A stretch of 64,000 nucleotides of DNA from contig JARVGK010000002.1 in the NCBI GenBank assembly GCA_029762535.1, forward strand, positions 64,001 to 128,000, written 5' to 3'. The stretch comes from Thermoplasmatota archaeon. Lineage in GTDB: Archaea > Thermoplasmatota > Penumbrarchaeia > Penumbrarchaeales > Penumbrarchaeaceae. This document shows positions 1 to 64,000 of this stretch, one piece after another (within the stretch, counting starts at the first letter, position 1; each line of letters begins with the position of its first letter). Below the pieces are notes generated by a model, which was given only the letters and a program-made list of their open reading frames with translations, was not told the DNA's origin and searched no databases. A program made the translations under genes and the position numbers.

Positions 1-717
1 CTTTGTAGGCGTCCTGATGGATCGGAAATGCCCCCCTTTCTTCAGATGCTTTTTAGGATCCTTCATCTTGCCCACTGCATCGAAGATCGCATCGTATTCC
101 TTTGGGATCGCATCCTTGGTGTAGTCAAGGACATGGTCCGCACCCAGGGATCGGACCAGATCGATGTTATTAGTGGAACACACCCCGGTCACCTCAGCTC
201 CGTAGTTCTTTGCGATCTGGACGGCGTAGGATCCAACCGATCCGGAGGCCCCGTAGACGAGGACCTTCTGCCCCTTTCGGATGTCCATCCTCTTGATATT
301 GTAGAGGGCGGTCATCCCTCCCACGGGGATCGCAGCCGATTCCTCGAAGGAGAGGTTCTTGGGTTTGAGCATGACGACTCCCATCTTCCACCTCTCAGGG
401 ATGCAGACGTACTCCGCGTTGGCACCGTATGTCAGTCCTGTGGTGGTCCCGAAGAGCTCATCTCCCTTCTTGAAGAGAGTGACCCTGGACCCGGTGCTCT
501 CCACCGTTCCCGAGAACTCGATCCCGGGGACCTTCATCTTCTTGAAACCGAGGATCATTCCCATCGGAACGAGGACGATCGCGGGGATCTTTCTGAGGTT
601 CACATCACCTCTGGTGACCGTCGCTGCCTCCACTCTGACGAGGAGTTCATCGTATTTCGGGACCGGTTTGGGGACATCCTCGAGACGGAGGGGCCCTCGG
701 TTGACGATCGCTTTCAT
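1..717 (-). CDS. NAD(P)-dependent alcohol dehydrogenase / quinone oxidoreductase (MDR family), 3'-truncated by window edge
   Basis: Not in the ORF track because it runs off the window. Manual translation from ATG at 717 gives MKAIVNRGPLRLEDVPKPVPKYDELLVRV...VLVYGASGSVGSYAVQIAK...LGADHVLDY. Paralogous to 6765-7694. Confidence 0.85.
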   Translation of the reverse strand, partial: MKAIVNRGPLRLEDVPKPVPKYDELLVRVEAATVTRGDVNLRKIPAIVLVPMGMILGFKKMKVPGIEFSGTVESTGSRVTLFKKGDELFGTTTGLTYGANAEYVCIPERWKMGVVMLKPKNLSFEESAAIPVGGMTALYNIKRMDIRKGQKVLVYGASGSVGSYAVQIAKNYGAEVTGVCSTNNIDLVRSLGADHVLDYTKDAIPKEYDAIFDAVGKMKDPKKHLKKGGHFRSIRTPTK

Positions 718-772
718 CGGGAAACCATCATCATTCGCGGTTATTCAAATTTCTCTCCATATTTCACTTGTT

Positions 773-1456
773 TTACGGGTTCAGGTACGATGAGGCATTC
801 ACCAGGCGCTTGACGTCCCTTAGGCCAATCTTTCCCTTGAAGAACCTCTGGTCCACATTGACCATTTCAAGGTCCTTACACAGTTGTTCCGGATTCGCTT
901 CCGCTACCATCTTCGCGCTCTTGTACCCTGCCTCATAGAGCATCATCGCCGCCGTGGGATCGGTCCACTGGATCCTGGTGAGGTCGGAGAGGTGGGAGAG
1001 GGTCTCCTTCGTTTCGGGATCGATCCCGGGGAGATCTCCCTCCTGCAGGGTCTCATAGAGGTCCTGGGTGTTCTTGATCCCCTCCTTCTCCAATTTCCTG
1101 ATGACCTCCTCGTCCAGAATGGTGAAGGATCCGATGGGAAAAGGTTTGGGGAAGTAGCTCTCGATCTCCCTGCGGAGGAGGACCAGGTAATGTTCTTCGA
1201 TCCCGGTCTCCTTTGAGACCGCAGGGATCCTCTTCGCGTTCTTCAGGGCCTTCCTCAGATCGGAGAGGGTCCTGTATCCGTTCTCCTCCAGATTCGAGAA
1301 TTTCCCGTCGATCCCCTCCTTCAAGGAGGATCTGGAAGGGACTAAATCGGTATCATCGATCCTTTTTTTCAGGTCTCTAAGGGGGATCCGATCGTCGATG
1401 AAATACGACATGAGGGGGAGATCCATCGGGAATTCATTTCTTTTTCCATCAAACAT
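773..1456 (-). CDS. DUF4332-like helix-hairpin-helix domain protein
   Basis: C-terminal LSDLTRIQWTDPTAAMMLYEAGYKSAKMVAEANPEQL resembles DUF4332. Confidence 0.6.
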   Translation of the reverse strand: MFDGKRNEFPMDLPLMSYFIDDRIPLRDLKKRIDDTDLVPSRSSLKEGIDGKFSNLEENGYRTLSDLRKALKNAKRIPAVSKETGIEEHYLVLLRREIESYFPKPFPIGSFTILDEEVIRKLEKEGIKNTQDLYETLQEGDLPGIDPETKETLSHLSDLTRIQWTDPTAAMMLYEAGYKSAKMVAEANPEQLCKDLEMVNVDQRFFKGKIGLRDVKRLVNASSYLNP

Positions 1457-1584
1457 TTTCTGACCTTCAACCTATTTATTCTATTATTAGTTCCTTATTT
1501 TAGGGACAGAAAATCAAATTATGTCTTTTATAAAGGGACATAATAACGATAAAAATAAATAATAGGAAGCTACTAACTCCTGGC

Positions 1585-2922
1585 ATGGAACGATCCCTGG
1601 CGATCGACTTGATAAAAGAGTTCGAAGAGGAGGGTGTTCCAACAATGATTTTACGGGAGATCCCGACAATATCTCCGAAACAAGGAAGGTCGCTAACCGT
1701 CATTGGTCCGAGGAGAGCAGGAAAAACATACTTCATGTATGAAATGATCAACAGAGGATCTATACCAATTTCCGATCTCGTTTTCTTGGACCTGGAGGAT
1801 GATCGGATCTATCCACCGACCACAAAGGACATCGATGATTTCCTTCGGATACATGATGAGTTATACAGTTCCAGGGTCAATATGACCAGATATGTGTTCC
1901 TGGACGAGATCCAAAACGTAGATGGATGGGAAAGGTTTGTTAGAAGGATCATTAAAGAGAAACGGAACAGGGTTTTTTTAACGGGCTCTTCTTCCAGAAT
2001 GCTGGCTAAGGAGATCGCCACAGCGATGAGAGGGAGGTCCCTCTCTAATCTCGTTCTTCCGTTCTCGTTCAGGGAGTGTCTGGGAGCATGGAAAATTCCG
2101 ATAAGCGAAGATCCCTCACCCAAGAGCCGGACTCAGATAGTAGGTAAAATGGATGAGTACCTCGAATGCGGCGGTTTTCCGGATGTTGTTCAAGAAGATG
2201 AACCCAGAACTCGTGTCCGTATATTGAAGGAATATGTCGAAACGATGTTATTGCGAGATGTGATCGAGAGGAACAAGGTGACAGAGCCCCAGGCTCTGAG
2301 GGTTATCATGAACGGGCTCATTTCATCCTTTTCAAAGGAGGTTCCCTTGAAGAAATACCATGGATTCTTGAAGAGCATCGGGATCGGGGTCTCCAAGAAC
2401 AAGGTATACGAGTACTCCGAGTATTTGATGGAGGCTATGATGTTTTTCAAACTAAAGAAGATCGGAGGGGGTTATAGGACCGTGGAGGGATCTTTTCCCA
2501 AGGTGTATCTGATCGATAACGGGATGGCAACCCAGTATGGTATGAATTACAGAGAGAACAGAGGAAGGTTTTTCGAGAATGCATTGGCTCTTGAGTTCTT
2601 GAGAATGACAGGCTTCGATACGAGGATAAAGTTGGATTACTGGAAGGATACCTACGGGAGGGAGGTTGACTTTGTTCTCAAGACCGAAGGCAAGGTCCGA
2701 TTATTGGTTCAATCCTGTGTAAACCTCTCCGACCCTCAAACCGGAAAAAGAGAATTGGACTCTATTGTAAGAGCTTCCGAGCAGCTTCAATGTGATAACA
2801 TGTTGATCGTCACCCAGGATATGGATTCCAGTATCGAATGGAATGGGAAAACGGTCAGGGTGATCCCTTTATGGAGATATCTGATATCCGATCCTCAAGA
2901 TAGGATAAAGAGTCTGTTCTGA
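1585..2922 (+). CDS. AAA_14 ATPase with DUF4143 domain
   Basis: Walker A GPRRAGKT, Walker B VFLDEIQ, TGSSS, GGFP, KVYLIDNG, EVDFV. Confidence 0.9.
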   Translation: MERSLAIDLIKEFEEEGVPTMILREIPTISPKQGRSLTVIGPRRAGKTYFMYEMINRGSIPISDLVFLDLEDDRIYPPTTKDIDDFLRIHDELYSSRVNMTRYVFLDEIQNVDGWERFVRRIIKEKRNRVFLTGSSSRMLAKEIATAMRGRSLSNLVLPFSFRECLGAWKIPISEDPSPKSRTQIVGKMDEYLECGGFPDVVQEDEPRTRVRILKEYVETMLLRDVIERNKVTEPQALRVIMNGLISSFSKEVPLKKYHGFLKSIGIGVSKNKVYEYSEYLMEAMMFFKLKKIGGGYRTVEGSFPKVYLIDNGMATQYGMNYRENRGRFFENALALEFLRMTGFDTRIKLDYWKDTYGREVDFVLKTEGKVRLLVQSCVNLSDPQTGKRELDSIVRASEQLQCDNMLIVTQDMDSSIEWNGKTVRVIPLWRYLISDPQDRIKSLF

Positions 2923-2924
2923 TA

Positions 2925-3048
2925 ACGTTAGATTGTCCCTCTCTAGGTCCCGTCAGAGTGTGTCCGGATCGGCCGATGCTACCGACCTGTCATCCTCGTA
3001 ACCTTCTTCCAAGAACATCAGGGCCGCCATGGGTTTGGTCCACTGGAT
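2925..3048 (-). pseudogene. Fragment of a DUF4332-like paralog with an internal stop
   Basis: Manual translation IQWTKPMAALMFLEEGYEDDRSVASADPDTL*RDLE aligns with IQWTDPTAAMMLYEAGYKSAKMVAEANPEQLCKDLE of 773-1456. Confidence 0.65.
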
Positions 3049-3056
3049 ATTGTTAT

Positions 3057-4292
3057 TTATTTTGATATTCTCAACCTTACCTTCTCCAGAGGATACCAGG
3101 TTGCCTTCTCGGTGATGATCTCCTTGTATTCATGCCATAAATTCATAAACCCGTGGATCCGTTCCTCTGAAGGGAAATCGGAAGAACAATATCTGGGTGT
3201 CATCCAGTCCGGGACGATTCCTACATAATCGATCCCTTTGAGCATACGAAGGATCTCATGTGACTCGTGTAATTCAAAAGGAATACCATGCTTATTCAAT
3301 GCTAAGGCCATTTTCACAGTCTCAAGAACCCTGACCCTGCTCGATCCGACAAGGGTAAGGCGCCAGCCATCATTCTCCCTGTGAACGTAAAGAGAGATAT
3401 GTGTGGAGTTGCCGCCGCTACATATCTCAAAAGGATGTCCACCGCAATGGGATCCGTGATGATGCCATTCCAGGAACGCTTCTTCTGAGTCAAGATCGAT
3501 CTCGCCCAGGCCGCAGTCCCTCCCGTCGGCCATGACCCGATACATCTCTCTAGCGGTCATGTTGGGTCCGGTGACCCTTTCGTATCCATTGGCAAGATAA
3601 CAGATCCTGCATATGTCGTAGAAGGATCCCGCGGTCATCTTTTCAATGGTTTTGATCGGTTCTGAGATGATCCCCTCGAGTTTCTCGATGTCTTTATCGG
3701 AGAGATCCCCTCGGACCTGGTCCCGCTCTTTGGGGAACACCTCCCACAGATCGCTCCTCAGGACCTTGCCGAATCTCTTTTCATGGGGAAGTTTCTCCTC
3801 GACGTATTTGTTGTAACCCTCTTCATCAGAAACCAGTTTGTCCATGGTCTCTTCGGCTTTGGAACGGATCCAGAGAAGAAGTTCTCTCGGGATCTTTCCA
3901 ATCTTATTCTCATCGACGGGGATCCCCGTCTGGAAATAGGTATCAGGACCAATTGTGAAGTAGTAATTCTCCTGATATTTCGATTGGTTGAACCTGTACC
4001 ACTTGGTTGGGTTCGGATAGTATCCTTGCCATAGTTCTATGAAATCATCGTGGTCATCCACCTCCCCATCCTCCAAGTATTCATTATAATCACCGAAGTC
4101 AGCGATGTCCCCTCTTGGAGCCTCGAACCATACCTTTCTGGTCTCATCGTCATCCTGGACCTCTATCCTCTCCATTGTTTCGATGATTGGTCTGATCAGT
4201 TCTAAGATATTCTTATCCACGATGCCGATCCCTTTTTCGGTGGATTCTATCAACCTGTCGATTCTGGGGGCGGACAATTCGATTCGTTTCAT
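3057..4292 (-). CDS. Conserved hypothetical protein (411 aa)
   Basis: Long ORF with motifs ADGRDCGL and GGHPFEICSGGNSTHISL; family not recognised. Confidence 0.7.
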   Translation of the reverse strand: MKRIELSAPRIDRLIESTEKGIGIVDKNILELIRPIIETMERIEVQDDDETRKVWFEAPRGDIADFGDYNEYLEDGEVDDHDDFIELWQGYYPNPTKWYRFNQSKYQENYYFTIGPDTYFQTGIPVDENKIGKIPRELLLWIRSKAEETMDKLVSDEEGYNKYVEEKLPHEKRFGKVLRSDLWEVFPKERDQVRGDLSDKDIEKLEGIISEPIKTIEKMTAGSFYDICRICYLANGYERVTGPNMTAREMYRVMADGRDCGLGEIDLDSEEAFLEWHHHGSHCGGHPFEICSGGNSTHISLYVHRENDGWRLTLVGSSRVRVLETVKMALALNKHGIPFELHESHEILRMLKGIDYVGIVPDWMTPRYCSSDFPSEERIHGFMNLWHEYKEIITEKATWYPLEKVRLRISK

Positions 4293-4400
4293 TCATCATC
4301 GGATGTATTAACCTATTTATTCATATTTCGAATTAAATTCAGTTTTTTTTAAGAGTAGTTTGTAAAAAAAAACTCAGAGAAAGTGGATTTTTAACGGTTA

Positions 4401-4541
4401 CTATTTTCTTATCTTCCGATGCCCTATGATCGATCCGATCACGATCCCTATCCCAGCACCCATTCCTGTAAAAAGGGGGGCCATGATGAAGTTGGTGAGG
4501 ATCAACCCTAGACTGAAGCCCAAGGCAAGTCCAAGGATCAT
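4401..4541 (-). CDS. Small glycine-rich membrane protein (46 aa), possibly an N-truncated remnant
   Basis: Manual translation MILGLALGFSLGLILTNFIMAPLFTGMGAGIGIVIGSIIGHRKIRK; an in-frame TAA lies just upstream. Confidence 0.4.
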   Translation of the reverse strand: MILGLALGFSLGLILTNFIMAPLFTGMGAGIGIVIGSIIGHRKIRK

Positions 4542-4608
4542 GCAGATCCCAACCCACTTGGATTACTCGTTCCTCCGGCGCCGGTTCACGGAAGTATCAT
4601 GGTCTGTA

Positions 4609-5442
4609 TCATATTTTTTCGTTGAGGCTGAGTTTGTAAAAGGGCATGCGCCTTATCTCCTCGAAGCCGAGCTTCAGGGCCAGATTGTAGGATCCGGTGT
4701 TCTCCAGTCTGCACGACCAGACCGGGGTCAGGTCATTGTCCAGACAATGTTCTATGAACCTGATGGAGACGAGCTCTGCAAAGCCCCGGTTCCGGTATCG
4801 TGCATCTGTCTCTATCCCGATCTCGATGAGATCGCCGTGCACCCAGGCCGTGTACGACCAGGCGACGATGTCCTCGTCTTTGATTATGCAGAACCCGATC
4901 CCCCTTCTGAGGAAGTCCCCGGAGTTGTCCCAGAAGGACTTTGGAATGACCGTCCCCTCGATGGAGTCGAAGAGGTCCGATCCGATGTCCACGATCCTGA
5001 AACCTGCCGGGAGCGGTCTCTTTTTGTTCCGGATGTACTCTCGGAACCGATCCTCGTGGAAGCTGAAGTTCACCCTGTGGTGTAGTTCGATGTTCCTTCT
5101 ATCGTATGGTTCCTGGGGCGGGACCAGGCGGGATCCGAGTAGGGTCTTGATCCTGTTATTCCAGTGATCCGGGTGGACCTGCATCCACTCGTAGGAGCTG
5201 TGGGTGGTCCTTTTTCCAAACATGTACTCAATGAGATGCTGTTCAAACTCCTCGTTGGGATCCCCCACGAGGAGGGAGAGCCCGTAGGGATGGAGGATGT
5301 AGAATGTTGTCGGTCTCTCGATGGAGTTGGTGTAGACCTTCCCGGTGAGATGACCTACGAGGACAGCTTTCGCGAAGTAGGTGTCGAAGGGGACCTGGTC
5401 CAGGTCCACTTCGTGGTATTTATCCGGAGGGAGGACGATCAT
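4609..5442 (-). CDS. GNAT family N-acetyltransferase
   Basis: IEIGIETDARYRNRGFA acetyl-CoA motif; PVWSC and NTGSYNLALKLGF. Confidence 0.85.
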   Translation of the reverse strand: MIVLPPDKYHEVDLDQVPFDTYFAKAVLVGHLTGKVYTNSIERPTTFYILHPYGLSLLVGDPNEEFEQHLIEYMFGKRTTHSSYEWMQVHPDHWNNRIKTLLGSRLVPPQEPYDRRNIELHHRVNFSFHEDRFREYIRNKKRPLPAGFRIVDIGSDLFDSIEGTVIPKSFWDNSGDFLRRGIGFCIIKDEDIVAWSYTAWVHGDLIEIGIETDARYRNRGFAELVSIRFIEHCLDNDLTPVWSCRLENTGSYNLALKLGFEEIRRMPFYKLSLNEKI

Positions 5443-5528
5443 CGATCGTCCAGGATATCATCCAAGGAGATAATCCCAGCGGAGGCAATGTGAAGGAAGA
5501 GGCCGGGATCGACTCCGCCTCCCGGCCG

Positions 5529-6017
5529 TCATCCAACCAGTGAGAAGGCGAACTTCTCAGCGTTGGCGAGGTCTTCCTGGTCCGGATGTCCTCGGTTTAA
5601 GCCTCCGAACGCCTTGAGGAAGGAGTTGGTGTTCCACCCGCGGCAACCGAACTCCCCGGCGATGACGAACCCTTTCGATTCCAGGATGGTCCTCAGTTTC
5701 GAATGGTTGCTTTTTATGAACTCATCGTTCATTGCGATCGTGGGGGCACCTGTTGTTGTGAATAGGAAGGCTCTCTTGTTCTGGACTTGAGGGATCCTCT
5801 TGGCCAGTTCTATTATCGAGGGATCGTGCTGGGCGGAATAGACCCCCGATCCGAACCCGACGAGATCGTATTCCTTTAAAGATGAGGGATCGATCTCCGA
5901 GGGTTTCACGATCTCAGCTTTCAGGACCTTCGCCATCGCTTGGGCGATCTTCTCCGTATTCCTGTGATGGTATGATACCAGGACGATCAATGACCGCGCG
6001 TTCCTTGATTGGACCAT
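5529..6017 (-). CDS. Flavodoxin family protein
   Basis: SYHHRNTEKIA, YDLVGFGSGVY, AFLFTTTG, GEFGCRG. Confidence 0.85.
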   Translation of the reverse strand: MVQSRNARSLIVLVSYHHRNTEKIAQAMAKVLKAEIVKPSEIDPSSLKEYDLVGFGSGVYSAQHDPSIIELAKRIPQVQNKRAFLFTTTGAPTIAMNDEFIKSNHSKLRTILESKGFVIAGEFGCRGWNTNSFLKAFGGLNRGHPDQEDLANAEKFAFSLVG

Positions 6018-6035
6018 TATATCACCATCCAGATG

Positions 6036-6656
6036 CTATGCCTTTAGTAAAATGACGAAGAACGAGGATGACACCCCGACCTTTTGGCGGCATCTGTCGA
6101 TCTCCAAACGGTCCTTTTCCATCTCTTCGATCAGTTCGGGGTCCGACGGTCGCATCTCCATAATATCGATCAACAGTCTCTCTATCTTCAAGAAATAACT
6201 CTCATACCAGATATCTTCCGAAAGTTCGATGAGCCCCAGTATCAAATAACCCGCATCGATGGCGGACGCGATCTTTGCACCTCTGTCTCGATCCTCATCA
6301 TGCACGACGAGAACGCCGCCCTTTCTTAGGAATCGTCCCCATTCCCGGATGCTCCTTTGGAATCCCATCACGAAAACGGTCCCTTCCGACCAGATGATGT
6401 CATAGGACCCTTCCGGGAATACCATATCATCGATGGATCCCTGAATTATGGTTATCCTGTGAACCAGGCCAGCTTCCGCCACCTTTCTTCGAAGGAGTTC
6501 GAGTGCTCTTCCGTCCAGGTCGATCGAGTCTATGGTACCGTCGCAAAGACGGGCCAACTCCATCGTGGGGACCCCGGACCCGCAACCCACGTCCAGTATT
6601 CTAGGGGAATCCATGTGGGGTACATACGAGAACGCCCTCCTCGTGTATTCGCTCAA
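6036..6656 (-). CDS. Class I SAM-dependent methyltransferase
   Basis: ILDVGCGSG motif I, YDIIWSEG. Confidence 0.85.
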   Translation of the reverse strand: MSEYTRRAFSYVPHMDSPRILDVGCGSGVPTMELARLCDGTIDSIDLDGRALELLRRKVAEAGLVHRITIIQGSIDDMVFPEGSYDIIWSEGTVFVMGFQRSIREWGRFLRKGGVLVVHDEDRDRGAKIASAIDAGYLILGLIELSEDIWYESYFLKIERLLIDIMEMRPSDPELIEEMEKDRLEIDRCRQKVGVSSSFFVILLKA

Positions 6657-6764
6657 TCCTTCGCGTATTCTTTCCTTGAGTTCAAGGTAATCGTCACATC
6701 CGATCCCTCGAACAGGATCGGTTTCCGGTTTGAGTCCTTCGTTGATAGGATCACATCCAATTGT

Positions 6765-7694
6765 TCATACCATCCTGATCGCCACGTTGCCTCGCTTATG
6801 CCCCTGATCGACGTAACGATGGGCCTCCACTATTTGTTCCAGGGTATAGGTCCGGTCTATGAACGGCCGGATCCCTCCGGAGGAGACGATCCCTGCCAAC
6901 TCGGTTAGGAGCGATCCGATGTTGTACTTCTTGATCTTGTTGGAGGAGGTGTCGGAGTTGAGGTGGATGCCTCCTTCCTTCAGGGCTTTTTTTGCCATGT
7001 TCTTTGGTATCTTACCCACCGCATCGAAGACCACGTCGTATCGCTTGGGGTTCGTGGTGAAGTCCTCCTTCTGGTAGTCGATAACATGGTCCGCTCCCAG
7101 GGATCGGACCATCTCCATGTTCTTTCCGGAGCAGACCGCGGTGACTATCGCTCCCTCGGCCTTTGCCAGCTGGATCGAGATGGATCCGAGACTGCCCGAT
7201 GCCCCGTAGATGAGGATCTCCTGGCCTTTCTTTAGATAGGCCTGTTTGAGGATCCCCAGGGCTGTGACCCCTCCCGAAGGGATGACCGCGGCCTCTTCGA
7301 ATGAGAGCTTTTTTGGTTTCTTTGTCACAGGACCGTTCTGGGGCATGGTCTTGTACTCGGCGTATCCTCCGAAACCGTTGAAGACGGTTGTTGCCATGAC
7401 CTCGTCCCCGGCCTGGAACCTGGTCACTTTTTCTCCTGTGGATTCGACGATCCCGGAGAGTTCCATCCCAAGGACCTTCTTTCTGGGTCTGGTTGATCCA
7501 AGGTATAGCCTCGCCAGGACCTTTGTGATCCAGGGGCCTGGAATATCCAGACCCCGCATCCGGGAATCTCCCCTGTGGACGGATGTGGCTTTTACCTTGA
7601 TGAGGATCTCATCGTCCTTTGGCAATGGTTTTGGCATCCGCTCCATCCGGAGGACCTCAGGAGGGCCGTAGGATGAACATACTATCGCTTTCAT
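6765..7694 (-). CDS. NAD(P)-dependent alcohol dehydrogenase / quinone oxidoreductase (MDR family)
   Basis: MKAIVCSSYGPPEVL, IYGASGSLG, AHRYVDQGHKRGNV. Confidence 0.9.
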   Translation of the reverse strand: MKAIVCSSYGPPEVLRMERMPKPLPKDDEILIKVKATSVHRGDSRMRGLDIPGPWITKVLARLYLGSTRPRKKVLGMELSGIVESTGEKVTRFQAGDEVMATTVFNGFGGYAEYKTMPQNGPVTKKPKKLSFEEAAVIPSGGVTALGILKQAYLKKGQEILIYGASGSLGSISIQLAKAEGAIVTAVCSGKNMEMVRSLGADHVIDYQKEDFTTNPKRYDVVFDAVGKIPKNMAKKALKEGGIHLNSDTSSNKIKKYNIGSLLTELAGIVSSGGIRPFIDRTYTLEQIVEAHRYVDQGHKRGNVAIRMV

Positions 7695-7945
7695 CCTTTC
7701 TCACCATCGTCCAAGAAACAATCGTCACATTCCCAATATTCTCCCTCATGATAGCTTCCTGTCCATTCAACAACAGGGACATTATCGAGTACCTTGGAAT
7801 TACCTATCCGAACATATTCTCCCTTGCCGCAAGGGGCACGTATACGTCCGAAAAAGTGACCTCCGGAGTATTCGCCATTTTCCTTGATATGAACGATGAT
7901 CTCCTTTCCGCATATCGAGCAATTCTTATTTATCGATCTTTCCAT
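7691..7945 (-). CDS. Small zinc-ribbon-like hypothetical protein
   Basis: CSIC...YWECDDC; probable start MERSINK behind a GGGG Shine-Dalgarno-like run. Confidence 0.5.
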   Translation of the reverse strand: MERSINKNCSICGKEIIVHIKENGEYSGGHFFGRIRAPCGKGEYVRIGNSKVLDNVPVVEWTGSYHEGEYWECDDCFLDDGEKG

Positions 7946-8176
7946 GGTCAGCCCCCAGAAAGGTGCTATTCCGATGTGATAATGGATGGAACGACCATTC
8001 ATTCTACACCTATATATGCTGGTCGATCAGGATCCGATCGGGAGCGGTCAGTGTGATGATCGGAGATAGAATAATTGGGGATCGGTCCGATCGTTCTGAT
8101 CCAGCACTGGTCCGGGGGCATACCGGGATAGTTATTGTTCTTTGGTTACTTCACGCTCATTTTTCCCTGGAAAGGT

Positions 8177-8557
8177 TCAATTCAAAGCAACAATAAGGCT
8201 CGCAATAAGAGAAAGAGCGGTGACCGGAGCCCATATCCTCTCGATCCTGCTGGGGGTTATCGTGTTCATGATGGTTCCCACCACTGTGAAGAGGACCACG
8301 GCCCAGATGGCATATCTAGAGAATGTGTAGAGGGAGGGCAGGACAAGTTCCGCCCGGGCAAGAACGATGACGATCAGGGCTGCCAGTATAAACATATTGG
8401 ATACTGCCACGATCCTCATCTTCGGAGGATACTTCCCGGGGTATTTTCCTCCCATGGAGGCAGATCCCCATGGGGCGCCCAGAACTAGTGCTCCCTGAAA
8501 AAGGATCACGATCCCGATAAGGAAGGTGAAGATTATTGCGGATATCGTTGCGATCAT
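8177..8557 (-). CDS. Integral membrane protein (4 TM)
   Basis: Hydrophobic segments; LGAPWGSASMGGKYPG and SRIERIWAP motifs. Confidence 0.7.
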   Translation of the reverse strand: MIATISAIIFTFLIGIVILFQGALVLGAPWGSASMGGKYPGKYPPKMRIVAVSNMFILAALIVIVLARAELVLPSLYTFSRYAIWAVVLFTVVGTIMNTITPSRIERIWAPVTALSLIASLIVALN

Positions 8558-8566
8558 GATCTTACC

Positions 8567-9019
8567 CTATCCGAAGGATCTCCCTTTGGTCTCTATAAGG
8601 TTCTTGAACGTTTCCAGTTCGGATCGGGATTGTTTGATCATCTTTCTCTTCATCAAAGGGAGGAGCAGGTTCAAAGGGAACCTTGTTCCCTTCCCTGACC
8701 AGGTCAATGTCATCGAGGTTTTTTTTCCCAAGGGTTTCAGAATCGTCTCAACTTGAGCAATAATGACATCACCCTTAACTCGGGATAAATATCTCTTACC
8801 TGGTTCGCATTCGATAAGTCGATCCTCCATGACATATGGTCTCCCCTTCTGCGTGTAGTGGAGAAGGCCCACGGAACCGACCTCCCCAGGTTTACCGTTT
8901 ATTACTTCGAACCTTTCCAGATCCCTCTGCCAGTAAGGGAAATTGGTTGGATCCATCAGGGCTTCGACAACGATCCCTGCGGGTTTGTTTATAGTGGTAT
9001 TTACGGTGAATTTTAACAT
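8567..9019 (-). CDS. SRPBCC/START-like domain protein
   Basis: TTINKPAGIVVEALMDPTNFPYW N-terminus and ELETFKNLIE C-terminal helix. Confidence 0.75.
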   Translation of the reverse strand: MLKFTVNTTINKPAGIVVEALMDPTNFPYWQRDLERFEVINGKPGEVGSVGLLHYTQKGRPYVMEDRLIECEPGKRYLSRVKGDVIIAQVETILKPLGKKTSMTLTWSGKGTRFPLNLLLPLMKRKMIKQSRSELETFKNLIETKGRSFG

Positions 9020-9218
9020 ATCGTTCCCCTCTTGAAAGGTTTCAAGGTAAAACAGGTGTTATCGGCGGTATTTTCGATATGGTCGATCCATATCAATGCC
9101 AACATATAGGTGTTTCGATCGAAAAAGAGGATGGTTGAGTACAGGAGGGGGGCCCGCCTCCAGCGCGGCAACCACTCCGGTTCTTTGAATTCCTCTGAAA
9201 TTCCCTTCCACCACTTTA

Positions 9219-9401
9219 TCATTTCAAAGCGTTCACGAGTTTGCTGTATTGGCCTTTTGTCAAAAAGATCCTGACCTGGCCAGGTACCGCGTCTTTCGAG
9301 AGGTTCGCCCGAAAGTCGCGATCCCATCTCAGGACCTTTTTCGTCCTGGCATCGATGTCGATGTAGTATCTGATCTCTTTATCGTCTTCCATGAATTTCA
9401 C
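9219..9401 (-). CDS. Small hypothetical protein
   Basis: 60-aa ORF co-oriented and tightly packed with its neighbours. Confidence 0.4.
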   Translation of the reverse strand: MKFMEDDKEIRYYIDIDARTKKVLRWDRDFRANLSKDAVPGQVRIFLTKGQYSKLVNALK

Positions 9402-9419
9402 CGGTCAATGAGCAATTAA

Positions 9420-9890
9420 TTACAGTTCCATCCTCATCCGGACCATGTCCCTGCACTCGATCCCGTTCTCGAATATCCTCTCCTTGTAATGGATCCGGAA
9501 GTGGTCGGGTTCGACTCCGATGATCCTGAAACCGCATTTCTGATACAGGAGCATCTGGATGGCACCTGGATTCCCGGTCCCGATCTCTAACGTCTTGATC
9601 CCGTCATTTTTGGATCGTTCGATGGCCTGTAGGATCAGGGCCTTCCCGATCCCTCGGTTATGATGGTCCTCCTGGACCGAGACGTTGATGATCTCTCTTG
9701 TTAGAGGTCTGGTATCGATCATAATTATTACCCCGAGGATCCTATCTTTCTCTTTATGGACATAGCATATGCTCCTGTCGAGATAGCTATCGATCATCTC
9801 CTCCGAAGGGTCCGCCAGCATCAAGAGGTCTTTTGGTATTATGGATTTGTCGCACACTTCTTCGATCATTGGTATTACCTCGTTATTCAT
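9420..9890 (-). CDS. GNAT family N-acetyltransferase
   Basis: LMLADPSEEMIDSYL, VSVQEDHHNRGIGKAL, LYQKCGFRI. Confidence 0.9.
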   Translation of the reverse strand: MNNEVIPMIEEVCDKSIIPKDLLMLADPSEEMIDSYLDRSICYVHKEKDRILGVIIMIDTRPLTREIINVSVQEDHHNRGIGKALILQAIERSKNDGIKTLEIGTGNPGAIQMLLYQKCGFRIIGVEPDHFRIHYKERIFENGIECRDMVRMRMEL

Positions 9891-9952
9891 CTATTCCGAA
9901 AAGAAGATTCGGTTTTGACCCGAATCTTCTTGAGTTCGATTTACCCCCTTGT

Positions 9953-10717
9953 TCAAGACGTGAGATCCTCCACGAACGAGGAGAATTTCTTCTCCGTCAT
10001 CAGTTCATGGGTCTTGAACTCGCCTTGGTAGTATATACCCAGTGTTCCGAAAGGACTACCCAAGTTCTGGGCTTCCTCATGATCTTGGAGTTTGATGGCC
10101 TGATATGGGATTCCTCTGTTCTTCAGTGTGTCCGATAGGAGGTTGACGTAGTCTTCCATGAACGGGCACTGGTTGGAGTAGATGAAGGTGAACCCCTTCT
10201 TGTTGGAACAGGTGCCCGTTTTCGCGTTTTGGGTGAAACTGGGAGGTTCTCCCTTTTTTTTAAGGTTGAGGAACAACAGCTCGAAGTAAGGAGTGGCTTT
10301 GTCGACCGTTCTGAAGCCGTGTTCGAGGTAGAATTTTTTATCCGTCAGGAAGGGTCTGACCTTGTCGCTGGAGACGACGACGATCCCATCCATACCCTTT
10401 GATTTCGAGTCTTGGATGCAGTCGTTCAAGAGTTGTGTGGAGAGGCCTTTTCCCTTGAACTTTCCCGAGACCCAGAGGCAGTTGATGACCATCATTTTCT
10501 TACCAACGATAGGTTTCCAGACCTTTTCAATTGGCATGTATTCGATGAAGAACTTCCCCCTCTCGTCGAACCTTCTGAAGACCAATCCGTCGCTGAAGCG
10601 ATCTTTCATCCACACTTTTTTTGTTTGGGCCCTTCTCTGATTGTCCTTGTCGTTTCCGATGCAGCAGCAGATATGTTCCGTGTCTATGTTGGTATCGTCT
10701 ATCGATATGATCTCCAT
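9953..10717 (-). CDS. YoaP-domain GNAT-like protein
   Basis: EHICCCIG, INCLWVSGKFKGKG, YSNQCPF, AQNLGSPFGT. Confidence 0.85.
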   Translation of the reverse strand: MEIISIDDTNIDTEHICCCIGNDKDNQRRAQTKKVWMKDRFSDGLVFRRFDERGKFFIEYMPIEKVWKPIVGKKMMVINCLWVSGKFKGKGLSTQLLNDCIQDSKSKGMDGIVVVSSDKVRPFLTDKKFYLEHGFRTVDKATPYFELLFLNLKKKGEPPSFTQNAKTGTCSNKKGFTFIYSNQCPFMEDYVNLLSDTLKNRGIPYQAIKLQDHEEAQNLGSPFGTLGIYYQGEFKTHELMTEKKFSSFVEDLTS

Positions 10718-11185
10718 TCATGATCCCTCCTTCAGGGTTTTTTCCACAAATCCTCTGGGAAGGGAGGTCATGGTCACGATGTCGTCAATTGACTTCCCCT
10801 GACCGGACAGTCTCCTGCAGACATCTTCCATGGATTCCCCGATCTCTATGATGTTTCGGTCAGGATCGTAGAACCTCATGACCCTCTGCTGCCAGGGCTG
10901 GGTCCTGATATCGTGGACGAAGTCCACATTGAGGGTTTCTAGTTCGGACCGGATCCGATCCAGATCGTCGTGTTCGAAGTATAGCTCGAAGTTGTTGCCT
11001 CCGGTCGTGACAGGGTGATCCTCGATGAGGCTGGCATAGTGTTCCTTCAGGTGGATGGCGAAATCCCCGTTAAAGACAACGTTCTGGCCGTAATCTTCCT
11101 TGATGGTTTGGCCGAGTACTTCCTGGTAGAACCTCTTGGACCTCTCCATATCCTCGACCACGATCAATGGACAGATGTATCTCAT
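10718..11185 (-). CDS. VOC/glyoxalase family protein
   Basis: VEDMERSKRFY, ELYFE, PWQQRVMRFYDPDRNIIEIGE. Confidence 0.9.
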   Translation of the reverse strand: MRYICPLIVVEDMERSKRFYQEVLGQTIKEDYGQNVVFNGDFAIHLKEHYASLIEDHPVTTGGNNFELYFEHDDLDRIRSELETLNVDFVHDIRTQPWQQRVMRFYDPDRNIIEIGESMEDVCRRLSGQGKSIDDIVTMTSLPRGFVEKTLKEGS

Positions 11186-11470
11186 CTACGATCCCCCCGT
11201 GAGCCTTTGGACTCTATCTTTTATGGACCGATCGTGTTGTTCGTCGGTGTAGATGGGATCCTTGAGGTCCCTCCAGAGGTCGCAGGGGATCTTTAGGCAC
11301 GATCCGCAGTTCTCAATTGATTTCTTGGTCACACAGTCATAGATGGGGCAGGCATCTGAGTTGACGTACTGTGCCCACCAGACCCTGCCTTTTATCTGGG
11401 AGCATCCCCGGCAGGAGGAATCTTTGTAGTGGGTGCAATCGGTGCCGCATACTGATATGGCATCTTCCAT
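11186..11470 (-). CDS. DUF3795-like cysteine-rich protein
   Basis: VCGTDC, CRGC, CPIYDC, NCGSCLKIPC; start probably MEDAISV. Confidence 0.7.
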   Translation of the reverse strand: MEDAISVCGTDCTHYKDSSCRGCSQIKGRVWWAQYVNSDACPIYDCVTKKSIENCGSCLKIPCDLWRDLKDPIYTDEQHDRSIKDRVQRLTGGS

Positions 11471-11637
11471 CTGTTCTATCCTCCACGGATGGTTAGTTAT
11501 TGATATCCTTCTATACTTCCTCAAGGGTCTTTCCATTTCCTATATTAACCTGATCCACGCCTTCTTCGATAATCTTCAGGATCTTTTCTGACAATCTCGT
11601 TTCTTTTGCCATAGACCATCCTCATGATGATATTGTT

Positions 11638-11904
11638 TTACTTGATACGATGAGGACATCCTGCCCAGCAGCAGGGTCGGCGCTTCCCTTCCAGGAGTTC
11701 TTCTTTCGTGCGCCGGATCCGCCGCGTCCTTGTCTGGGGTTTCTTCGCGTCCTCGATCCAGCAGATGAACTCGTTCCTTGCGATGGGAGTGAGGTCCTTC
11801 CATAGAGCGAGGACCTCCTCGGAGGAGGTCAGAGCGATCCGTAGATCCTCCGGCAGTTCGTGGGCGATCCCTGCGGGGATCTCATTTTCGGACATATATC
11901 TCAC
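11638..11904 (-). CDS. YdeI/OmpD-associated family protein
   Basis: LPEDLRIAL, WKDLTPIARNEFICWIEDAKKPQTRTRRI, PCCWAGCPHR. Confidence 0.85.
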   Translation of the reverse strand: MRYMSENEIPAGIAHELPEDLRIALTSSEEVLALWKDLTPIARNEFICWIEDAKKPQTRTRRIRRTKEELLEGKRRPCCWAGCPHRIK

Positions 11905-12014
11905 CTATCATACTTCCAAGCACCATAGCTTATAGTGGATCATCAAAAAGTGGTAATAAGGACCATAGTTTTTTAAAAAAAGTAGCTTTTCATTGATACT
12001 TATTTCTTTATTTC

Positions 12015-12521
12015 TCATAATTTTTTTCGATAAACTTGATGGACCTGATCATGGAACAATGTTTCTTTTTCCAGTTTCAATCCATTCTTCTCAGATACTC
12101 GTATGGATCGTATGTTTTGTTTAAGGATTATGCTTATGATTGATTTGAGTTTCAGTTCATTTTTGGCATACTTAATACATCCTTCAGCTGCTTCGGTCCC
12201 ATATCCCTTACCCCAAAATTCGTCGGATATCCTGTAAGCGACCTCGATCTCGTCGATCTCATCGATGGTTTGTTTAAGCAATCCACATATCCCAAGAAAC
12301 CTATTATCATCCTTTAGAATAACTGCCCAAAAGGTGAATCCATCTTCATTTTGTCTTCTCTGAATCTCCTTGAGAAATTCCCGCGATTCTATCATGTTCA
12401 ATGTTTTTGGGAAGAACCTATGCACCTTTTCATTTGCCAATAATATCGCCAATTCTTCGAATCTGTCCTCTCCAAGCGTCTCGAGGATCAATCTATCGGT
12501 TTCAAATATTCTCAAGATCAT
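12015..12521 (-). CDS. RimJ/RimL-type GNAT acetyltransferase
   Basis: FETDRLIL, EVAYRISDEFWGKGYGTEAA, NIRSIRVSEKNG; start reassigned to MILRIF behind GGAGAG. Confidence 0.85.
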   Translation of the reverse strand: MILRIFETDRLILETLGEDRFEELAILLANEKVHRFFPKTLNMIESREFLKEIQRRQNEDGFTFWAVILKDDNRFLGICGLLKQTIDEIDEIEVAYRISDEFWGKGYGTEAAEGCIKYAKNELKLKSIISIILKQNIRSIRVSEKNGLKLEKETLFHDQVHQVYRKKL

Positions 12522-12612
12522 CTCTCCGATAATGTAGATCGAGGTGTAATGAACGATCCGTACAGTCGAAAGTTGTGCACATGATTCCCGGCCGCTCTTG
12601 CTCTTCTTATTG

Positions 12613-13272
12613 CTACTTTGGTGGAGGATCTGAATAGTTAATTTTCCTGAACACATAGGCATATGCGGTCATGGTGTATGCCGGACCCTTCATTGTCTTT
12701 TCAATTGTTTCTTCATCTATCAGCTTCTTTCCCTTGGGGACGAAATAGGACTCAAGAGCAGTATCCGAATAGCCAAACCTATTCCCATTTCTCTTAACTA
12801 CACCGATGAACTCAAATCTTGTGTCCAGATATGCAAGCGGTGCATCACCATGGCTGTTGTTGGCCAGAAGGATCCCGCCCCTTCTCAAATAGTTCCCACA
12901 ATACCGCGAAATGGATCCTGCATAGAGGGATATGAGAAGATCGAACGAGTCTTTCTTCTCTGGAAAGCCTTCTGAAAAGTCCGCTTTGTAAAATCTGTAA
13001 GAAGCTGACCGTTCATATTCTTTATTTTTGTTTACGAATAACAATGTCTCGTCTGATCCGAAGAAGGGCTCGCATCTTTTGTCCATATCCACATAAGCCA
13101 TATACGGGATCACAAGTGAGGGCGTAATGTGCACGAAACTGCCGGGATACAACCCGGACTCGATGTTGAACATCTCGGCCAATAAACTGAAAAGTCCGAG
13201 CCTTTCATCCCCCTTGTCGACTAAGTATTTTTTGTAGAGTTCGGGATAAATGGAATTCATTTTGAGTTTCAT
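12613..13272 (-). CDS. Methyltransferase-fold hypothetical protein
   Basis: LYPGSFVHITPS, FDLLISLYAG, LRRGGILLANNSHGDA. Confidence 0.6.
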   Translation of the reverse strand: MKLKMNSIYPELYKKYLVDKGDERLGLFSLLAEMFNIESGLYPGSFVHITPSLVIPYMAYVDMDKRCEPFFGSDETLLFVNKNKEYERSASYRFYKADFSEGFPEKKDSFDLLISLYAGSISRYCGNYLRRGGILLANNSHGDAPLAYLDTRFEFIGVVKRNGNRFGYSDTALESYFVPKGKKLIDEETIEKTMKGPAYTMTAYAYVFRKINYSDPPPK

Positions 13273-13294
13273 CTTTTACCCCCCCTAAAGGATG

Positions 13295-13345
13295 AATTTG
13301 GGTCGAACGAAGTGCAACGAGTGGACCACATGGCCGAGATGTAAT
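13295..13345. repeat. Degenerate half of an attC-like repeat
   Basis: aatttgggtcgaacgaagtgcaacgagtggacc closely matches aatttgggtcgagcgaagtgcaacgagcgagcc of the 21917 and 22780 sites. Confidence 0.7.
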
Positions 13346-13439
13346 AGACACGATCGATGGCTGATATTATTCCCCGCCACACAGAAGGAATACACAGCAT
13401 AGCGCGAATGATGTGAACGATCAATTATCAGAGACATGT

Positions 13440-13802
13440 TCATTCTGACCAAACTGAGTCTTCATTATCGTCGGGCCGATTAATCTTAAAAACCAGTAGG
13501 CGAAATGGCAGATCCGATCTATTCCAGAGATTATGCACCTCTCTGGGAGAGCACACGAACGCGTCACCTGGTTTCGCAAGGTATTGAGCCTCGTCGATAA
13601 ATATGTGGCACTCTCCGGATAGGATGTAAAAGACCTCCGTCTGAATATTGTGATAGTGAGCACGCTGTTTGGTGTGGGGAGGGATCGTAACTTCCTGAAG
13701 CATGTGGCCACCCGGTGGTAGATCCATCGTATCGAACAGTACTCGCTTGGAGTAGTCTTTGCGAACATCTGGTGTGACCGAAGACAGAGAGCTTTGTTTC
13801 AT
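13440..13802 (-). CDS. Cupin domain protein (cassette-like, between att remnants)
   Basis: HYHNIQTEVFYILSG and PREVHNLWN cupin motifs. Confidence 0.9.
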   Translation of the reverse strand: MKQSSLSSVTPDVRKDYSKRVLFDTMDLPPGGHMLQEVTIPPHTKQRAHYHNIQTEVFYILSGECHIFIDEAQYLAKPGDAFVCSPREVHNLWNRSDLPFRLLVFKINRPDDNEDSVWSE

Positions 13803-13840
13803 ATGGGATCCAACCTATTATCAATTGATCTTAGAATATT

Positions 13841-13938
13841 TCCATCAACGGCCGCGAGTATGCGGAGTCCTGGGCGCAGTGATGGATTTGGGTGAGGGGC
13901 GATCAGCGCCCCGAACTTTATACTCGCGAGTTAAAGGA
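13841..13938. repeat. attC-like hairpin (distal)
   Basis: AAC-ggc-CGCGAGTAT...atttgggtgagggg...ATACTCGCG-a-GTT; same architecture as the proximal sites. Confidence 0.8.
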
Positions 13939-14261
13939 AACGAACGTAGTTATCCCGCAGGATAACGTATTGAGAGCGGAGCATGGCACGGAGCGAAGCG
14001 AAGTGAGCTTTTCGTCTGCGAAGATCATACAGCTGACGTAGTTATTTCTTGCTCTATTTATCGTTCAGATCCTCCGTGAGGGGGTTCGATACACACTTTT
14101 GTGTCATGGTATTATGGATGTCGGAGAACTCAGATAAAGGAATTGGAGATGGCATCAAATTACCTGACGATGTGCATCAGGCGTAAGCAACGAAAAGTAT
14201 ATCTTCATGGCGTCCATGCGTAACACGAATTATAATATTGTGCCACCTGGAGATGACACAC

Positions 14262-14873
14262 ATGACGAACCTTGAGAAAATGCTCATTGAGGCGGGCCGG
14301 TTCCACGGCCACATCTGCCCAGGACTGGCCATCGGAGTGGTGGCTTCTTACATTGCTCTTCGTGACGCGCGGCGTTCCGATGACGAGGAATTGGTGGCCA
14401 TCGTGGAGAATGATGCTTGCGGTGTTGATGCCATTCAGCACCTCACCGGATGCACCTTCGGCAAGGGAAACCTTGTGTTTCGGGACCATGGCAAGTCCGT
14501 CTATACATTCCTGAACCGAGCCACAGGCAAGGCCCTGCGCCTTTCTCTCGACCATTCCGCGATCGAAAGCAGCTTGCACGATCGTGAATTGTTCGAAAGC
14601 GTCCGCAATGGAACCGCAACTCCAGGGGAGATAGATGCGTTTCATGTTCGCTGGGAGGAGCGCGCCAGGGAGGTCCTTTACCGTGCTGGATCACTTTTCA
14701 AGGTCGATCAGGTGGACATTGCCTTCCCTGAGAAGGCCCGGATACATGACAATATTACTTGTGATAAGTGCAAAGAGCAAGTAATGGCCACCCGGATCGT
14801 GGAGACGGAACAGGGGCGCAAATTCTGCATACCATGCTCCGAAGAGAAAAAAGAAAAGGAGTATGGAAAATGA
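14262..14873 (+). CDS. fmdE: FmdE family protein (formylmethanofuran dehydrogenase subunit E-like) with C-terminal zinc finger
   Basis: FHGHICPGLAIG, ENDACGVDAIQHLTGCTFGKGNL, CDKCKE...CIPC. Confidence 0.85.
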   Translation: MTNLEKMLIEAGRFHGHICPGLAIGVVASYIALRDARRSDDEELVAIVENDACGVDAIQHLTGCTFGKGNLVFRDHGKSVYTFLNRATGKALRLSLDHSAIESSLHDRELFESVRNGTATPGEIDAFHVRWEERAREVLYRAGSLFKVDQVDIAFPEKARIHDNITCDKCKEQVMATRIVETEQGRKFCIPCSEEKKEKEYGK

Positions 14874-15964
14874 AAAGAGCAAATCCAAGCTTCGCCACGT
14901 TGGGGCTGCTGCTAACTGTGTCGATCCTCTCCGCAGGATGCTTGAACGTCGAAACGGAAAATGATGGCGAAATGAAGGAGATCACGGACCTGCTTGATCG
15001 AAAAGTTGACGTTCCTGTTGAAGTGGAGCGCGTTGTTGGGGTCGCTTCGGGGACGGTCAGAATGCTGACATACCTTGAAGCAACCGACATGATCGTGGGC
15101 GTGGAGGACGTTGAGACCACGCCTCCCATGACGCCCTACCAGTTCGCCCATCCGGACCTGAAGGACCTCCCCGTTATTGGACCACAGCACGGAGGCGATG
15201 CGGAACTCATAATGGTCCAGCAGCCAGATGTGATCTTCCACTCATGCTCGCAGTTCGAAACGGCCACCGGGGCGATGATGGACGATCTCCAGACGAAGAC
15301 AGGCATACCCGTCGTGGCCATAGACCTTGGTGATCTTGGAGAAAGGCGGGCAGTTTTCGATCGATCCCTGCGCCTCATAGGGGATATTCTGGGAAAAGGC
15401 GATAGGGCAGGGGCGGTCATCTCCTACATCGACAAAGTTCTTGAGGATCTTGAAGATCGGACCTTTGATATACCGGATGACATCAAACCTTCGGTCTACG
15501 TTGGTGGAGTTGCGCTTCGAGGCTCCCGGGACATTCTATCGACGCGGGCGGACTATCCTCCTTTCGAGTACACCAACGTGAACAACGTCGCCTCGTCGGT
15601 GGGCACCGGGCATATGTTCCTCGATAAGGAACAACTTTTGGCCTGGGATCCCGACATTCTGTTCGTCGACTCCATGAGTTACGACCTTGTTGTTGATAGA
15701 ATGACCAATGATACCGCCTATTCCCTGCTGTCGGCCGTTGTCGAAGGCGACATATACACCGTCATGCCATACAATTCATATAACAACAATTTCGCGACGG
15801 TGCTGGCCAACTGTTACTTCGTTGGGTCGGTAGTGTACCCGGATGGTTTTGCAGATGTGAACGTCACGGCCGAGGCAGATGAGATATACTCCGCCATGTT
15901 GGGAGCGCCCGTATATGAGCAGATGGCAAAGAAATACCATGGGTTTGAAAAGATCGACCTTTAA
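14870..15964 (+). CDS. Iron/cobalamin-type ABC transporter substrate-binding lipoprotein
   Basis: LSAGC lipobox, ITDLLDRKV, LLAWDPDILF, LSAVVEGDIY; ATGA overlap with fmdE. Confidence 0.85.
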   Translation: MKRANPSFATLGLLLTVSILSAGCLNVETENDGEMKEITDLLDRKVDVPVEVERVVGVASGTVRMLTYLEATDMIVGVEDVETTPPMTPYQFAHPDLKDLPVIGPQHGGDAELIMVQQPDVIFHSCSQFETATGAMMDDLQTKTGIPVVAIDLGDLGERRAVFDRSLRLIGDILGKGDRAGAVISYIDKVLEDLEDRTFDIPDDIKPSVYVGGVALRGSRDILSTRADYPPFEYTNVNNVASSVGTGHMFLDKEQLLAWDPDILFVDSMSYDLVVDRMTNDTAYSLLSAVVEGDIYTVMPYNSYNNNFATVLANCYFVGSVVYPDGFADVNVTAEADEIYSAMLGAPVYEQMAKKYHGFEKIDL

Positions 15965-15991
15965 AATGACTGAAAACTCGGGAAGTTCCAT

Positions 15992-17071
15992 ATGACAGAC
16001 CATAACTCTTCACATAAGCCCCGAGACCCGATCGCACAGCACAGGAGGCAGAACCTCTTAAGGAGAATTTTGCTGCTGACAGGGGCCATCCTATTGGGGC
16101 TGGTGGCCATGTACGCCCTCACCCTGGGACCGTACCCGATGACCATGATCGATGTTTTCAATGCATTCATTGGTAATGGATCGGATGTCCATCGGACCGT
16201 GATATGGAACATCCGTATGACGCGCATCGCCACCGCCATATTCGCAGGCGCCGCCCTGGCCGTTTCCGGGATGGTAATGCAGAACGTCCTTCGCAACCCC
16301 CTGGCATCACCATCGACACTGGGGGTCTCCCACGCCGCGTCCTTCGGGGCCGCCTTCGGAATCGTTGTCCTCGGCGCGGGCACCACACAGGCCCACTCAG
16401 TGTACTTCGACCACCCCTATTTATTGGCTTTATGCGCATTCGCCGCGGCCATGATTTCCACCGGAGTCATAATCCTGCTAGCGCGGATCAGGGATGCATC
16501 ACCCGAGACCATGATCCTGGCCGGCGTGGCCATGGCATCCCTGTTCACCGCAGGAACCACCTCACTTCGGTACTTCGCCAGTGATGAGGTGCAGCTATCA
16601 TCCATCATATTCTGGACCTTTGGTGACCTGGGCCGGACCGATTGGACCTCTGTGTCCATCATTTCTGTGGGCACCGTAGCCACCCTCATCTACTTCTTCC
16701 TCAATCGCTGGCGATACAATGCGATCAACGGCGGAGAGGATGTAGCCCGCACCTTGGGGGTCAATACCAATCGAACCCGCATATTGGGTCTGCTTATCTC
16801 ATCCCTCCTGACCGCTCTGGTCGTCTCCTTCGTGGGCATTATCGGGTTCGTTGGTCTGGTTGTTCCTCACATCGTTCGGCGCGTGGTTGGAACAGACGCC
16901 CGCTTTCTCATCCCCGGGTGCTGTATCGCCGGTGCCCTCCTCCTTCTGGTATCCGACACCGTCGCCCGGACTATGCTCTCACCCGTCATCATGCCGGTTG
17001 GGATCCTCACCTCATTCCTCGGGGCTCCACTTTTCATCTATCTCATCATCAGGGGGCGGAAGCATTGGTAG
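15992..17071 (+). CDS. FecCD/BtuC-type ABC transporter permease
   Basis: MQNVLRNPLASPSTLGVSHAA, GIIGFVGLVVPHIVR, PVGILTSFLGAPLF. Confidence 0.95.
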   Translation: MTDHNSSHKPRDPIAQHRRQNLLRRILLLTGAILLGLVAMYALTLGPYPMTMIDVFNAFIGNGSDVHRTVIWNIRMTRIATAIFAGAALAVSGMVMQNVLRNPLASPSTLGVSHAASFGAAFGIVVLGAGTTQAHSVYFDHPYLLALCAFAAAMISTGVIILLARIRDASPETMILAGVAMASLFTAGTTSLRYFASDEVQLSSIIFWTFGDLGRTDWTSVSIISVGTVATLIYFFLNRWRYNAINGGEDVARTLGVNTNRTRILGLLISSLLTALVVSFVGIIGFVGLVVPHIVRRVVGTDARFLIPGCCIAGALLLLVSDTVARTMLSPVIMPVGILTSFLGAPLFIYLIIRGRKHW

Positions 17072-17862
17072 ATCTCGTCACCCTCGATGATGTCTCGTTC
17101 GCTTACGGGAAGATACAAGCACTGAGTGATATCACTCTTTCCTTTCGGACAGGTTCACTGGTAGGCATGATCGGTCCCAATGGATCGGGAAAGACAACCC
17201 TCATAAGATGCGTTTGTAGGCTTGTCAGGCCCGAAAATGGAACCGTGACGATCAATGGCAGGGACCTCTCATCACTGAACAGTCTTGATCTGGCCCGCAT
17301 GGTGGGGTATGTGCCCCAGATGCAGGAGAAGGCCTTTCCAGTGCCTATATTCGAAGCTGTTCTTGCGGGGCGCATACCTCATCTGGGATGGGCTCCTTCG
17401 GACCATGATCTTGCCATAGTCAAAAACGTCCTGGAACTCATGGACCTGGAAGATATCTCCCAGAGGAACATCAACACACTCAGTGGGGGACAGATGCAGC
17501 GCGTACAAATCGCCCGCGCCCTGGCCCAGGAACCCCTGGTATTGTGCCTTGATGAGCCCACCAGCAATCTGGACATCAAGCATCAACTGGGGCTCATGCG
17601 CATGGTACGAGATCTGACCCGGAAAAGAAAGATGCTGGCCCTCATGGCCATCCACGACCTAAACCTGGCATCTCAGTACTGTGACCGATTGGTCCTCCTC
17701 CAGAACGGTGAGGTCTTTTCCTCGGGAACACCACAGGAGGTCCTGACCCGGAAGAACGTCAGGAACGCATTCAATATCAACGTGGCCATTCACACCCACG
17801 GCGATCTGATACACATCGTGCCCGTGGAGAACACTGATCTCAGGAGGCTTGAACATACCTGA
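17065..17862 (+). CDS. Iron/cobalamin-type ABC transporter ATP-binding protein
   Basis: GPNGSGKT, LSGGQMQRV, LDEPTSNLD, IHDLNLA; probable TTG start overlapping the permease stop. Confidence 0.9.
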   Translation: MVDLVTLDDVSFAYGKIQALSDITLSFRTGSLVGMIGPNGSGKTTLIRCVCRLVRPENGTVTINGRDLSSLNSLDLARMVGYVPQMQEKAFPVPIFEAVLAGRIPHLGWAPSDHDLAIVKNVLELMDLEDISQRNINTLSGGQMQRVQIARALAQEPLVLCLDEPTSNLDIKHQLGLMRMVRDLTRKRKMLALMAIHDLNLASQYCDRLVLLQNGEVFSSGTPQEVLTRKNVRNAFNINVAIHTHGDLIHIVPVENTDLRRLEHT

Positions 17863-17866
17863 ATCT

Positions 17867-17933
17867 TCTGGCAACCCGGTCCAAGGATGGAGTGGGTGCC
17901 ACCCTCGAAGATCCATGGCCGTGGGTTATCCGA
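17867..17933. repeat. Degenerate att-like hairpin
   Basis: aacccggtccaaggat...atccatggccgtgggtt, followed by gttatccgatccga, which is identical to the sequence at 22008. Confidence 0.45.
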
Positions 17934-17952
17934 TCCGAACGGAGTGATCCAT

Positions 17953-18050
17953 TAGGATAACGGGTGGGGACATGCGACGTTGCCGAAGGCAATGTCCCCC
18001 TGGGCGCAGCGGCCCGCAGGGGCGCGGAGGCGTGTCCGCAAGTTAGACAA
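17953..18050. repeat. attC-like hairpin
   Basis: ataAC-ggg-TGGGGACATGC-gacgtt...GCGTGTCCGCA-a-GTTag, followed by the conserved gcgagagcgcag linker. Confidence 0.75.
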
Positions 18051-18161
18051 CCCGAGAGAAGCGAGAGCGCAGTGTGGTCGTGCACCGCATCCGAAGGCGA
18101 GGAGCGCAGAAGTTTCTAATTCTCCTGAACCACAGGGCTTGGCGTAGTTTTCAATAACCGG

Positions 18162-19544
18162 TTATGTTTCGTGAGGGGGAGTCTCATCCACCACTAACTC
18201 ATACCAGACATTGTTCCCACCGCCCTTTTTCACAATCTTGCCTTCCCTGATAAGTTCATTCAGGTCACGGAGGGCGGTGCCTCTGTGAATAGAGAAATGA
18301 TATTCAATGTCTTCTGCCATTATTCTCTCTTTAGCTTCAATAAAGTCCATAATCCACTTCAATCGATTTCCTTTGCGTTTGTTCCGCATTTGTATCTGTT
18401 CTTTGTCCGTTCTGTGCCCGATTTCCTTCGGTTCAGCTTCGGATTTGCTTCGGATGTCACGATGGAAGACGGCACTGAAAAAAGAACCAATCTCAAAATC
18501 GATTCCGAGATCGTACTCTTTCATCGATTTTCTCATCCTTTTAATGCCGGAGCCAGCTTTTTCCACCAGACCAAGTCTGTGAACCATGTCAGTTAAGAGA
18601 GGGTTTCTCTGAGCACTCCGTTTCCCCAGGTCTTCTTCCGGAAACAACAGCTTTCCCGGGTTCACTATTTCCACCCGCTCGGGGCTGATGTGTACCTGGA
18701 TGTTCGAGGAATAGAGATAATCCCTGTGTATCATTGCGTTTATGATGGCCTCCCGCAGGGCATCTTTCGGAAGCTCCAGCTTCGCGGTATGTTTCAGGCC
18801 GTCGATGATTATGGCAGTGTTCAGCTTTGACAGAAGATAATTGTTGGCGTCGTTCAGATTGGTGGCGAAGTCTACAGAGAATTCCTTCGAGTCTATGATA
18901 TCGATCTGCTCTTTATCGGCATACAGGAAGCAGGCCACCGTCGCATTGGGGAAATGTGATTTTACGTCCTTGGAAAAGAACAGAACGCCGCAGTTGTTCA
19001 GCTTTCCATTGGTCAGCAGGTTCAGGTTGCTCAGAATATGCTCTTTCGACAGGTCGCCGTCCAGCCCTGCTTCCTTCCGGAATCTGGCAAACGCGTCTTC
19101 TGAGAAATCCCGGTCTTTGAAATCAATGGTGTTTCTCTCGAAGGAGATGAGGTTCTCCTTCTGGAACAGTTCCCTAATCTCGTCCCTGTTCAGCTACTGG
19201 GAATTGGCGCCGTACCTCAGATAGAAGTGGCCGTTCACGGTGTAGGGCTTGTCCTTCCCTTCCGAGACGTATATCACCACCATATCTCTAACCTGCTCGA
19301 TCCGGGCATTGAAGGCGGGGTTCATGTTCCTGGCGATGTCTTGGATCTTCGACCTGTCGGAATTGGTCAGCTTGTAGCCTTTTATATCACCGGTCCTATC
19401 CTCAACACCGATTATTATCTTACCGCCGGAGGAGTTGGCAAAAGCACAGATGTCCTTTTCGATGGTACTGCTCAGCGACTCCTTCAGCTCGATGGTGTAG
19501 CCCTCACCGGTTTTCACGACATCAACAAGTTCTTCGTAGTTCAT
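18162..19544 (-). pseudogene. Schlafen/AlbA_2 + HATPase_c_4 + wHTH protein (RecG-like regulator family) interrupted by one in-frame TAG
   Basis: ORFs 19194-19544 (GEGYTIELKE, ICAFANSSGGKIIIGV) and 18162-18938 (ALREAIINAMIHRDY, RNPLL, EKAGSGI) are in the same frame; only the TAG at 19194-19196 separates them. Confidence 0.85.
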
Positions 19545-19678
19545 ATCTCAACCCCGAGTTGTTCTTCCATCATGATCTCGAACTGCCTTGAGATTAGCAA
19601 CCCCTTCTTCTTGCAATGCTCTTTGTATTTGTCGTATAGATCGGAATCCACGCTCAAAGTGACGTTTCTTGACGGCAT
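19541..19678 (-). CDS. Small RHH/CopG-like protein (45 aa), cassette leader gene copy 1
   Basis: Manual translation MPSRNVTLSVDSDLYDKYKEHCKKKGLLISRQFEIMMEEQLGVEI; ATGA overlap with the next gene; two homologs in this window. Confidence 0.85.
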   Translation of the reverse strand: MPSRNVTLSVDSDLYDKYKEHCKKKGLLISRQFEIMMEEQLGVEI

Positions 19679-19914
19679 GTTATCACATTCACAGGTAAAT
19701 GTCTGCATTGTTATTTAAATGTGTATGATCCGTAACCCACCCTCACTCCGGTTATTGAAAATTTAAATCGAGAGTTAGCGAGCCATTTAATGTGTGTTAT
19801 GCCTGGTTGCGTAGCAACCGAGTATCTGTTTCTTCTGGTGTTTCGTTAAACGAAGCCAAGCCCGTTTCTGGTGGTTCAGGTTCCACGATTAAAAGGAGGG
19901 GAAAATTAGGATTT

Positions 19915-19985
19915 TCGGATAACGGACGCGGCTAACCGAAGTTCGTGGGGAGAAGGTGCTTTAGCACCCGAAGCCTTAAAATGAG
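19915..19985. repeat. Damaged attC-like site (left arm intact, right arm deleted)
   Basis: tcggataacggacgcggctaaccgaagtt matches the left arms of other sites; only ttaaaatga remains of the expected gttaaatga core. Confidence 0.65.
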
Positions 19986-20133
19986 GTCGAGGCTTCGGTT
20001 CCGAAAATCATCCTGCCGCCGTAGTTTTTTCTTGCTCTGTTTTTATTCATCTTTTCGTTATCCGTCGTGGGGGGTGTTCCGGTATTCTCTATTCTGCTTG
20101 TTTTTTTCCAAAATGCCTCAATACTCGTATGCT

Positions 20134-21542
20134 TCATATAATCTCCCAGCGTCCTTCCTTTCGACCGCCCGTGCGTCTGAGCAAACCATCGGATTGCAGT
20201 TTTTGGATGTTTCGTTCTATTGATCGTTCAGTAACTCCTATAAGAGAAGCCAGTTCAGGAATTGTTATTGTGTCGTTCTTTTCGATCTCCTGCAATATCT
20301 TTCCTGACGTTTTTCCAACGCTTTCCCGACGCTTTCTCTGGCGATTCCTGTATATAAAAGCGGAATCGCGGTAGTGAATACCGGTCCATCCATATACTTT
20401 GGAACGCCGTCGGGCGTGTAATGAGGTAGATACTTCCCGATATTCATCATCCCGGATCCAATTTCTTCCACCCAGCTCAGTTGTGCAAAGAACTTTGCAA
20501 TAACGGGATTCTTGGAGAAGGGCACCACTTTTTCGGGGTCAAGGACTCCCTCGACCCTGTAGTTGCTTGCGTTAGTGGTTTCTACACGATCTTTGTAAAT
20601 TATCAATCGGGCTGGATGGGCGTTCATGTATTCGCGATGCACCAGAAAATTAGCAATAACTTCCCGGAATATCTTATCGCGTAGACTTATCCTAGCGTCT
20701 CCTTCCAGGTAAAATGGGTCTGGAAGATGTTTGGCAATAAAGGCCATGAGCCGGTCGTATGCTTCAATGAGATTGCAATCTATACGGTCGCGGTCGTCAT
20801 AATGGTCCATCTGAACCCGGCGAACCATGGCATCGATCTTGTAATGAGGTAAAACACTCCGTATGGTCTCGTCTTTTCCCAGTAGCAGGATGGCAGCAAG
20901 GGTATAGCCCTCATTCCCGGTTTCCTGATCCTTTCTGAAAAGCCCGGCCTTGAGCAACAGCTGCTCATCGTCCAATTCTCTCCACGGATGATTCGGTCCA
21001 CGGGTTAATATGAGATTACGAAGCCTGGGCAGCATGTCCAAACGCAAATCGTCAAGAGTTGTGGCAGAATAAATTATGTTCTCGGTGTATGTCGCCCGCT
21101 TCCGGTTACTAATCTCCGCGATCCGGTGGGGCTGGGTCACACGGAAATCGCCATCATTGCTTCGGTCGAAGACAACACCGTTGGTTTTATGCACCTAGGA
21201 ACTAGCAGGCACTGAAATATGCATGATCTTCTTTCCATCAAGAACATGTATAACGGGATGGAGGATGAACGGCGGATCCAGCTTTTGAGTATTATTGGAA
21301 AGATTGACCATATCTGTTTTCATCTTATCGATGGATTGCGGATCGATTCCCAATACCCTTCCTTGATCATCAACTCCGAGAAGAATGTCTCCTCCGTCCC
21401 GGTTCAGCATTGCACATATTGTTTCGAATAAACTCGTGGGAAGAGATTTTCTTGCTTCCTTGTATTCTACCCGGATACCCTCGCCCATTGCAAGCAGATG
21501 TTTAAGGCGAATTTGCATCGGGTCACTTTGCATTTTTCTCAT
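20134..21542 (-). pseudogene. Schlafen/AlbA_2 + HATPase_c_4 + wHTH protein with in-frame TAG and C-terminal frameshift
   Basis: VPASS*VHKT with TAG at 21195-21197; IFREVIANFLVHREY; the HTH ILQEIEKNDTITIPELASLIGVTERSIERNIQKL...RWEII lies in another frame ending at 20134. Confidence 0.85.
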
Positions 21543-21672
21543 CCTCTTTCATCTGTTCTTCCATCATGATCTCGAACTGTCTTGATATGAGCCAACCTTT
21601 CCTTTTACAGTAATCTCTGTATTTATTATAGAGATTTTCATCGAACCTTAAAGTAACGTTCTTTGAAGGCAT
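21523..21672 (-). CDS. Small RHH/CopG-like protein (49 aa), cassette leader gene copy 2
   Basis: Manual translation MPSKNVTLRFDENLYNKYRDYCKRKGWLISRQFEIMMEEQMKEDEKNAK. Confidence 0.85.
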   Translation of the reverse strand: MPSKNVTLRFDENLYNKYRDYCKRKGWLISRQFEIMMEEQMKEDEKNAK

Positions 21673-21916
21673 TTTAATCACTCACTGCACATACTTACAA
21701 ATGCATATAAATGCATCATTTTTGTTATATGACACCCCCCCCACGCCCGTTGAGCAAGAAAAATTTGGGTGAGCGGAGCGAACCATTTAACCGGTGTTAT
21801 ACTGGGTTGCGAAGCAATCTGGCACATGTCGTTATTCTCTTTTCGTGTGGGTTAAACGAAGGCGGCAGGAATAGATGATTTTCGCTTGTCTGGCCAATGC
21901 CGGGAGACGAAAAATT

Positions 21917-22016
21917 TCATTTAACGGACGCGACTATGCGAAGTTGCGTAGCGAAGCGGAGCAATTTGGGTCGAGCGAAGTGCAACGAGCGAGCCGTATA
22001 GTCGCGAGTTATCCGA
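21917..22016. repeat. attC-like hairpin
   Basis: ttAAC-gga-CGCGACTATGC-gaagtt...aatttgggt...gcc-GTATAGTCGCG-a-GTTat. Confidence 0.9.
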
Positions 22017-22060
22017 TCCGAGCTATGCGAGGATGAGCATCTTTGATGCGAACGTCGGGT

Positions 22061-22483
22061 TCAGTGGTTTTTATTAGCTATATTAAAGAGTTCTTTCGTC
22101 GAGAATCTCTTTAATTTGTCCTGTCTATCAAAATCCTTATCTTCAGTCCATATCCCACTTGCCTTAACCGCCAAACCTAAAGCTAGAAAGGGCGTATCTT
22201 TAATATCGATATCTTTCATGATTTCTTCAGCGAGTTCAAGATGATCTATGAATACATCCGATGGAATCAATTCGATTCTCTCGAGAATTGATAATAATAT
22301 GATGTCAAATTCTCTATCGGTTAACTTTGATTTTTCGATTAGGTAATGTCGATATTTTTCTATCTCTGTTATTACGTAATCTGGAGCAATAAAATTGAAC
22401 TCCTCATTGAAGATGATCTTTCTTGTTTGTGAATCTTTGATCAATCCAGCCATGATTCTATTTGAATCTATGACCATCTTCAT
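22061..22483 (-). CDS. PIN-domain (VapC-like) toxin
   Basis: VIDSNRIMAGL, EIEKY, DIKDTPFLAL, IWTEDKDF. Confidence 0.9.
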   Translation of the reverse strand: MKMVIDSNRIMAGLIKDSQTRKIIFNEEFNFIAPDYVITEIEKYRHYLIEKSKLTDREFDIILLSILERIELIPSDVFIDHLELAEEIMKDIDIKDTPFLALGLAVKASGIWTEDKDFDRQDKLKRFSTKELFNIANKNH

Positions 22484-22713
22484 GCGGATTGCTTCCTTTT
22501 GTAATGTTTGTAGATGCCTTCTTTGACCTTTTCATCGAGAGCCATGACTTCTTCTTCAGTCAGTTCGCTCTCTTGAGTCAAAGAGTCAAGCAATGCCAAC
22601 TTCTTTGCATAATCGGATATTGCCCTTCTAGCAATCTCGCTCCATCTGATCTCGCTGTGTTGTTTCATGATCACATGAATATCTGAAGGTACCGATAGGG
22701 TTATGTTGGGCAT
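22480..22713 (-). CDS. RHH-type antitoxin (VapB-like)
   Basis: MPNITLSVP...EIRWSEIARRAI; ATGA-coupled to the PIN gene. Confidence 0.8.
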   Translation of the reverse strand: MPNITLSVPSDIHVIMKQHSEIRWSEIARRAISDYAKKLALLDSLTQESELTEEEVMALDEKVKEGIYKHYKRKQSA

Positions 22714-22730
22714 ATGATTACCACACAGGC

Positions 22731-22755
22731 ATATGTGATATCACATATTTATTAA
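22731..22755 (-). promoter_or_regulatory. TA promoter: TATA-like box plus perfect 18-bp palindromic operator
   Basis: atatgtgatatcacatat (22731-22748) is self-complementary and abuts TTAATAAA on the minus strand upstream of the antitoxin ATG. Confidence 0.7.
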
Positions 22756-22779
22756 TTGCCGTAACCACTGAACCCGATG

Positions 22780-22879
22780 TCGGATAACGGACGCGACTAT
22801 GCGAAGTTGCGTAGCGAAGCGGAGCAATTTGGGTCGAGCGAAGTGCAACGAGCGAGCCGTATGAGCGCGAGTTAAGTTC
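22780..22879. repeat. attC-like hairpin
   Basis: Identical to the 21917 site from taacggacgcg through gagccgtat; ends in GTTaagttc. Confidence 0.9.
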
Positions 22880-22972
22880 CCCGAGCCGAAGTTATCCGTA
22901 AGGATAACGTAGGCGAGAGCGCAGCGTGGTCCGGAGTTATCGAAGATAACGACGGAAGTTGACCAGGATCAA

Positions 22973-23143
22973 TTAAGAAAACAATATCAAATATACAATG
23001 AATATCAGTATTATACTAAGGAGAATATAAAAGGGAATACTCTTGCCTTTTTTTGCTAAATAGATTAATAACCCTATAATAGCAAGGATAAATGAAAGAA
23101 GACAACATCCCGGAATTAATAAAAAATATGTTGGCATTCCCAT
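22973..23143 (-). CDS. Small two-TM membrane protein (56 aa), single-gene cassette
   Basis: Manual translation MGMPTYFLLIPGCCLLSFILAIIGLLIYLAKKGKSIPFYILLSIILIFIVYLILFS; AGGAG SD 7 nt upstream; fills the cassette exactly. Confidence 0.75.
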   Translation of the reverse strand: MGMPTYFLLIPGCCLLSFILAIIGLLIYLAKKGKSIPFYILLSIILIFIVYLILFS

Positions 23144-23174
23144 TAATATTCTCCTGTAAAAATGCTGGTCAATT

Positions 23175-23274
23175 GAACTTAACGGACGCGACTATGCGAA
23201 GTTTGCGAACGTAGTGAGCAAATTTGGGTGAGGGGCGGGCCGAGCCCCGAACCGCATAGTGGCGTGTTATTCGC
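23175..23274. repeat. attC-like hairpin
   Basis: ttAAC-gga-cgcgACTATGC-gaagtt...aatttgggt...aacc-GCATAGTggcg-t-GTTat. Confidence 0.9.
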
Positions 23275-23344
23275 CCCGAGCCGTAGGCGAGAGCGCAGCG
23301 TGGTCCGAAGTTATCCGAAGGATAACGAAGGAAGTTGAGGGGGT

Positions 23345-23743
23345 CTAATGCCCGGATAAGAATTCGGAAGATTGAATGATCCTCACGCTATCATATTGCT
23401 TGATCTTCAGTAAATGATTATCTCCCGAAATGATATATTCAGCCTTTCCTAAAATTGCTGTTTCCAAGACCATGTTATCCTTTGGATCATCTTCGATGAC
23501 ATATAGAGAATCTGTTATGAAAACGAGATCAGACATCAAGATCAAACTTTGAATGAAAGCATGGATCTTATCATCCGGGACATGGAACTTTTTTCGAAGA
23601 ACCATCTCAGTTTCTGAAAGAATCTGTTCGGAGGTGACAGATCTTATTTTTCCTGACTTGCATCTTGTCAATAATGACCTTTCATTCCCATTCCAGAAAA
23701 AGCCAGAGATGAGAATGTTCGAATCAAGGACTATCCGGACCAA
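23345..23743 (-). CDS. PIN-domain toxin (PIN_3 type)
   Basis: IVLDSNILISG, DDPKDNMVLETA, YIISGDNHLL. Confidence 0.9.
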   Translation of the reverse strand: MVRIVLDSNILISGFFWNGNERSLLTRCKSGKIRSVTSEQILSETEMVLRKKFHVPDDKIHAFIQSLILMSDLVFITDSLYVIEDDPKDNMVLETAILGKAEYIISGDNHLLKIKQYDSVRIIQSSEFLSGH

Positions 23744-23746
23744 AGA

Positions 23747-24013
23747 TCAATTCTCCTTGGATCTGATTTCCTTTATTGCTTTAAGTACATCTGATTTCTT
23801 TAACATCTTCTCCTTGGCGAAATCACTTCCCCAATGGAGAAGATTTTGGAAATCCTCATCGGTGGGGATGTCGATCTTTTTCAGGACTATCGTTTCGTTC
23901 TCTCCATACATGGCAAAGAACTCACCGGGTTTGAATCCGAGGAGTTCGCGAAGGTCTTTCGGTATCACGATCTGCCCTTTGGAGGAGAGCCTTGTGATGG
24001 TTACTTCGGACAT
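23747..24013 (-). CDS. AbrB/MazE/SpoVT family antitoxin
   Basis: TRLSSKGQIVIPKDLRELLGFKPGE; inverted repeat agtaaga-cca-tcttact (24021-24037) just upstream of the ATG. Confidence 0.9.
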   Translation of the reverse strand: MSEVTITRLSSKGQIVIPKDLRELLGFKPGEFFAMYGENETIVLKKIDIPTDEDFQNLLHWGSDFAKEKMLKKSDVLKAIKEIRSKEN

Positions 24014-24087
24014 GGTAATAAGTAAGACCATCTTACTATTTCATTTTTTCGGGTACTTGTAGACGATCACATTAAACCCCCGAAATT

Positions 24088-24182
24088 GCGAATAACGTCC
24101 TGGGGATATGGGAAGTTGGCCGAAGGCCAATTTGGGTGAAGGGTCTGCAAGACCCGTAACCTCATATCCCCATGTTATCTTC
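24088..24182. repeat. attC-like hairpin
   Basis: atAAC-gtcc-TGGGGATATG-ggaagtt...aatttgggt...aacct-CATATCCCCA-t-GTTat. The stem sequence differs from other copies but still pairs. Confidence 0.9.
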
Positions 24183-24322
24183 CCCGAGCGATAGCGAGAG
24201 TGCAACGGGGTCGAGGCACGAAGTGCCGAAGAAGTTTGAAACCCTGCCGTAAATTCCGTTGTTGCCGTAGTTTTTTCTTACTCTATTCATCGTTCACGTT
24301 CTCCGTGGGGGTGTTCCGTTTA

Positions 24323-26920
24323 TCATGCTTTCAACTCTAATTTTTCATTAAATGCTCCAATGAAATTTGTTTTCAGATCTTCATTGTAGAATGGAAGCCC
24401 GATAATTTTGTATTTCGTATTTTCTGCCAGTATCTCGATTTGATAATTTCCTTCAATGTTTGTTAGGAATTGCTGTTTCCAGTCATCTTTTTCAAGTAAG
24501 TGACTTCCTTTCGGTTCGATGAAAACCTGGTAATAGAGAATTTGTTTGGTTTTTTTCTCTTTTAAGAATAGGACAAAATCTGGTTCAAGAGAATTTCCAT
24601 CTGAAAAGCGATAAAGCTGGAAAATTTTCTGGTTTCTAAGTAGATATATATCTGAATATCTTTTTTGTAATTTATCAATTGCATCGTTTATGAATCTTAC
24701 AAAGTATTTCTCTTCTGATGTTCCATAATTTTCTTCATATACATACCAGTCCTTGTTTTTTAGGTCTAATCGTAAATCTAGTTTTAGAGTTTCACTCATC
24801 CCAATACCGATTTCTTTGTCAGATGTGTCATTTACTGCGATATTGATTATTTTGTCTTCTACTAAATCTTTAATTTTGCTTGCTTTGAATAATATAGTCC
24901 CGACATATTCAGTATAACCAGATTCGATATTGCTTTGAAGTTTCTTCAAAACCTCTGTACATATTTCCAGTTTATCATCACAATTGAGTGAATCTAATTT
25001 TGTAATTGAAGTCGTTACCTCTACCTGAACATCTTTTAAAGCTTCAATGAACTTGCTGATAGATTTTGATTTAGGGAAATATTTTTTCAGGTTATTAAAT
25101 TTGTAAAAATCCAACCTGGTTAGAGATTTTCGCATAATTTGAATTCCGAAGTCGTTCAGTTTAAAAATCTTTGATCTTTTCTCTTCAACATCTTTCTTCT
25201 TTTCCCCGTTGAATATAGTAGAATCTCTAACATATCCTGTTCTGAGACCAATTTTATACAATTTATCGATGTCCAAATCTGATATATCCTTGATTTTAGT
25301 TCTATCTGATTTTTTCTTTTCGTTGATGAATATCAGGCCATTAGACCAAAAATCTGATTTCTTAAACCCATCTTTGACTTTCAAATGGATTTCTCGCTTT
25401 TCCGGTGGCATGATGCCAGATTCCACCAAAGCTGTAGTCAATTCTTGAATGTATCTTGGGTTATGGGCACTGTGGTAATAAAGCTCTTCAAGAATTTTCA
25501 ACTCGTTGTTTGGTTCCTCATCGTATTTTCTCTTGAATCGCTCCTGTTCATCTGTTATTGTGAAAGGAAAATATCTAGCGCCTCTCCCGATAAGTTGGGC
25601 TTCTGCGATGGTCGTTTTACCAGGCTTCCCTGCTTTTGCATCTCTAGTATCATAAAGTCTTACAATGTCAAATAGATTGAGAACATCCCAACCTTCGTTA
25701 AGCATACCGACTGCAAAAACAACCCGAATTTCGTTATCTTTATCCTCAAGCGAATTAACTAGTAACTGTTTCTTTTCACTCTCACTTTTAGAATTGACTG
25801 ATAAACACTTATTCTCATGAAATTCTTCTTTAATCTCTGATACCAAATTCTCCAATGTAATGTCATTTTCTTCAAAATAATTAAAAGCCGTATTAAGAAT
25901 CGATTTTTGTTCAACATTGTTTTTTATTTTTGATATGTCGCTAATTTTCAAGGATTTGATCTTTTTCTTAAATTCATCTTCAATAGTGGTAGATTCATCA
26001 ATGGTTCTGGATTTCAACAGGATTACTGGCTTAATAAATTTCTTATGCTTTTCTGCAATCTTTCGTCTATATTGACTTAGGATGACTGACTGTAATGTCC
26101 TTTCTATTGGCTTTAAATCTGCCTCCATCACTTTGACTTCCTTTGAATACCCGTCTAATCTAAACTGTTTTAATGAGTAATCATAGATTATTTTACTATC
26201 GTATTTATCTCTAATTGCTGGATGACTCAAATCAACGGTGGCGGTATACTCCAGCATGATATTTCCCAGGTTTGAATTGAAGATATTATTTACGGTATGT
26301 TCCCAGGTAGTTTTGGCTAATTTTTCTTCCTTACCCAATTTATTCTTTGTCCAAGCATTGATATGGTGGGCTTCATCGGAAATGATTACGATTTTTTTAT
26401 CCTTGAAGTCCTCGTAAGTCATGCTGTTCTCGCGCGGGGTATTCATGAAACAGTGAAGCCCCTGGATTGTGGTAAAATGGATATTGATCGCATCAGGGTT
26501 AGCACCCTCGAAATTTTCTACCGGACTAATGAAAACCTCTTTTTCTCCAAATTTTATGTGTTCGTTGAACAGATATTTTGATGAAAGTAGATTTAAGAAA
26601 TTATCTTTAGTCTTTTCTATGATGTTGGTACTATTCACAAAGAAAAGAAAATTCCGATAACCTTTCTCATAAAGATAGAGAATATTGGCGGCCATCAATA
26701 ATGTTTTTCCGCTTCCAGTGGCCATGTGAAACAGCAATTGCGTTGGTTTGATTCTCCTTTTATCTTTTTCATAATTATAAATGAATCTGCGTATAGCTTC
26801 CAGTTGATATTCTCTCAATTCAAACAAATGATTCAGATTATTTGTAATATTGTCTGGAATCTCAGTACCCAGCAAGCCCTGTTCTGAAAGAACATCATAC
26901 GTTTCCTTCAAAGTGGGCAT
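24323..26920 (-). CDS. res: Type III restriction enzyme Res subunit (DEAD/DEAH helicase + PD-(D/E)xK)
   Basis: HMATGSGKT, SDEAHH, LNEGWDVLNLFDIVRL, QLIGRGARYFPF, EPDF...IEPKG. Confidence 0.9.
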   Translation of the reverse strand: MPTLKETYDVLSEQGLLGTEIPDNITNNLNHLFELREYQLEAIRRFIYNYEKDKRRIKPTQLLFHMATGSGKTLLMAANILYLYEKGYRNFLFFVNSTNIIEKTKDNFLNLLSSKYLFNEHIKFGEKEVFISPVENFEGANPDAINIHFTTIQGLHCFMNTPRENSMTYEDFKDKKIVIISDEAHHINAWTKNKLGKEEKLAKTTWEHTVNNIFNSNLGNIMLEYTATVDLSHPAIRDKYDSKIIYDYSLKQFRLDGYSKEVKVMEADLKPIERTLQSVILSQYRRKIAEKHKKFIKPVILLKSRTIDESTTIEDEFKKKIKSLKISDISKIKNNVEQKSILNTAFNYFEENDITLENLVSEIKEEFHENKCLSVNSKSESEKKQLLVNSLEDKDNEIRVVFAVGMLNEGWDVLNLFDIVRLYDTRDAKAGKPGKTTIAEAQLIGRGARYFPFTITDEQERFKRKYDEEPNNELKILEELYYHSAHNPRYIQELTTALVESGIMPPEKREIHLKVKDGFKKSDFWSNGLIFINEKKKSDRTKIKDISDLDIDKLYKIGLRTGYVRDSTIFNGEKKKDVEEKRSKIFKLNDFGIQIMRKSLTRLDFYKFNNLKKYFPKSKSISKFIEALKDVQVEVTTSITKLDSLNCDDKLEICTEVLKKLQSNIESGYTEYVGTILFKASKIKDLVEDKIINIAVNDTSDKEIGIGMSETLKLDLRLDLKNKDWYVYEENYGTSEEKYFVRFINDAIDKLQKRYSDIYLLRNQKIFQLYRFSDGNSLEPDFVLFLKEKKTKQILYYQVFIEPKGSHLLEKDDWKQQFLTNIEGNYQIEILAENTKYKIIGLPFYNEDLKTNFIGAFNEKLELKA

Positions 26921-26921
26921 G

Positions 26922-28928
26922 TTATAACACTCCGTAGAAGCGTTTGTTTATTTCTTTGTCCTCGTCTGATACGCCATAATCCTCGTCATCAATTTCGTTG
27001 AAATTAACATAAAGCTGATTTTTATCCAGACACTCAATTAGGAATGCCTTTTGGTTCTCCAAGTCCAAGTCCTTGAAATCTTGAGCATTTTCATCGAATT
27101 GCTTCGGATCTATTCTGTAACTAAGGAAAGCTTCTTTTTTCATCTTATCCCATATTGCCAATAAATCTTTTATTGTCTTTGCTTCTTGAATTTTATCCAT
27201 ATAGGATTCATTCCATTTCATCAGTTCACAATAAATAAATTCACCACCACCTTCCCACTTTACATATTTTGAGATACCAGATTGATCATAATTTTCAATT
27301 TTCTCTATTAATTTACCCTTTGAGTTTGCATTTCCGATAACATTTTTTAATCTCATAAGCGAATCATTTTTACCATAATCCAATTGTTCTATGCCGAGAT
27401 ATTTTCTACCCAACTTATGCGCAACTGCACATGTTGTACCACTACCTAAGAAGAAATCCAAAACAATATCTCCCTTATCAGTTCCCATTTCAATTATTCT
27501 CCTTAAAAGTTTTTCTGGTTTTTTACCACGTTTTAATTTAACATTACCTTCATTAGCAATTCCTTCCCAAGGTATATCCGTCCATATATTTGATAATAAA
27601 TTTGTTGGAACGAGATTACCATCAATGTTTCTAACCTTGTTATTATAAAAAGTAATTTCTTTTCCATTTAAGATATATCTATCAGTTAAATTATCTCTTC
27701 GATTAACAAATACTTTATCCAGATTCTTCAAAGATTCTTCCTTTATGTCTAATGTTTCCTTTCCAGCATCAATGTTTATTTCTGTAAATCGAAAGACTCT
27801 TTCCTTATTATTCAAGGCATAGTCCGCTAATTCAGATAAAGTACGATTTGTTCCTAATTCTTTTTTTAAATATCGACTATTTTTAACCTTAAACTTTTCC
27901 GCAATAATATCTTTAATATTTGAATAAGTCCAATTTGATGGGTTTTCTTCAATATTGTCTATCTGAAATGAATAATTTTCATCATAATTAGTTTCTTCGT
28001 ATTGAGTGATGTACTTCCACAACTTTTTAGACTTTGCATAAATTAATATATATTCGGCACTTTCAAAAACTCCCAAATTTACAGTTTTAAAACCAGACGG
28101 AGATCGAGTTTTTATACTAATAAGATTAATGAAATTATTATCAAATATTTCATCTAGTAATATTCTTAATCTGGATACATGAATGTCGCTAATTTGAATG
28201 AAAATGGCCCCATCCTTACATAGTAATTCTCGTGCAATTTCTAATCTGTTTTTCATAAATGTAAGCCATGTTGAGTAGTTAAAACTATCATTATACTGAA
28301 ACTCATCATTCCCTGTATTGTAGGGAGGGTCAATGTAAATTAATTTAATTTTTCCAGCATATCTTTTTTTCAATGAATGCAAAGCAAGGAGATTATTACC
28401 TTTAATCATGATATTATCTGTTGTTTTAATTTCTTCTATGTTATGCTCTCCTTTTGCATCAATCCGTTTTAAACCAGTCAATACTTTAGGATCGAATAAT
28501 CTGTCAATCTCATCAGGAGCAAGAATTTCATTCCAAAATATTTCTTTGCGATTTTTTTCTTCGGGATCTTCCATTCCGCCTTCCAAAACGCAATCTTTGT
28601 ATGGCCAGGATAGAACCACTTCACTACTTTTTGTTAGGTATTCGTTTTGTGTTGTAAGTCCAATCTTGTTTTTGAAAGTGGTGTACGAATCTGGTAAGAA
28701 TTCTTTGTTATCAACGAATTTCATGAATTTTTCTTTGTCAAAAATGATTGCTTTATTTACAATTTTAAAGAAATGCACTTTTAATTTTTCGTTTTCAAGA
28801 AGGAGGGAAATCAGCTCATCATCGAGTTTAAGACCAAGTTCGATTATTTTATTTTTCAATAATTTATCATCTGAAACTAAACGTTCATCCTTTTTTAATG
28901 TGTCAATCATTTCATCAATTAACGTCAT
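26922..28928 (-). CDS. mod: Type III R-M DNA methyltransferase (Mod, N6-adenine)
   Basis: IKGNNL, IYIDPPYNTGND, KKPEKLLRRII, VLDFFLGSGTT. Confidence 0.95.
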   Translation of the reverse strand: MTLIDEMIDTLKKDERLVSDDKLLKNKIIELGLKLDDELISLLLENEKLKVHFFKIVNKAIIFDKEKFMKFVDNKEFLPDSYTTFKNKIGLTTQNEYLTKSSEVVLSWPYKDCVLEGGMEDPEEKNRKEIFWNEILAPDEIDRLFDPKVLTGLKRIDAKGEHNIEEIKTTDNIMIKGNNLLALHSLKKRYAGKIKLIYIDPPYNTGNDEFQYNDSFNYSTWLTFMKNRLEIARELLCKDGAIFIQISDIHVSRLRILLDEIFDNNFINLISIKTRSPSGFKTVNLGVFESAEYILIYAKSKKLWKYITQYEETNYDENYSFQIDNIEENPSNWTYSNIKDIIAEKFKVKNSRYLKKELGTNRTLSELADYALNNKERVFRFTEINIDAGKETLDIKEESLKNLDKVFVNRRDNLTDRYILNGKEITFYNNKVRNIDGNLVPTNLLSNIWTDIPWEGIANEGNVKLKRGKKPEKLLRRIIEMGTDKGDIVLDFFLGSGTTCAVAHKLGRKYLGIEQLDYGKNDSLMRLKNVIGNANSKGKLIEKIENYDQSGISKYVKWEGGGEFIYCELMKWNESYMDKIQEAKTIKDLLAIWDKMKKEAFLSYRIDPKQFDENAQDFKDLDLENQKAFLIECLDKNQLYVNFNEIDDEDYGVSDEDKEINKRFYGVL

Positions 28929-31405
28929 TTCTTTTCCTCCTTATTATTCGAAATTAAATTCCAGTTTACGCTTCCACAATTACATCTTACGCCACTTTGT
29001 TTCATTCCATCTGCTGTAATTTTCAATATACCACCACAACTATGACATGAAAAGAGATAATATAAATCTTGAAATGCCTCTTTTATAGGTCGAAAGTCTT
29101 TATCACTAAAGTTTATCCAATTATTAAAATGAACGTTTGCATTAATTCCCCATTGTTCAGCATATGTGCGTTTATAAATGCTAGAACGCATTGAATCTAA
29201 TTCTTCAAATTTTGCCGTCTTTTCTGATTTTTCCCAGGAAACTGATGATTTTTTAGCCTTTTTAATTAAGTCCTTATATCCATCCATTAATGGTATTGTA
29301 AAATCACCAAGATCTAGCTGGCCGTTTAATTTGTATCGTACTCGTATCTGTAATGAATCACACACTAGCCCAAAATACTCTTCCAAACCGCGTCTTAATC
29401 TCGAAGCAGCAGAAGGAACATCGTTTCTTGTCAAATCTTCTTCAATTTTACTCCAGAGGTCTGCTTGAAGATTTACTTGAGGCCCTGTATCAACTTTCCA
29501 ATTATAGAATTCAACCATGCAACTCTTATTATCAACAACTCCTTCACTTCTCATTTGATTAGCCCATGTCTTATCATGGGTTGTGATTAAAAATTGTCTG
29601 TTTGGGAAATTTGATGCAAGCACGCGACAAATATCTCGCCTATGATTCGAATCCACAGACATTATTACATCATCTAAGATAATGAGGTCAATAAGACCTT
29701 CTGCCAAACGTTCAGATAGAGCCAAATATAAACAAAGCCCCATACTATCTTGATGACCTTCACTGTGGAGGGCTTGTGGAGAAAAAGCCCCTCGGCCATA
29801 AAAATCAACTTCAAATTTTAATGCCGCCCCATCTGGTGAAATAGTCGCGGAAAAATCTTTTTCGTCTGAACCATGTAATTCTTTATATAATTGCACAAAG
29901 CGATCATTTACATCTTTGTAAAGATTTCCCAATATAGTATCTCTGGAATATTCAAATGTATTTAACAATATCTCTGCTTTTTTATATGAGATACTTGCGT
30001 TTTTAAAATCATTTTTTGCTTTTTCAAGACCTTTTAAATTTTCTTCAAGGCGTGTTAATGTATCCCACGCAGTTTGTTCAGGGGTTATCGGTGGCGCTTT
30101 GGTTTTAACAATTTCTATTAGAGTTTGAAGATTTTGTTTAATTTCCTCAGAAATAAGCATGTGTTTTACTCTGTCGCTATCAAATTCGATCAATGGATAT
30201 TTTTCGAGTGGATTAGCTAATGCTATGGATAACTGATTCAAATCTGACGAACATGTTTTCAATTGGATGCTCCATTCCTTTTCCTCAATTTTATTTAATA
30301 CCTCAATTATTTTATTTATGCTTCCTCTTGTATTGTTCACACGCTTTGATATGGAATCGGACAAAGATGTAATTCTGTTTCTTTGTTGTGATATTTCTTC
30401 AATATCAGTCAATTTTGAGGTAAGATATTCATCTAATTTACCGCTTGGCCACTGTGTATCACACAATGGGCAGTTACCCGTGTCATCGATCATAGATTTT
30501 CCAAGTTCAATTAATTGAAATCGATTGTATGTTTTCAATAATTTCGGATTCGATTTTATAGAGTTTAGAAGATTTCTAAGTTCTTTATCAAATTCAATGA
30601 TTCCTTTTTGATTCTTTTCGTCAAAGGAATTATGAATATTTTGAATATCTTTTTCAAATATAGTAAGATTGACATGATTGTCGTTGATAATACTGGTAGG
30701 TGGCGTAAGGGCCTTTTTTAACGTATCTGAAGAAACCGAATTCAATTCATTACTTTTTAATGTTTTACGTAATTGATTTACGTAATCCAGTAGCATCTTT
30801 TCATTAAATGATGTTGTTTGAATTGTTGCGTTAACCTCACCTTTTTTCTCATCTATTGCTTCTTCTTTTGTCTGCTTTTCTCTTTTAAAAGTATTTTCAA
30901 TATTTACAAATGCTTTTCTTATTATTTCAATGTCTGATATATTTAATAATGCTTGAATCTCCTGGGCACGTGTACTACCATCAGAGGTAATATATTTTAA
31001 AATTTCTCGTCTTGTTAATACATGTTCTCCCCTCGATGCAAGGGATAAAATGGGTTCAAGATTAGGTAAATATTTTTCATCAGATACAACTAACTTAGTG
31101 GGTTGTGCCATATCTCTTTTTATTTCAATAGGAACATTAATTTTTGGAAATTGAATAACTGCACGTACAATAGCATCTTTTGGCTTGTGATCAATATGTG
31201 GGCCACATTCTTTCAATTTGATATTGCGAGTTCCCTCTCCCTTTAAACGAGAAATTCGACCTGTTAAGAGGAAATCAATGGCATCAACAACAGCACTTTT
31301 CCCTGAACCATTTGGCCCCCATATTACTATATTTTTTCCTTGGGGCGTTAGTTTTATATGGGTTATACCCCGCACATTTTCAATTTCAAGCTCAATCAGT
31401 TTCAA
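28925..31405 (-). CDS. Rad50/SMC-like ABC ATPase with zinc hook and possible C-terminal HEPN (RloC-like)
   Basis: GPNGSGKS, coiled coils, CPLC hook, HSEGHQ signature, ILDDV, ITTHD; C-terminal LRRGLEEYF...INANVH. Confidence 0.7.
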   Translation of the reverse strand: MKLIELEIENVRGITHIKLTPQGKNIVIWGPNGSGKSAVVDAIDFLLTGRISRLKGEGTRNIKLKECGPHIDHKPKDAIVRAVIQFPKINVPIEIKRDMAQPTKLVVSDEKYLPNLEPILSLASRGEHVLTRREILKYITSDGSTRAQEIQALLNISDIEIIRKAFVNIENTFKREKQTKEEAIDEKKGEVNATIQTTSFNEKMLLDYVNQLRKTLKSNELNSVSSDTLKKALTPPTSIINDNHVNLTIFEKDIQNIHNSFDEKNQKGIIEFDKELRNLLNSIKSNPKLLKTYNRFQLIELGKSMIDDTGNCPLCDTQWPSGKLDEYLTSKLTDIEEISQQRNRITSLSDSISKRVNNTRGSINKIIEVLNKIEEKEWSIQLKTCSSDLNQLSIALANPLEKYPLIEFDSDRVKHMLISEEIKQNLQTLIEIVKTKAPPITPEQTAWDTLTRLEENLKGLEKAKNDFKNASISYKKAEILLNTFEYSRDTILGNLYKDVNDRFVQLYKELHGSDEKDFSATISPDGAALKFEVDFYGRGAFSPQALHSEGHQDSMGLCLYLALSERLAEGLIDLIILDDVIMSVDSNHRRDICRVLASNFPNRQFLITTHDKTWANQMRSEGVVDNKSCMVEFYNWKVDTGPQVNLQADLWSKIEEDLTRNDVPSAASRLRRGLEEYFGLVCDSLQIRVRYKLNGQLDLGDFTIPLMDGYKDLIKKAKKSSVSWEKSEKTAKFEELDSMRSSIYKRTYAEQWGINANVHFNNWINFSDKDFRPIKEAFQDLYYLFSCHSCGGILKITADGMKQSGVRCNCGSVNWNLISNNKEEKK

Positions 31406-31595
31406 GTTCTTCCCTCGAAGTAGTTTTTAATACGCTGATAATTTTTTTAGTATCAGCTAATTGTCCTGTTGAATTAAGTTCACGAAGCTTATTGATGGTC
31501 ACCACATTAAATTCATCTTTATCATTGAGGTCTGAAAACATTTTATCAAGTATGTGGTCAATCAATGAAGATGTTTGTATTGTTTCGGGAGTCAT
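31392..31595 (-). CDS. Small hypothetical protein translationally coupled to the ATPase
   Basis: 67-aa ORF overlapping both neighbours, with a GGAGGT SD. Confidence 0.65.
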   Translation of the reverse strand: MTPETIQTSSLIDHILDKMFSDLNDKDEFNVVTINKLRELNSTGQLADTKKIISVLKTTSREELETD

Positions 31596-31732
31596 TTATT
31601 TACCTCCTTCATCTGTTCTTCCATCATAATTTCAAATTGTCGGGATATGAGCCACCCCTTCTTCTTACAGAATCCTTTGTATCGTTCGTAAAGGTCTTCA
31701 TCAACACTGAGGGTTACGTTCTTTGAAGGCAT
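31592..31732 (-). CDS. Small RHH/CopG-like protein (46 aa), cassette leader gene copy 3
   Basis: Manual translation MPSKNVTLSVDEDLYERYKGFCKKKGWLISRQFEIMMEEQMKEVNK; ATGA overlap; CTTATATA TATA box upstream. Confidence 0.85.
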   Translation of the reverse strand: MPSKNVTLSVDEDLYERYKGFCKKKGWLISRQFEIMMEEQMKEVNK

Positions 31733-31993
31733 GATAATCACATTCATCTCCAAATGTCAGCAAATGTATATAAGTATTCGCTTTTTCCGTTTCTATTCGT
31801 TGTTCGGAACACCCCCCACGTCCATAGAGTAAGAAAAAATTTGGGTATTCGCTTTGCGAATCCGTTTAACATCCGTTAGCCGAGAGTCTGGACTTGTCCA
31901 GATTTTGGTGGTTCTTTCCGTCTTGTTTCCGTTAAACGAAGGCAACAACGTCATGAATTTACGGTCTCCTTTTCATAGGCATGGTTTCAAATT

Positions 31994-32111
31994 GAAGATA
32001 ACGGAACGCGGGTATGCGAAGTGAATATGTTTCCAGTGCGGTTCCTCAGCAGAGTATTCATTTGGGAGAGCGAGTGCAACGAAGCGAACCGCATACCCGC
32101 GTGTTAAGTCC
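31994..32111. repeat. attC-like hairpin (most proximal)
   Basis: atAAC-gga-ACGCGGGTATGC-gaagt...atttggga...aacc-GCATACCCGCGT-GTTaag: perfect 12-bp stem with a 3-nt bulge next to the core. Confidence 0.9.
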
Positions 32112-32434
32112 TCCGAATGAAGTTATCCTACGGATAACGAAATGAGAATGCAATGAGATCGAGCACCGCAGACCGTTAGGTTGAGGAGCGGAGAAGTTGG
32201 CCAGCCAAGAACGTTGTTCGGGACACGGTGGATTTTTTACTACCAATCTACCCCACAAGGGTTATAGGTCGAGGGTGTCTTGCTTGTAAGTCGAGGGGTT
32301 TGAAATACTTGTCAAACCAAGATTTGACCATGGCGAGGTTTACTATCTTTTGGGTTATCGTTCTGACCATTATTATTTTAGAGTTGCAATATGATTTGTT
32401 CAAATTTTCTGATGAATTCGTAAGTAAAAGAGAT

Positions 32435-35400
32435 TCAATCCTCCTCCTTTATTGGTTTGATGGTTCGAAGGTTCAAAGAAAAAGATCGCCCCTCGATATT
32501 TTCTTCTGGGATATCATCATATCTCGTTATAATAACCTTATCATCAACTTTATCACTGAGGTTTTCCACATTCCATAACTCCCATCGATCCCCACCTTCT
32601 TCCTGACTTAAAAGGAATTCCACATATTCCCTAGAGGTTATGTTTACAATTTTGGAAGAACCTAAATGTGCCTTGACTTCGATCTTAATTTGTTCTCTAT
32701 CACGAATAGCAATGATATCATAGCCTGGATTCTGTTTGGGCATTTGTTCAACTTCGAATCCTTTTAATTCTAACTCTCTTTGAGCAAATGATCTTCCTTT
32801 AGTTTCTATCATCTCATTGTCCTCATATGATGTTCTGTTCCCAGATTTGCCACCACCACCGCCACCAGATGAACCCTTAGTTTCCTCATCAACTCTCTCC
32901 TCTGTATTAACTTCATATTCAGAGTCGTCATCCTTTAATTGAATACCTTCATCTTCCTCTGAATCTGGAGTTCTTTCTTCTCTATTTTGCTCATCAAGTA
33001 ATTTTTCCTTATTGTCTTCTTCACTTTTTGTCGGTTGTTTCGGCTTTTTAGGAAGCATACCAGGAAATGGCTTCTTCGATGGTGGAGTTGACTTTTGTTG
33101 ATCAGAGTCTTTGTGTTTTACATAGTCGTTATTGAATTCTAAAAAAGAGATATCGATCTGTTCATCTGATATTCCGCTGGAAGTCAATTTTTCTCGTCTT
33201 TCGTAATCATTATTACACCTTAAAAGATTTTCATAAGTGTCGGCTTCTCCTGGCACTCCTAAATAAAACGATATTGATCGAGATATTGTAGTTACACTTT
33301 GTTTATCTTCACTTATGAATATTGTTGAACCAACAATGTAAAAATCTCCGGATATTTCGGTTTCATACTTATCAAGTAGTATCAATTTTTTTCGAATTTC
33401 CTTTTTTACTTTAACTTTGATATTTTTAATTCTTTGAATCAATTTCTGATGATCTGATAGTTTATCCGATCTTATCACATATATGTATGAAAGACTGTCA
33501 ATTAGATTTTTCGCCAATTCCGGTTTCAATTGTTTCTCATCATCATTTGTCTCAATTATTTCTTCCTTCAATATATTCTTATCACTAATTTGACGTTTTC
33601 CAAAATACTTACTTACAAACTGGTGATATCTTCTAGATATATTGAAAAAATAAACATCATTATTAAAAGCATTTTTAATCTCCACATCATCATTAATGAA
33701 TATCTCTTTGCTACTTATAATTTGAAATATATTGCTTCTTTCACATAAAAGGGGACAATCATGAAGCAATAATTCAGGAAGTGCTACCATCAAACTATTT
33801 GTTGTATCTAAACATCTTTCGTAGATTTTCATTATTTTGAATCTTAATTCTCGATTATCATTTATATCTTCATCTGAAATGAATTTTATTAATAGGTTGG
33901 ATAATATTTCTTTCCATTCTTCAGGTTTTAATTCATCAATATTTGTTCTAATAATTTTCACTTTATTCTTTAACCAATGAAAAATATTATCCTTTGAACT
34001 CTCAAAAAGATTTAAATTGATAACTGGTAATAAATACCCTATTTCAAAATTATCTTTTTCATTTAATATCCAACATTCTTCCAATGGTTTAGGATCTAGA
34101 TAATGTGTAAGAGGAGGTATGAACTTTGTTTTTAAATCAAACCACCATGATGCATCTGAGTTTCCATAATATAATGCTCTGTTGTATGGTCGATAGTGTA
34201 CTCGAATATTCATATATTCTTCATAGTATTCCCAATTGTTTGCTATTAACTTTAATAAGGATATTTTAGATTTTTCAGGCAATTCGTCTAAATTTATTTT
34301 ATCAAATCTTTTATTATAACTGATTTTTTCAACATTATTATAATCTTCATTCACATGTATCGGAATTTCTTCTGTAGAAATTAATCGGGGAAATGTTTTA
34401 CACCCTAACCATCTTAAGATATCTTGATCAATTATTTTCTCTAAGCTATTGTTTTCTTTTTGTACCCATTGTATATCGTAATGATTGCGAAATAATGAGT
34501 TCAAATCACTATTGCCCCATTCTTTTCCCATATATCCAAATTTGGCTTTTATCCATATAACATCTTTTTTCCCCTTCCTTCTAGATGGAATTGGACAATT
34601 TCTAATTCCTACGGGTGCATTTTCTTCTTTCATCAACCATTTATTTTTATAGATATATCGATAATATATTGAGGGATTATCTTTTTGATTCTTGTTCCTA
34701 CTATCCCAATAATTCTCAATAGCTTTAATTAAAGCTTTTTCTGTAACATTTTCAATTCTCTCTACACCCAATGTTGCTAGGATTTTGTTGACTGAATGAT
34801 GGTTTTCCAATAACTTATCCCCAAACCATTCATCAACAAACACTATCGGCATCCATTTAGGTACGAGATTTTTCTTGTCTTGATCAGATTTCCAAGTGAT
34901 GATTTGACCCTTTGAATTGGCAATTGATATCAGATGATTACCAACAGGAAGTATTGGTAGACTTTTTATAATCTCAATTTTCTCCTCTTCATTGATTTCA
35001 TCTGAATCATGATTAGCCCAATTAGAGAGCCATTTCCAACAAGTCCAAATCCAATCAATATTTCCTGTATTTTTAGATGACTCTTCATTGATTACACTTA
35101 GTAACGTATTATCATCAATCAAACTGCAGTTCATGGATTTTAAAACGTTATATGAAACTTCATTCTCCTCATAACTGAAATGTAACAAGTTGTCACTAAT
35201 ATTTGATGTATTTAAAATTTTACGGGCGTTTGTCAAATCACATGTTGTTGATATAAGCTTTATATCAGAGAAATTTAATAATTTTTCTCCATTAATATTG
35301 CCGAATTTTAAAGTGTTCTTTGAATAATCAACAATCACATCCCAAAATAATTTGGTGATTTCATGACTGTTTCTCTCCTCAAATGGTGATAACAATGTAA

Positions 35401-36532
35401 TATTATTTGCTGGATCACCTTTTAAATATTGCTCATCCACAAATTCAACTAATGTATGAACGAGATTATCCATTATCCATTTATTTAGATTATTATTCTC
35501 TATCGGAAGAATTTCCGTTCTATCACTTTTTACAAAAAAATCCGCATGAAGAAGTATTGGAACTGGGGAGTAGTGTTTTGTCGGATAATACACATGGATT
35601 TTTGGGTAATCGGTCATAGATCTGATTTTACCATCAATGACATATGTACCAACCAGGAAATTAATTCCATCTTCGATAATTCTCGCATTATCTTCTTTAT
35701 CAAGGTTAGATAAGAAATAAGGTGGAATCATATCACCCGACATCGTTTTTCGTTTGATTTTCCATTTCGTTACATCTTCAACGCCATCAATGGTATCATT
35801 GATTACATTTTCCTTATCTATTGTTATTTTCCTTAAGGTTTTACTTGAACCAACAGCATCAATTATCTCCAACATTCTAATATGATGAAATGTTAGGAGA
35901 GTATAATTTTTCAATGAAATTTTATCAAATAATACTTCGTTATCAATTTCCTCAAGATAATTCAATTTAACTACAGTTGACCAATCCGATTGAGAGGTTA
36001 GATATTGATCATTCAAAGAAATATCATCCCAGGATATCGAAAAAGGGATCCATTGATATGGTACATCATCATCTGGAAAACCATTATTTTGTAACCATTG
36101 TTTCGCCTTTTCAAATGAGAATTCTACTCCCTCTCCTCCTATGCTAAATATTTGTGGATTATTTGAAATCTCATAAACAGCTTTGAATCCTAATCCCTTT
36201 CTTCCGATGGTCCCAGATTTTTTAATTGAATAATCCGTTCCACACAAAGATTCAATAGCATCTGGCTGTAATCCTACTCCCTTATCCAAGATATAGACCG
36301 ATTTATCGGTCAACAAAACCTTTACCTCTTTAGATTCTGCATCATCACAATTTTGGAATAATTCGTAAAACCATCGTCCAGTGTGGTCAGAAGTTACTCT
36401 TTCTGCACTTCTTGTGTCTCTGATGATTCGTTTGGGATCTCCTTTATATGTCCCTTGTAATTTTTGGTTGAATAAATCAATTGCCTTTTTAATAGGTTTC
36501 AATATACTATCACCATCGACATACACAATCAT
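32435..36532 (-). CDS. Sacsin/Nov-like GHKL ATPase with C-terminal DUF3883 (PD-(D/E)xK) domain; first cassette
   Basis: YELFQNCDDA, IGRKGLGFKAVY, LLHADFFVKSDR; C-terminal PGYDIIA...KIEVKA; visibly AT-rich. Confidence 0.8.
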   Translation of the reverse strand: MIVYVDGDSILKPIKKAIDLFNQKLQGTYKGDPKRIIRDTRSAERVTSDHTGRWFYELFQNCDDAESKEVKVLLTDKSVYILDKGVGLQPDAIESLCGTDYSIKKSGTIGRKGLGFKAVYEISNNPQIFSIGGEGVEFSFEKAKQWLQNNGFPDDDVPYQWIPFSISWDDISLNDQYLTSQSDWSTVVKLNYLEEIDNEVLFDKISLKNYTLLTFHHIRMLEIIDAVGSSKTLRKITIDKENVINDTIDGVEDVTKWKIKRKTMSGDMIPPYFLSNLDKEDNARIIEDGINFLVGTYVIDGKIRSMTDYPKIHVYYPTKHYSPVPILLHADFFVKSDRTEILPIENNNLNKWIMDNLVHTLVEFVDEQYLKGDPANNITLLSPFEERNSHEITKLFWDVIVDYSKNTLKFGNINGEKLLNFSDIKLISTTCDLTNARKILNTSNISDNLLHFSYEENEVSYNVLKSMNCSLIDDNTLLSVINEESSKNTGNIDWIWTCWKWLSNWANHDSDEINEEEKIEIIKSLPILPVGNHLISIANSKGQIITWKSDQDKKNLVPKWMPIVFVDEWFGDKLLENHHSVNKILATLGVERIENVTEKALIKAIENYWDSRNKNQKDNPSIYYRYIYKNKWLMKEENAPVGIRNCPIPSRRKGKKDVIWIKAKFGYMGKEWGNSDLNSLFRNHYDIQWVQKENNSLEKIIDQDILRWLGCKTFPRLISTEEIPIHVNEDYNNVEKISYNKRFDKINLDELPEKSKISLLKLIANNWEYYEEYMNIRVHYRPYNRALYYGNSDASWWFDLKTKFIPPLTHYLDPKPLEECWILNEKDNFEIGYLLPVINLNLFESSKDNIFHWLKNKVKIIRTNIDELKPEEWKEILSNLLIKFISDEDINDNRELRFKIMKIYERCLDTTNSLMVALPELLLHDCPLLCERSNIFQIISSKEIFINDDVEIKNAFNNDVYFFNISRRYHQFVSKYFGKRQISDKNILKEEIIETNDDEKQLKPELAKNLIDSLSYIYVIRSDKLSDHQKLIQRIKNIKVKVKKEIRKKLILLDKYETEISGDFYIVGSTIFISEDKQSVTTISRSISFYLGVPGEADTYENLLRCNNDYERREKLTSSGISDEQIDISFLEFNNDYVKHKDSDQQKSTPPSKKPFPGMLPKKPKQPTKSEEDNKEKLLDEQNREERTPDSEEDEGIQLKDDDSEYEVNTEERVDEETKGSSGGGGGGKSGNRTSYEDNEMIETKGRSFAQRELELKGFEVEQMPKQNPGYDIIAIRDREQIKIEVKAHLGSSKIVNITSREYVEFLLSQEEGGDRWELWNVENLSDKVDDKVIITRYDDIPEENIEGRSFSLNLRTIKPIKEED

Positions 36533-36716
36533 ACTTTAATCGTGGACCTTTGTTTATTTTTGCGGTCATAAACATCATTTTCCGAACTTGTTCTATGCTT
36601 TTACCATATTTATAAGCTTCTTTGCTTTCACCCAAGCTCCATGTTATTACACCCTCAACCTATTCTTTCCAAAAAATCCACCGTGTCTTTTTACCCCGAA
36701 GTCTGGCTGGCCAATT

Positions 36717-36742
36717 GGACTTAACTCCTATCATGCGATGTG
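36717..36742 (-). other. attI-like primary recombination site
   Basis: ggacttAAC (minus strand G|TTAAGTCC) complements the first cassette's own core at 32103-32111. It has no hairpin partner, keeps a catgcgatgt motif like the att left arms, and lies ~130 bp upstream of the integrase. Confidence 0.75.
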
Positions 36743-36854
36743 TTGGATCGGATACTTTCACTTTCACATGGTTATTGCGAAGATTTATTAACCCGGGATC
36801 CTCCTTTGGTTTCATGGGATCATACCCGGACATGGATAAGGAGATGGTGAATAT

Positions 36855-37655
36855 ATGAATGTTTCCGAAAAGGGCAGGGAGAGAATGCTGGCTCGGCTGG
36901 ATGAGGAGATGAGGCTTCGGAAGTATTCGCCTGCGACAATGAAGCAGTATCTCGGATTCATCAAGAGGTTCCTTGATTCCGGATCCGATCCCCGGAGCTT
37001 CATGCTGGGTCTCTCCGACAGATGCTCACGATCCACGGTCCGATCCGCTTACTTCTCCCTGACGTTCTTCTATCGATATGTCCTTCATCAACCCTTCGAC
37101 GAGGGGATCCCCCTCGCAAAGCGCGGTGGGAGGCTTCCAACGGTACTCAATCGCGAAGAGGTCCATTCCATGATCGATAGCGCCGTGAACGTTAAGCACA
37201 AGGTCCTGCTGATGCTTCTGTATTATGGTGGCCTAAGGCTCAGCGAGGCTCGATCCCTGCGCTGGGAGGGTCTCGATTTCGAACGGGGGATCATCCATAT
37301 AAAGCACGGGAAGGGGGATCGGGATCGGGTCGTCTTTCTCCATTCCAGGCTTGCAGAGGCGCTTTCCGTATTGGGGGTTAAAAGCGAAGGTTGCGTATTG
37401 ATCTCTTCGGTCTCCAAAGGAGCCTATACACCAAGGGGTATCCAGTTGACTGTCGCGGATATCGCTAAACGGGCGGGGATAAAAAAGAGGGTCAGTCCCC
37501 ATACGCTTCGGCACAGCTTCGCGACCCATCTCCTTGAGGCCGGGGCTGACGTCAGGCACATACAGAAGCTTCTGGGGCACAGGAACCTGTCGACAACACA
37601 AGTATACACCCACATCGCCGACCGGGAAATGATCAGGATAGTTTCCCTGCTCTGA
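36855..37655 (+). CDS. Tyrosine recombinase/integrase (Xer/IntI-like, lacking the IntI-specific insertion)
   Basis: N-terminal LRKYSPATMKQY, RLPTVLNREEV, GLRLSE (R), GKGDRDR (K), HTLRHSFATHLL (HxxR), LLGH (H), TTQVYTH (Y); catalytic set intact. Confidence 0.95.
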   Translation: MNVSEKGRERMLARLDEEMRLRKYSPATMKQYLGFIKRFLDSGSDPRSFMLGLSDRCSRSTVRSAYFSLTFFYRYVLHQPFDEGIPLAKRGGRLPTVLNREEVHSMIDSAVNVKHKVLLMLLYYGGLRLSEARSLRWEGLDFERGIIHIKHGKGDRDRVVFLHSRLAEALSVLGVKSEGCVLISSVSKGAYTPRGIQLTVADIAKRAGIKKRVSPHTLRHSFATHLLEAGADVRHIQKLLGHRNLSTTQVYTHIADREMIRIVSLL

Positions 37656-37802
37656 CATGCTAAAACAATGACCAGCTCCAATACGGTACATAGCCTTAGC
37701 TAGGACGCGGGTCCTTTCTTCACCGCCCCTTTCACAGGGCTCCGTTCAGATGCCGCTCCGGGTCGCATAGATGAGTGTTATTTGTTATCCAGTTGTACCT
37801 CC

Positions 37803-38900
37803 TCAGCCGTCCTTGAGATCTTTGTCCATCGACTTCTTCTTTTTCTTCTTCGGCGGTGGATGAGCGATCCCTGGCAGTTTCGAGCCGCTCTTTGGGCCCG
37901 AGGGTTTCGCGCTCGCGTTCGAGCGCTTCACGGCCCAGACTATCAAGGCTATGATGATGATCACGGCCATCATGGGAAAGATCATCAATACCAATAGCGG
38001 TAGCAAAGTGAAGAGCATCATGAACACGAATAATGCCAACATCGCCTCTTCATCCATAGGATCAAATTCCTGCGATGGAACTATGAACATGGTCAGGTTG
38101 TATCCGCCTCTGCCCCTGACCGATACGGTTACTGAGGTATCATAATAGTAGCTACCCTCCAACACGTCGGAATCGTTCTCGTCGGGTCCGCTGACGCCGA
38201 GAGATATGTCCCAGCTAGAGGGGACCTCCACACTTCTGGAATATGTCTGAAGATATACCGTGCCCGTTTCGTTATCCGTCTTCTCGAGCGTGATCTCAAG
38301 GGCCTCCCCGGCCGGCACCATGATCCTGTAGTAATGTGACTCGGCAATATTTGGATCCGCATCGTGGACGTATCCCGAATAGGATCCCTCGTCCACGTAC
38401 TGGGCCTGCTCCCAACTATCGTGCCTCTGCGGCGGGGGCGGGACCTCCTTTATGGGGGTCAAATTGACATTCAGATGGTAAGTGCCGTTCCCCTCGACGA
38501 CCAGATGGACCCTCGATCTGGAATTCTGAGAATTCTCCCACCTGCCGATAAATACCTCCCCTGGAACGCTGAGGACCATGTCCAGAGGGGAATGGAGCCT
38601 CATTTTTTCCTCATCGTATGTCCTGATGCTGATCGCGTGAGGGCCCAGATCCGTCTTCTTGAAAGATAGTTCAAGAACGTGCTTCATCTCGACATCGACG
38701 GCGAAGATATCCCTGTCTATCTGTATCGGTCCGGTCGCGTCGAACGATGAACTAACTTCTCCCTCCAATTCGCCAACGGTCAAAACCTGTGGCGAGTCGA
38801 GCGAATCGTTGGGCTCCAACTCCGCTTGCGCCCCGCATGATAAGGGCAAGGCCAGGAACAGAAGGACCAGGCCTATCAACCATCTCCTTCCCGGGAACAT
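37803..38900 (-). CDS. Secreted, membrane-anchored protein with PPC-like domains
   Basis: Signal peptide, ELEPNDSLDSPQ motif, two repeated beta domains, C-terminal TM helices and a basic tail. Confidence 0.65.
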   Translation of the reverse strand: MFPGRRWLIGLVLLFLALPLSCGAQAELEPNDSLDSPQVLTVGELEGEVSSSFDATGPIQIDRDIFAVDVEMKHVLELSFKKTDLGPHAISIRTYDEEKMRLHSPLDMVLSVPGEVFIGRWENSQNSRSRVHLVVEGNGTYHLNVNLTPIKEVPPPPQRHDSWEQAQYVDEGSYSGYVHDADPNIAESHYYRIMVPAGEALEITLEKTDNETGTVYLQTYSRSVEVPSSWDISLGVSGPDENDSDVLEGSYYYDTSVTVSVRGRGGYNLTMFIVPSQEFDPMDEEAMLALFVFMMLFTLLPLLVLMIFPMMAVIIIIALIVWAVKRSNASAKPSGPKSGSKLPGIAHPPPKKKKKKSMDKDLKDG

Positions 38901-38945
38901 GTATATTGCAACGTTTCTTCGATATTTAATCGTTCCCCGAAGCGG

Positions 38946-40448
38946 TCAGGGAATGATCGAGATCTCATCAAGCATATCCGTGGCACACATGGAATAACCC
39001 CTTCTCTCGAACGCCGCCTCTCCCGCCTTCCCGTTGAGATAAGCCCCCAGGCACGCGGAGTCGAATGTGGACATGCCCCGCGCCATCAGACCTGCACAGA
39101 GGCCTGCGAGTACGTCCCCCGTTCCTCCCTTGCTCATCGCAGGATGCCCCGAAGTGTTCCTCCTGACGAGGAGCGGCTCATCATTGAAGGGTGTCTGTAT
39201 ATGCTTTCCAAGACCGTGAGGTCCGTGCCCGATGATGAGATCCACTTGACCCTTGCACAGAAGAACGTAGCCGGACCGCGAAGCGAAGTACATGGTTGCT
39301 TCCTCGAGGTCCTCCACTCCTTTGGACTTTGCACCAAGCAAGGCCTTGAGCTCACCCGCATGGGGAGTTATCAAGACATCCCCAATTATGGCAAGAGGGT
39401 CCGCGGCCATCGCATGTATGCCATCGGCATCTACAACGATCCTCTTTCCCTTTCCGGATGCCTCCCTCATGGCAAGCAAGAGCAGCTCAACGGTACCGTG
39501 ATCCCTGCCCGCACCCGGACCGATCAGGACCGTATCGGACCATTCTATCAACTGTACTATTTGGGCCATGTCCCTCTCCACAAGGCGGATCGATCCTTCC
39601 TTCCCGACGCCCTCGACTATGATGTCGGGGCTGTATCCGGCAAGGACGTTCCTAATCCCGGTGGGAACCGCTGCCCTAACCAGGTCCGCCCCCGCTCTGA
39701 GAGCGCCCATGGAAGAGAGCAGTGGGGCTCCCGTGTAAGGGCCGCCCCCGATCACCAGCACCTTGCCCATGTCCCCTTTTTTGGAGCTTTTTACCGGTAT
39801 TGGATAGCGTAGGAGGTCCCCTGGACCGACGACCGTTGCGGCCTCTTCGGGGATCCCTATGTCCGAGACCGAGATCCTGCCGCATTCCGGCAGGGGATCT
39901 TCTCCCCGGTACATATTGGACTTGACGTCATGGAAGGTCACGGTCACTGCAGCCTTGATGCAGGGATCGTATCCGATTCCCGAGGGTATGTCTATTGATA
40001 CGATATCCCTTCCCGACGAGTTCATGGCCTTGATAAGAGATGCAGATATACCTTCCGGGGCACCTCTTGCGCCCGCCCCCAGGAGCCCGTCGACGATGAG
40101 ATCACAACTCCCCATCAAACCTTCGATCTCCTTTTGGGACATGCCTTTGGCTTTGAGAGGGACGATGCCAGACCACACAGCTGCCGTCCTGGCCAGGTCA
40201 GTTCCCGGATCGCCCGCGGAGAGTACCGCCACATCGTATTCGGATTCCTTGAGATATCTTGCGGCTACGTAGCCGTCGCCGCCGTTGTTGCCCTTGCCGC
40301 AGACGAAGAGAACGCCTGCGGGGGCTTTAATCATCCTCATTATCTCATCTGCGAGGGATCTGCCAGCATTGTCCATGAGCGTGGAAGTTTCCATCCCCAA
40401 GGCCATCGCGTTCCTGTCGAGGATCTTGACCTCCCGCGGATCGATCAT
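38946..40448 (-). CDS. nnr: Bifunctional NAD(P)H-hydrate epimerase/dehydratase
   Basis: LMDNAG, CGKGNNGGDG, SIDIPSG, KKGDMGKVLVIGG, ITPHAGEL, MSKGGTGDVLAG. Confidence 0.95.
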   Translation of the reverse strand: MIDPREVKILDRNAMALGMETSTLMDNAGRSLADEIMRMIKAPAGVLFVCGKGNNGGDGYVAARYLKESEYDVAVLSAGDPGTDLARTAAVWSGIVPLKAKGMSQKEIEGLMGSCDLIVDGLLGAGARGAPEGISASLIKAMNSSGRDIVSIDIPSGIGYDPCIKAAVTVTFHDVKSNMYRGEDPLPECGRISVSDIGIPEEAATVVGPGDLLRYPIPVKSSKKGDMGKVLVIGGGPYTGAPLLSSMGALRAGADLVRAAVPTGIRNVLAGYSPDIIVEGVGKEGSIRLVERDMAQIVQLIEWSDTVLIGPGAGRDHGTVELLLLAMREASGKGKRIVVDADGIHAMAADPLAIIGDVLITPHAGELKALLGAKSKGVEDLEEATMYFASRSGYVLLCKGQVDLIIGHGPHGLGKHIQTPFNDEPLLVRRNTSGHPAMSKGGTGDVLAGLCAGLMARGMSTFDSACLGAYLNGKAGEAAFERRGYSMCATDMLDEISIIP

Positions 40449-40452
40449 GGGA

Positions 40453-43023
40453 TCACTCCAGTATCTCGGCCTCCACCGGCTCTTCGCCCAGGGCCTGCCT
40501 CGAGAGCATATCGGCCCTCCTGACCGACTCATCGTCTGGCGGAGGGCTCAGAGGTCTTGTGCTCCCGCTCGAGGGCCTCTCCTTAACCTCGGGGCTGGCT
40601 TGGGGCTTCTGCTGGACGGATTGTTTCTTTCCGAGCCTGAAGTATGCGAACGCCCCGACCATCGCCAGAAGGACGATGAACACCGATATCGAAATGATCA
40701 TTATCAAGTCCGTGTCGAGCTTTTGCTTCTCGCCTTTGGAATGGATCTCGAGAGGGAGGGACGATGTATTCCCTCCGGCTGTGGCCTTCACGGTTAGTTC
40801 GTAGTTCTCGTCCTTTTCCGAAGCTGGGAGTGATATCTTCACCATCACATCGCCGGAGTCACCCGGTGCGAGCTTTAGCGATGTGGGAGTGATGACGCCT
40901 ATAATATCTTCCGGCGTCTCAAGGGAGAGGGATACGTCCTCGTTATAATTCCCATGGTTCATGACCGTAATGTTGTCCACCGCCTCCGAACCAGCCTTAC
41001 CCTCGATGGGCATGATCCTATCGATGGTCATTTTGATGTCGGTCACCCTCGGTATTTTGACCTCGAGGTCCAAACTGGAATCGTCTCCTATGCCTTCCAT
41101 GGAGACGGTCACGGTCTTCCCCGCTGAGGGGGTATGTTCCTCACCCCTTGCGGGAGTTACCGAAAGGTTGTAGGCGGCGTTCTCCCCGGGCGCAAGCTCC
41201 ATGCTGGAGAAGTCACCGGACACGTCCCAACCTTCCGGCCCCGTGGATGTGACGTATACCAAAGCCGAGGCGAGTGTGGGGTTGTAGAGGTCCAGTACGA
41301 ACGACAGTTGCCTGTAGGCGACGGGGTAAGTGTTCCCGGACCTCGAAGCGGTATGAGAGACGGTCCCACCCCTCGCAGAGATGGTCGCTTTTTGATCGTC
41401 CACCACTGTCAGTGTAAGGTAGGCGTAGCGTTTTTCCGTCTCCCCCCTCTGGCGGGCGAAAGCCCTCAGATCGTGCCGGCCTTCGTCCGATCCTGTGCCG
41501 GCAGTGACGTTCAATGCCAGGTCCAGGATCTCCCCCGGCCCCACGTTCACGCTCCAGTAAACGGCGCCTTGTGTGACGCCTTTACCCGAGAAGGTCGAAG
41601 TCACCCCACGGGGCGGATCCTCGAGTGAGAGCTCGTAGCTGTTCGAGGAGTTCTCGATATTGCGCAGCTTCAGCCCATATGACGCCGTTGTGCCCTTGAG
41701 AACGGCGGCTTGGTTCTGGCCAATGACCTCAAGGGAAAAGGTCGCGGCCTTGGCCACTATCGCCGATCCGGTTGACTCGTACTCCTTGCCGGAATTTCGC
41801 GAACCGGCCTTGAACGTCAATTCGTCCTCGGTGCCCACCGGGGCATCTATGGGAACGCTGACCCTGAACGAGACGATGATCTCCTCGCCGCCTGCGATCT
41901 CGCTCTCGGGGGGAAACTGTATCGCCCAACCCCTCTCGCTGGTCCCGGAGAAGGTCACCCTGTCGCTCGAGGTCCCGCCGTTGATGACGCTCGCTTCGAA
42001 CTCTGTCACATCGCCTGCGTCAACGTTCCTGGGCGAGGGATCGATCAGGCTGAATATCAAGCCGGAGGTGACCTTGAGGGTCATCTCACCCAGAGCCTCC
42101 TGTCCCGTCCAGGACCTTCCGGTCGCCCTGAGGTTGTAATCGCCTTCCGGCAGGTTCTCGGGTACTGTATACGTATGGTTGAAATAAGCCCACTCCTGTC
42201 CGCCCGATGGCTGGGGATCGTCCGTGGTTACGTCCAATATCACGTCCCCCGCACTGTTCGTGAGGTTGATCTCGATGCTTTCCAGGTCATAGGCCCCGAA
42301 GGCGTCTCGGACCCCGGCGGAAAATATGACCGTCCTGGCGTTCGCCGGACCGTTGGGCATCACCTCGTCCACTTCCTGGCCGTCCCTGAAGACCCCTACT
42401 TTCACACCATCTGCATGGATCGGGTCCGCCAGCATCTCGACGAAGGAGTGCTCGCCTCCGCTCGAATAGAGGAACTGGAACGTCGGGAGAAGCCCGCTGC
42501 CCTTGGTGATTGTGATGCGCAGCCTGAGATAGGATCCCTTGGCAGCGGCCTCGGAGCTGCCGATCATGGCCATCTCATAGTCCGAAGATGTCATTGAGGA
42601 CTGTTCTATCTCGGCCGAGGCGAGCGTCCTCTCTCCATCGCTCTGATCGACCTCGAGAAGCTCCATGGTCATCTCCATGCCGCTTGTCCCAGGAGTAATG
42701 GTGGGAGACTCCAGATGGAGTTTTATCATATTGGCCCCGCCCTTGAGCTCTCCGGAGATCTCAAGTTCGGTCGTGAGAGGGTAAGGTGTGTCGTAGCTCA
42801 CGCTCCCCCCTACCGCGATAGTCTCCAGGGGGGATGTCAGGCCCGCTTCCGGGATCTCGGTCGTCAGGATGCGCGGCGACCTGACCAGATATAGTTTGGT
42901 CTGGTTCAGGGGTATTCCATCGGCATCCTGCGAACCGAGTATGAACACGAAGGCTCCGATAATTAGCATGAACATGATCATCGCTTGAACGAATGAGCGT
43001 TTCATTTCTACCGCCTTCTCCAT
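40453..43023 (-). CDS. Large cell-surface protein with repeated Ig-like (NEW3/CARDB-like) domains
   Basis: N-terminal signal, repeated xNxG...GW...LAPGE units, C-terminal TM anchor. Confidence 0.7.
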   Translation of the reverse strand: MEKAVEMKRSFVQAMIMFMLIIGAFVFILGSQDADGIPLNQTKLYLVRSPRILTTEIPEAGLTSPLETIAVGGSVSYDTPYPLTTELEISGELKGGANMIKLHLESPTITPGTSGMEMTMELLEVDQSDGERTLASAEIEQSSMTSSDYEMAMIGSSEAAAKGSYLRLRITITKGSGLLPTFQFLYSSGGEHSFVEMLADPIHADGVKVGVFRDGQEVDEVMPNGPANARTVIFSAGVRDAFGAYDLESIEINLTNSAGDVILDVTTDDPQPSGGQEWAYFNHTYTVPENLPEGDYNLRATGRSWTGQEALGEMTLKVTSGLIFSLIDPSPRNVDAGDVTEFEASVINGGTSSDRVTFSGTSERGWAIQFPPESEIAGGEEIIVSFRVSVPIDAPVGTEDELTFKAGSRNSGKEYESTGSAIVAKAATFSLEVIGQNQAAVLKGTTASYGLKLRNIENSSNSYELSLEDPPRGVTSTFSGKGVTQGAVYWSVNVGPGEILDLALNVTAGTGSDEGRHDLRAFARQRGETEKRYAYLTLTVVDDQKATISARGGTVSHTASRSGNTYPVAYRQLSFVLDLYNPTLASALVYVTSTGPEGWDVSGDFSSMELAPGENAAYNLSVTPARGEEHTPSAGKTVTVSMEGIGDDSSLDLEVKIPRVTDIKMTIDRIMPIEGKAGSEAVDNITVMNHGNYNEDVSLSLETPEDIIGVITPTSLKLAPGDSGDVMVKISLPASEKDENYELTVKATAGGNTSSLPLEIHSKGEKQKLDTDLIMIISISVFIVLLAMVGAFAYFRLGKKQSVQQKPQASPEVKERPSSGSTRPLSPPPDDESVRRADMLSRQALGEEPVEAEILE

Positions 43024-43148
43024 ATGTGGGCCGCCCTTAAATAATTGGCCCGTATCCTCATTGCCTTAACTTGCGTATAAAGTTTTTTTTCCGCAATAGA
43101 TATGTAAATGGATTCGGATACGCCGCAAACCCCGGAAGTGAGCCTACC

Positions 43149-45233
43149 ATGGTCCAGAAACGCATCGACGATCATCCGATCCTTTCGCCAAAAGACGAAA
43201 GGGAAGTGCGCTTCAGTTGGAACGGAAAGGAGATGACAGGCCTCGATGGCGAGATGATCTCCTCCGCATTGATAGCGAACGATATCCACGTTTTCGGCCA
43301 TCACGAGAAGGACAATAGCCCTCAGGGAATATTCTGTGCCAACGGTCAATGCTCCCAGTGCCTGGTCCTCGTCAACGGCAGGCCCCTCAAGGCATGCATG
43401 ACTCCTCTGTGCGGGGGCATGGACGTCCGATCCGTCGATGGACTGCCATCCATACCCGAGGATACGGACAAGGCGAAACCCCTCGACACCCCGCTCAATG
43501 AGGTCGATGTGCTGATAATCGGCGGAGGCCCCGCGGGATTGTCGGCATCGATAGAGCTGGGCGAACGCGGGGTCGATGTCCTGCTCATAGACGATAAGGA
43601 TCGTCTAGGTGGCAAGCTTGTACTCCAGACCCACAAGTTCTTCGGTTCTGTGGAGGACTCCTACGCCGGCACCAGAGGATACGAGATCGGGAAAATACTC
43701 TCCGAAAAGGTAAGGGCGCTTGAAAGCGTCGAGGTCTGGCTCGAGACAACGGCCGTTGGCGTGTTCTCCGACGGGATCGTCGGGGCCGTCAAGGGGAGCG
43801 AATACAGGCTGATAAGGCCGAAGAAGCTTCTGGTGGCGACCGGTGCAAGGGAGAAGATGCTCTCGTTCCCCGGCAACACGCTGCCGGGCGTTTACGGAGC
43901 TGGGGCTTTCCAGACCCTTGTGAACCGGGACCTCGTCAAATGCTCCGAGAGGGTCCTTATAGTGGGCGGGGGCAACGTCGGACTGATAGCTGGATACCAC
44001 GCCATTCAGGCCGGGATCGGGGTTGTGGCGCTCGTGGAGGCACTGCCCCAGGTCGGAGGGTACAAGGTACACGCCGACAAGCTCAGAAGGCTCGGCGTTC
44101 CGATACTGACAAGGCACACCGTTTTGGCCGCCCACGGGTCGGACAAAGTCGGATCCGTGACGATAGCGGGGCTGGACGATAGCTGGAAGGTCGTACCGGG
44201 CACGGAGAGGACGTTCGAGGTTGACACCATATTGATCGCCGTGGGGCTCTCCGAGGTGAACGAGTTCTACCTCAAGGCGAATGAATGGGGCATAGACGTC
44301 TATTCGGCAGGGGACGCCCAGGAGATAGCCGAGGCCTCGGCCGCTATGTTCACGGGGAAGATAGAGGGCATGAGGATATGCAGTGCGCTGGGGCTCGATG
44401 TGGGGGAGATCCCCGCCGAATGGGAGGAGAAAGCGATCATACTCAAGTCGAAACCCGGACCCGTCAGGGAGTGGATACCTCCGGAGAGGGAGGAAGGCGT
44501 TTTCCCTATCTTCCACTGCACCCAGGAGGTGCCGTGCAATCCCTGCACCTCCGTTTGCCCGGTCGGGGCGATCCGGACCGAGAACGATTCCATAACCGGG
44601 CTGCCTTACATGCCCGACCTCTCAAAATGCATTGGATGCTTAAGCTGCGTCGCCATATGCCCGGGCCTCGCGGCGACCGTTGTTGATTACCGGAAGGACG
44701 CAAAGAACCCCACCGTCACCCTGCCCTACGAGATCTGGAGGAAGGAAGTCGAACCGGGGACAAAAGTGCCCGTATCGGACAGGGACGGGGCAGTTCTAGG
44801 ACGTTTCCCGGTGGAGAAGGTCATAGCGAACCCCAAGTATCCCGGGACGCTCATGGTGCAGGTGAAGCTTCCACGGGATGCGGCCAAGAGGGCCGTGGGC
44901 ATCTGGGTGCAGGAGGAGAACCGCGAGCCCTCCGAGCTCTACGAGAAGGAGCCGCTTCCCGATTCCGCCGTGATCTGCAGGTGCGAGAGGGTCACTGCCG
45001 GGGAGATAAGATCCGCGATACGCTCCGGGGTGAGGGATATGAACCAGCTCAAGGCCCTGACCCGCGCGGGGATGGGCGCCTGCGGCAGCAAGACCTGCAG
45101 GGTGATGATACACCGTATCTTCAGGGAGGAGGGAATAGATGTCTCGGAGGTCACGGACAGGACCGACAGGCCCCTGTTCGTGGAGGTGCCGATGGGAGCC
45201 CTTGCCGGTGAGAGGAGGGATGGAATTGAGTAG
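43149..45233 (+). CDS. FAD-dependent oxidoreductase, sarcosine oxidase / dye-linked proline dehydrogenase alpha-like, fused to 2Fe-2S, 4Fe-4S and BFD-like domains
   Basis: GIFCANGQCSQC, IIGGGPAG, VATGARE, CNPCTSVCP, CIGCLSCVAICP, ICRCERV...RAGMGACGSKTC. Confidence 0.85.
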   Translation: MVQKRIDDHPILSPKDEREVRFSWNGKEMTGLDGEMISSALIANDIHVFGHHEKDNSPQGIFCANGQCSQCLVLVNGRPLKACMTPLCGGMDVRSVDGLPSIPEDTDKAKPLDTPLNEVDVLIIGGGPAGLSASIELGERGVDVLLIDDKDRLGGKLVLQTHKFFGSVEDSYAGTRGYEIGKILSEKVRALESVEVWLETTAVGVFSDGIVGAVKGSEYRLIRPKKLLVATGAREKMLSFPGNTLPGVYGAGAFQTLVNRDLVKCSERVLIVGGGNVGLIAGYHAIQAGIGVVALVEALPQVGGYKVHADKLRRLGVPILTRHTVLAAHGSDKVGSVTIAGLDDSWKVVPGTERTFEVDTILIAVGLSEVNEFYLKANEWGIDVYSAGDAQEIAEASAAMFTGKIEGMRICSALGLDVGEIPAEWEEKAIILKSKPGPVREWIPPEREEGVFPIFHCTQEVPCNPCTSVCPVGAIRTENDSITGLPYMPDLSKCIGCLSCVAICPGLAATVVDYRKDAKNPTVTLPYEIWRKEVEPGTKVPVSDRDGAVLGRFPVEKVIANPKYPGTLMVQVKLPRDAAKRAVGIWVQEENREPSELYEKEPLPDSAVICRCERVTAGEIRSAIRSGVRDMNQLKALTRAGMGACGSKTCRVMIHRIFREEGIDVSEVTDRTDRPLFVEVPMGALAGERRDGIE

Positions 45234-46377
45234 GTACGACGTCATCGTGGTGGGGGCGGGGTCCGTCGGAGTGCCGACGGCCCTGGCGATGGCAGAGGCG
45301 GGACTGAAGGTAGCGGTGATCGACAAGTACCCCTCTCCCGGACAGGGCGAGAACAAGCACGCCATAGGCGGGATCCGCGCTACGCACTCCGACGCGGCAA
45401 AGATCCTAACGTGCGTGAGGTCCCTTGAGATCTTCTCCACATGGGAGAACAAAAGAGGGGACGACATTGAATGGATCCGGGGAGGCTACTGCTTCCCCGT
45501 TTACAGGGATATCGAGGAAAATGCCCTCAAGTCTTTACTGCCCATACAGAAGGAGCATGGTCTGGACATCGACTTCGTCGGACCTGACAGGATCCAGGAG
45601 CTGATCCCGGGGATCGAGAAAGAGGGCTTGATCGGAGGGACCTTCTCCCCCGGGGACGGGTCCGCCTCCCCTCTGCTTTCGGTGAACGCGATGTACAGGG
45701 CGGCCGTATCCGCCGGGGCGGAGTTCCTGTTCAAGCATGAAGTGAAGAGGATACACCTCAGCGGAGGCAAGGTGAATGGTGTCGACACCCCCGCCGGACG
45801 CATGGAGGCAGATGTCGTTGTGGACGCGGCCGGGCCGTATTCACCGGAGCTATGCCGCAGCGTCGGGGTCGATCTCCCGGTCGTTCCGGATTCGCACGAG
45901 GGGGCGATTACCGAGCCGGTTAAAAGGTTCTTCGAGCCGATGGTCGTCGATCTCAGGCCCGCGCCGGGGTCGAAGAACTACTACTTCTATCAGAACAAGC
46001 ACGGGCAGGTCGTGTTCTGCATCACCCCGGACCCCCCTATAGTTGGAACGGACCACAGGGAGACGTCCGTTTTCCTCCCTCAGGTGGCAAGGAGGATGCT
46101 ATTTATTCTCCCCCGGTTGAGGCATATACGGGTCAGGCGGGTATGGAGAGGGTTGTATCCTATGACCCCTGACGGATCGCCGTTGGTGGGATGGAACAGG
46201 AAGGTCGAAGGACTGCTCCATGCCACGGGGATGTGCGGGCAGGGCTACATGATCGGCCCCGGAATAGGCGAGGTGATAGCAAGGCTCGTTACAGGGTCAT
46301 CGACACATGAAGACGGACCTATACTGGCCGGATTCGACCCCTACAGGCAGTTTTTGGGGGCGGAGGCCCTCAAATGA
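45220..46377 (+). CDS. FAD-binding oxidoreductase (DAO family; proline/sarcosine dehydrogenase beta-like)
   Basis: VVGAGSVG, RVWRGLYPMTPDGSP, GMCGQGYMIGPG. Confidence 0.85.
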   Translation: MELSRYDVIVVGAGSVGVPTALAMAEAGLKVAVIDKYPSPGQGENKHAIGGIRATHSDAAKILTCVRSLEIFSTWENKRGDDIEWIRGGYCFPVYRDIEENALKSLLPIQKEHGLDIDFVGPDRIQELIPGIEKEGLIGGTFSPGDGSASPLLSVNAMYRAAVSAGAEFLFKHEVKRIHLSGGKVNGVDTPAGRMEADVVVDAAGPYSPELCRSVGVDLPVVPDSHEGAITEPVKRFFEPMVVDLRPAPGSKNYYFYQNKHGQVVFCITPDPPIVGTDHRETSVFLPQVARRMLFILPRLRHIRVRRVWRGLYPMTPDGSPLVGWNRKVEGLLHATGMCGQGYMIGPGIGEVIARLVTGSSTHEDGPILAGFDPYRQFLGAEALK

Positions 46378-46399
46378 TCCGAGTTCCGGCCCCGCCTTA

Positions 46400-47704
46400 C
46401 TATGCCTCGGAACCCTTTGCGAACAGGAACACATGGACCGGGACCACGTTCTCCTGGAACGTGTCTTTGGACAGTACTACGAATCTCTTGAAATGAGCCC
46501 TGTTGTATTGGTCTTTTGATGTGATCCGGGTTTGGTACTTCACCTCGATCCCGAGGTCCTCTTCGATGACGAAATCCGTCTCCTTCTTGATCTTCGTATA
46601 GTGAATGGTCTTCATGGGATCAGCAGATTTGATATTGGATGCCACGATCCCTTCGATGACCTTTTCCTTATCTACCTGGATGTTCAGCTTCTCGGAGAGG
46701 ACTCGAAGTATGAAAGGGTCGTAAAAGTATAGTTTCTTGTTCTTCACGTGATCGGTTTTCTTGGATCCGATATCGAAGAAATAACAATCGATTATGACGA
46801 AGATATGTGTCAGCACCTCTATGTAGGAAGCGATCGTGACATGACTCCTCACGGACGATCTCTTGGCCAATGAGTCCCAGGAGATGGGAGTGCTGTAGGT
46901 TTGAAGGATCCCCTTCATCACCTCTTTTAGCGTTTGCTCGTTCTTGCCTTCCTTTATCACATCGCCAACGATCCAGGAGTAGTAGAGATCGTAGATGAAA
47001 GGGGGGAACTCTCCATTATCCGAGTATTCGTTTATGGCCAGAGGTATTCCACCGGTATTGAGGTATCTCTCGAACAATACCTTGAGCTCGGAACTTTGAT
47101 ATCTCAGCTCTGCCGGGCCTTTCTTCTCGTTTCGGGCATAGAATTTCGGATCGGTCAGTCGGACGTATTCCCTGAAGGTCAGTGGAAGCAGGAAAAGGTC
47201 CTTACCATGCTTTCCTCTCCTTCCGGGAAGCCTCTCCGATCCCTTCTTGAGGTCCATCGAGTTCGATCCAGTGAGGATGAAACAGGCATCAGGGGCTAGA
47301 TCAATGTCAATGAGGAACTTTATGGATCTCTGCCAGTCACCGATACCGGTGATCTCGTCAAGGATGATGAACTTCGGTTCGGATCCCATCACCTTGCTGA
47401 ACTCGACGTAGTCCTCGATCAATCTCTGGAGATCCTCCCTGTTGGTTAGATTGTCACAGGTCCAATAGAAGATGCCCTCCTTGGGGATCCCGTTCTTGAG
47501 GAGCTTTCTGATCAGCATCTTGAGGAACGTTGTCTTTCCGATCTGGCGGGGACCTCGGATGATGTAGGTGTTTCCTCCGAGGAAATCCACGTCCAGCAGA
47601 GAGGGGATGTGGACATACTTTGACCTTTCGAGCTCCATAAGATGCTTGTCCCTCTCGATCGCGTTCTCGTGATCCCACCAGGGGTTCAATGTCTTGATAT
47701 TCAT
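46400..47704 (-). CDS. AAA_14 ATPase with DUF4143 domain
   Basis: GPRQIGKTT, ILDEIT, LTGSN, ERLPGR, TGGIP, KKLYFYDP, ETDF...IEVKY. Confidence 0.9.
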   Translation of the reverse strand: MNIKTLNPWWDHENAIERDKHLMELERSKYVHIPSLLDVDFLGGNTYIIRGPRQIGKTTFLKMLIRKLLKNGIPKEGIFYWTCDNLTNREDLQRLIEDYVEFSKVMGSEPKFIILDEITGIGDWQRSIKFLIDIDLAPDACFILTGSNSMDLKKGSERLPGRRGKHGKDLFLLPLTFREYVRLTDPKFYARNEKKGPAELRYQSSELKVLFERYLNTGGIPLAINEYSDNGEFPPFIYDLYYSWIVGDVIKEGKNEQTLKEVMKGILQTYSTPISWDSLAKRSSVRSHVTIASYIEVLTHIFVIIDCYFFDIGSKKTDHVKNKKLYFYDPFILRVLSEKLNIQVDKEKVIEGIVASNIKSADPMKTIHYTKIKKETDFVIEEDLGIEVKYQTRITSKDQYNRAHFKRFVVLSKDTFQENVVPVHVFLFAKGSEA

Positions 47705-47757
47705 TGTTAATGATAATAACAGTCTCTTTATATAAGGATTGTTAATGTCAATAACAA
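47704..47757 (-). promoter_or_regulatory. Leaderless promoter: TATA box flanked by two imperfect palindromic operators
   Basis: ttgttaatgataataaca (47704-47721) and ttgttaatgtcaataacaa (47739-47757) flank tttatataa. Confidence 0.6.
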
Positions 47758-48048
47758 CCTCGTCTTGATCATCTCATCTCCATCAACCTTCCCATGGGCC
47801 GGATCTGACCAGTCTCGCTTTCTTGTACCTTGGGAAAAAGAACGATGGAAATCGATCTCGAGGCCTAGAAATAGCATTGGTCGAAGGACCGATGAGGGAT
47901 AATGGTATAGAACGGCCTGCATGGTTATAGCAGGGTCTTTGATGACAGGGATGTCAGGAAAGTGTTTTCCGACCAGTCGGATCCGATCCGGTCAGAAATA
48001 ATGGACCTCAGACACAATGTGGCATCGAGCCGATATCCTTCAGGACGA

Positions 48049-48990
48049 TCAGATCATGCTCGTCCCGGCCCTGCCCTCCAAGGCCTCGAAGCCGTCCTTG
48101 ATGGAGGATATTATCACTTTTTTCCCCCCTCCCTCGAGGAACTGTATTGCCGACTCGATCTTTGGACCCATGGACCCCTTCGGGAACTGCCCCTGCTCGA
48201 GATAGGCCTTTGCTTCCTCCAGTGTTGCGTTGCGGAGCTTTCTCTGGTCCGGAGTGCCGTAGTCGAGGTACACTCCGTCCGCCTCCGTGAGGATCAGAAG
48301 GATCTGCGCCCCGATGTTGAGACCGAGGACGGCGGAGGCACGGTCCTTGTCTATCACGGCATCGACGCCCTCCCAGCGGCCGTCGTTCTCCCTATACACC
48401 GGGATCCCGCCGCCTCCGGCGGCGATGACGATCTTACCGGAGTGGACCAGATCCCTTATCGTTTGGCCGTTGATTATCTGAAGGGGTATCGGCGAGGGTA
48501 CGACCCGCCTCCATCCCCGACCCTTGTCCTCCTTTACCGTCCATCCGAGCCTGTCTCTCAGTTTCAGGGCCTCCTCCTCCGTGTAGAACTGGCCCACGAA
48601 CTTGTTCGGGTCCTTTATCGATGGATCATCGCGGTCCACCTCCACCTGGGTTGCTATCGTTACCACGTCCCTTTCAACGCCTTTTAGGATCAGCCCGTTC
48701 TGCAGAGACTGCTCTATCATGTAACCGATCCCGCCCTGTGTGTCGGCGACGAGTACGCCCAGGGGCAGGTCCGGGGCGACGCTTCTGGCCATCTCGACCC
48801 TCAACAGTGCGTTCCCCACCTGCGGCCCGTTCCCGTGTGTGATCGCCATCCTGTAGCCCTCCTCTATCATTTTGAGGATGGGGGGCAGGCTCTCCCTTGT
48901 GTGCCTGAACTGGTTCTGTATGGTGTCGGGGATCCCTTTCCTGGTTATCGCATTGCCGCCGAGGGCAACGACAACGGTCTTCCTCTTCAT
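48049..48990 (-). CDS. arcC: Carbamate kinase
   Basis: VVALGGNA, THGNGPQVG, GWRRVVPSP, GGGGIPV, AVIDKD, GSMGPKI. Confidence 0.97.
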   Translation of the reverse strand: MKRKTVVVALGGNAITRKGIPDTIQNQFRHTRESLPPILKMIEEGYRMAITHGNGPQVGNALLRVEMARSVAPDLPLGVLVADTQGGIGYMIEQSLQNGLILKGVERDVVTIATQVEVDRDDPSIKDPNKFVGQFYTEEEALKLRDRLGWTVKEDKGRGWRRVVPSPIPLQIINGQTIRDLVHSGKIVIAAGGGGIPVYRENDGRWEGVDAVIDKDRASAVLGLNIGAQILLILTEADGVYLDYGTPDQRKLRNATLEEAKAYLEQGQFPKGSMGPKIESAIQFLEGGGKKVIISSIKDGFEALEGRAGTSMI

Positions 48991-49069
48991 GTATTTCCTC
49001 CCTTTTAGGCGGAGTTGGGTGTTAGGTAGAACGTATTATTTATAATGGATTGAGCCGTTTTGTCAAGAT

Positions 49070-49420
49070 ATGACGAGAAAGGTGGCGTTGTTCGCTTTCA
49101 ACGGGGACCAAATGTGCTTCGTTCATGTCCTCCTCAACAGCCTGGACATGGCAGATAGGGGATACGATGTCAAGCTGGTCATCGAGGGATCGGCAACGGG
49201 ATTGATCCCCCGCTTCTCGGACCCTGCCGAGCCTTTCAAAGCCCTCTATTCCAGGGTCCTCTCCGAAGGATTGATAGACAGCGCCTGCAAGGCGTGCTGT
49301 AGCAAGATGGGGACATTGGGTTCCGCTCGGGAACAGGGGATCCGCCTCTCCTTTGATATGTCGGGCCATCCCTCTATAGCGAGGTACATCGAAGATGGAT
49401 ACGAGATAATGACCTTCTGA
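49070..49420 (+). CDS. DsrE-like protein
   Basis: CFVHVLLNSLDM, VKLVIEG, ACKAC, MSGHPSI. Confidence 0.7.
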   Translation: MTRKVALFAFNGDQMCFVHVLLNSLDMADRGYDVKLVIEGSATGLIPRFSDPAEPFKALYSRVLSEGLIDSACKACCSKMGTLGSAREQGIRLSFDMSGHPSIARYIEDGYEIMTF

Positions 49421-49473
49421 GAGGGGTCAGCTATATCTCCATCCAGTGCGATACCTCTTATGGAGGGACCTCC

Positions 49474-49899
49474 ATGGACGATGATAAAGAGCTCGAGATG
49501 ATACGAAAAAGGAAGATGGAATCGCTCATGAGGGAGATGGAGGAAGCGTCCCACAAGGCGCCCTTCCCCGACCGTCCAATCGACGCGACGGACCTGGACT
49601 TCAAGGATGTGATATCCAGATACGAATTGGTACTGGTGGATTTCTGGGCCCCGTGGTGCGCACCGTGCAAGATGGTCGCCCCTGTCATCGAGAAGCTGTC
49701 CTCCGAGTTGAAGGGAAAGGTCGCTTTCGTCAAGGTCAATGTCGATGAGAACCCCCTCACCGCAAGGTCCGATCAGGTCATGAGCATACCTACAATGGTG
49801 ATCTACTCAAAGGGAAGAATGGTGGACCGCTTCGTCGGAGCTCAGAGCAAGGCGGCCATCGAGGAGAGGCTTCGAAGGCACATGCCCAAAAGTGAGTGA
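49474..49899 (+). CDS. trxA: Thioredoxin
   Basis: VDFWAPWCAPCK, VMSIPT; archaeal-style N-terminal ELEMIRKRKM extension. Confidence 0.95.
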   Translation: MDDDKELEMIRKRKMESLMREMEEASHKAPFPDRPIDATDLDFKDVISRYELVLVDFWAPWCAPCKMVAPVIEKLSSELKGKVAFVKVNVDENPLTARSDQVMSIPTMVIYSKGRMVDRFVGAQSKAAIEERLRRHMPKSE

Positions 49900-49955
49900 T
49901 CACATCCCTTATCACCCTTAAATACACCTTCACCCTTGGATGTGGTGTGGTCCGG

Positions 49956-50558
49956 ATGATCCGCTACCCCGAGCACGGACTTACGCCTCGAGAGATCGAG
50001 GATATGGAGCCGAGGCGCAACATCATCAAGGCCGCCGTCATGCTGATGCTCATTTTCATATTGTCCCTGGTCCTGAGCTATCTGTTCAAAGGTGAGCTCG
50101 AAGCGGCTGGTCTATGGCTCGTTGAGAGGCTGGGCTTCTTCGGGATGTTCCTGACGGTCCTCATCATGGACACGTTCATAATGCCCGTCTCTCCGGACAT
50201 CGTGATATTCGTCTCTATAGCTGGCGACATGAACCCGCTCCTCGCGCTGATTGCTATGATATCCGGATCTATCTTAGGCGGGAACCTCGGATATCTCATC
50301 GGGAGATACATCGGCAAGACCAGATCGGTCCGGGTCATGATGGGGCGCAACTACAACAAGGGGGTGTACCTGGCCTCGAGATACGGCATGAGGGCCGTTG
50401 TGCTCGGGGCGTTCACGCCGGTGCCTTTTTCAACGACATGCTGGCTGGCAGGGATGTTCCAGTTAAGGTATGTCGAGTTCCTCATAGCGACGACCTATCG
50501 GATGCCCAGGTTCCTTCTTTGGTACCTGATAATAGGGACGGGCTTCAATTTCATCTGA
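49956..50558 (+). CDS. VTT/YqaA (DedA-like) membrane protein
   Basis: PVSPD, GSILGGNLGYLIGR, FTPVPFS. Confidence 0.8.
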   Translation: MIRYPEHGLTPREIEDMEPRRNIIKAAVMLMLIFILSLVLSYLFKGELEAAGLWLVERLGFFGMFLTVLIMDTFIMPVSPDIVIFVSIAGDMNPLLALIAMISGSILGGNLGYLIGRYIGKTRSVRVMMGRNYNKGVYLASRYGMRAVVLGAFTPVPFSTTCWLAGMFQLRYVEFLIATTYRMPRFLLWYLIIGTGFNFI

Positions 50559-50559
50559 A

Positions 50560-51642
50560 TCACGGGATGATCTCGCAGCCGTCGTTTATCCTGGGATGGT
50601 CAAAGCTGTCAGCGGGCAGTATCCCTTCATCCAGCAGGTGCCTGACCTCGGGAAGGGCCTCGCGGAGGAGGTCTATCATCCTCCCGGTCGATACGCATAC
50701 CCTGTCGAACAGTTCCCGGCCCCAAGACATCGTCATATTGGAATACAGGCAGCGTCCCCCGCATATGTCCAATATGTCGCACTCCGTGCATGGCGAGCCA
50801 ACCGGACGGGACCCGGCGATGTCAGAAGGGCGGGATGAACAGATGTGTCCTACGAGCGAATAGGGCAGCTCCGGGGCGATGGGGCACGCGTGTATCTCTC
50901 CCGAGGTCATTATCGAGAACGAGTCGATCCCCGAACCGCATCTGAGGGACGAGGGGATCCCGGTCAGAAGCGTACTCATCAACGGGATGAAAGGCACGAT
51001 CCTGGGCCGCCCCCCCTTGCGGAGGTGATGCAGGAAATGATCGACAAGCCGGGATATGCCATCGTCGTAACGATCGAGGAATCCTGTTATGTCCTCCCTA
51101 TTCTCTATCTCCGACCAGAAAACATCGAGCTGCCAGTGGACATGGTCGAATATTTCGTTCCCGGCATCGAGAAGATGCGTCACGTCCCGAAGTATATCTC
51201 CCCCGTCCGAGAACGCCATCCTTGCAACGAGATCCCCCGTAAAACCCCTATCCCTCATATCCATGACGTTATTCATGACCCTGTCGTACGTCCCCGCACC
51301 CCTGTTGTGATCCGTTATCTCCCGGGATCCGTCTATGGAGACCAGGATCGAATGGAGACGCTTGAGATAGGCATCGGGCAGGCTCTTGAGCAGGGTCCCG
51401 TTCGTCTGCAGCGTGAAGGCCCTTGCAGGGATACGGTCCATTATCTCGACCATCCGATCCACGGCCAGGAGGGGTTCGCCCCCGTAGAAGCCTATCACTG
51501 GACCGTCGTCGAGGGATAGGAACCGGCCAAGCTCCCCGATGTCGTAGGATATGTTCAGGGGCAGGTCCGGTATGTTCCTGGTGCCTCCGCAGTAGCGGCA
51601 GGAGAGATTGCACCTCTCGGTCGTTATGACATGATACTGCAT
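50560..51642 (-). CDS. Radical SAM/SPASM protein (archaeal AF0577/TIGR04084-like)
   Basis: CNLSCRYC, FYGGEPLL, QTNG, DHVHWQLD, RCGSG, CTEC...CGGRC, C-terminal GCEIIP. Confidence 0.85.
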   Translation of the reverse strand: MQYHVITTERCNLSCRYCGGTRNIPDLPLNISYDIGELGRFLSLDDGPVIGFYGGEPLLAVDRMVEIMDRIPARAFTLQTNGTLLKSLPDAYLKRLHSILVSIDGSREITDHNRGAGTYDRVMNNVMDMRDRGFTGDLVARMAFSDGGDILRDVTHLLDAGNEIFDHVHWQLDVFWSEIENREDITGFLDRYDDGISRLVDHFLHHLRKGGRPRIVPFIPLMSTLLTGIPSSLRCGSGIDSFSIMTSGEIHACPIAPELPYSLVGHICSSRPSDIAGSRPVGSPCTECDILDICGGRCLYSNMTMSWGRELFDRVCVSTGRMIDLLREALPEVRHLLDEGILPADSFDHPRINDGCEIIP

Positions 51643-51702
51643 CGGCCCACCTCATACCGATCCGGATAATATCGGTTGCGGAATCTTCGAGGGCCTTTTC
51701 GA

Positions 51703-52185
51703 TCATACCGTCGATCCTATCTCCTCCAGACGGTCCATTACGTCCTCCTCAAGGGCCCTGTCCTTCAGATAATCCATATCCAACCGGTCCAAGTATATGC
51801 CGTAGAGGTATCTGGCCTGCTCGCAGTCGGTGTTCGATCTCCACCATTTACAAGCGCACAACCTGTCCACAAGAAGGTCCTCGACCGATATGACCCTTAT
51901 CACATGGTCCGTCCCCTTGATGGCGATCTCATTGTATCTTCCGTACAATCTGGATCCCACTATATCGATGAAGATCTTGTCCTTTATGAAGTACCTGCCC
52001 TCCTTTGAAAAACCCAAAGTGAGCAGGATCGGGGCGATCTCCTTGGAATTTCCGACGATGTCAACGTCTCCGGTCGTGTACATGCCTCCAGTGTAGAACT
52101 CGACCGCGCTGCCCCCTACCATCACCGGACTTCTCCTTGCGGCATTGGATATCTCCGACAGGAGTTCGATAAGTCCGCTATCCAT
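51703..52185 (-). CDS. Nucleotidyltransferase-fold protein (DUF6036-like)
   Basis: VMVGGSAVEFYTGGMYTTGDVDIV, EDLLVDRL. Confidence 0.75.
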   Translation of the reverse strand: MDSGLIELLSEISNAARRSPVMVGGSAVEFYTGGMYTTGDVDIVGNSKEIAPILLTLGFSKEGRYFIKDKIFIDIVGSRLYGRYNEIAIKGTDHVIRVISVEDLLVDRLCACKWWRSNTDCEQARYLYGIYLDRLDMDYLKDRALEEDVMDRLEEIGSTV

Positions 52186-52438
52186 TCAGGTCGACCTCCA
52201 CGATCATCCCGTTTTCCCAGACCACGTTCTTCCTGGCCCAATCCCTGGAGGCTTTGATCATGGCTTTAAGCTTTTTTGGATCCCTTCTCTTTTTTTCCCC
52301 ATCCCTCTCAAGCCTCTCGGCGATGTCGATGAGCTCCCCCAGGTATTCGTCATATGTCTTCCTGAACTTCAACCTGTAGAGGCGATCCCTTGTCGAGGAC
52401 CGTATCTGTATCGTCGTCATCCTGTCATTATTTTCCAT
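52178..52438 (-). CDS. Small RHH/antitoxin-like DNA-binding protein
   Basis: TTIQIRSSTRDRLYRLKFRKTYDEYL; overlaps the nucleotidyltransferase start. Confidence 0.65.
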   Translation of the reverse strand: MENNDRMTTIQIRSSTRDRLYRLKFRKTYDEYLGELIDIAERLERDGEKKRRDPKKLKAMIKASRDWARKNVVWENGMIVEVDLNG

Positions 52439-52620
52439 AAGATTATATAACTTATATATTATATAAATAATTTTTCTATCATATAGGAGATCTCAAAGTC
52501 TCGCCTTCCACCCCTGAATCTCCACTTCCAGATCGAGATCCGCCCCAATCCGCCAGCGGAGGGAAGGAGAGGGCCCCTGCATGTTACTATCAGAAGATCG
52601 TTCCTCCCCATCGAAAAACA

Positions 52621-54639
52621 TCATGTAACTACCTCCTCGACCTTCCCCTCGAGGGAGGCGAGGATCCCCTTCTTGATCCTCTTCACCGCCTCACCTTCCT
52701 TAGGAAGGGCGGACATGTCCATGCCCATCTTCTCGGACATGATCATGAACATCAACGATTCGAAGGCGGAATACGATCCCTCCCCCTGGCCGATGACCAT
52801 TTTTGGAACCACATCCACTTTGGACTCCTCTATGGCCCTTGAAAACCTGTCCACGCTCTGCTGGAGGACCTGATATCTAGGCCCGCCGTAGGCGCGGACC
52901 TTCTCCTGTATCGCCAAAGCCTGGGCTATGCCAACTCTGGCCTGACGTTCGGCGCTCGCCTCGGCCAGTGTCCGGATCCTCATAGCCTCCTGGACGGACC
53001 TCTCGTACTCGGCCCTTCCCTGGTTCTTCTGGATATCTATGCCGATCTCGGACTCCGTCAGGAACTCCTGCTGTTTGGCCCTGGCCCTGGCCTCGTTGAG
53101 CTCCCTTTCCTTCACCGAGGCCTCCTGCTGCCTCTGGAAGGTCTCGAGCTTCTCCCTGGCGATCTGCCTGTCCCTGAGCTGGACCAGGATCTGCTCGATC
53201 CTACCGTCATTGGTGGAGGAAGCAGGCGTGCCTATGAGCACCTCCTCAAGCTCCAGATCATAGTGGGCGAACTTCTCCTTCATATCGCTGGAAGCTGTAG
53301 CCTGGATAGCGGAGCGCTCCTGGATCAGTTCTATCAGTGTCCTGGTCTGCCCTATGTTCTTGAAGTAGGCGGCAACCATCGGGTCGAGTGTCTGGTCCAC
53401 CAGCTTCTTCACGTCCCCGAAACGCTGGATCACAAGCGGGGCCCTCCTGTAATCGATGTGTATTACGACAGATAACGGCAGTTCCGGCTCGAAAGCGTCC
53501 TTAGTGATCAGGTCGATGGCGGAGAGGTTCTCGTCCAATTTATGAGATCCTATCACATTCTTGATCCACTTGAGCACGATGTTAGTGGTTGGAACAAGGA
53601 TCACCATACCAGCGTAGATGTTGAACGGGTACTTTCCTGGCATCAGGGAGTCCTTCCATACGCCTTTCTTCCCCACTTCGACCAGTTCCCCGTGTTTGTA
53701 ATCTATGCCGGATTCATCGATGCCCTTGGACCCGACATATGATACGACGACACCAACATATCCTACGGGGACTATGGTCTTGGGAACTATCTCGACCGTT
53801 GCGAACAGCCTGTTGATGAAATAGGTCCCGTCCACCAGCACCTGGTATTGCTTACCGCGGCGTCCCCCGCTCTCAAGGAAGGTCTCGGGGTCCTGGAAAT
53901 GGTTATGGTTCGCCTTGGATCCTGGCACTTCGGCCCCGACCAGCGGGGCTATTATCTCCCCCGGGCTGAGAGGCGGTCCGTCGTGGACGGTGACGATCCC
54001 TATGTTGTCCTCACTGCCCTGGATCGTGATCGGTCTGAAACCCTTCTCCCTGCGGATCTGCTCGGACATCCATTCGAAGGTCTTGCTATCATCGTGCCCG
54101 ATCTGCCAGTAGTATATCCTGTTCTCGAGGATCACGACGAACTGGGAGAGGTTGATTGCGTAGGTCCCCTCCCTCAATATCCCTCTTTGGGGGCCTCTTT
54201 GGCCGTTGTTCTCCAAGAATCCCCTTACCGATTGAAAATCATGGGACTCCTCAACGATCCTTCCAAGTGTTTGGGATGGTTTCAGAGGGACCCCGTCCCT
54301 GGCGAAGACGTAACCTATCTGGCCCCTGGGTATGGTCACCAAGGGGATCTTATGGATGCTGAAAATGTATCTGGGTTTGATATGCAATCCGCCCCTGAGG
54401 ATCTCCGGCTGATAGCCTGCCTCTTTGTTCAGGGCGATTATCCTATCCTTCAGCGAGCCCCTCGAGGACATCCTCTTCTCGACGATAGCGCAGAAATTGT
54501 TCGGAATTATCCTTATCCCGGCCATCCAGAAGAAGAATATCAGGATGGCGCCCATAAATAGAAAGACGATCTCCCACATTTTGCATTTCCTGGGGGACGA
54601 TATCGCCCCTTGGAACGATGATATTGGGATCTTTTCCAT
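52621..54639 (-). CDS. SPFH/flotillin family protein
   Basis: N-terminal TM, repeated GVVV/GKQ/GTY modules, ELEEVLIG, coiled-coil C-terminus, VVPKMVI. Confidence 0.85.
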   Translation of the reverse strand: MEKIPISSFQGAISSPRKCKMWEIVFLFMGAILIFFFWMAGIRIIPNNFCAIVEKRMSSRGSLKDRIIALNKEAGYQPEILRGGLHIKPRYIFSIHKIPLVTIPRGQIGYVFARDGVPLKPSQTLGRIVEESHDFQSVRGFLENNGQRGPQRGILREGTYAINLSQFVVILENRIYYWQIGHDDSKTFEWMSEQIRREKGFRPITIQGSEDNIGIVTVHDGPPLSPGEIIAPLVGAEVPGSKANHNHFQDPETFLESGGRRGKQYQVLVDGTYFINRLFATVEIVPKTIVPVGYVGVVVSYVGSKGIDESGIDYKHGELVEVGKKGVWKDSLMPGKYPFNIYAGMVILVPTTNIVLKWIKNVIGSHKLDENLSAIDLITKDAFEPELPLSVVIHIDYRRAPLVIQRFGDVKKLVDQTLDPMVAAYFKNIGQTRTLIELIQERSAIQATASSDMKEKFAHYDLELEEVLIGTPASSTNDGRIEQILVQLRDRQIAREKLETFQRQQEASVKERELNEARARAKQQEFLTESEIGIDIQKNQGRAEYERSVQEAMRIRTLAEASAERQARVGIAQALAIQEKVRAYGGPRYQVLQQSVDRFSRAIEESKVDVVPKMVIGQGEGSYSAFESLMFMIMSEKMGMDMSALPKEGEAVKRIKKGILASLEGKVEEVVT

Positions 54640-54724
54640 TATACCATTTTCATTTCGAGAGGGGATTTTTATTCATAAATTCACGTAAATTCCATACTGT
54701 TTAATATCAGAAGGATCTTCCATC

Positions 54725-55936
54725 ATGGGAAGCAGCATGAAGAAGCGGCGGGGAAAGCAGCCGGCCAAGCCCGATATGGGAGAGGCCATGAAGGAGAGGT
54801 CGATATCCCTCAAGGGAAGGCAGAACTCGACCATGAACATCCCGATGATATACAGAAGGACGTTCGAATGGACCGAGGAGAACGTGATGTTCAGGCCCGT
54901 GAACAAGAGGAGCTTCATAGTGAGCCGGCCCGATATACCGGATGAGGAGTTCAGGGCCGAGAACCACCTAAAGAGGGACCTGGACCTGTCCGATCTACCA
55001 TGGTATCATAAGGAGAGGGCCCGATCCGAAACGGACGATCCCTCCGACATGGAAGAGCTCAAAGAGATGCTTCTTTCCATGTCGCTCAAGGACAGATATG
55101 TGGACATCAACATCAATAGGCCCGCGGACAGCGGGCTCAACAGGAAGCTCAGGAGCGATCTCGAGAGGCTCTCGAGGGATCTGGGCTTCAAACTGCATTT
55201 CAAGGACCCCGTATACACATGCTCCTTCCTCTATCCGAAGCACAGCATGGTACAGATGGAGGCGATGTGCTCCGAACTACTTCTGAGATCCATCGATGCG
55301 GCATCGTCCTTCGCCGATTCGGTGTACGAACTGGATATAGAGGGATCGGGATCCGCCCTCTCGGACCTTCTGTACTCGATACAGACCGTTGAGAGCTCGA
55401 TAGACGCAGTTTTCACCGATTCGCTGAACCTGCTCTGGGATCCGCCCCCGCTCGAGCCGCCGGGCCATTTCCTGCTGATACAGGCTCACGAGGCGGTGAA
55501 CGATGAGATAGAGAATATGGCCAAGGACTCTTTGAGGTTCCTGACTCTGCTCCCGCGCAATGACAGGGACATATGCGATCTGATATGGGACGAGTTCCTG
55601 CAGGTATGGAGGACATCCGTTCTTCCCTCGTTCGGCCTGTACAGGCGGCTGATCGCCGGAGAGGGGGATCCGGAACAGAGGGCCCTTGAGAGGATACGCA
55701 CGCATCGCATATGGAAGGAGAGAGAACCTTCCCCGCATACGGATTACATATCGAACATGGCTCAAAGGGTGGAGTCCACCGCAGCCAGCAGATCGGGGAA
55801 GGAGAGGATACTCGCCACCTCAGACTGCATTAAGGCGATGCAGTGCCTGTTCTCGATTAACGATTCCGCCTCCCGGATAGAGAGCATATCGCAGGTTGCA
55901 GCGACGATAATGCTATACCTTTCGAGATCGGCATAG
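54725..55936 (+). CDS. Hypothetical protein (possible AbrB-like N-terminus plus PhoU-like helices)
   Basis: Long ORF; NSTMNIPM resembles an AbrB-like strand; the rest is helical. Family assignment uncertain. Confidence 0.5.
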
Positions 55937-56752
55937 CTTCTTCGTTATCAATACTGCAATGACGGAGGCCGAGACCAGGGCCGTTGGGAACGGAAGGGTT
56001 CTGGCCTCTCCCTTTTCGACGGGCTCATCCTCCGTTTTATTGTCCCATTCGCCCTCGATGATGTAGACCTTCGTCATAACGATATCATCTACGGGATGGT
56101 CCTTAAGCAGAGGGCGCCTGTTACCATATGTTTCGGTGGCGGCGATCCTTTTGGCAACGTCCAATCCCTCTATCACCACGCCGAAGACAGCATATCCATG
56201 CCCATTTCCAGCATCCATCCGGGGCTTGTCATCTAGACCATGCTGCGGCCCGTCGCATATGTAGAACTGCGAGGACGCGCTGTCCGGCTCCGAGGAGCGG
56301 GCCATGCCCAATGCCCCGTCGATATGGGTCGCGTCGTGGTTGATCTCGAGGGGGATGGTCTTTCCGGAACCGCCCATGCCGTCATCGTATGGATTTAGGT
56401 TCCTGGTGTTCGGATCCCCCGTCTGGGCTACGAAATCGTCTATGCATCTGTGGAACTTGATCCCGTCATAGAAGCCCGACTGGGCGAGATCAATGAAGTT
56501 CTGTGTCGTGATAGGGGTCATGTTCTCGTATAGCTCGAACTTGATGATGCCGTGGTCCTTGACCTCTATCACGGCGATCCTGTTAGGGCGGCCAATATCT
56601 TGGGCCTCGGTATATATCACACCATCCTCATAAGGTGCGGCCGAGGCGGATCGGACCATGGCGAGGGCCAACAGTGCCAGGACCAATACCGCATATGCCG
56701 CTTTCCTCAAAGGGGGTGCCATATGGCCTCTTACATGGTCGGTAATCGTCAT
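55913..56752 (-). CDS. Cyclophilin-type peptidyl-prolyl cis-trans isomerase, secreted/anchored
   Basis: [47 protein letters not shown]. Confidence 0.95.
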
Positions 56753-56823
56753 AAAGATTTCCGAAGCCTCCACAGAAGGATTAATTCCCTTTGACCGCAT
56801 GAGGATGGCTGCGAGGCATATAT

Positions 56824-57930
56824 ATGACGTCAAAGGTATTCTTCGCCGATCTAAAGAGCAGGTCCGAGGAGGGAAATACACAGAACAAGCTCGTCAGGCT
56901 TTTCGATATGGCCGGAATGGACGGGATCATCGAAAAGGGAGACCTGGTAGCGTTGAAGCTGCATTTCGGCGAGAGCGGATGCGATGCACACATAAGGCCC
57001 TCGCACGTCGGGAGGATCGCCCGGAGGGTAAAGGAACTCGGGGGATCCCCCTTTGCCACGGATACGAACACTTTATACAAGGGTTCGAGGCATAACTCGG
57101 TGGACCATCTGAGGACCGCCGTGGAGAACGGGTTCGATGCTGCCGTATTGGGATGCCCCGTGATCATAGCGGATGGGTTGACGGGCAAGAATGCTGTAAG
57201 CGTGAAGGTTGACCTCAAGAGGATAAAGAGCGCAAGGATCGCAGGAGACATATTCCACGCCGATTCGATGATAGTGATGACGCATTTCAAGGCCCATATG
57301 GTGGCGGGATTCGGAGGAGCGATAAAGAACGTGGCGATGGGATGCGCCACCGCGTACGGAAAGATGGACCAGCATTTCGCGAGGCCCAATGTGGACCCCG
57401 ACGTCTGCATCGGTTGCGGCCTCTGCACCGAGGTGTGCCCCGTATCAGCCCTCAAGGTTATCCAGGGTAAGGCCAGGATCGACAAGGCGACTTGCATAGG
57501 CTGCGGCGAGTGCATGACGGTCTGCGAGAACGACGCCATAGGTCTCGATTGGGGATCGGAGATCCCCCCCTTCAACGAGAGGATGGTTGAATATGCCTTC
57601 GCCGCCGTCAAGGACAAGAAGGGCAAGGTGGGCTACATCAATTTCCTCATGCAGATCTCCCCCGACTGCGACTGCGTTCCCTGGAGCGACAGTCCGATCG
57701 TCCCCGATATTGGTATTTTGGCATCGATGGACCCTGTCGCCCTGGACCGTGCATGCTTCGACCTTGTCAACGCCCAGGAGGGGATCAAGGGATCCCATCT
57801 TAAGCGAAACCTCGCCCGGGGAGAGGACAAGTTCAAGGGGCTGAGGCCGAATACGGACGGTTACCATCAGATAAGATACGCTGCCGGGATCGGCCTTGGA
57901 TCCGAGGATTACGAACTGGTCCCGTTATAA
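56824..57930 (+). CDS. DUF362 family Fe-S protein with 2x[4Fe-4S] ferredoxin domain
   Basis: [53 protein letters not shown]. Confidence 0.9.
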
Positions 57931-57959
57931 CGCATCACATATGAATCCCGGGATGCCGA

Positions 57960-58799
57960 GTGGATGATCAATGGGATCCAAATCCCTATCGTCAATTTCT
58001 AGTGTTACATCAATGAGTGTTACTTTGATGAGAAGATGTTGGTGCTCCCGACGGAACCTTTGGATCGTCCTCACATTGACGGGAAATCAGATCCAAAGGT
58101 TCAGGAAAATGCCCAACGGGCATTTTTCGTATAAAAGCAATGTTAAGCATCCATTTCCGGGAACTTTACTATTTGACGGAAGGAAATGGATGAGAGAAGG
58201 GAGCACACTTGTAAGCAATGAAGATGTTGGTGCTCCCGACGGAATTTGATGCTTGGAAAGTCACCTGTGACTTTCCGCATCTCGCGAGATGCTGATCGTC
58301 AAATAGAGATACGCATCTCACGAGAACCCGGACTGGTCAGTGATCAATTGGTGGGATTCAAATCCCTACCGTCAAATCCTAGCGTTACATCAAGGGGTAT
58401 TACATCTATGATAAGATGTTGGTGCTCCCGACGGAACCTTTGGACTGTCCATAATATGACGATAATTCAAGTCCAAAGGTCCAGGAAAATGCCCAACGGG
58501 CATTTTTCGTATAGAGGCAATGTAAAGCATCCATTTCCGGGAACGGTAATATTTGACGGAAGGAAATGGATGCGAGAAGGGAGCACACATCTAAGCAATG
58601 AAAAATTTGGTGCTCCCGACGGAATTTGATGCTTGGAAAGTCACCTGTGACTTTCCGCATCTCGCGAGATGCTGATCGTCAAATAGAGATACGCATCTCA
58701 CGAGAACCCTGACTGGTCAGTGATCAATTGGTGGGATTCAAATCCCTACCGTCAAATCCTAGCGTTACATCAAGGGGTATTACATCTATGATAAGATGT
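57960..58799. repeat. Tandem 188/192-bp alternating units, each bounded by a copy of the tRNA-Glu 3' end
   Basis: tggtgctcccgacggaa at 58040, 58228, 58420, 58608 and (in the tRNA) 58800; partial extra unit from ~57960. Confidence 0.95.
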
Positions 58800-58875
58800 T
58801 GGTGCTCCCGACGGAATTTGAATCCGTGTCGCTGGCTCGAGAGGCCAGCATGATTGGCCACTACACTACGGGAGC
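58800..58875 (-). tRNA. tRNA-Glu (anticodon CTC), CCA encoded
   Basis: GCTCCCG acceptor, anticodon arm CTGGC-CTCTCGA-GCCAG, T-arm CGGATTCAAATTCCG, ends ACCA; TTTATAAA box at 58915-58922. Confidence 0.95.
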
Positions 58876-58935
58876 AACCCTTTGTCGTGGTAGAAGCGCC
58901 CAATGAAGAGGTCCTTTATAAATCTTATCGGAACA

Positions 58936-60600
58936 TCACTTGCCTTTGACCTTGGCCCAGGTGTCCCTCAGCGTTATGGTCCTGTTGATCACGAGCCTGT
59001 CGGGATCGCTGTCCGGATCGATGCAGAAGTAACCTAACCTCTCGAACTGGAAACGTGAGAGATGTGGAAGCTTCCCGACGATCTGCTCCACCTTGCACCC
59101 CTTGAGGACCTTCAGCGAATCATGGTCGATATACTCTGTGAAGTCCCCGGGCATCGAGAGGGGATCCTCAACCGTGAATAACTTGTCATACTGCCTCACC
59201 TCGGCATCGATCGCATGTTTGGCCGACACCCAGTGCAGGGTGGACCTCACCTTCCTGCCGTCAGGGGCATCCCCTCCCCTGGAGGCGGGATCCACCTTGC
59301 ACACTATCTCTTTCACCTCGCTCCCGTCCTTGACCACATTCGTGCAGGTGACGAGATACGCGTTCCTCAGCCGGACCTCCCTTCCTGGAGCCAGCCTGTA
59401 GAACTTCGGGGGTGGGTCCTCCATGAAATCCTCCCTTTCGACATACACCTCGCCTGAAAAAGGGACCTTCCTCCTGCCAGCGGATGGGTCCTCGGGATTG
59501 TTGATGACATCCATCTCGTCCTCCCCTTCGTAGTTCTCGATCCTCATCAGCAGGGGGTCAAGTACGCCCATGTAGCGGGGAGACGTCCTGTTCAGGTCCT
59601 CCCTGACGGCGTGCTCCAGCGTCTCTATGGCGATCGTGGAGTTAATCTTCGCGACGCCTATCCGGGAGCAGAAATCCCTGATGGACGCGGGAGAGTAACC
59701 TCTTCTTCTCATACCGCTTATCGTGGGCATCCTGGGGTCGTCCCAGCCGGATACCAGCTTCTTCCGGACCAGTTCCAGGAGCTTCCTCTTGGACATGACG
59801 GTGTATGTCAGGTTAAGCCTTGCGAACTCTATCTGCTGGGGATGATATATCTCAAGTTCGTCCAGGAACCAGTCGTAGAGCGGCCTGTGGTTCTCGAACT
59901 CCAGAGTGCATATCGAATGGGTGATACCTTCTATCGAATCCTCCAACCCATGAGCCCAATCGTACATGGGATAGATGCACCATTCGTCCCCGGTGTTGTG
60001 ATGCGTCGAGTGCAGGATGCGGTACATGACCGGATCCCTCATGTTCATGTTGGGATGCGACATGTCGATCCTGGCCCTCAGGACCTTCTCTGCGTCCCTG
60101 AACTCCCCTTTTCTCATCCTCTCGAACAGCTCTAAGTTCTCCTCAGTGCTCCTGTTCCTGTACTCGCTCTCTATTCCAGGGGCTGTCAGCGAACCTCTCA
60201 TTCTGGATATCTCATCGGCGGTATGGTCATCGACGTAGGCCTTGCCCTTCTTGATCAGGTCCACTGCCCATTTATACATCTGCTCGAAGTAATCCGAGGC
60301 GAAGTACAGCCTTTCCTCCCAGTCGAAACCCAGCCATCTCACGTTATCCTTGATCGAACTGACGTATTCCTCCTCCTCCTTGGCGGGGTTGGTGTCGTCG
60401 AAGCGCAGGTTGCATTTTCCCCCATATTCCCCTGCGATCCCGAAGTTCAGGCAGATCGACTTCGCATGCCCTATGTGCAGGTATCCGTTGGGTTCGGGCG
60501 GGAACCTGGTATGTATCCTCCCATCGAACCTGCCCGAGGCGTTGTCCTCGTCTATGATCTCCCTTATGAAGTCCTTCGGGACCATTTTTTCCTCGACCAT
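58936..60600 (-). CDS. glnS: Glutaminyl-tRNA synthetase, bacterial type
   Basis: [87 protein letters not shown]. Confidence 0.95.
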
Positions 60601-60737
60601 TACGGGTCACCAGTACAGCTAATGCCATGGTACTAATTATATCTGTCAATCGTCGAGTGGGGATTTTGAATAAAGGTCCGAACAATAACCCTGCCGCACA
60701 GCCAAGTATTTATCCCTTGATGTTCGCTCCGGGTCCG

Positions 60738-61577
60738 ATGAAAAGGCTTCGTGGCATGCTCTCCATAATCAGGCCCGAGGACTGTGCCATAAGCTCGATC
60801 GCGGTGTGGGTTGGCCTCGCTGTGTCCTCGAGGAGATTGGTCCCTTCAAGACCCCTGCCGCTATTGATGTGGGGCTTGTCCACGTTCTTCCTTGTGGCGG
60901 CCCTGAACATACTTAACGACATGGGGGATCTCGAGATCGATCGGATGATACACGAGAAGAGGGCACTTGCTTCAGGGAGGATCTCTCTGAGGCTGACCGA
61001 GAGATACCTCCTGGGAGTGATATTGGCCTCGCTCTTATTCGCTTTTATCGGAGCGATGGTCGGAAAGAGCGCTCTGCCCATGCTCATATACATCATCGGT
61101 TTGGGACTGGGATTGTTATACGAGATCAAACTCAAGCGGTTGGGGTTCCTGGGCAACATCGCCATTGCGGTGCTTTTCGCTTTCCCCCTCCTTCTGGGAG
61201 GATCCCTCGAGAGGATCACACTGCTTCTCGTCATACTATGCTCCATGGCGGTCGTCAACGGGCTTGCAAAAGAGGTGATCAACGACGTCAAGGACCTCGA
61301 GGGGGATAGGGGAAAGAGGCCCACTCTACCGCAGTGGATCGGGGTGAAGCCATCGTTGTCCATCGCAGGGACCCTGATCATGGCGACTGTGGGTATGAGC
61401 ATACTGCCTTTGACATTCGTTGGATGGAGCATATCCTACATCATCCTGATCTCCATCTGCGATGCGATCCTGCTATCGGTCATCGTACTTTCCTTCAGGA
61501 GGCCGATGCTGGCGCATAACGTTCACAGCCTGGGGATGCTCGCATCACTTCCAGCCTTCCTCTCGCTTTCGATCTGA
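60738..61577 (+). CDS. UbiA family prenyltransferase (DGGGP synthase-like)
   Basis: NILNDMGDLEIDR and EVINDVKDLEGDR aspartate motifs, LKRLGFLGN, TLP; multi-TM. Confidence 0.8.
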   Translation: MKRLRGMLSIIRPEDCAISSIAVWVGLAVSSRRLVPSRPLPLLMWGLSTFFLVAALNILNDMGDLEIDRMIHEKRALASGRISLRLTERYLLGVILASLLFAFIGAMVGKSALPMLIYIIGLGLGLLYEIKLKRLGFLGNIAIAVLFAFPLLLGGSLERITLLLVILCSMAVVNGLAKEVINDVKDLEGDRGKRPTLPQWIGVKPSLSIAGTLIMATVGMSILPLTFVGWSISYIILISICDAILLSVIVLSFRRPMLAHNVHSLGMLASLPAFLSLSI

Positions 61578-61629
61578 GTAGGATTTGATCTTCCTCCAGT
61601 TCGAACTGGTCGGTTTAATTATAATGTAA

Positions 61630-62001
61630 TGGTAGCCCCGCTAAAATTTCCCCGAAATTTTAGAACACAAGAAAACGGATCCCCACCCCGAAAGAGGCTA
61701 TGATTGTGCAGCCACTATTCCATATAGCCTTCACATTAATAGAGATGGAATAGTGGTAGCCCCGCTAAAATTTCCCCGAAATTTTAGAACACAAGAAAAC
61801 GGATCCCCACCCCGAACATGGCTATGATTGTGCAGCCACTATTCCATATAGCCTTCACATTAATAGAGATGGAATAGTGGTAGCCCCGCTAAAATTTCCC
61901 CGAAATTTTAGAACACAAGAAAACGGATCCCCACCCCGAAAGAGGCTATGATTGTGCAGCCACTATTCCATATAGCCTTCACATTAATAGAGATGGAATA
62001 G
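61630..62001. repeat. Three tandem 124-bp units, each bounded by a copy of the tRNA-Gln 3' end
   Basis: tggtagccccg at 61630, 61754, 61878 and (in the tRNA) 62002; units near-identical with internal hairpins. Confidence 0.95.
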
Positions 62002-62077
62002 TGGTAGCCCCGACCAGATTCGAACTGGTGACAAGAGATCCAGAGTCTCCTATGCTAGACCGCTACACTACGGGGCT
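62002..62077 (-). tRNA. tRNA-Gln (anticodon CTG), archaeal A1-U72 type, CCA encoded
   Basis: AGCCCCG/CGGGGCT acceptor, GGAGA-CTCTGGA-TCTCT anticodon arm, CCAGTTCGAATCTGG T-arm, ends ACCA. Confidence 0.95.
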
Positions 62078-62201
62078 ATGCTGTCGGGGCGAGGGATTAT
62101 TCAAAATATATATTACCCTTGCGGTCGGGGTAGATCCCTTCAGGATAACATCTCCTGCGATAATGTTAATAAGAAGCAGCATGTTCGCCTCCCCGATATC
62201 A

Positions 62202-62429
62202 ATGGCCGAGGAAAAAGAGATCAAACTGCCAGACAACATAATAAAAGGGCTTTTCTTCCTTCTGATGCTCGCCGGGATCCTCCTGCTGGTCATCTGGACC
62301 GCCGTGGCCCTCATCCCCCAGGGGATATTCTTCGACCTGGGTCTCTACTCCATAAGCTCGGTCATGATCCTAGGCGGCCTAACAGGATGGCTCCTCTACT
62401 CCCACAGGGAGAAGCTCCAGTCCTCCTGA
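62202..62429 (+). CDS. Small two-TM membrane protein
   Basis: MAEEKEIKLPDN followed by two hydrophobic helices with FFDLGLYS. Confidence 0.6.
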   Translation: MAEEKEIKLPDNIIKGLFFLLMLAGILLLVIWTAVALIPQGIFFDLGLYSISSVMILGGLTGWLLYSHREKLQSS

Positions 62430-62478
62430 TCCATCTCCGTTACTTACGATCCATTCCACATTCGCGGCGGGATCGCAA

Positions 62479-63084
62479 ATGGGATCGGAACATGTTAACG
62501 GTTCGTTCGACAGTATCGCTTCCGCGGCCGGATGGCTGCACCTATCCGAATTGGACCCGTCCAATTTCGGCAACATCTCGGTCCTGCATCGTAAGTCCTC
62601 ATGTACCGCTCCAGCCCTTGAGCGCTTCGATGTTCCTGGAGACCAAACAGAGCTCATCGATTCATTACTGTTCATCACGCGGGCGGGGTCCACGATGAAG
62701 GAGGTCATGGAACGCCCGTTGTTGAACATCGGTGCATATCGTATCGAACAAGGTTCCTCGATGTCCCTCATCTATGGCGTCGGACCGCCATCCTCCGAGA
62801 TCGCCGCCCATCTGGAGATCTACAAGGCTCTCCTCTTGGACGAAATCTCGATCCTGCACTTCCACGATGATCCCCTCCTTGAGAGGATCTCCTCCATTTC
62901 GGATCCTCCGGACTGGATACGTATGATACCAGAGCTATTGCCGGGATCCCTCGAGCTCGCCAAGACGTCCGCGGAGGAGGCCTCGTCATCCCGCCTGCTT
63001 GTCTGGAGGGGGCATGGATTGACCGTGATATCCGAAAGCATCGAGGACGCAATCATAATGGTGGAAAGGGCAATGGCCATCTAG
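62479..63084 (+). CDS. Class II aldolase/adducin-like protein
   Basis: FGNISV, FITRAGS, PSSEIAAHLEIY, ILHFH, PGSLELA, VWRGHGL. Confidence 0.8.
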   Translation: MGSEHVNGSFDSIASAAGWLHLSELDPSNFGNISVLHRKSSCTAPALERFDVPGDQTELIDSLLFITRAGSTMKEVMERPLLNIGAYRIEQGSSMSLIYGVGPPSSEIAAHLEIYKALLLDEISILHFHDDPLLERISSISDPPDWIRMIPELLPGSLELAKTSAEEASSSRLLVWRGHGLTVISESIEDAIIMVERAMAI

Positions 63085-64000
63085 GCAGTGAGCCTGTTCC
63101 TGATGTGCAGGGCTATCTGGAGTTTTCCGATATGCCATGCAGAAATGAAGGCAGTGGTCAAGCCCGTCAACAGGGCGATAGCCGCCGTCGCGAAATAGAC
63201 CAAAACAGGGACCTCGAGCACGAAATACATGATGTCCCGGGCAATGTAGGCAAAGGACCATACGGTGGCGTAATAAGCGAGCGGGAAACCGATAATGAAG
63301 GATGCCAGGATCAAGCCTGCGGTCTCGAGGACCAGCATCCTCCGAATGCTCATGGGGCGGACTCCCATCGCTCTCAGGTTCACGAGATCGTCCTGGCGAT
63401 CGAGGATCCCGAGGGTGACCGTTGTCCCAATGAAAAGGACCTCGGCCAGGACCCCGAAGAGGATGAATATGTAGAGTATGGCGGTGATCCCCTGCATCAT
63501 CGCCTCCATCCCATGGAGGACATCGGATGAATATACGATATTGGTAACGTTGAGACCGCTCCTCAGCGCCTCCTCGAACAGGGGTTTGTCCCCCTCGTCC
63601 AAACCTCCAACGACGAACGTATCGATCCGTTCCCCATCGCCTCTAAGGGAGATGACATTCTCGAGTTCCATCATTATCGAATCGTCCATGAGCTCTCCCG
63701 TGATCCCGACGATCATCAGACTGGCATTTGAGCTCCCCAGTCCTATTATGACCTCGTCCCCCACCCCTAAAGAGAGGTCCCTGGCCAATTTGGACCCCAT
63801 CAACGCCCCTCTTTCGTGGTCCTGTGACCCTTCGATGACGTTGTATCTCCTCAATTTCGTATCCCTGGTGTATGCCTGCAGCCTGACGAAATGCATGCCA
63901 TCGGAGTCATACAGCGGAACGAACTCCTCCAATGCTGGCTCGTAGATGAGGTCCAGTTCGCTCGCGTTAATGGCTTCGCGTATGGATGAACGGTCCACTC
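63081..64000 (-). CDS. ABC transporter permease (FtsX-like), 5'-truncated by window edge
   Basis: LARDLSLGVGD, DRQDDLVNLRAMG, MLVLET; C-terminal TM helices. Confidence 0.8.
   Translation of the reverse strand, partial: VDRSSIREAINASELDLIYEPALEEFVPLYDSDGMHFVRLQAYTRDTKLRRYNVIEGSQDHERGALMGSKLARDLSLGVGDEVIIGLGSSNASLMIVGITGELMDDSIMMELENVISLRGDGERIDTFVVGGLDEGDKPLFEEALRSGLNVTNIVYSSDVLHGMEAMMQGITAILYIFILFGVLAEVLFIGTTVTLGILDRQDDLVNLRAMGVRPMSIRRMLVLETAGLILASFIIGFPLAYYATVWSFAYIARDIMYFVLEVPVLVYFATAAIALLTGLTTAFISAWHIGKLQIALHIRNRLTA

Follow-up and report, generated by a model that had tools for sequence, protein, structure and literature searches.

A gene in the genome of an uncultured sediment archaeon encodes a bacterial-type glutaminyl-tRNA synthetase (GlnRS). 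The enzyme family is a known one, its occurrence in this domain unexpected. The results of this analysis suggest that the protein, P0001, is probably a working GlnRS that derives from one bacterial acquisition and charges the A73-bearing tRNA-Gln of its host beside a retained glutamyl-tRNA synthetase (GluRS) and GatDE. According to reviews published until 2022, GlnRS is missing from all archaea, and none was detected there in a genome survey of 2016; the reviews explain this absence by a special identity of archaeal tRNA-Gln, which makes it unchargeable by the E. coli and yeast GlnRS (PMC9499178, PMC5388404, PMC2330236, cited jointly). No paper on an archaeal GlnRS was found in the literature searched, with subscription journals outside its coverage; GenBank annotates such genes. 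The features of the locus, numbered within the 64,000-nucleotide stretch of DNA that was analysed (the window), are as follows.

58800..58875, minus strand: tRNA-Glu(CUC), with G1-C72, A73 and an encoded CCA (ARAGORN, Rfam)
58936..60600, minus strand: glnS, encoding P0001, a bacterial-type glutaminyl-tRNA synthetase of 554 aa
60634..60642, minus strand: TATA-like ATATAATTA, read from the sequence, 34-42 nt before the start codon (ATG) of glnS
60720..61577, plus strand: UbiA-family prenyltransferase gene, DGGGP-synthase-like but below cut-offs (likely start, 60720; the longest ORF runs from 60627)
62002..62077, minus strand: tRNA-Gln(CUG), with A1-U72, G2-C71, C3-G70, A73 and an encoded CCA (ARAGORN, Rfam)

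In an NCBIfam profile search, P0001 scored 716.3 bits against the glnS model TIGR00440 (cut-off, 425.8) and 349.5 bits against the archaeal GluRS model TIGR00463, which is under its cut-off of 401.75. P0001 is, thus, confirmed to be a true bacterial-type GlnRS and not a GluRS, in agreement with the original prediction. Its Pfam domains were PF00749 (tRNA-synt_1c) and two C-terminal anticodon-binding domains, PF03950 and PF20974, and no N-terminal domain was appended. The collinearity with E. coli GlnRS that had been claimed for this full-length protein was also found: P0001 matched the E. coli structures (PDB 1qrs and 1gsg) with 692 bits over residues 6-551, with single-residue gaps only, and has the same length and domain order as the E. 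coli enzyme (GlnS; PDB 1GTS/1GSG, 1QTQ, 1O0B). The HIGH (residues 42-45) and MSK (269-271) motifs, shared with E. coli, were kept in all 32 aligned archaeal copies. The residues that we take from the E. coli structures to form the glutamine pocket (R30, E34, D66, Y211, H215, S227, C229, F233 and Q255, E. coli numbering) were all identical in P0001, which also conserves L136 of the unpairing loop and the anticodon arginines R341, R402 and R410. The catalytic, glutamine-pocket and anticodon-reading residues were conserved across the 32 archaeal sequences. The GlnRS-specific tRNA modules that are absent from the archaeal non-discriminating GluRS are the unpairing loop (Ec 132-141), the G36-recognition loop (Ec 392-407) and the protruding loop (Ec 473-494) (PMC2978374). 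In P0001, the first two aligned to E. coli without gaps, and the protruding-loop region had at most one single-residue gap. The best NCBIfam score of P0001 (840 bits) was to NF011291, the model for GlnRS that carry a YqeY domain at the C-terminus, as in Deinococcus radiodurans (PDB 2HZ7; PMC1865053). However, P0001 matched only positions 8-559 of the 769 of this profile, ends at residue 554 and is without YqeY; the NF011291 (GlnRS/YqeY) name that GenBank gives to the archaeal orthologues is a misnomer for the archaeal clade.

The glnS gene is under strong purifying selection, with a dN/dS of 0.07 at a dS of 0.21 against a 97%-identical relative (L149), in which the flanking tRNAs were 100% identical. 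Its GC content (55.6%) was, as predicted, like that of the host (median of 739 long ORFs of the genome, 55.7%), and its GC3 (77%) lay at the 84th percentile of these ORFs. The TATA-like ATATAATTA is a candidate archaeal promoter of glnS.

The genome had been predicted to be archaeal, and its marker genes agreed: a full-length 16S on contig C14 was an archaeal SSU (1513 bits, Rfam clan competition), and the GluRS, GatD and GatE of the host were archaeal. It is extremely unlikely that glnS is a bacterial fragment brought into an archaeal metagenome-assembled genome (MAG) by binning contamination or on a chimeric contig. In favour of such an origin, P0001 shares 60-70% identity with many GlnRS of bacteria, and the MAG consists of 102 contigs. 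Against it, glnS sits on a 137.6 kb contig with archaeal-type tRNAs on both flanks, its composition is host-like, and the estimated contamination of the genome is 1.08%. In addition, the order FtsX, aldolase, tRNA-Gln, UbiA, GlnRS, tRNA-Glu, DUF362, cyclophilin was identical in three independent ENA assemblies, and orthologues were present in 74 genomes of the phylum, among them the single-contig G324 and G396. The neighbours (DUF362/ferredoxin, cyclophilin, aldolase, FtsX and UbiA) were rejected as taxonomic markers, not being diagnostic.

ARAGORN and Rfam detected exactly two tRNAs in the window, and these, as predicted, flank glnS; both lie on its strand, tRNA-Glu(CUC) 60 nt past its stop and tRNA-Gln(CUG), whose ends read AGCCCCG...CGGGGCU-A-CCA, 1402 nt upstream of its start. 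The order tRNA-Gln(CUG), GlnRS, tRNA-Glu(CUC) was repeated in other genomes of the host family; the glnS to tRNA-Glu(CUC) part was kept in the family loci L098, L102, L116, L118 and L163-L166. Across the phylum, tRNA-Gln(CUG) adjoined GlnRS in most of the GlnRS loci examined, and in the GlnRS-less sister family f2 tRNA-Gln(CUG) and tRNA-Glu(CUC) lie 4-6 nt apart. The glnS gene is at its native location. The distance from tRNA-Gln to glnS was 0.1-0.7 kb in related loci where readable and 1.3 kb in the nearest relative, G030. The UbiA gene (Pfam UbiA, 90 bits; NF009523, 159 bits, and NF009521, 134 bits, both under cut-off) was predicted with a length of 285 aa in the close relatives L149-L151, and tblastn matched it in none of 14 related loci with GlnRS or with tRNA-Gln only. 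It lies between tRNA-Gln and glnS as an inserted bystander.

An old horizontal acquisition had been suggested, and the phylogeny bore this out. Trees were built from 111 sequences (32 archaeal) and 67 sequences (51 archaeal), with SH-aLRT support. P0001 grouped with the other archaeal copies, which in both trees formed one clade nested in bacterial GlnRS (support 99 with 32 and 97 with 51 archaeal sequences, the latter placing 51 of 51 sampled copies in the clade), clearly pointing to a single bacterial origin. Its sister group comprised Bacteroidota, Cloacimonadota and Myxococcota, with moderate support (65 for the tree of 111 sequences, 92 for that of 67). Of the 401 genomes sampled from the phylum, 74 had a GlnRS above cut-off, closed genomes among them. 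Among the 23 other genomes of the host family, it was found in 13, among them each of the five with a completeness of 95% or more, and not found in 10; in G053 (90% complete), tRNA-Gln(CUG) was present and no GlnRS was found in the 12-kb stretch around it. These absences imply that GlnRS may be dispensable in the family and that GatDE may be its core route.

The prediction that GlnRS possibly replaced GatDE did not hold for the host itself. Its genome carries two gatD (506 and 437 bits; NCBIfam cut-off, 324) and two gatE (487 and 461 bits; cut-off, 319.55), all without internal stops, and its GluRS is of archaeal type (661 bits); gatD was found in 23 of 23 other genomes of the family. The GluRS gene is at C102:17156-18856 of the host genome (G000); one GatDE set has its gatD on C102 and its gatE on C12, and the other is a gatE-gatD operon on C58. 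GatDE is, thus, retained in the host. The two copies of GatD are 38% identical to each other and those of GatE 29%, and the two sets are old paralogues. The archaeal indirect pathway, which in M. thermautotrophicus comprises a non-discriminating GluRS and GatDE (PMC2943598, PMC2330236, PMC2978374), is therefore encoded in full by an archaeal-type GluRS, GatD and GatE, but unlike that system it is not the sole possible way to Gln-tRNA in this host, and its gatD and gatE have been duplicated. In sister lineages, on the other hand, replacement did take place: GlnRS was present in 28 of the 42 gatD-less genomes (hand count). In family f3, gatD and gatE were absent in four of four genomes (MAGs, 88-93% complete). 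When GluRS of 28 genomes with and without GatDE were aligned, no column tracked the loss of GatDE in both deep clades.

Archaeal tRNA-Gln is defined by the first pair A1-U72 and the discriminator A73 (PMC9499178), A1-U72 being the GatDE determinant (PMC2330236). The strong determinants in E. coli include G73 and G3-C70 (PMC9976931). Two tRNA-Gln genes were detected in the host genome, CUG and UUG; both have A1-U72, A73 and the same acceptor stem, and thus carry the GatDE determinant. The presumed substrate of P0001, in an archaeal host and in coexistence with GatDE, therefore has A1-U72, C3-G70 and A73 in place of the U1-A72, G3-C70 and G73 of E. coli. The GlnRS-linked tRNA-Gln(CUG) of f3 also has A1-U72 and A73, is 88% identical to that of the host and has an identical acceptor stem. 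Coming from a family in which GatDE was not found, this is the best evidence that P0001 would charge archaeal-type tRNA-Gln. In some related Thermoplasmatota lineages, bacterial-type GlnRS likewise adjoins tRNA-Gln, but the discriminator is G73, while the host family keeps A73 on both tRNA-Gln, has GatDE twice and has no appended domain on GlnRS.

G73 in bacterial tRNA-Gln proved to be an E. coli-centred assumption. In five Bacteroidota whose GlnRS belong to the sister group of the archaeal clade (L034, L040, L055, L081 and L085), seven of seven tRNA-Gln genes have A73, as in the host, and are without G3-C70, which adds to the case that P0001 can use A73. These GlnRS have a PNM motif (E. coli 181-183) in common with P0001, and those of L040 and L081 also N235; however, their identity to P0001 is only 61-64%, and their tRNA-Gln start with U1-A72 and have bacterial bodies. 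For the Planctomycetota relatives, a BLAST search that used a tRNA-Gln from Chloroflexota as query found no tRNA-Gln. At position 235, P0001 has Asn where E. coli has Asp, as in the D235N mutant structure 1QRS, its top PDB match; this mutant enzyme presumably mischarges. N235 was rejected as an adaptation to A73 and C3-G70, occurring in 32 of 32 archaeal sequences but also in 18 of 79 bacterial relatives, including Myxococcota whose tRNA-Gln have G3-C70 and G73. Five alignment columns separated the A73 from the G73 archaeal GlnRS groups; of these, just one lies near the acceptor stem, Met at E. coli 183, and it was rejected as a marker, Met being present in the G73-using Myxococcota too. No enzyme-side change explaining the acceptance of A73 was found among the archaeal GlnRS and the bacterial controls, and the suggested adaptation to archaeal identity elements has no support on the side of the enzyme.

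Several other readings of the role of P0001 were weighed. The gene might be kept without charging host tRNA-Gln, as a moonlighting paralogue or a recent, poorly matched import. With its A73 and C3-G70, the host tRNA does depart from the identity set of E. coli, and archaeal tRNA-Gln is described as uncharged by, and orthogonal to, the E. coli and yeast GlnRS where PMC2330236 and PMC9499178 cite Tumbula et al. 2000. Nevertheless, the low dN/dS, the full conservation of active-site and anticodon-binding residues, the age and phylum-wide occurrence of glnS, and the existence of lineages with A73 tRNA-Gln and without GatDE make this very improbable. At the other extreme, GlnRS could now be the only way to Gln-tRNA, with the GatDE sets in other roles and a discriminating GluRS. 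Related lineages do live without GatDE, the divergence of the GatD and GatE paralogues leaves room for changed function, and, since the host has AsnRS and no GatB, Asn requires no amidotransferase. Against this, all four Gat genes are intact and above the equivalog cut-offs, gatD was found in all 23 other family genomes and GlnRS in only 13, the host tRNA-Gln keep A1-U72, and no GluRS column followed the loss of GatDE in both clades; we regard this reading as distinctly doubtful.

A division of labour between isoacceptors, in which the linked tRNA-Gln(CUG) alone would be charged by GlnRS and tRNA-Gln(UUG), in its body nearly a tRNA-Glu(UUC) copy, would stay on GluRS and GatDE, is in keeping with several properties of the tRNAs. 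The host tRNA-Gln(UUG) is 89% identical to tRNA-Glu(UUC) and only 75% to tRNA-Gln(CUG), and the identity of tRNA-Gln(CUG) to tRNA-Glu(CUC) is 66%; in the GlnRS-less f2 the two Gln isoacceptors are 95% identical to each other; and it is the CUG isoacceptor to which GlnRS is linked in most phylum loci examined. However, GatDE-less genomes such as the closed G324, where GlnRS must charge tRNA-Gln(UUG), have the same Glu-like anticodon arm on this tRNA, the host isoacceptors have a common acceptor stem and A73, and P0001 conserves the anticodon-reading residues by which E. coli GlnRS accepts C34 or U34. The split is, thus, weakened to a possible reading that we consider unlikely.

Coexistence of the two routes, the preferred reading, may have arisen and may work as described below. 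An ancestor within the archaeal phylum (Thermoplasmatota, going by how its nearest public homologues are named) would have taken up glnS once from a bacterium, after which it would have been passed on mostly vertically; in the host family, it sits between tRNA-Gln(CUG) and tRNA-Glu(CUC), which are side by side in f2. Judging from the E. coli structures and the conserved residues, the anticodon (C34/U34, U35 and G36) would be read by the beta-barrel domains via Arg410, Arg341 and Arg402, the unpairing loop with Leu136 would open the weak first pair, here A1-U72 in place of U1-A72, and the Rossmann-fold site with its Arg30 and Tyr211 pocket would join glutamine directly to an unmodified archaeal-type tRNA-Gln, A73 included. 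This direct route would stand beside the ancestral archaeal GluRS and GatDE, fully retained, and the host family would therefore represent a coexistence stage in which both routes are probably used simultaneously. Related lineages are further along, with the discriminator changed to G73, GatDE lost, or both.

A bolder interpretation, which we put forward tentatively and with more doubt than confidence, is that the host family shows the replacement of a pathway at the level of a domain in its first, still unmodified stage, in which GlnRS charges a fully archaeal tRNA-Gln, neither enzyme nor tRNA having been retuned, beside two GatDE systems and with the isoacceptors possibly split. If true, this stage would form a natural stepwise series with the G73 or GatDE-less relatives and would overturn the view of archaeal tRNA-Gln identity as a barrier to GlnRS. 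The transfer of GlnRS to archaea did happen, and across a large radiation of archaea the gene became fixed; in the host family, it stands beside tRNA-Gln with the full archaeal identity set and with GatDE retained, so that the barrier hypothesis becomes directly testable. A GlnRS/tRNA pair of such unusual identity may be of interest to genetic-code engineering, and these archaea would provide natural intermediates for the swap, within a cell, of an indirect for a direct aminoacylation pathway.

The glnS gene was flanked by the only two tRNA genes that ARAGORN and Rfam called in the whole window:

58936-60600, minus strand: glnS, an ORF encoding P0001 (554 aa)
58800-58875, minus strand: tRNA-Glu(CUC), called by ARAGORN and Rfam, 60 nt past the glnS stop
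62002-62077, minus strand: tRNA-Gln(CUG), called by ARAGORN and Rfam, 1402 nt ahead of the glnS start

P0001 scored 716 bits on the NCBIfam equivalog glnS (TIGR00440; cut-off, 425.8) and did not reach the cut-off of either archaeal GluRS model, and its Pfam content was three domains typical of Glx-tRNA synthetases. In the comparison with E. coli GlnRS structures, residues 6-551 were aligned with ca. 690 bits and single-residue gaps only. The tRNA-Gln(CUG) had A1-U72, G2-C71, C3-G70, and A73, with CCA encoded. The profile scores, alignment, and tRNA calls show that the original prediction of a bacterial-type GlnRS between tRNA-Glu and an archaeal-type tRNA-Gln was right in every detail. A UbiA-family prenyltransferase gene (60627-61577, plus strand), whose product resembles archaeal DGGGP synthase with scores below the cut-offs, lies between tRNA-Gln(CUG) and glnS. 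It occupies the same spot in the relatives carrying a 97%-identical GlnRS (L149-L151), and none of 14 related loci searched with tblastn yielded it.

The dN/dS of glnS against a close relative was 0.07 at dS 0.21; that of a comparison gene next door was 0.13. HIGH, MSK, and the glutamine-pocket residues R30, E34, D66, Y211, H215, S227, C229, F233, and Q255 (E. coli numbering) are identical in P0001 and E. coli GlnRS, as are the unpairing-loop residue Leu136 and the three arginines that read the anticodon (R341, R402, R410). All 32 aligned archaeal sequences had the same motifs and residues, the exceptions being a few conservative substitutions at L136, F233, and M268. P0001 also has the GlnRS-specific modules that have been set against archaeal ND-GluRS (PMC2978374). 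Neither an appended N-terminal domain nor a YqeY domain was found in P0001, which thereby differs from the GlnRS/YqeY fusion. Three archaeal orthologues in GenBank (P0008, MBN1390757.1; P0021, MCK5773719.1; P0106, UCE73978.1) are labelled 'glutamine--tRNA ligase/YqeY domain fusion protein'. At 556-562 aa they are too short to contain the fusion, and the name is a misnomer because P0001 lacks YqeY and matched NF011291 at profile positions 8-559 of 769 only.

The source MAG (2.96 Mb, 102 contigs), in which the window is C25:64001-128000, is 93.4% complete and 1.08% contaminated. Its apparently archaeal nature was borne out by a full-length archaeal 16S rRNA on contig C14 (1513 bits, Rfam clan competition), an archaeal-type GluRS (661 bits on NF003169), GatD, and GatE. 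The closest named homologues of P0001 (70-77% identity) came from Thermoplasmatota, Thermoplasmata, and Methanomassiliicoccales MAGs. Three independent ENA assemblies carried a 97%-identical orthologue in the order FtsX, aldolase, tRNA-Gln, UbiA, GlnRS, tRNA-Glu, DUF362, and cyclophilin, and further genomes of the family had tRNA-Gln(CUG), GlnRS, and tRNA-Glu(CUC) on one strand. The GC content of glnS (55.6%) equalled the median of the genome's long ORFs, in agreement with the predicted host-like base composition, and its GC3 was in range. Orthologues also occurred in two single-contig genomes of the phylum (G324 and G396). Contamination or a chimera was thus ruled out by the independent assemblies, family synteny, composition, and single-contig genomes. 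In the GlnRS-less sister family (f2), tRNA-Gln(CUG) and tRNA-Glu(CUC) are 4-6 nt apart; therefore, the site that GlnRS occupies was probably once a tRNA tandem.

Elsewhere in the window, a low-GC island (24000-36500; 30-35% GC vs ca. 52% in the flanks) contains four large minus-strand ORFs (865, 668, 826, and 1365 aa). An AF0577-family radical SAM/SPASM protein (50560-51642, minus strand; TIGR04084, 331 bits, above the cut-off) is encoded ca. 1.6 kb from a carbamate kinase gene (48049-48990). Three tRNA-Cys(GCA) genes are present in the genome, and ARAGORN with introns allowed predicted, at C8:6704-8233, a tRNA-Glu(UUC) interrupted by a 1447-nt intron, which may be an artefact.

A 2016 survey (PMC5388404) and a 2022 review (PMC9499178) record no archaeal GlnRS, and the tRNA-barrier argument is given in PMC2330236. 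Our literature search found no paper describing an archaeal GlnRS; GenBank does annotate archaeal glnS orthologues. Within its known family the enzyme is ordinary; the unusual points are its domain of life, the tRNA it is partnered with, and its occurrence alongside GatDE.

GlnRS scored above the cut-off in 74 of 401 sampled genomes of the phylum and in 13 of the 23 other genomes of the window's family, among them every one of the five with a completeness of 95% or more. In the larger tree, 32 archaeal GlnRS formed a single clade (SH-aLRT 99) against the 79 most similar bacterial GlnRS, and this clade persisted with 51 archaeal sequences (support 97), upholding the predicted old horizontal acquisition from bacteria. 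Its sister comprised Bacteroidota, Cloacimonadota, and Myxococcota (support 92; 65 in the larger tree), with Planctomycetota next. P0001 grouped with its nearest relative in the family, G030 (81% identity, support 99); deeper inside the archaeal clade, the tree did not resolve the backbone. As judged from these sequences, a single old bacterium-to-archaeon transfer explains the data, and transfers within the phylum after the original acquisition are possible. In the same genomes, GluRS diverges far more than GlnRS (L182-L209 vs L089-L118): GluRS identity was 52-55% between family members and 33-38% against f21 and f43; the corresponding GlnRS values were 70-81% and 68-70%. The f21 GluRS-like proteins scored ca. 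340 bits on the glnS model, and the GluRS of the window's genome 220 bits. Either GlnRS is very slow-evolving or its spread through the phylum came later than the divergence of the lineages.

The suggestion that GlnRS replaced GatDE did not hold for this genome, which encodes two GatD and two GatE, all above the cut-off:

C102:79059-80258: gatD, unlinked (L003-L006 for all four genes)
C58:71675: gatD, adjoining gatE in a pair spanning 69639-72883
C58:69639: gatE, adjoining gatD
C12:39898-41802: gatE, unlinked

Since the copies are only 38% (GatD) and 29% (GatE) identical, they are old paralogues, not strain variants. AsnRS is present in this genome, and GatB is absent from it. All 23 other family genomes have gatD, seven of them with two matches; two matches thus occurred in 8 of 24 family genomes, and also in G008 of the GlnRS-less sister family. 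Across the phylum, gatD was missing in 42 of 401 genomes, and GlnRS was carried by 28 of these 42 vs 48 of the 359 gatD-bearing genomes (hand count). In family f3, of the same class as the window, both gatD and gatE were missing in 4 of 4 genomes.

The f3 genomes provide the decisive comparison: their GlnRS-linked tRNA-Gln(CUG) has A1-U72 and A73, and it shares 88% identity and its acceptor stem with the tRNA-Gln(CUG) of the window; the f3 UUG isoacceptor has G73. With GatDE missing there, this GlnRS clade would charge A73 archaeal tRNA, if the f3 genomes are representative. A73 was kept on the GlnRS-linked tRNA in the window's family, f9, f10, f22, and part of f13; in f21 and f43, the tRNA-Gln genes flanking GlnRS have G73 with A1-U72 or G1-U72 kept. 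A73 and G73 each occurred both with and without gatD. Among bacteria with sister-group GlnRS, five Bacteroidota had A73 and no G3-C70 in 7 of 7 tRNA-Gln genes, and Myxococcota had tRNA-Gln of the E. coli pattern. Bacterial GlnRS thus do not generally require G73, and the sole acceptor-end novelty for the imported enzyme may have been A1-U72 in place of U1-A72, both weak pairs. In three gatD-positive relatives, both G73 and A73 tRNA-Gln adjoin GlnRS: two CUG genes in G004 (L161), two UUG genes in G375 (L110), and an additional A73 tRNA with an unreadable anticodon in G159 (L092). These arrangements suggest two parallel tRNA sets.

The tRNA-Gln genes detected in the window's genome were CUG and UUG only, with a common acceptor stem and A73. 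It is possible that the isoacceptors are partitioned between the routes: tRNA-Gln(UUG) shares 89% identity with tRNA-Glu(UUC) but just 75% with tRNA-Gln(CUG), and the two Gln isoacceptors of the GlnRS-less f2 are 95% identical. However, the Glu-like UUG arm is also present in GatDE-less genomes. In a comparison of GluRS from 28 genomes with and without GatDE, meant to tell discriminating from non-discriminating enzymes, no alignment column followed GatDE loss in both deep clades. The best reading of the sequence evidence is that GlnRS directly glutaminylates the host's archaeal-type tRNA-Gln, with the retained GluRS/GatDE route running in parallel. The GlnRS-bearing gatD-less genomes and f3 indicate that GlnRS has repeatedly replaced GatDE in related lineages, and the window's family represents coexistence. 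The lack of GlnRS in some of its members suggests that GatDE is still the core Gln-tRNA route in this family.
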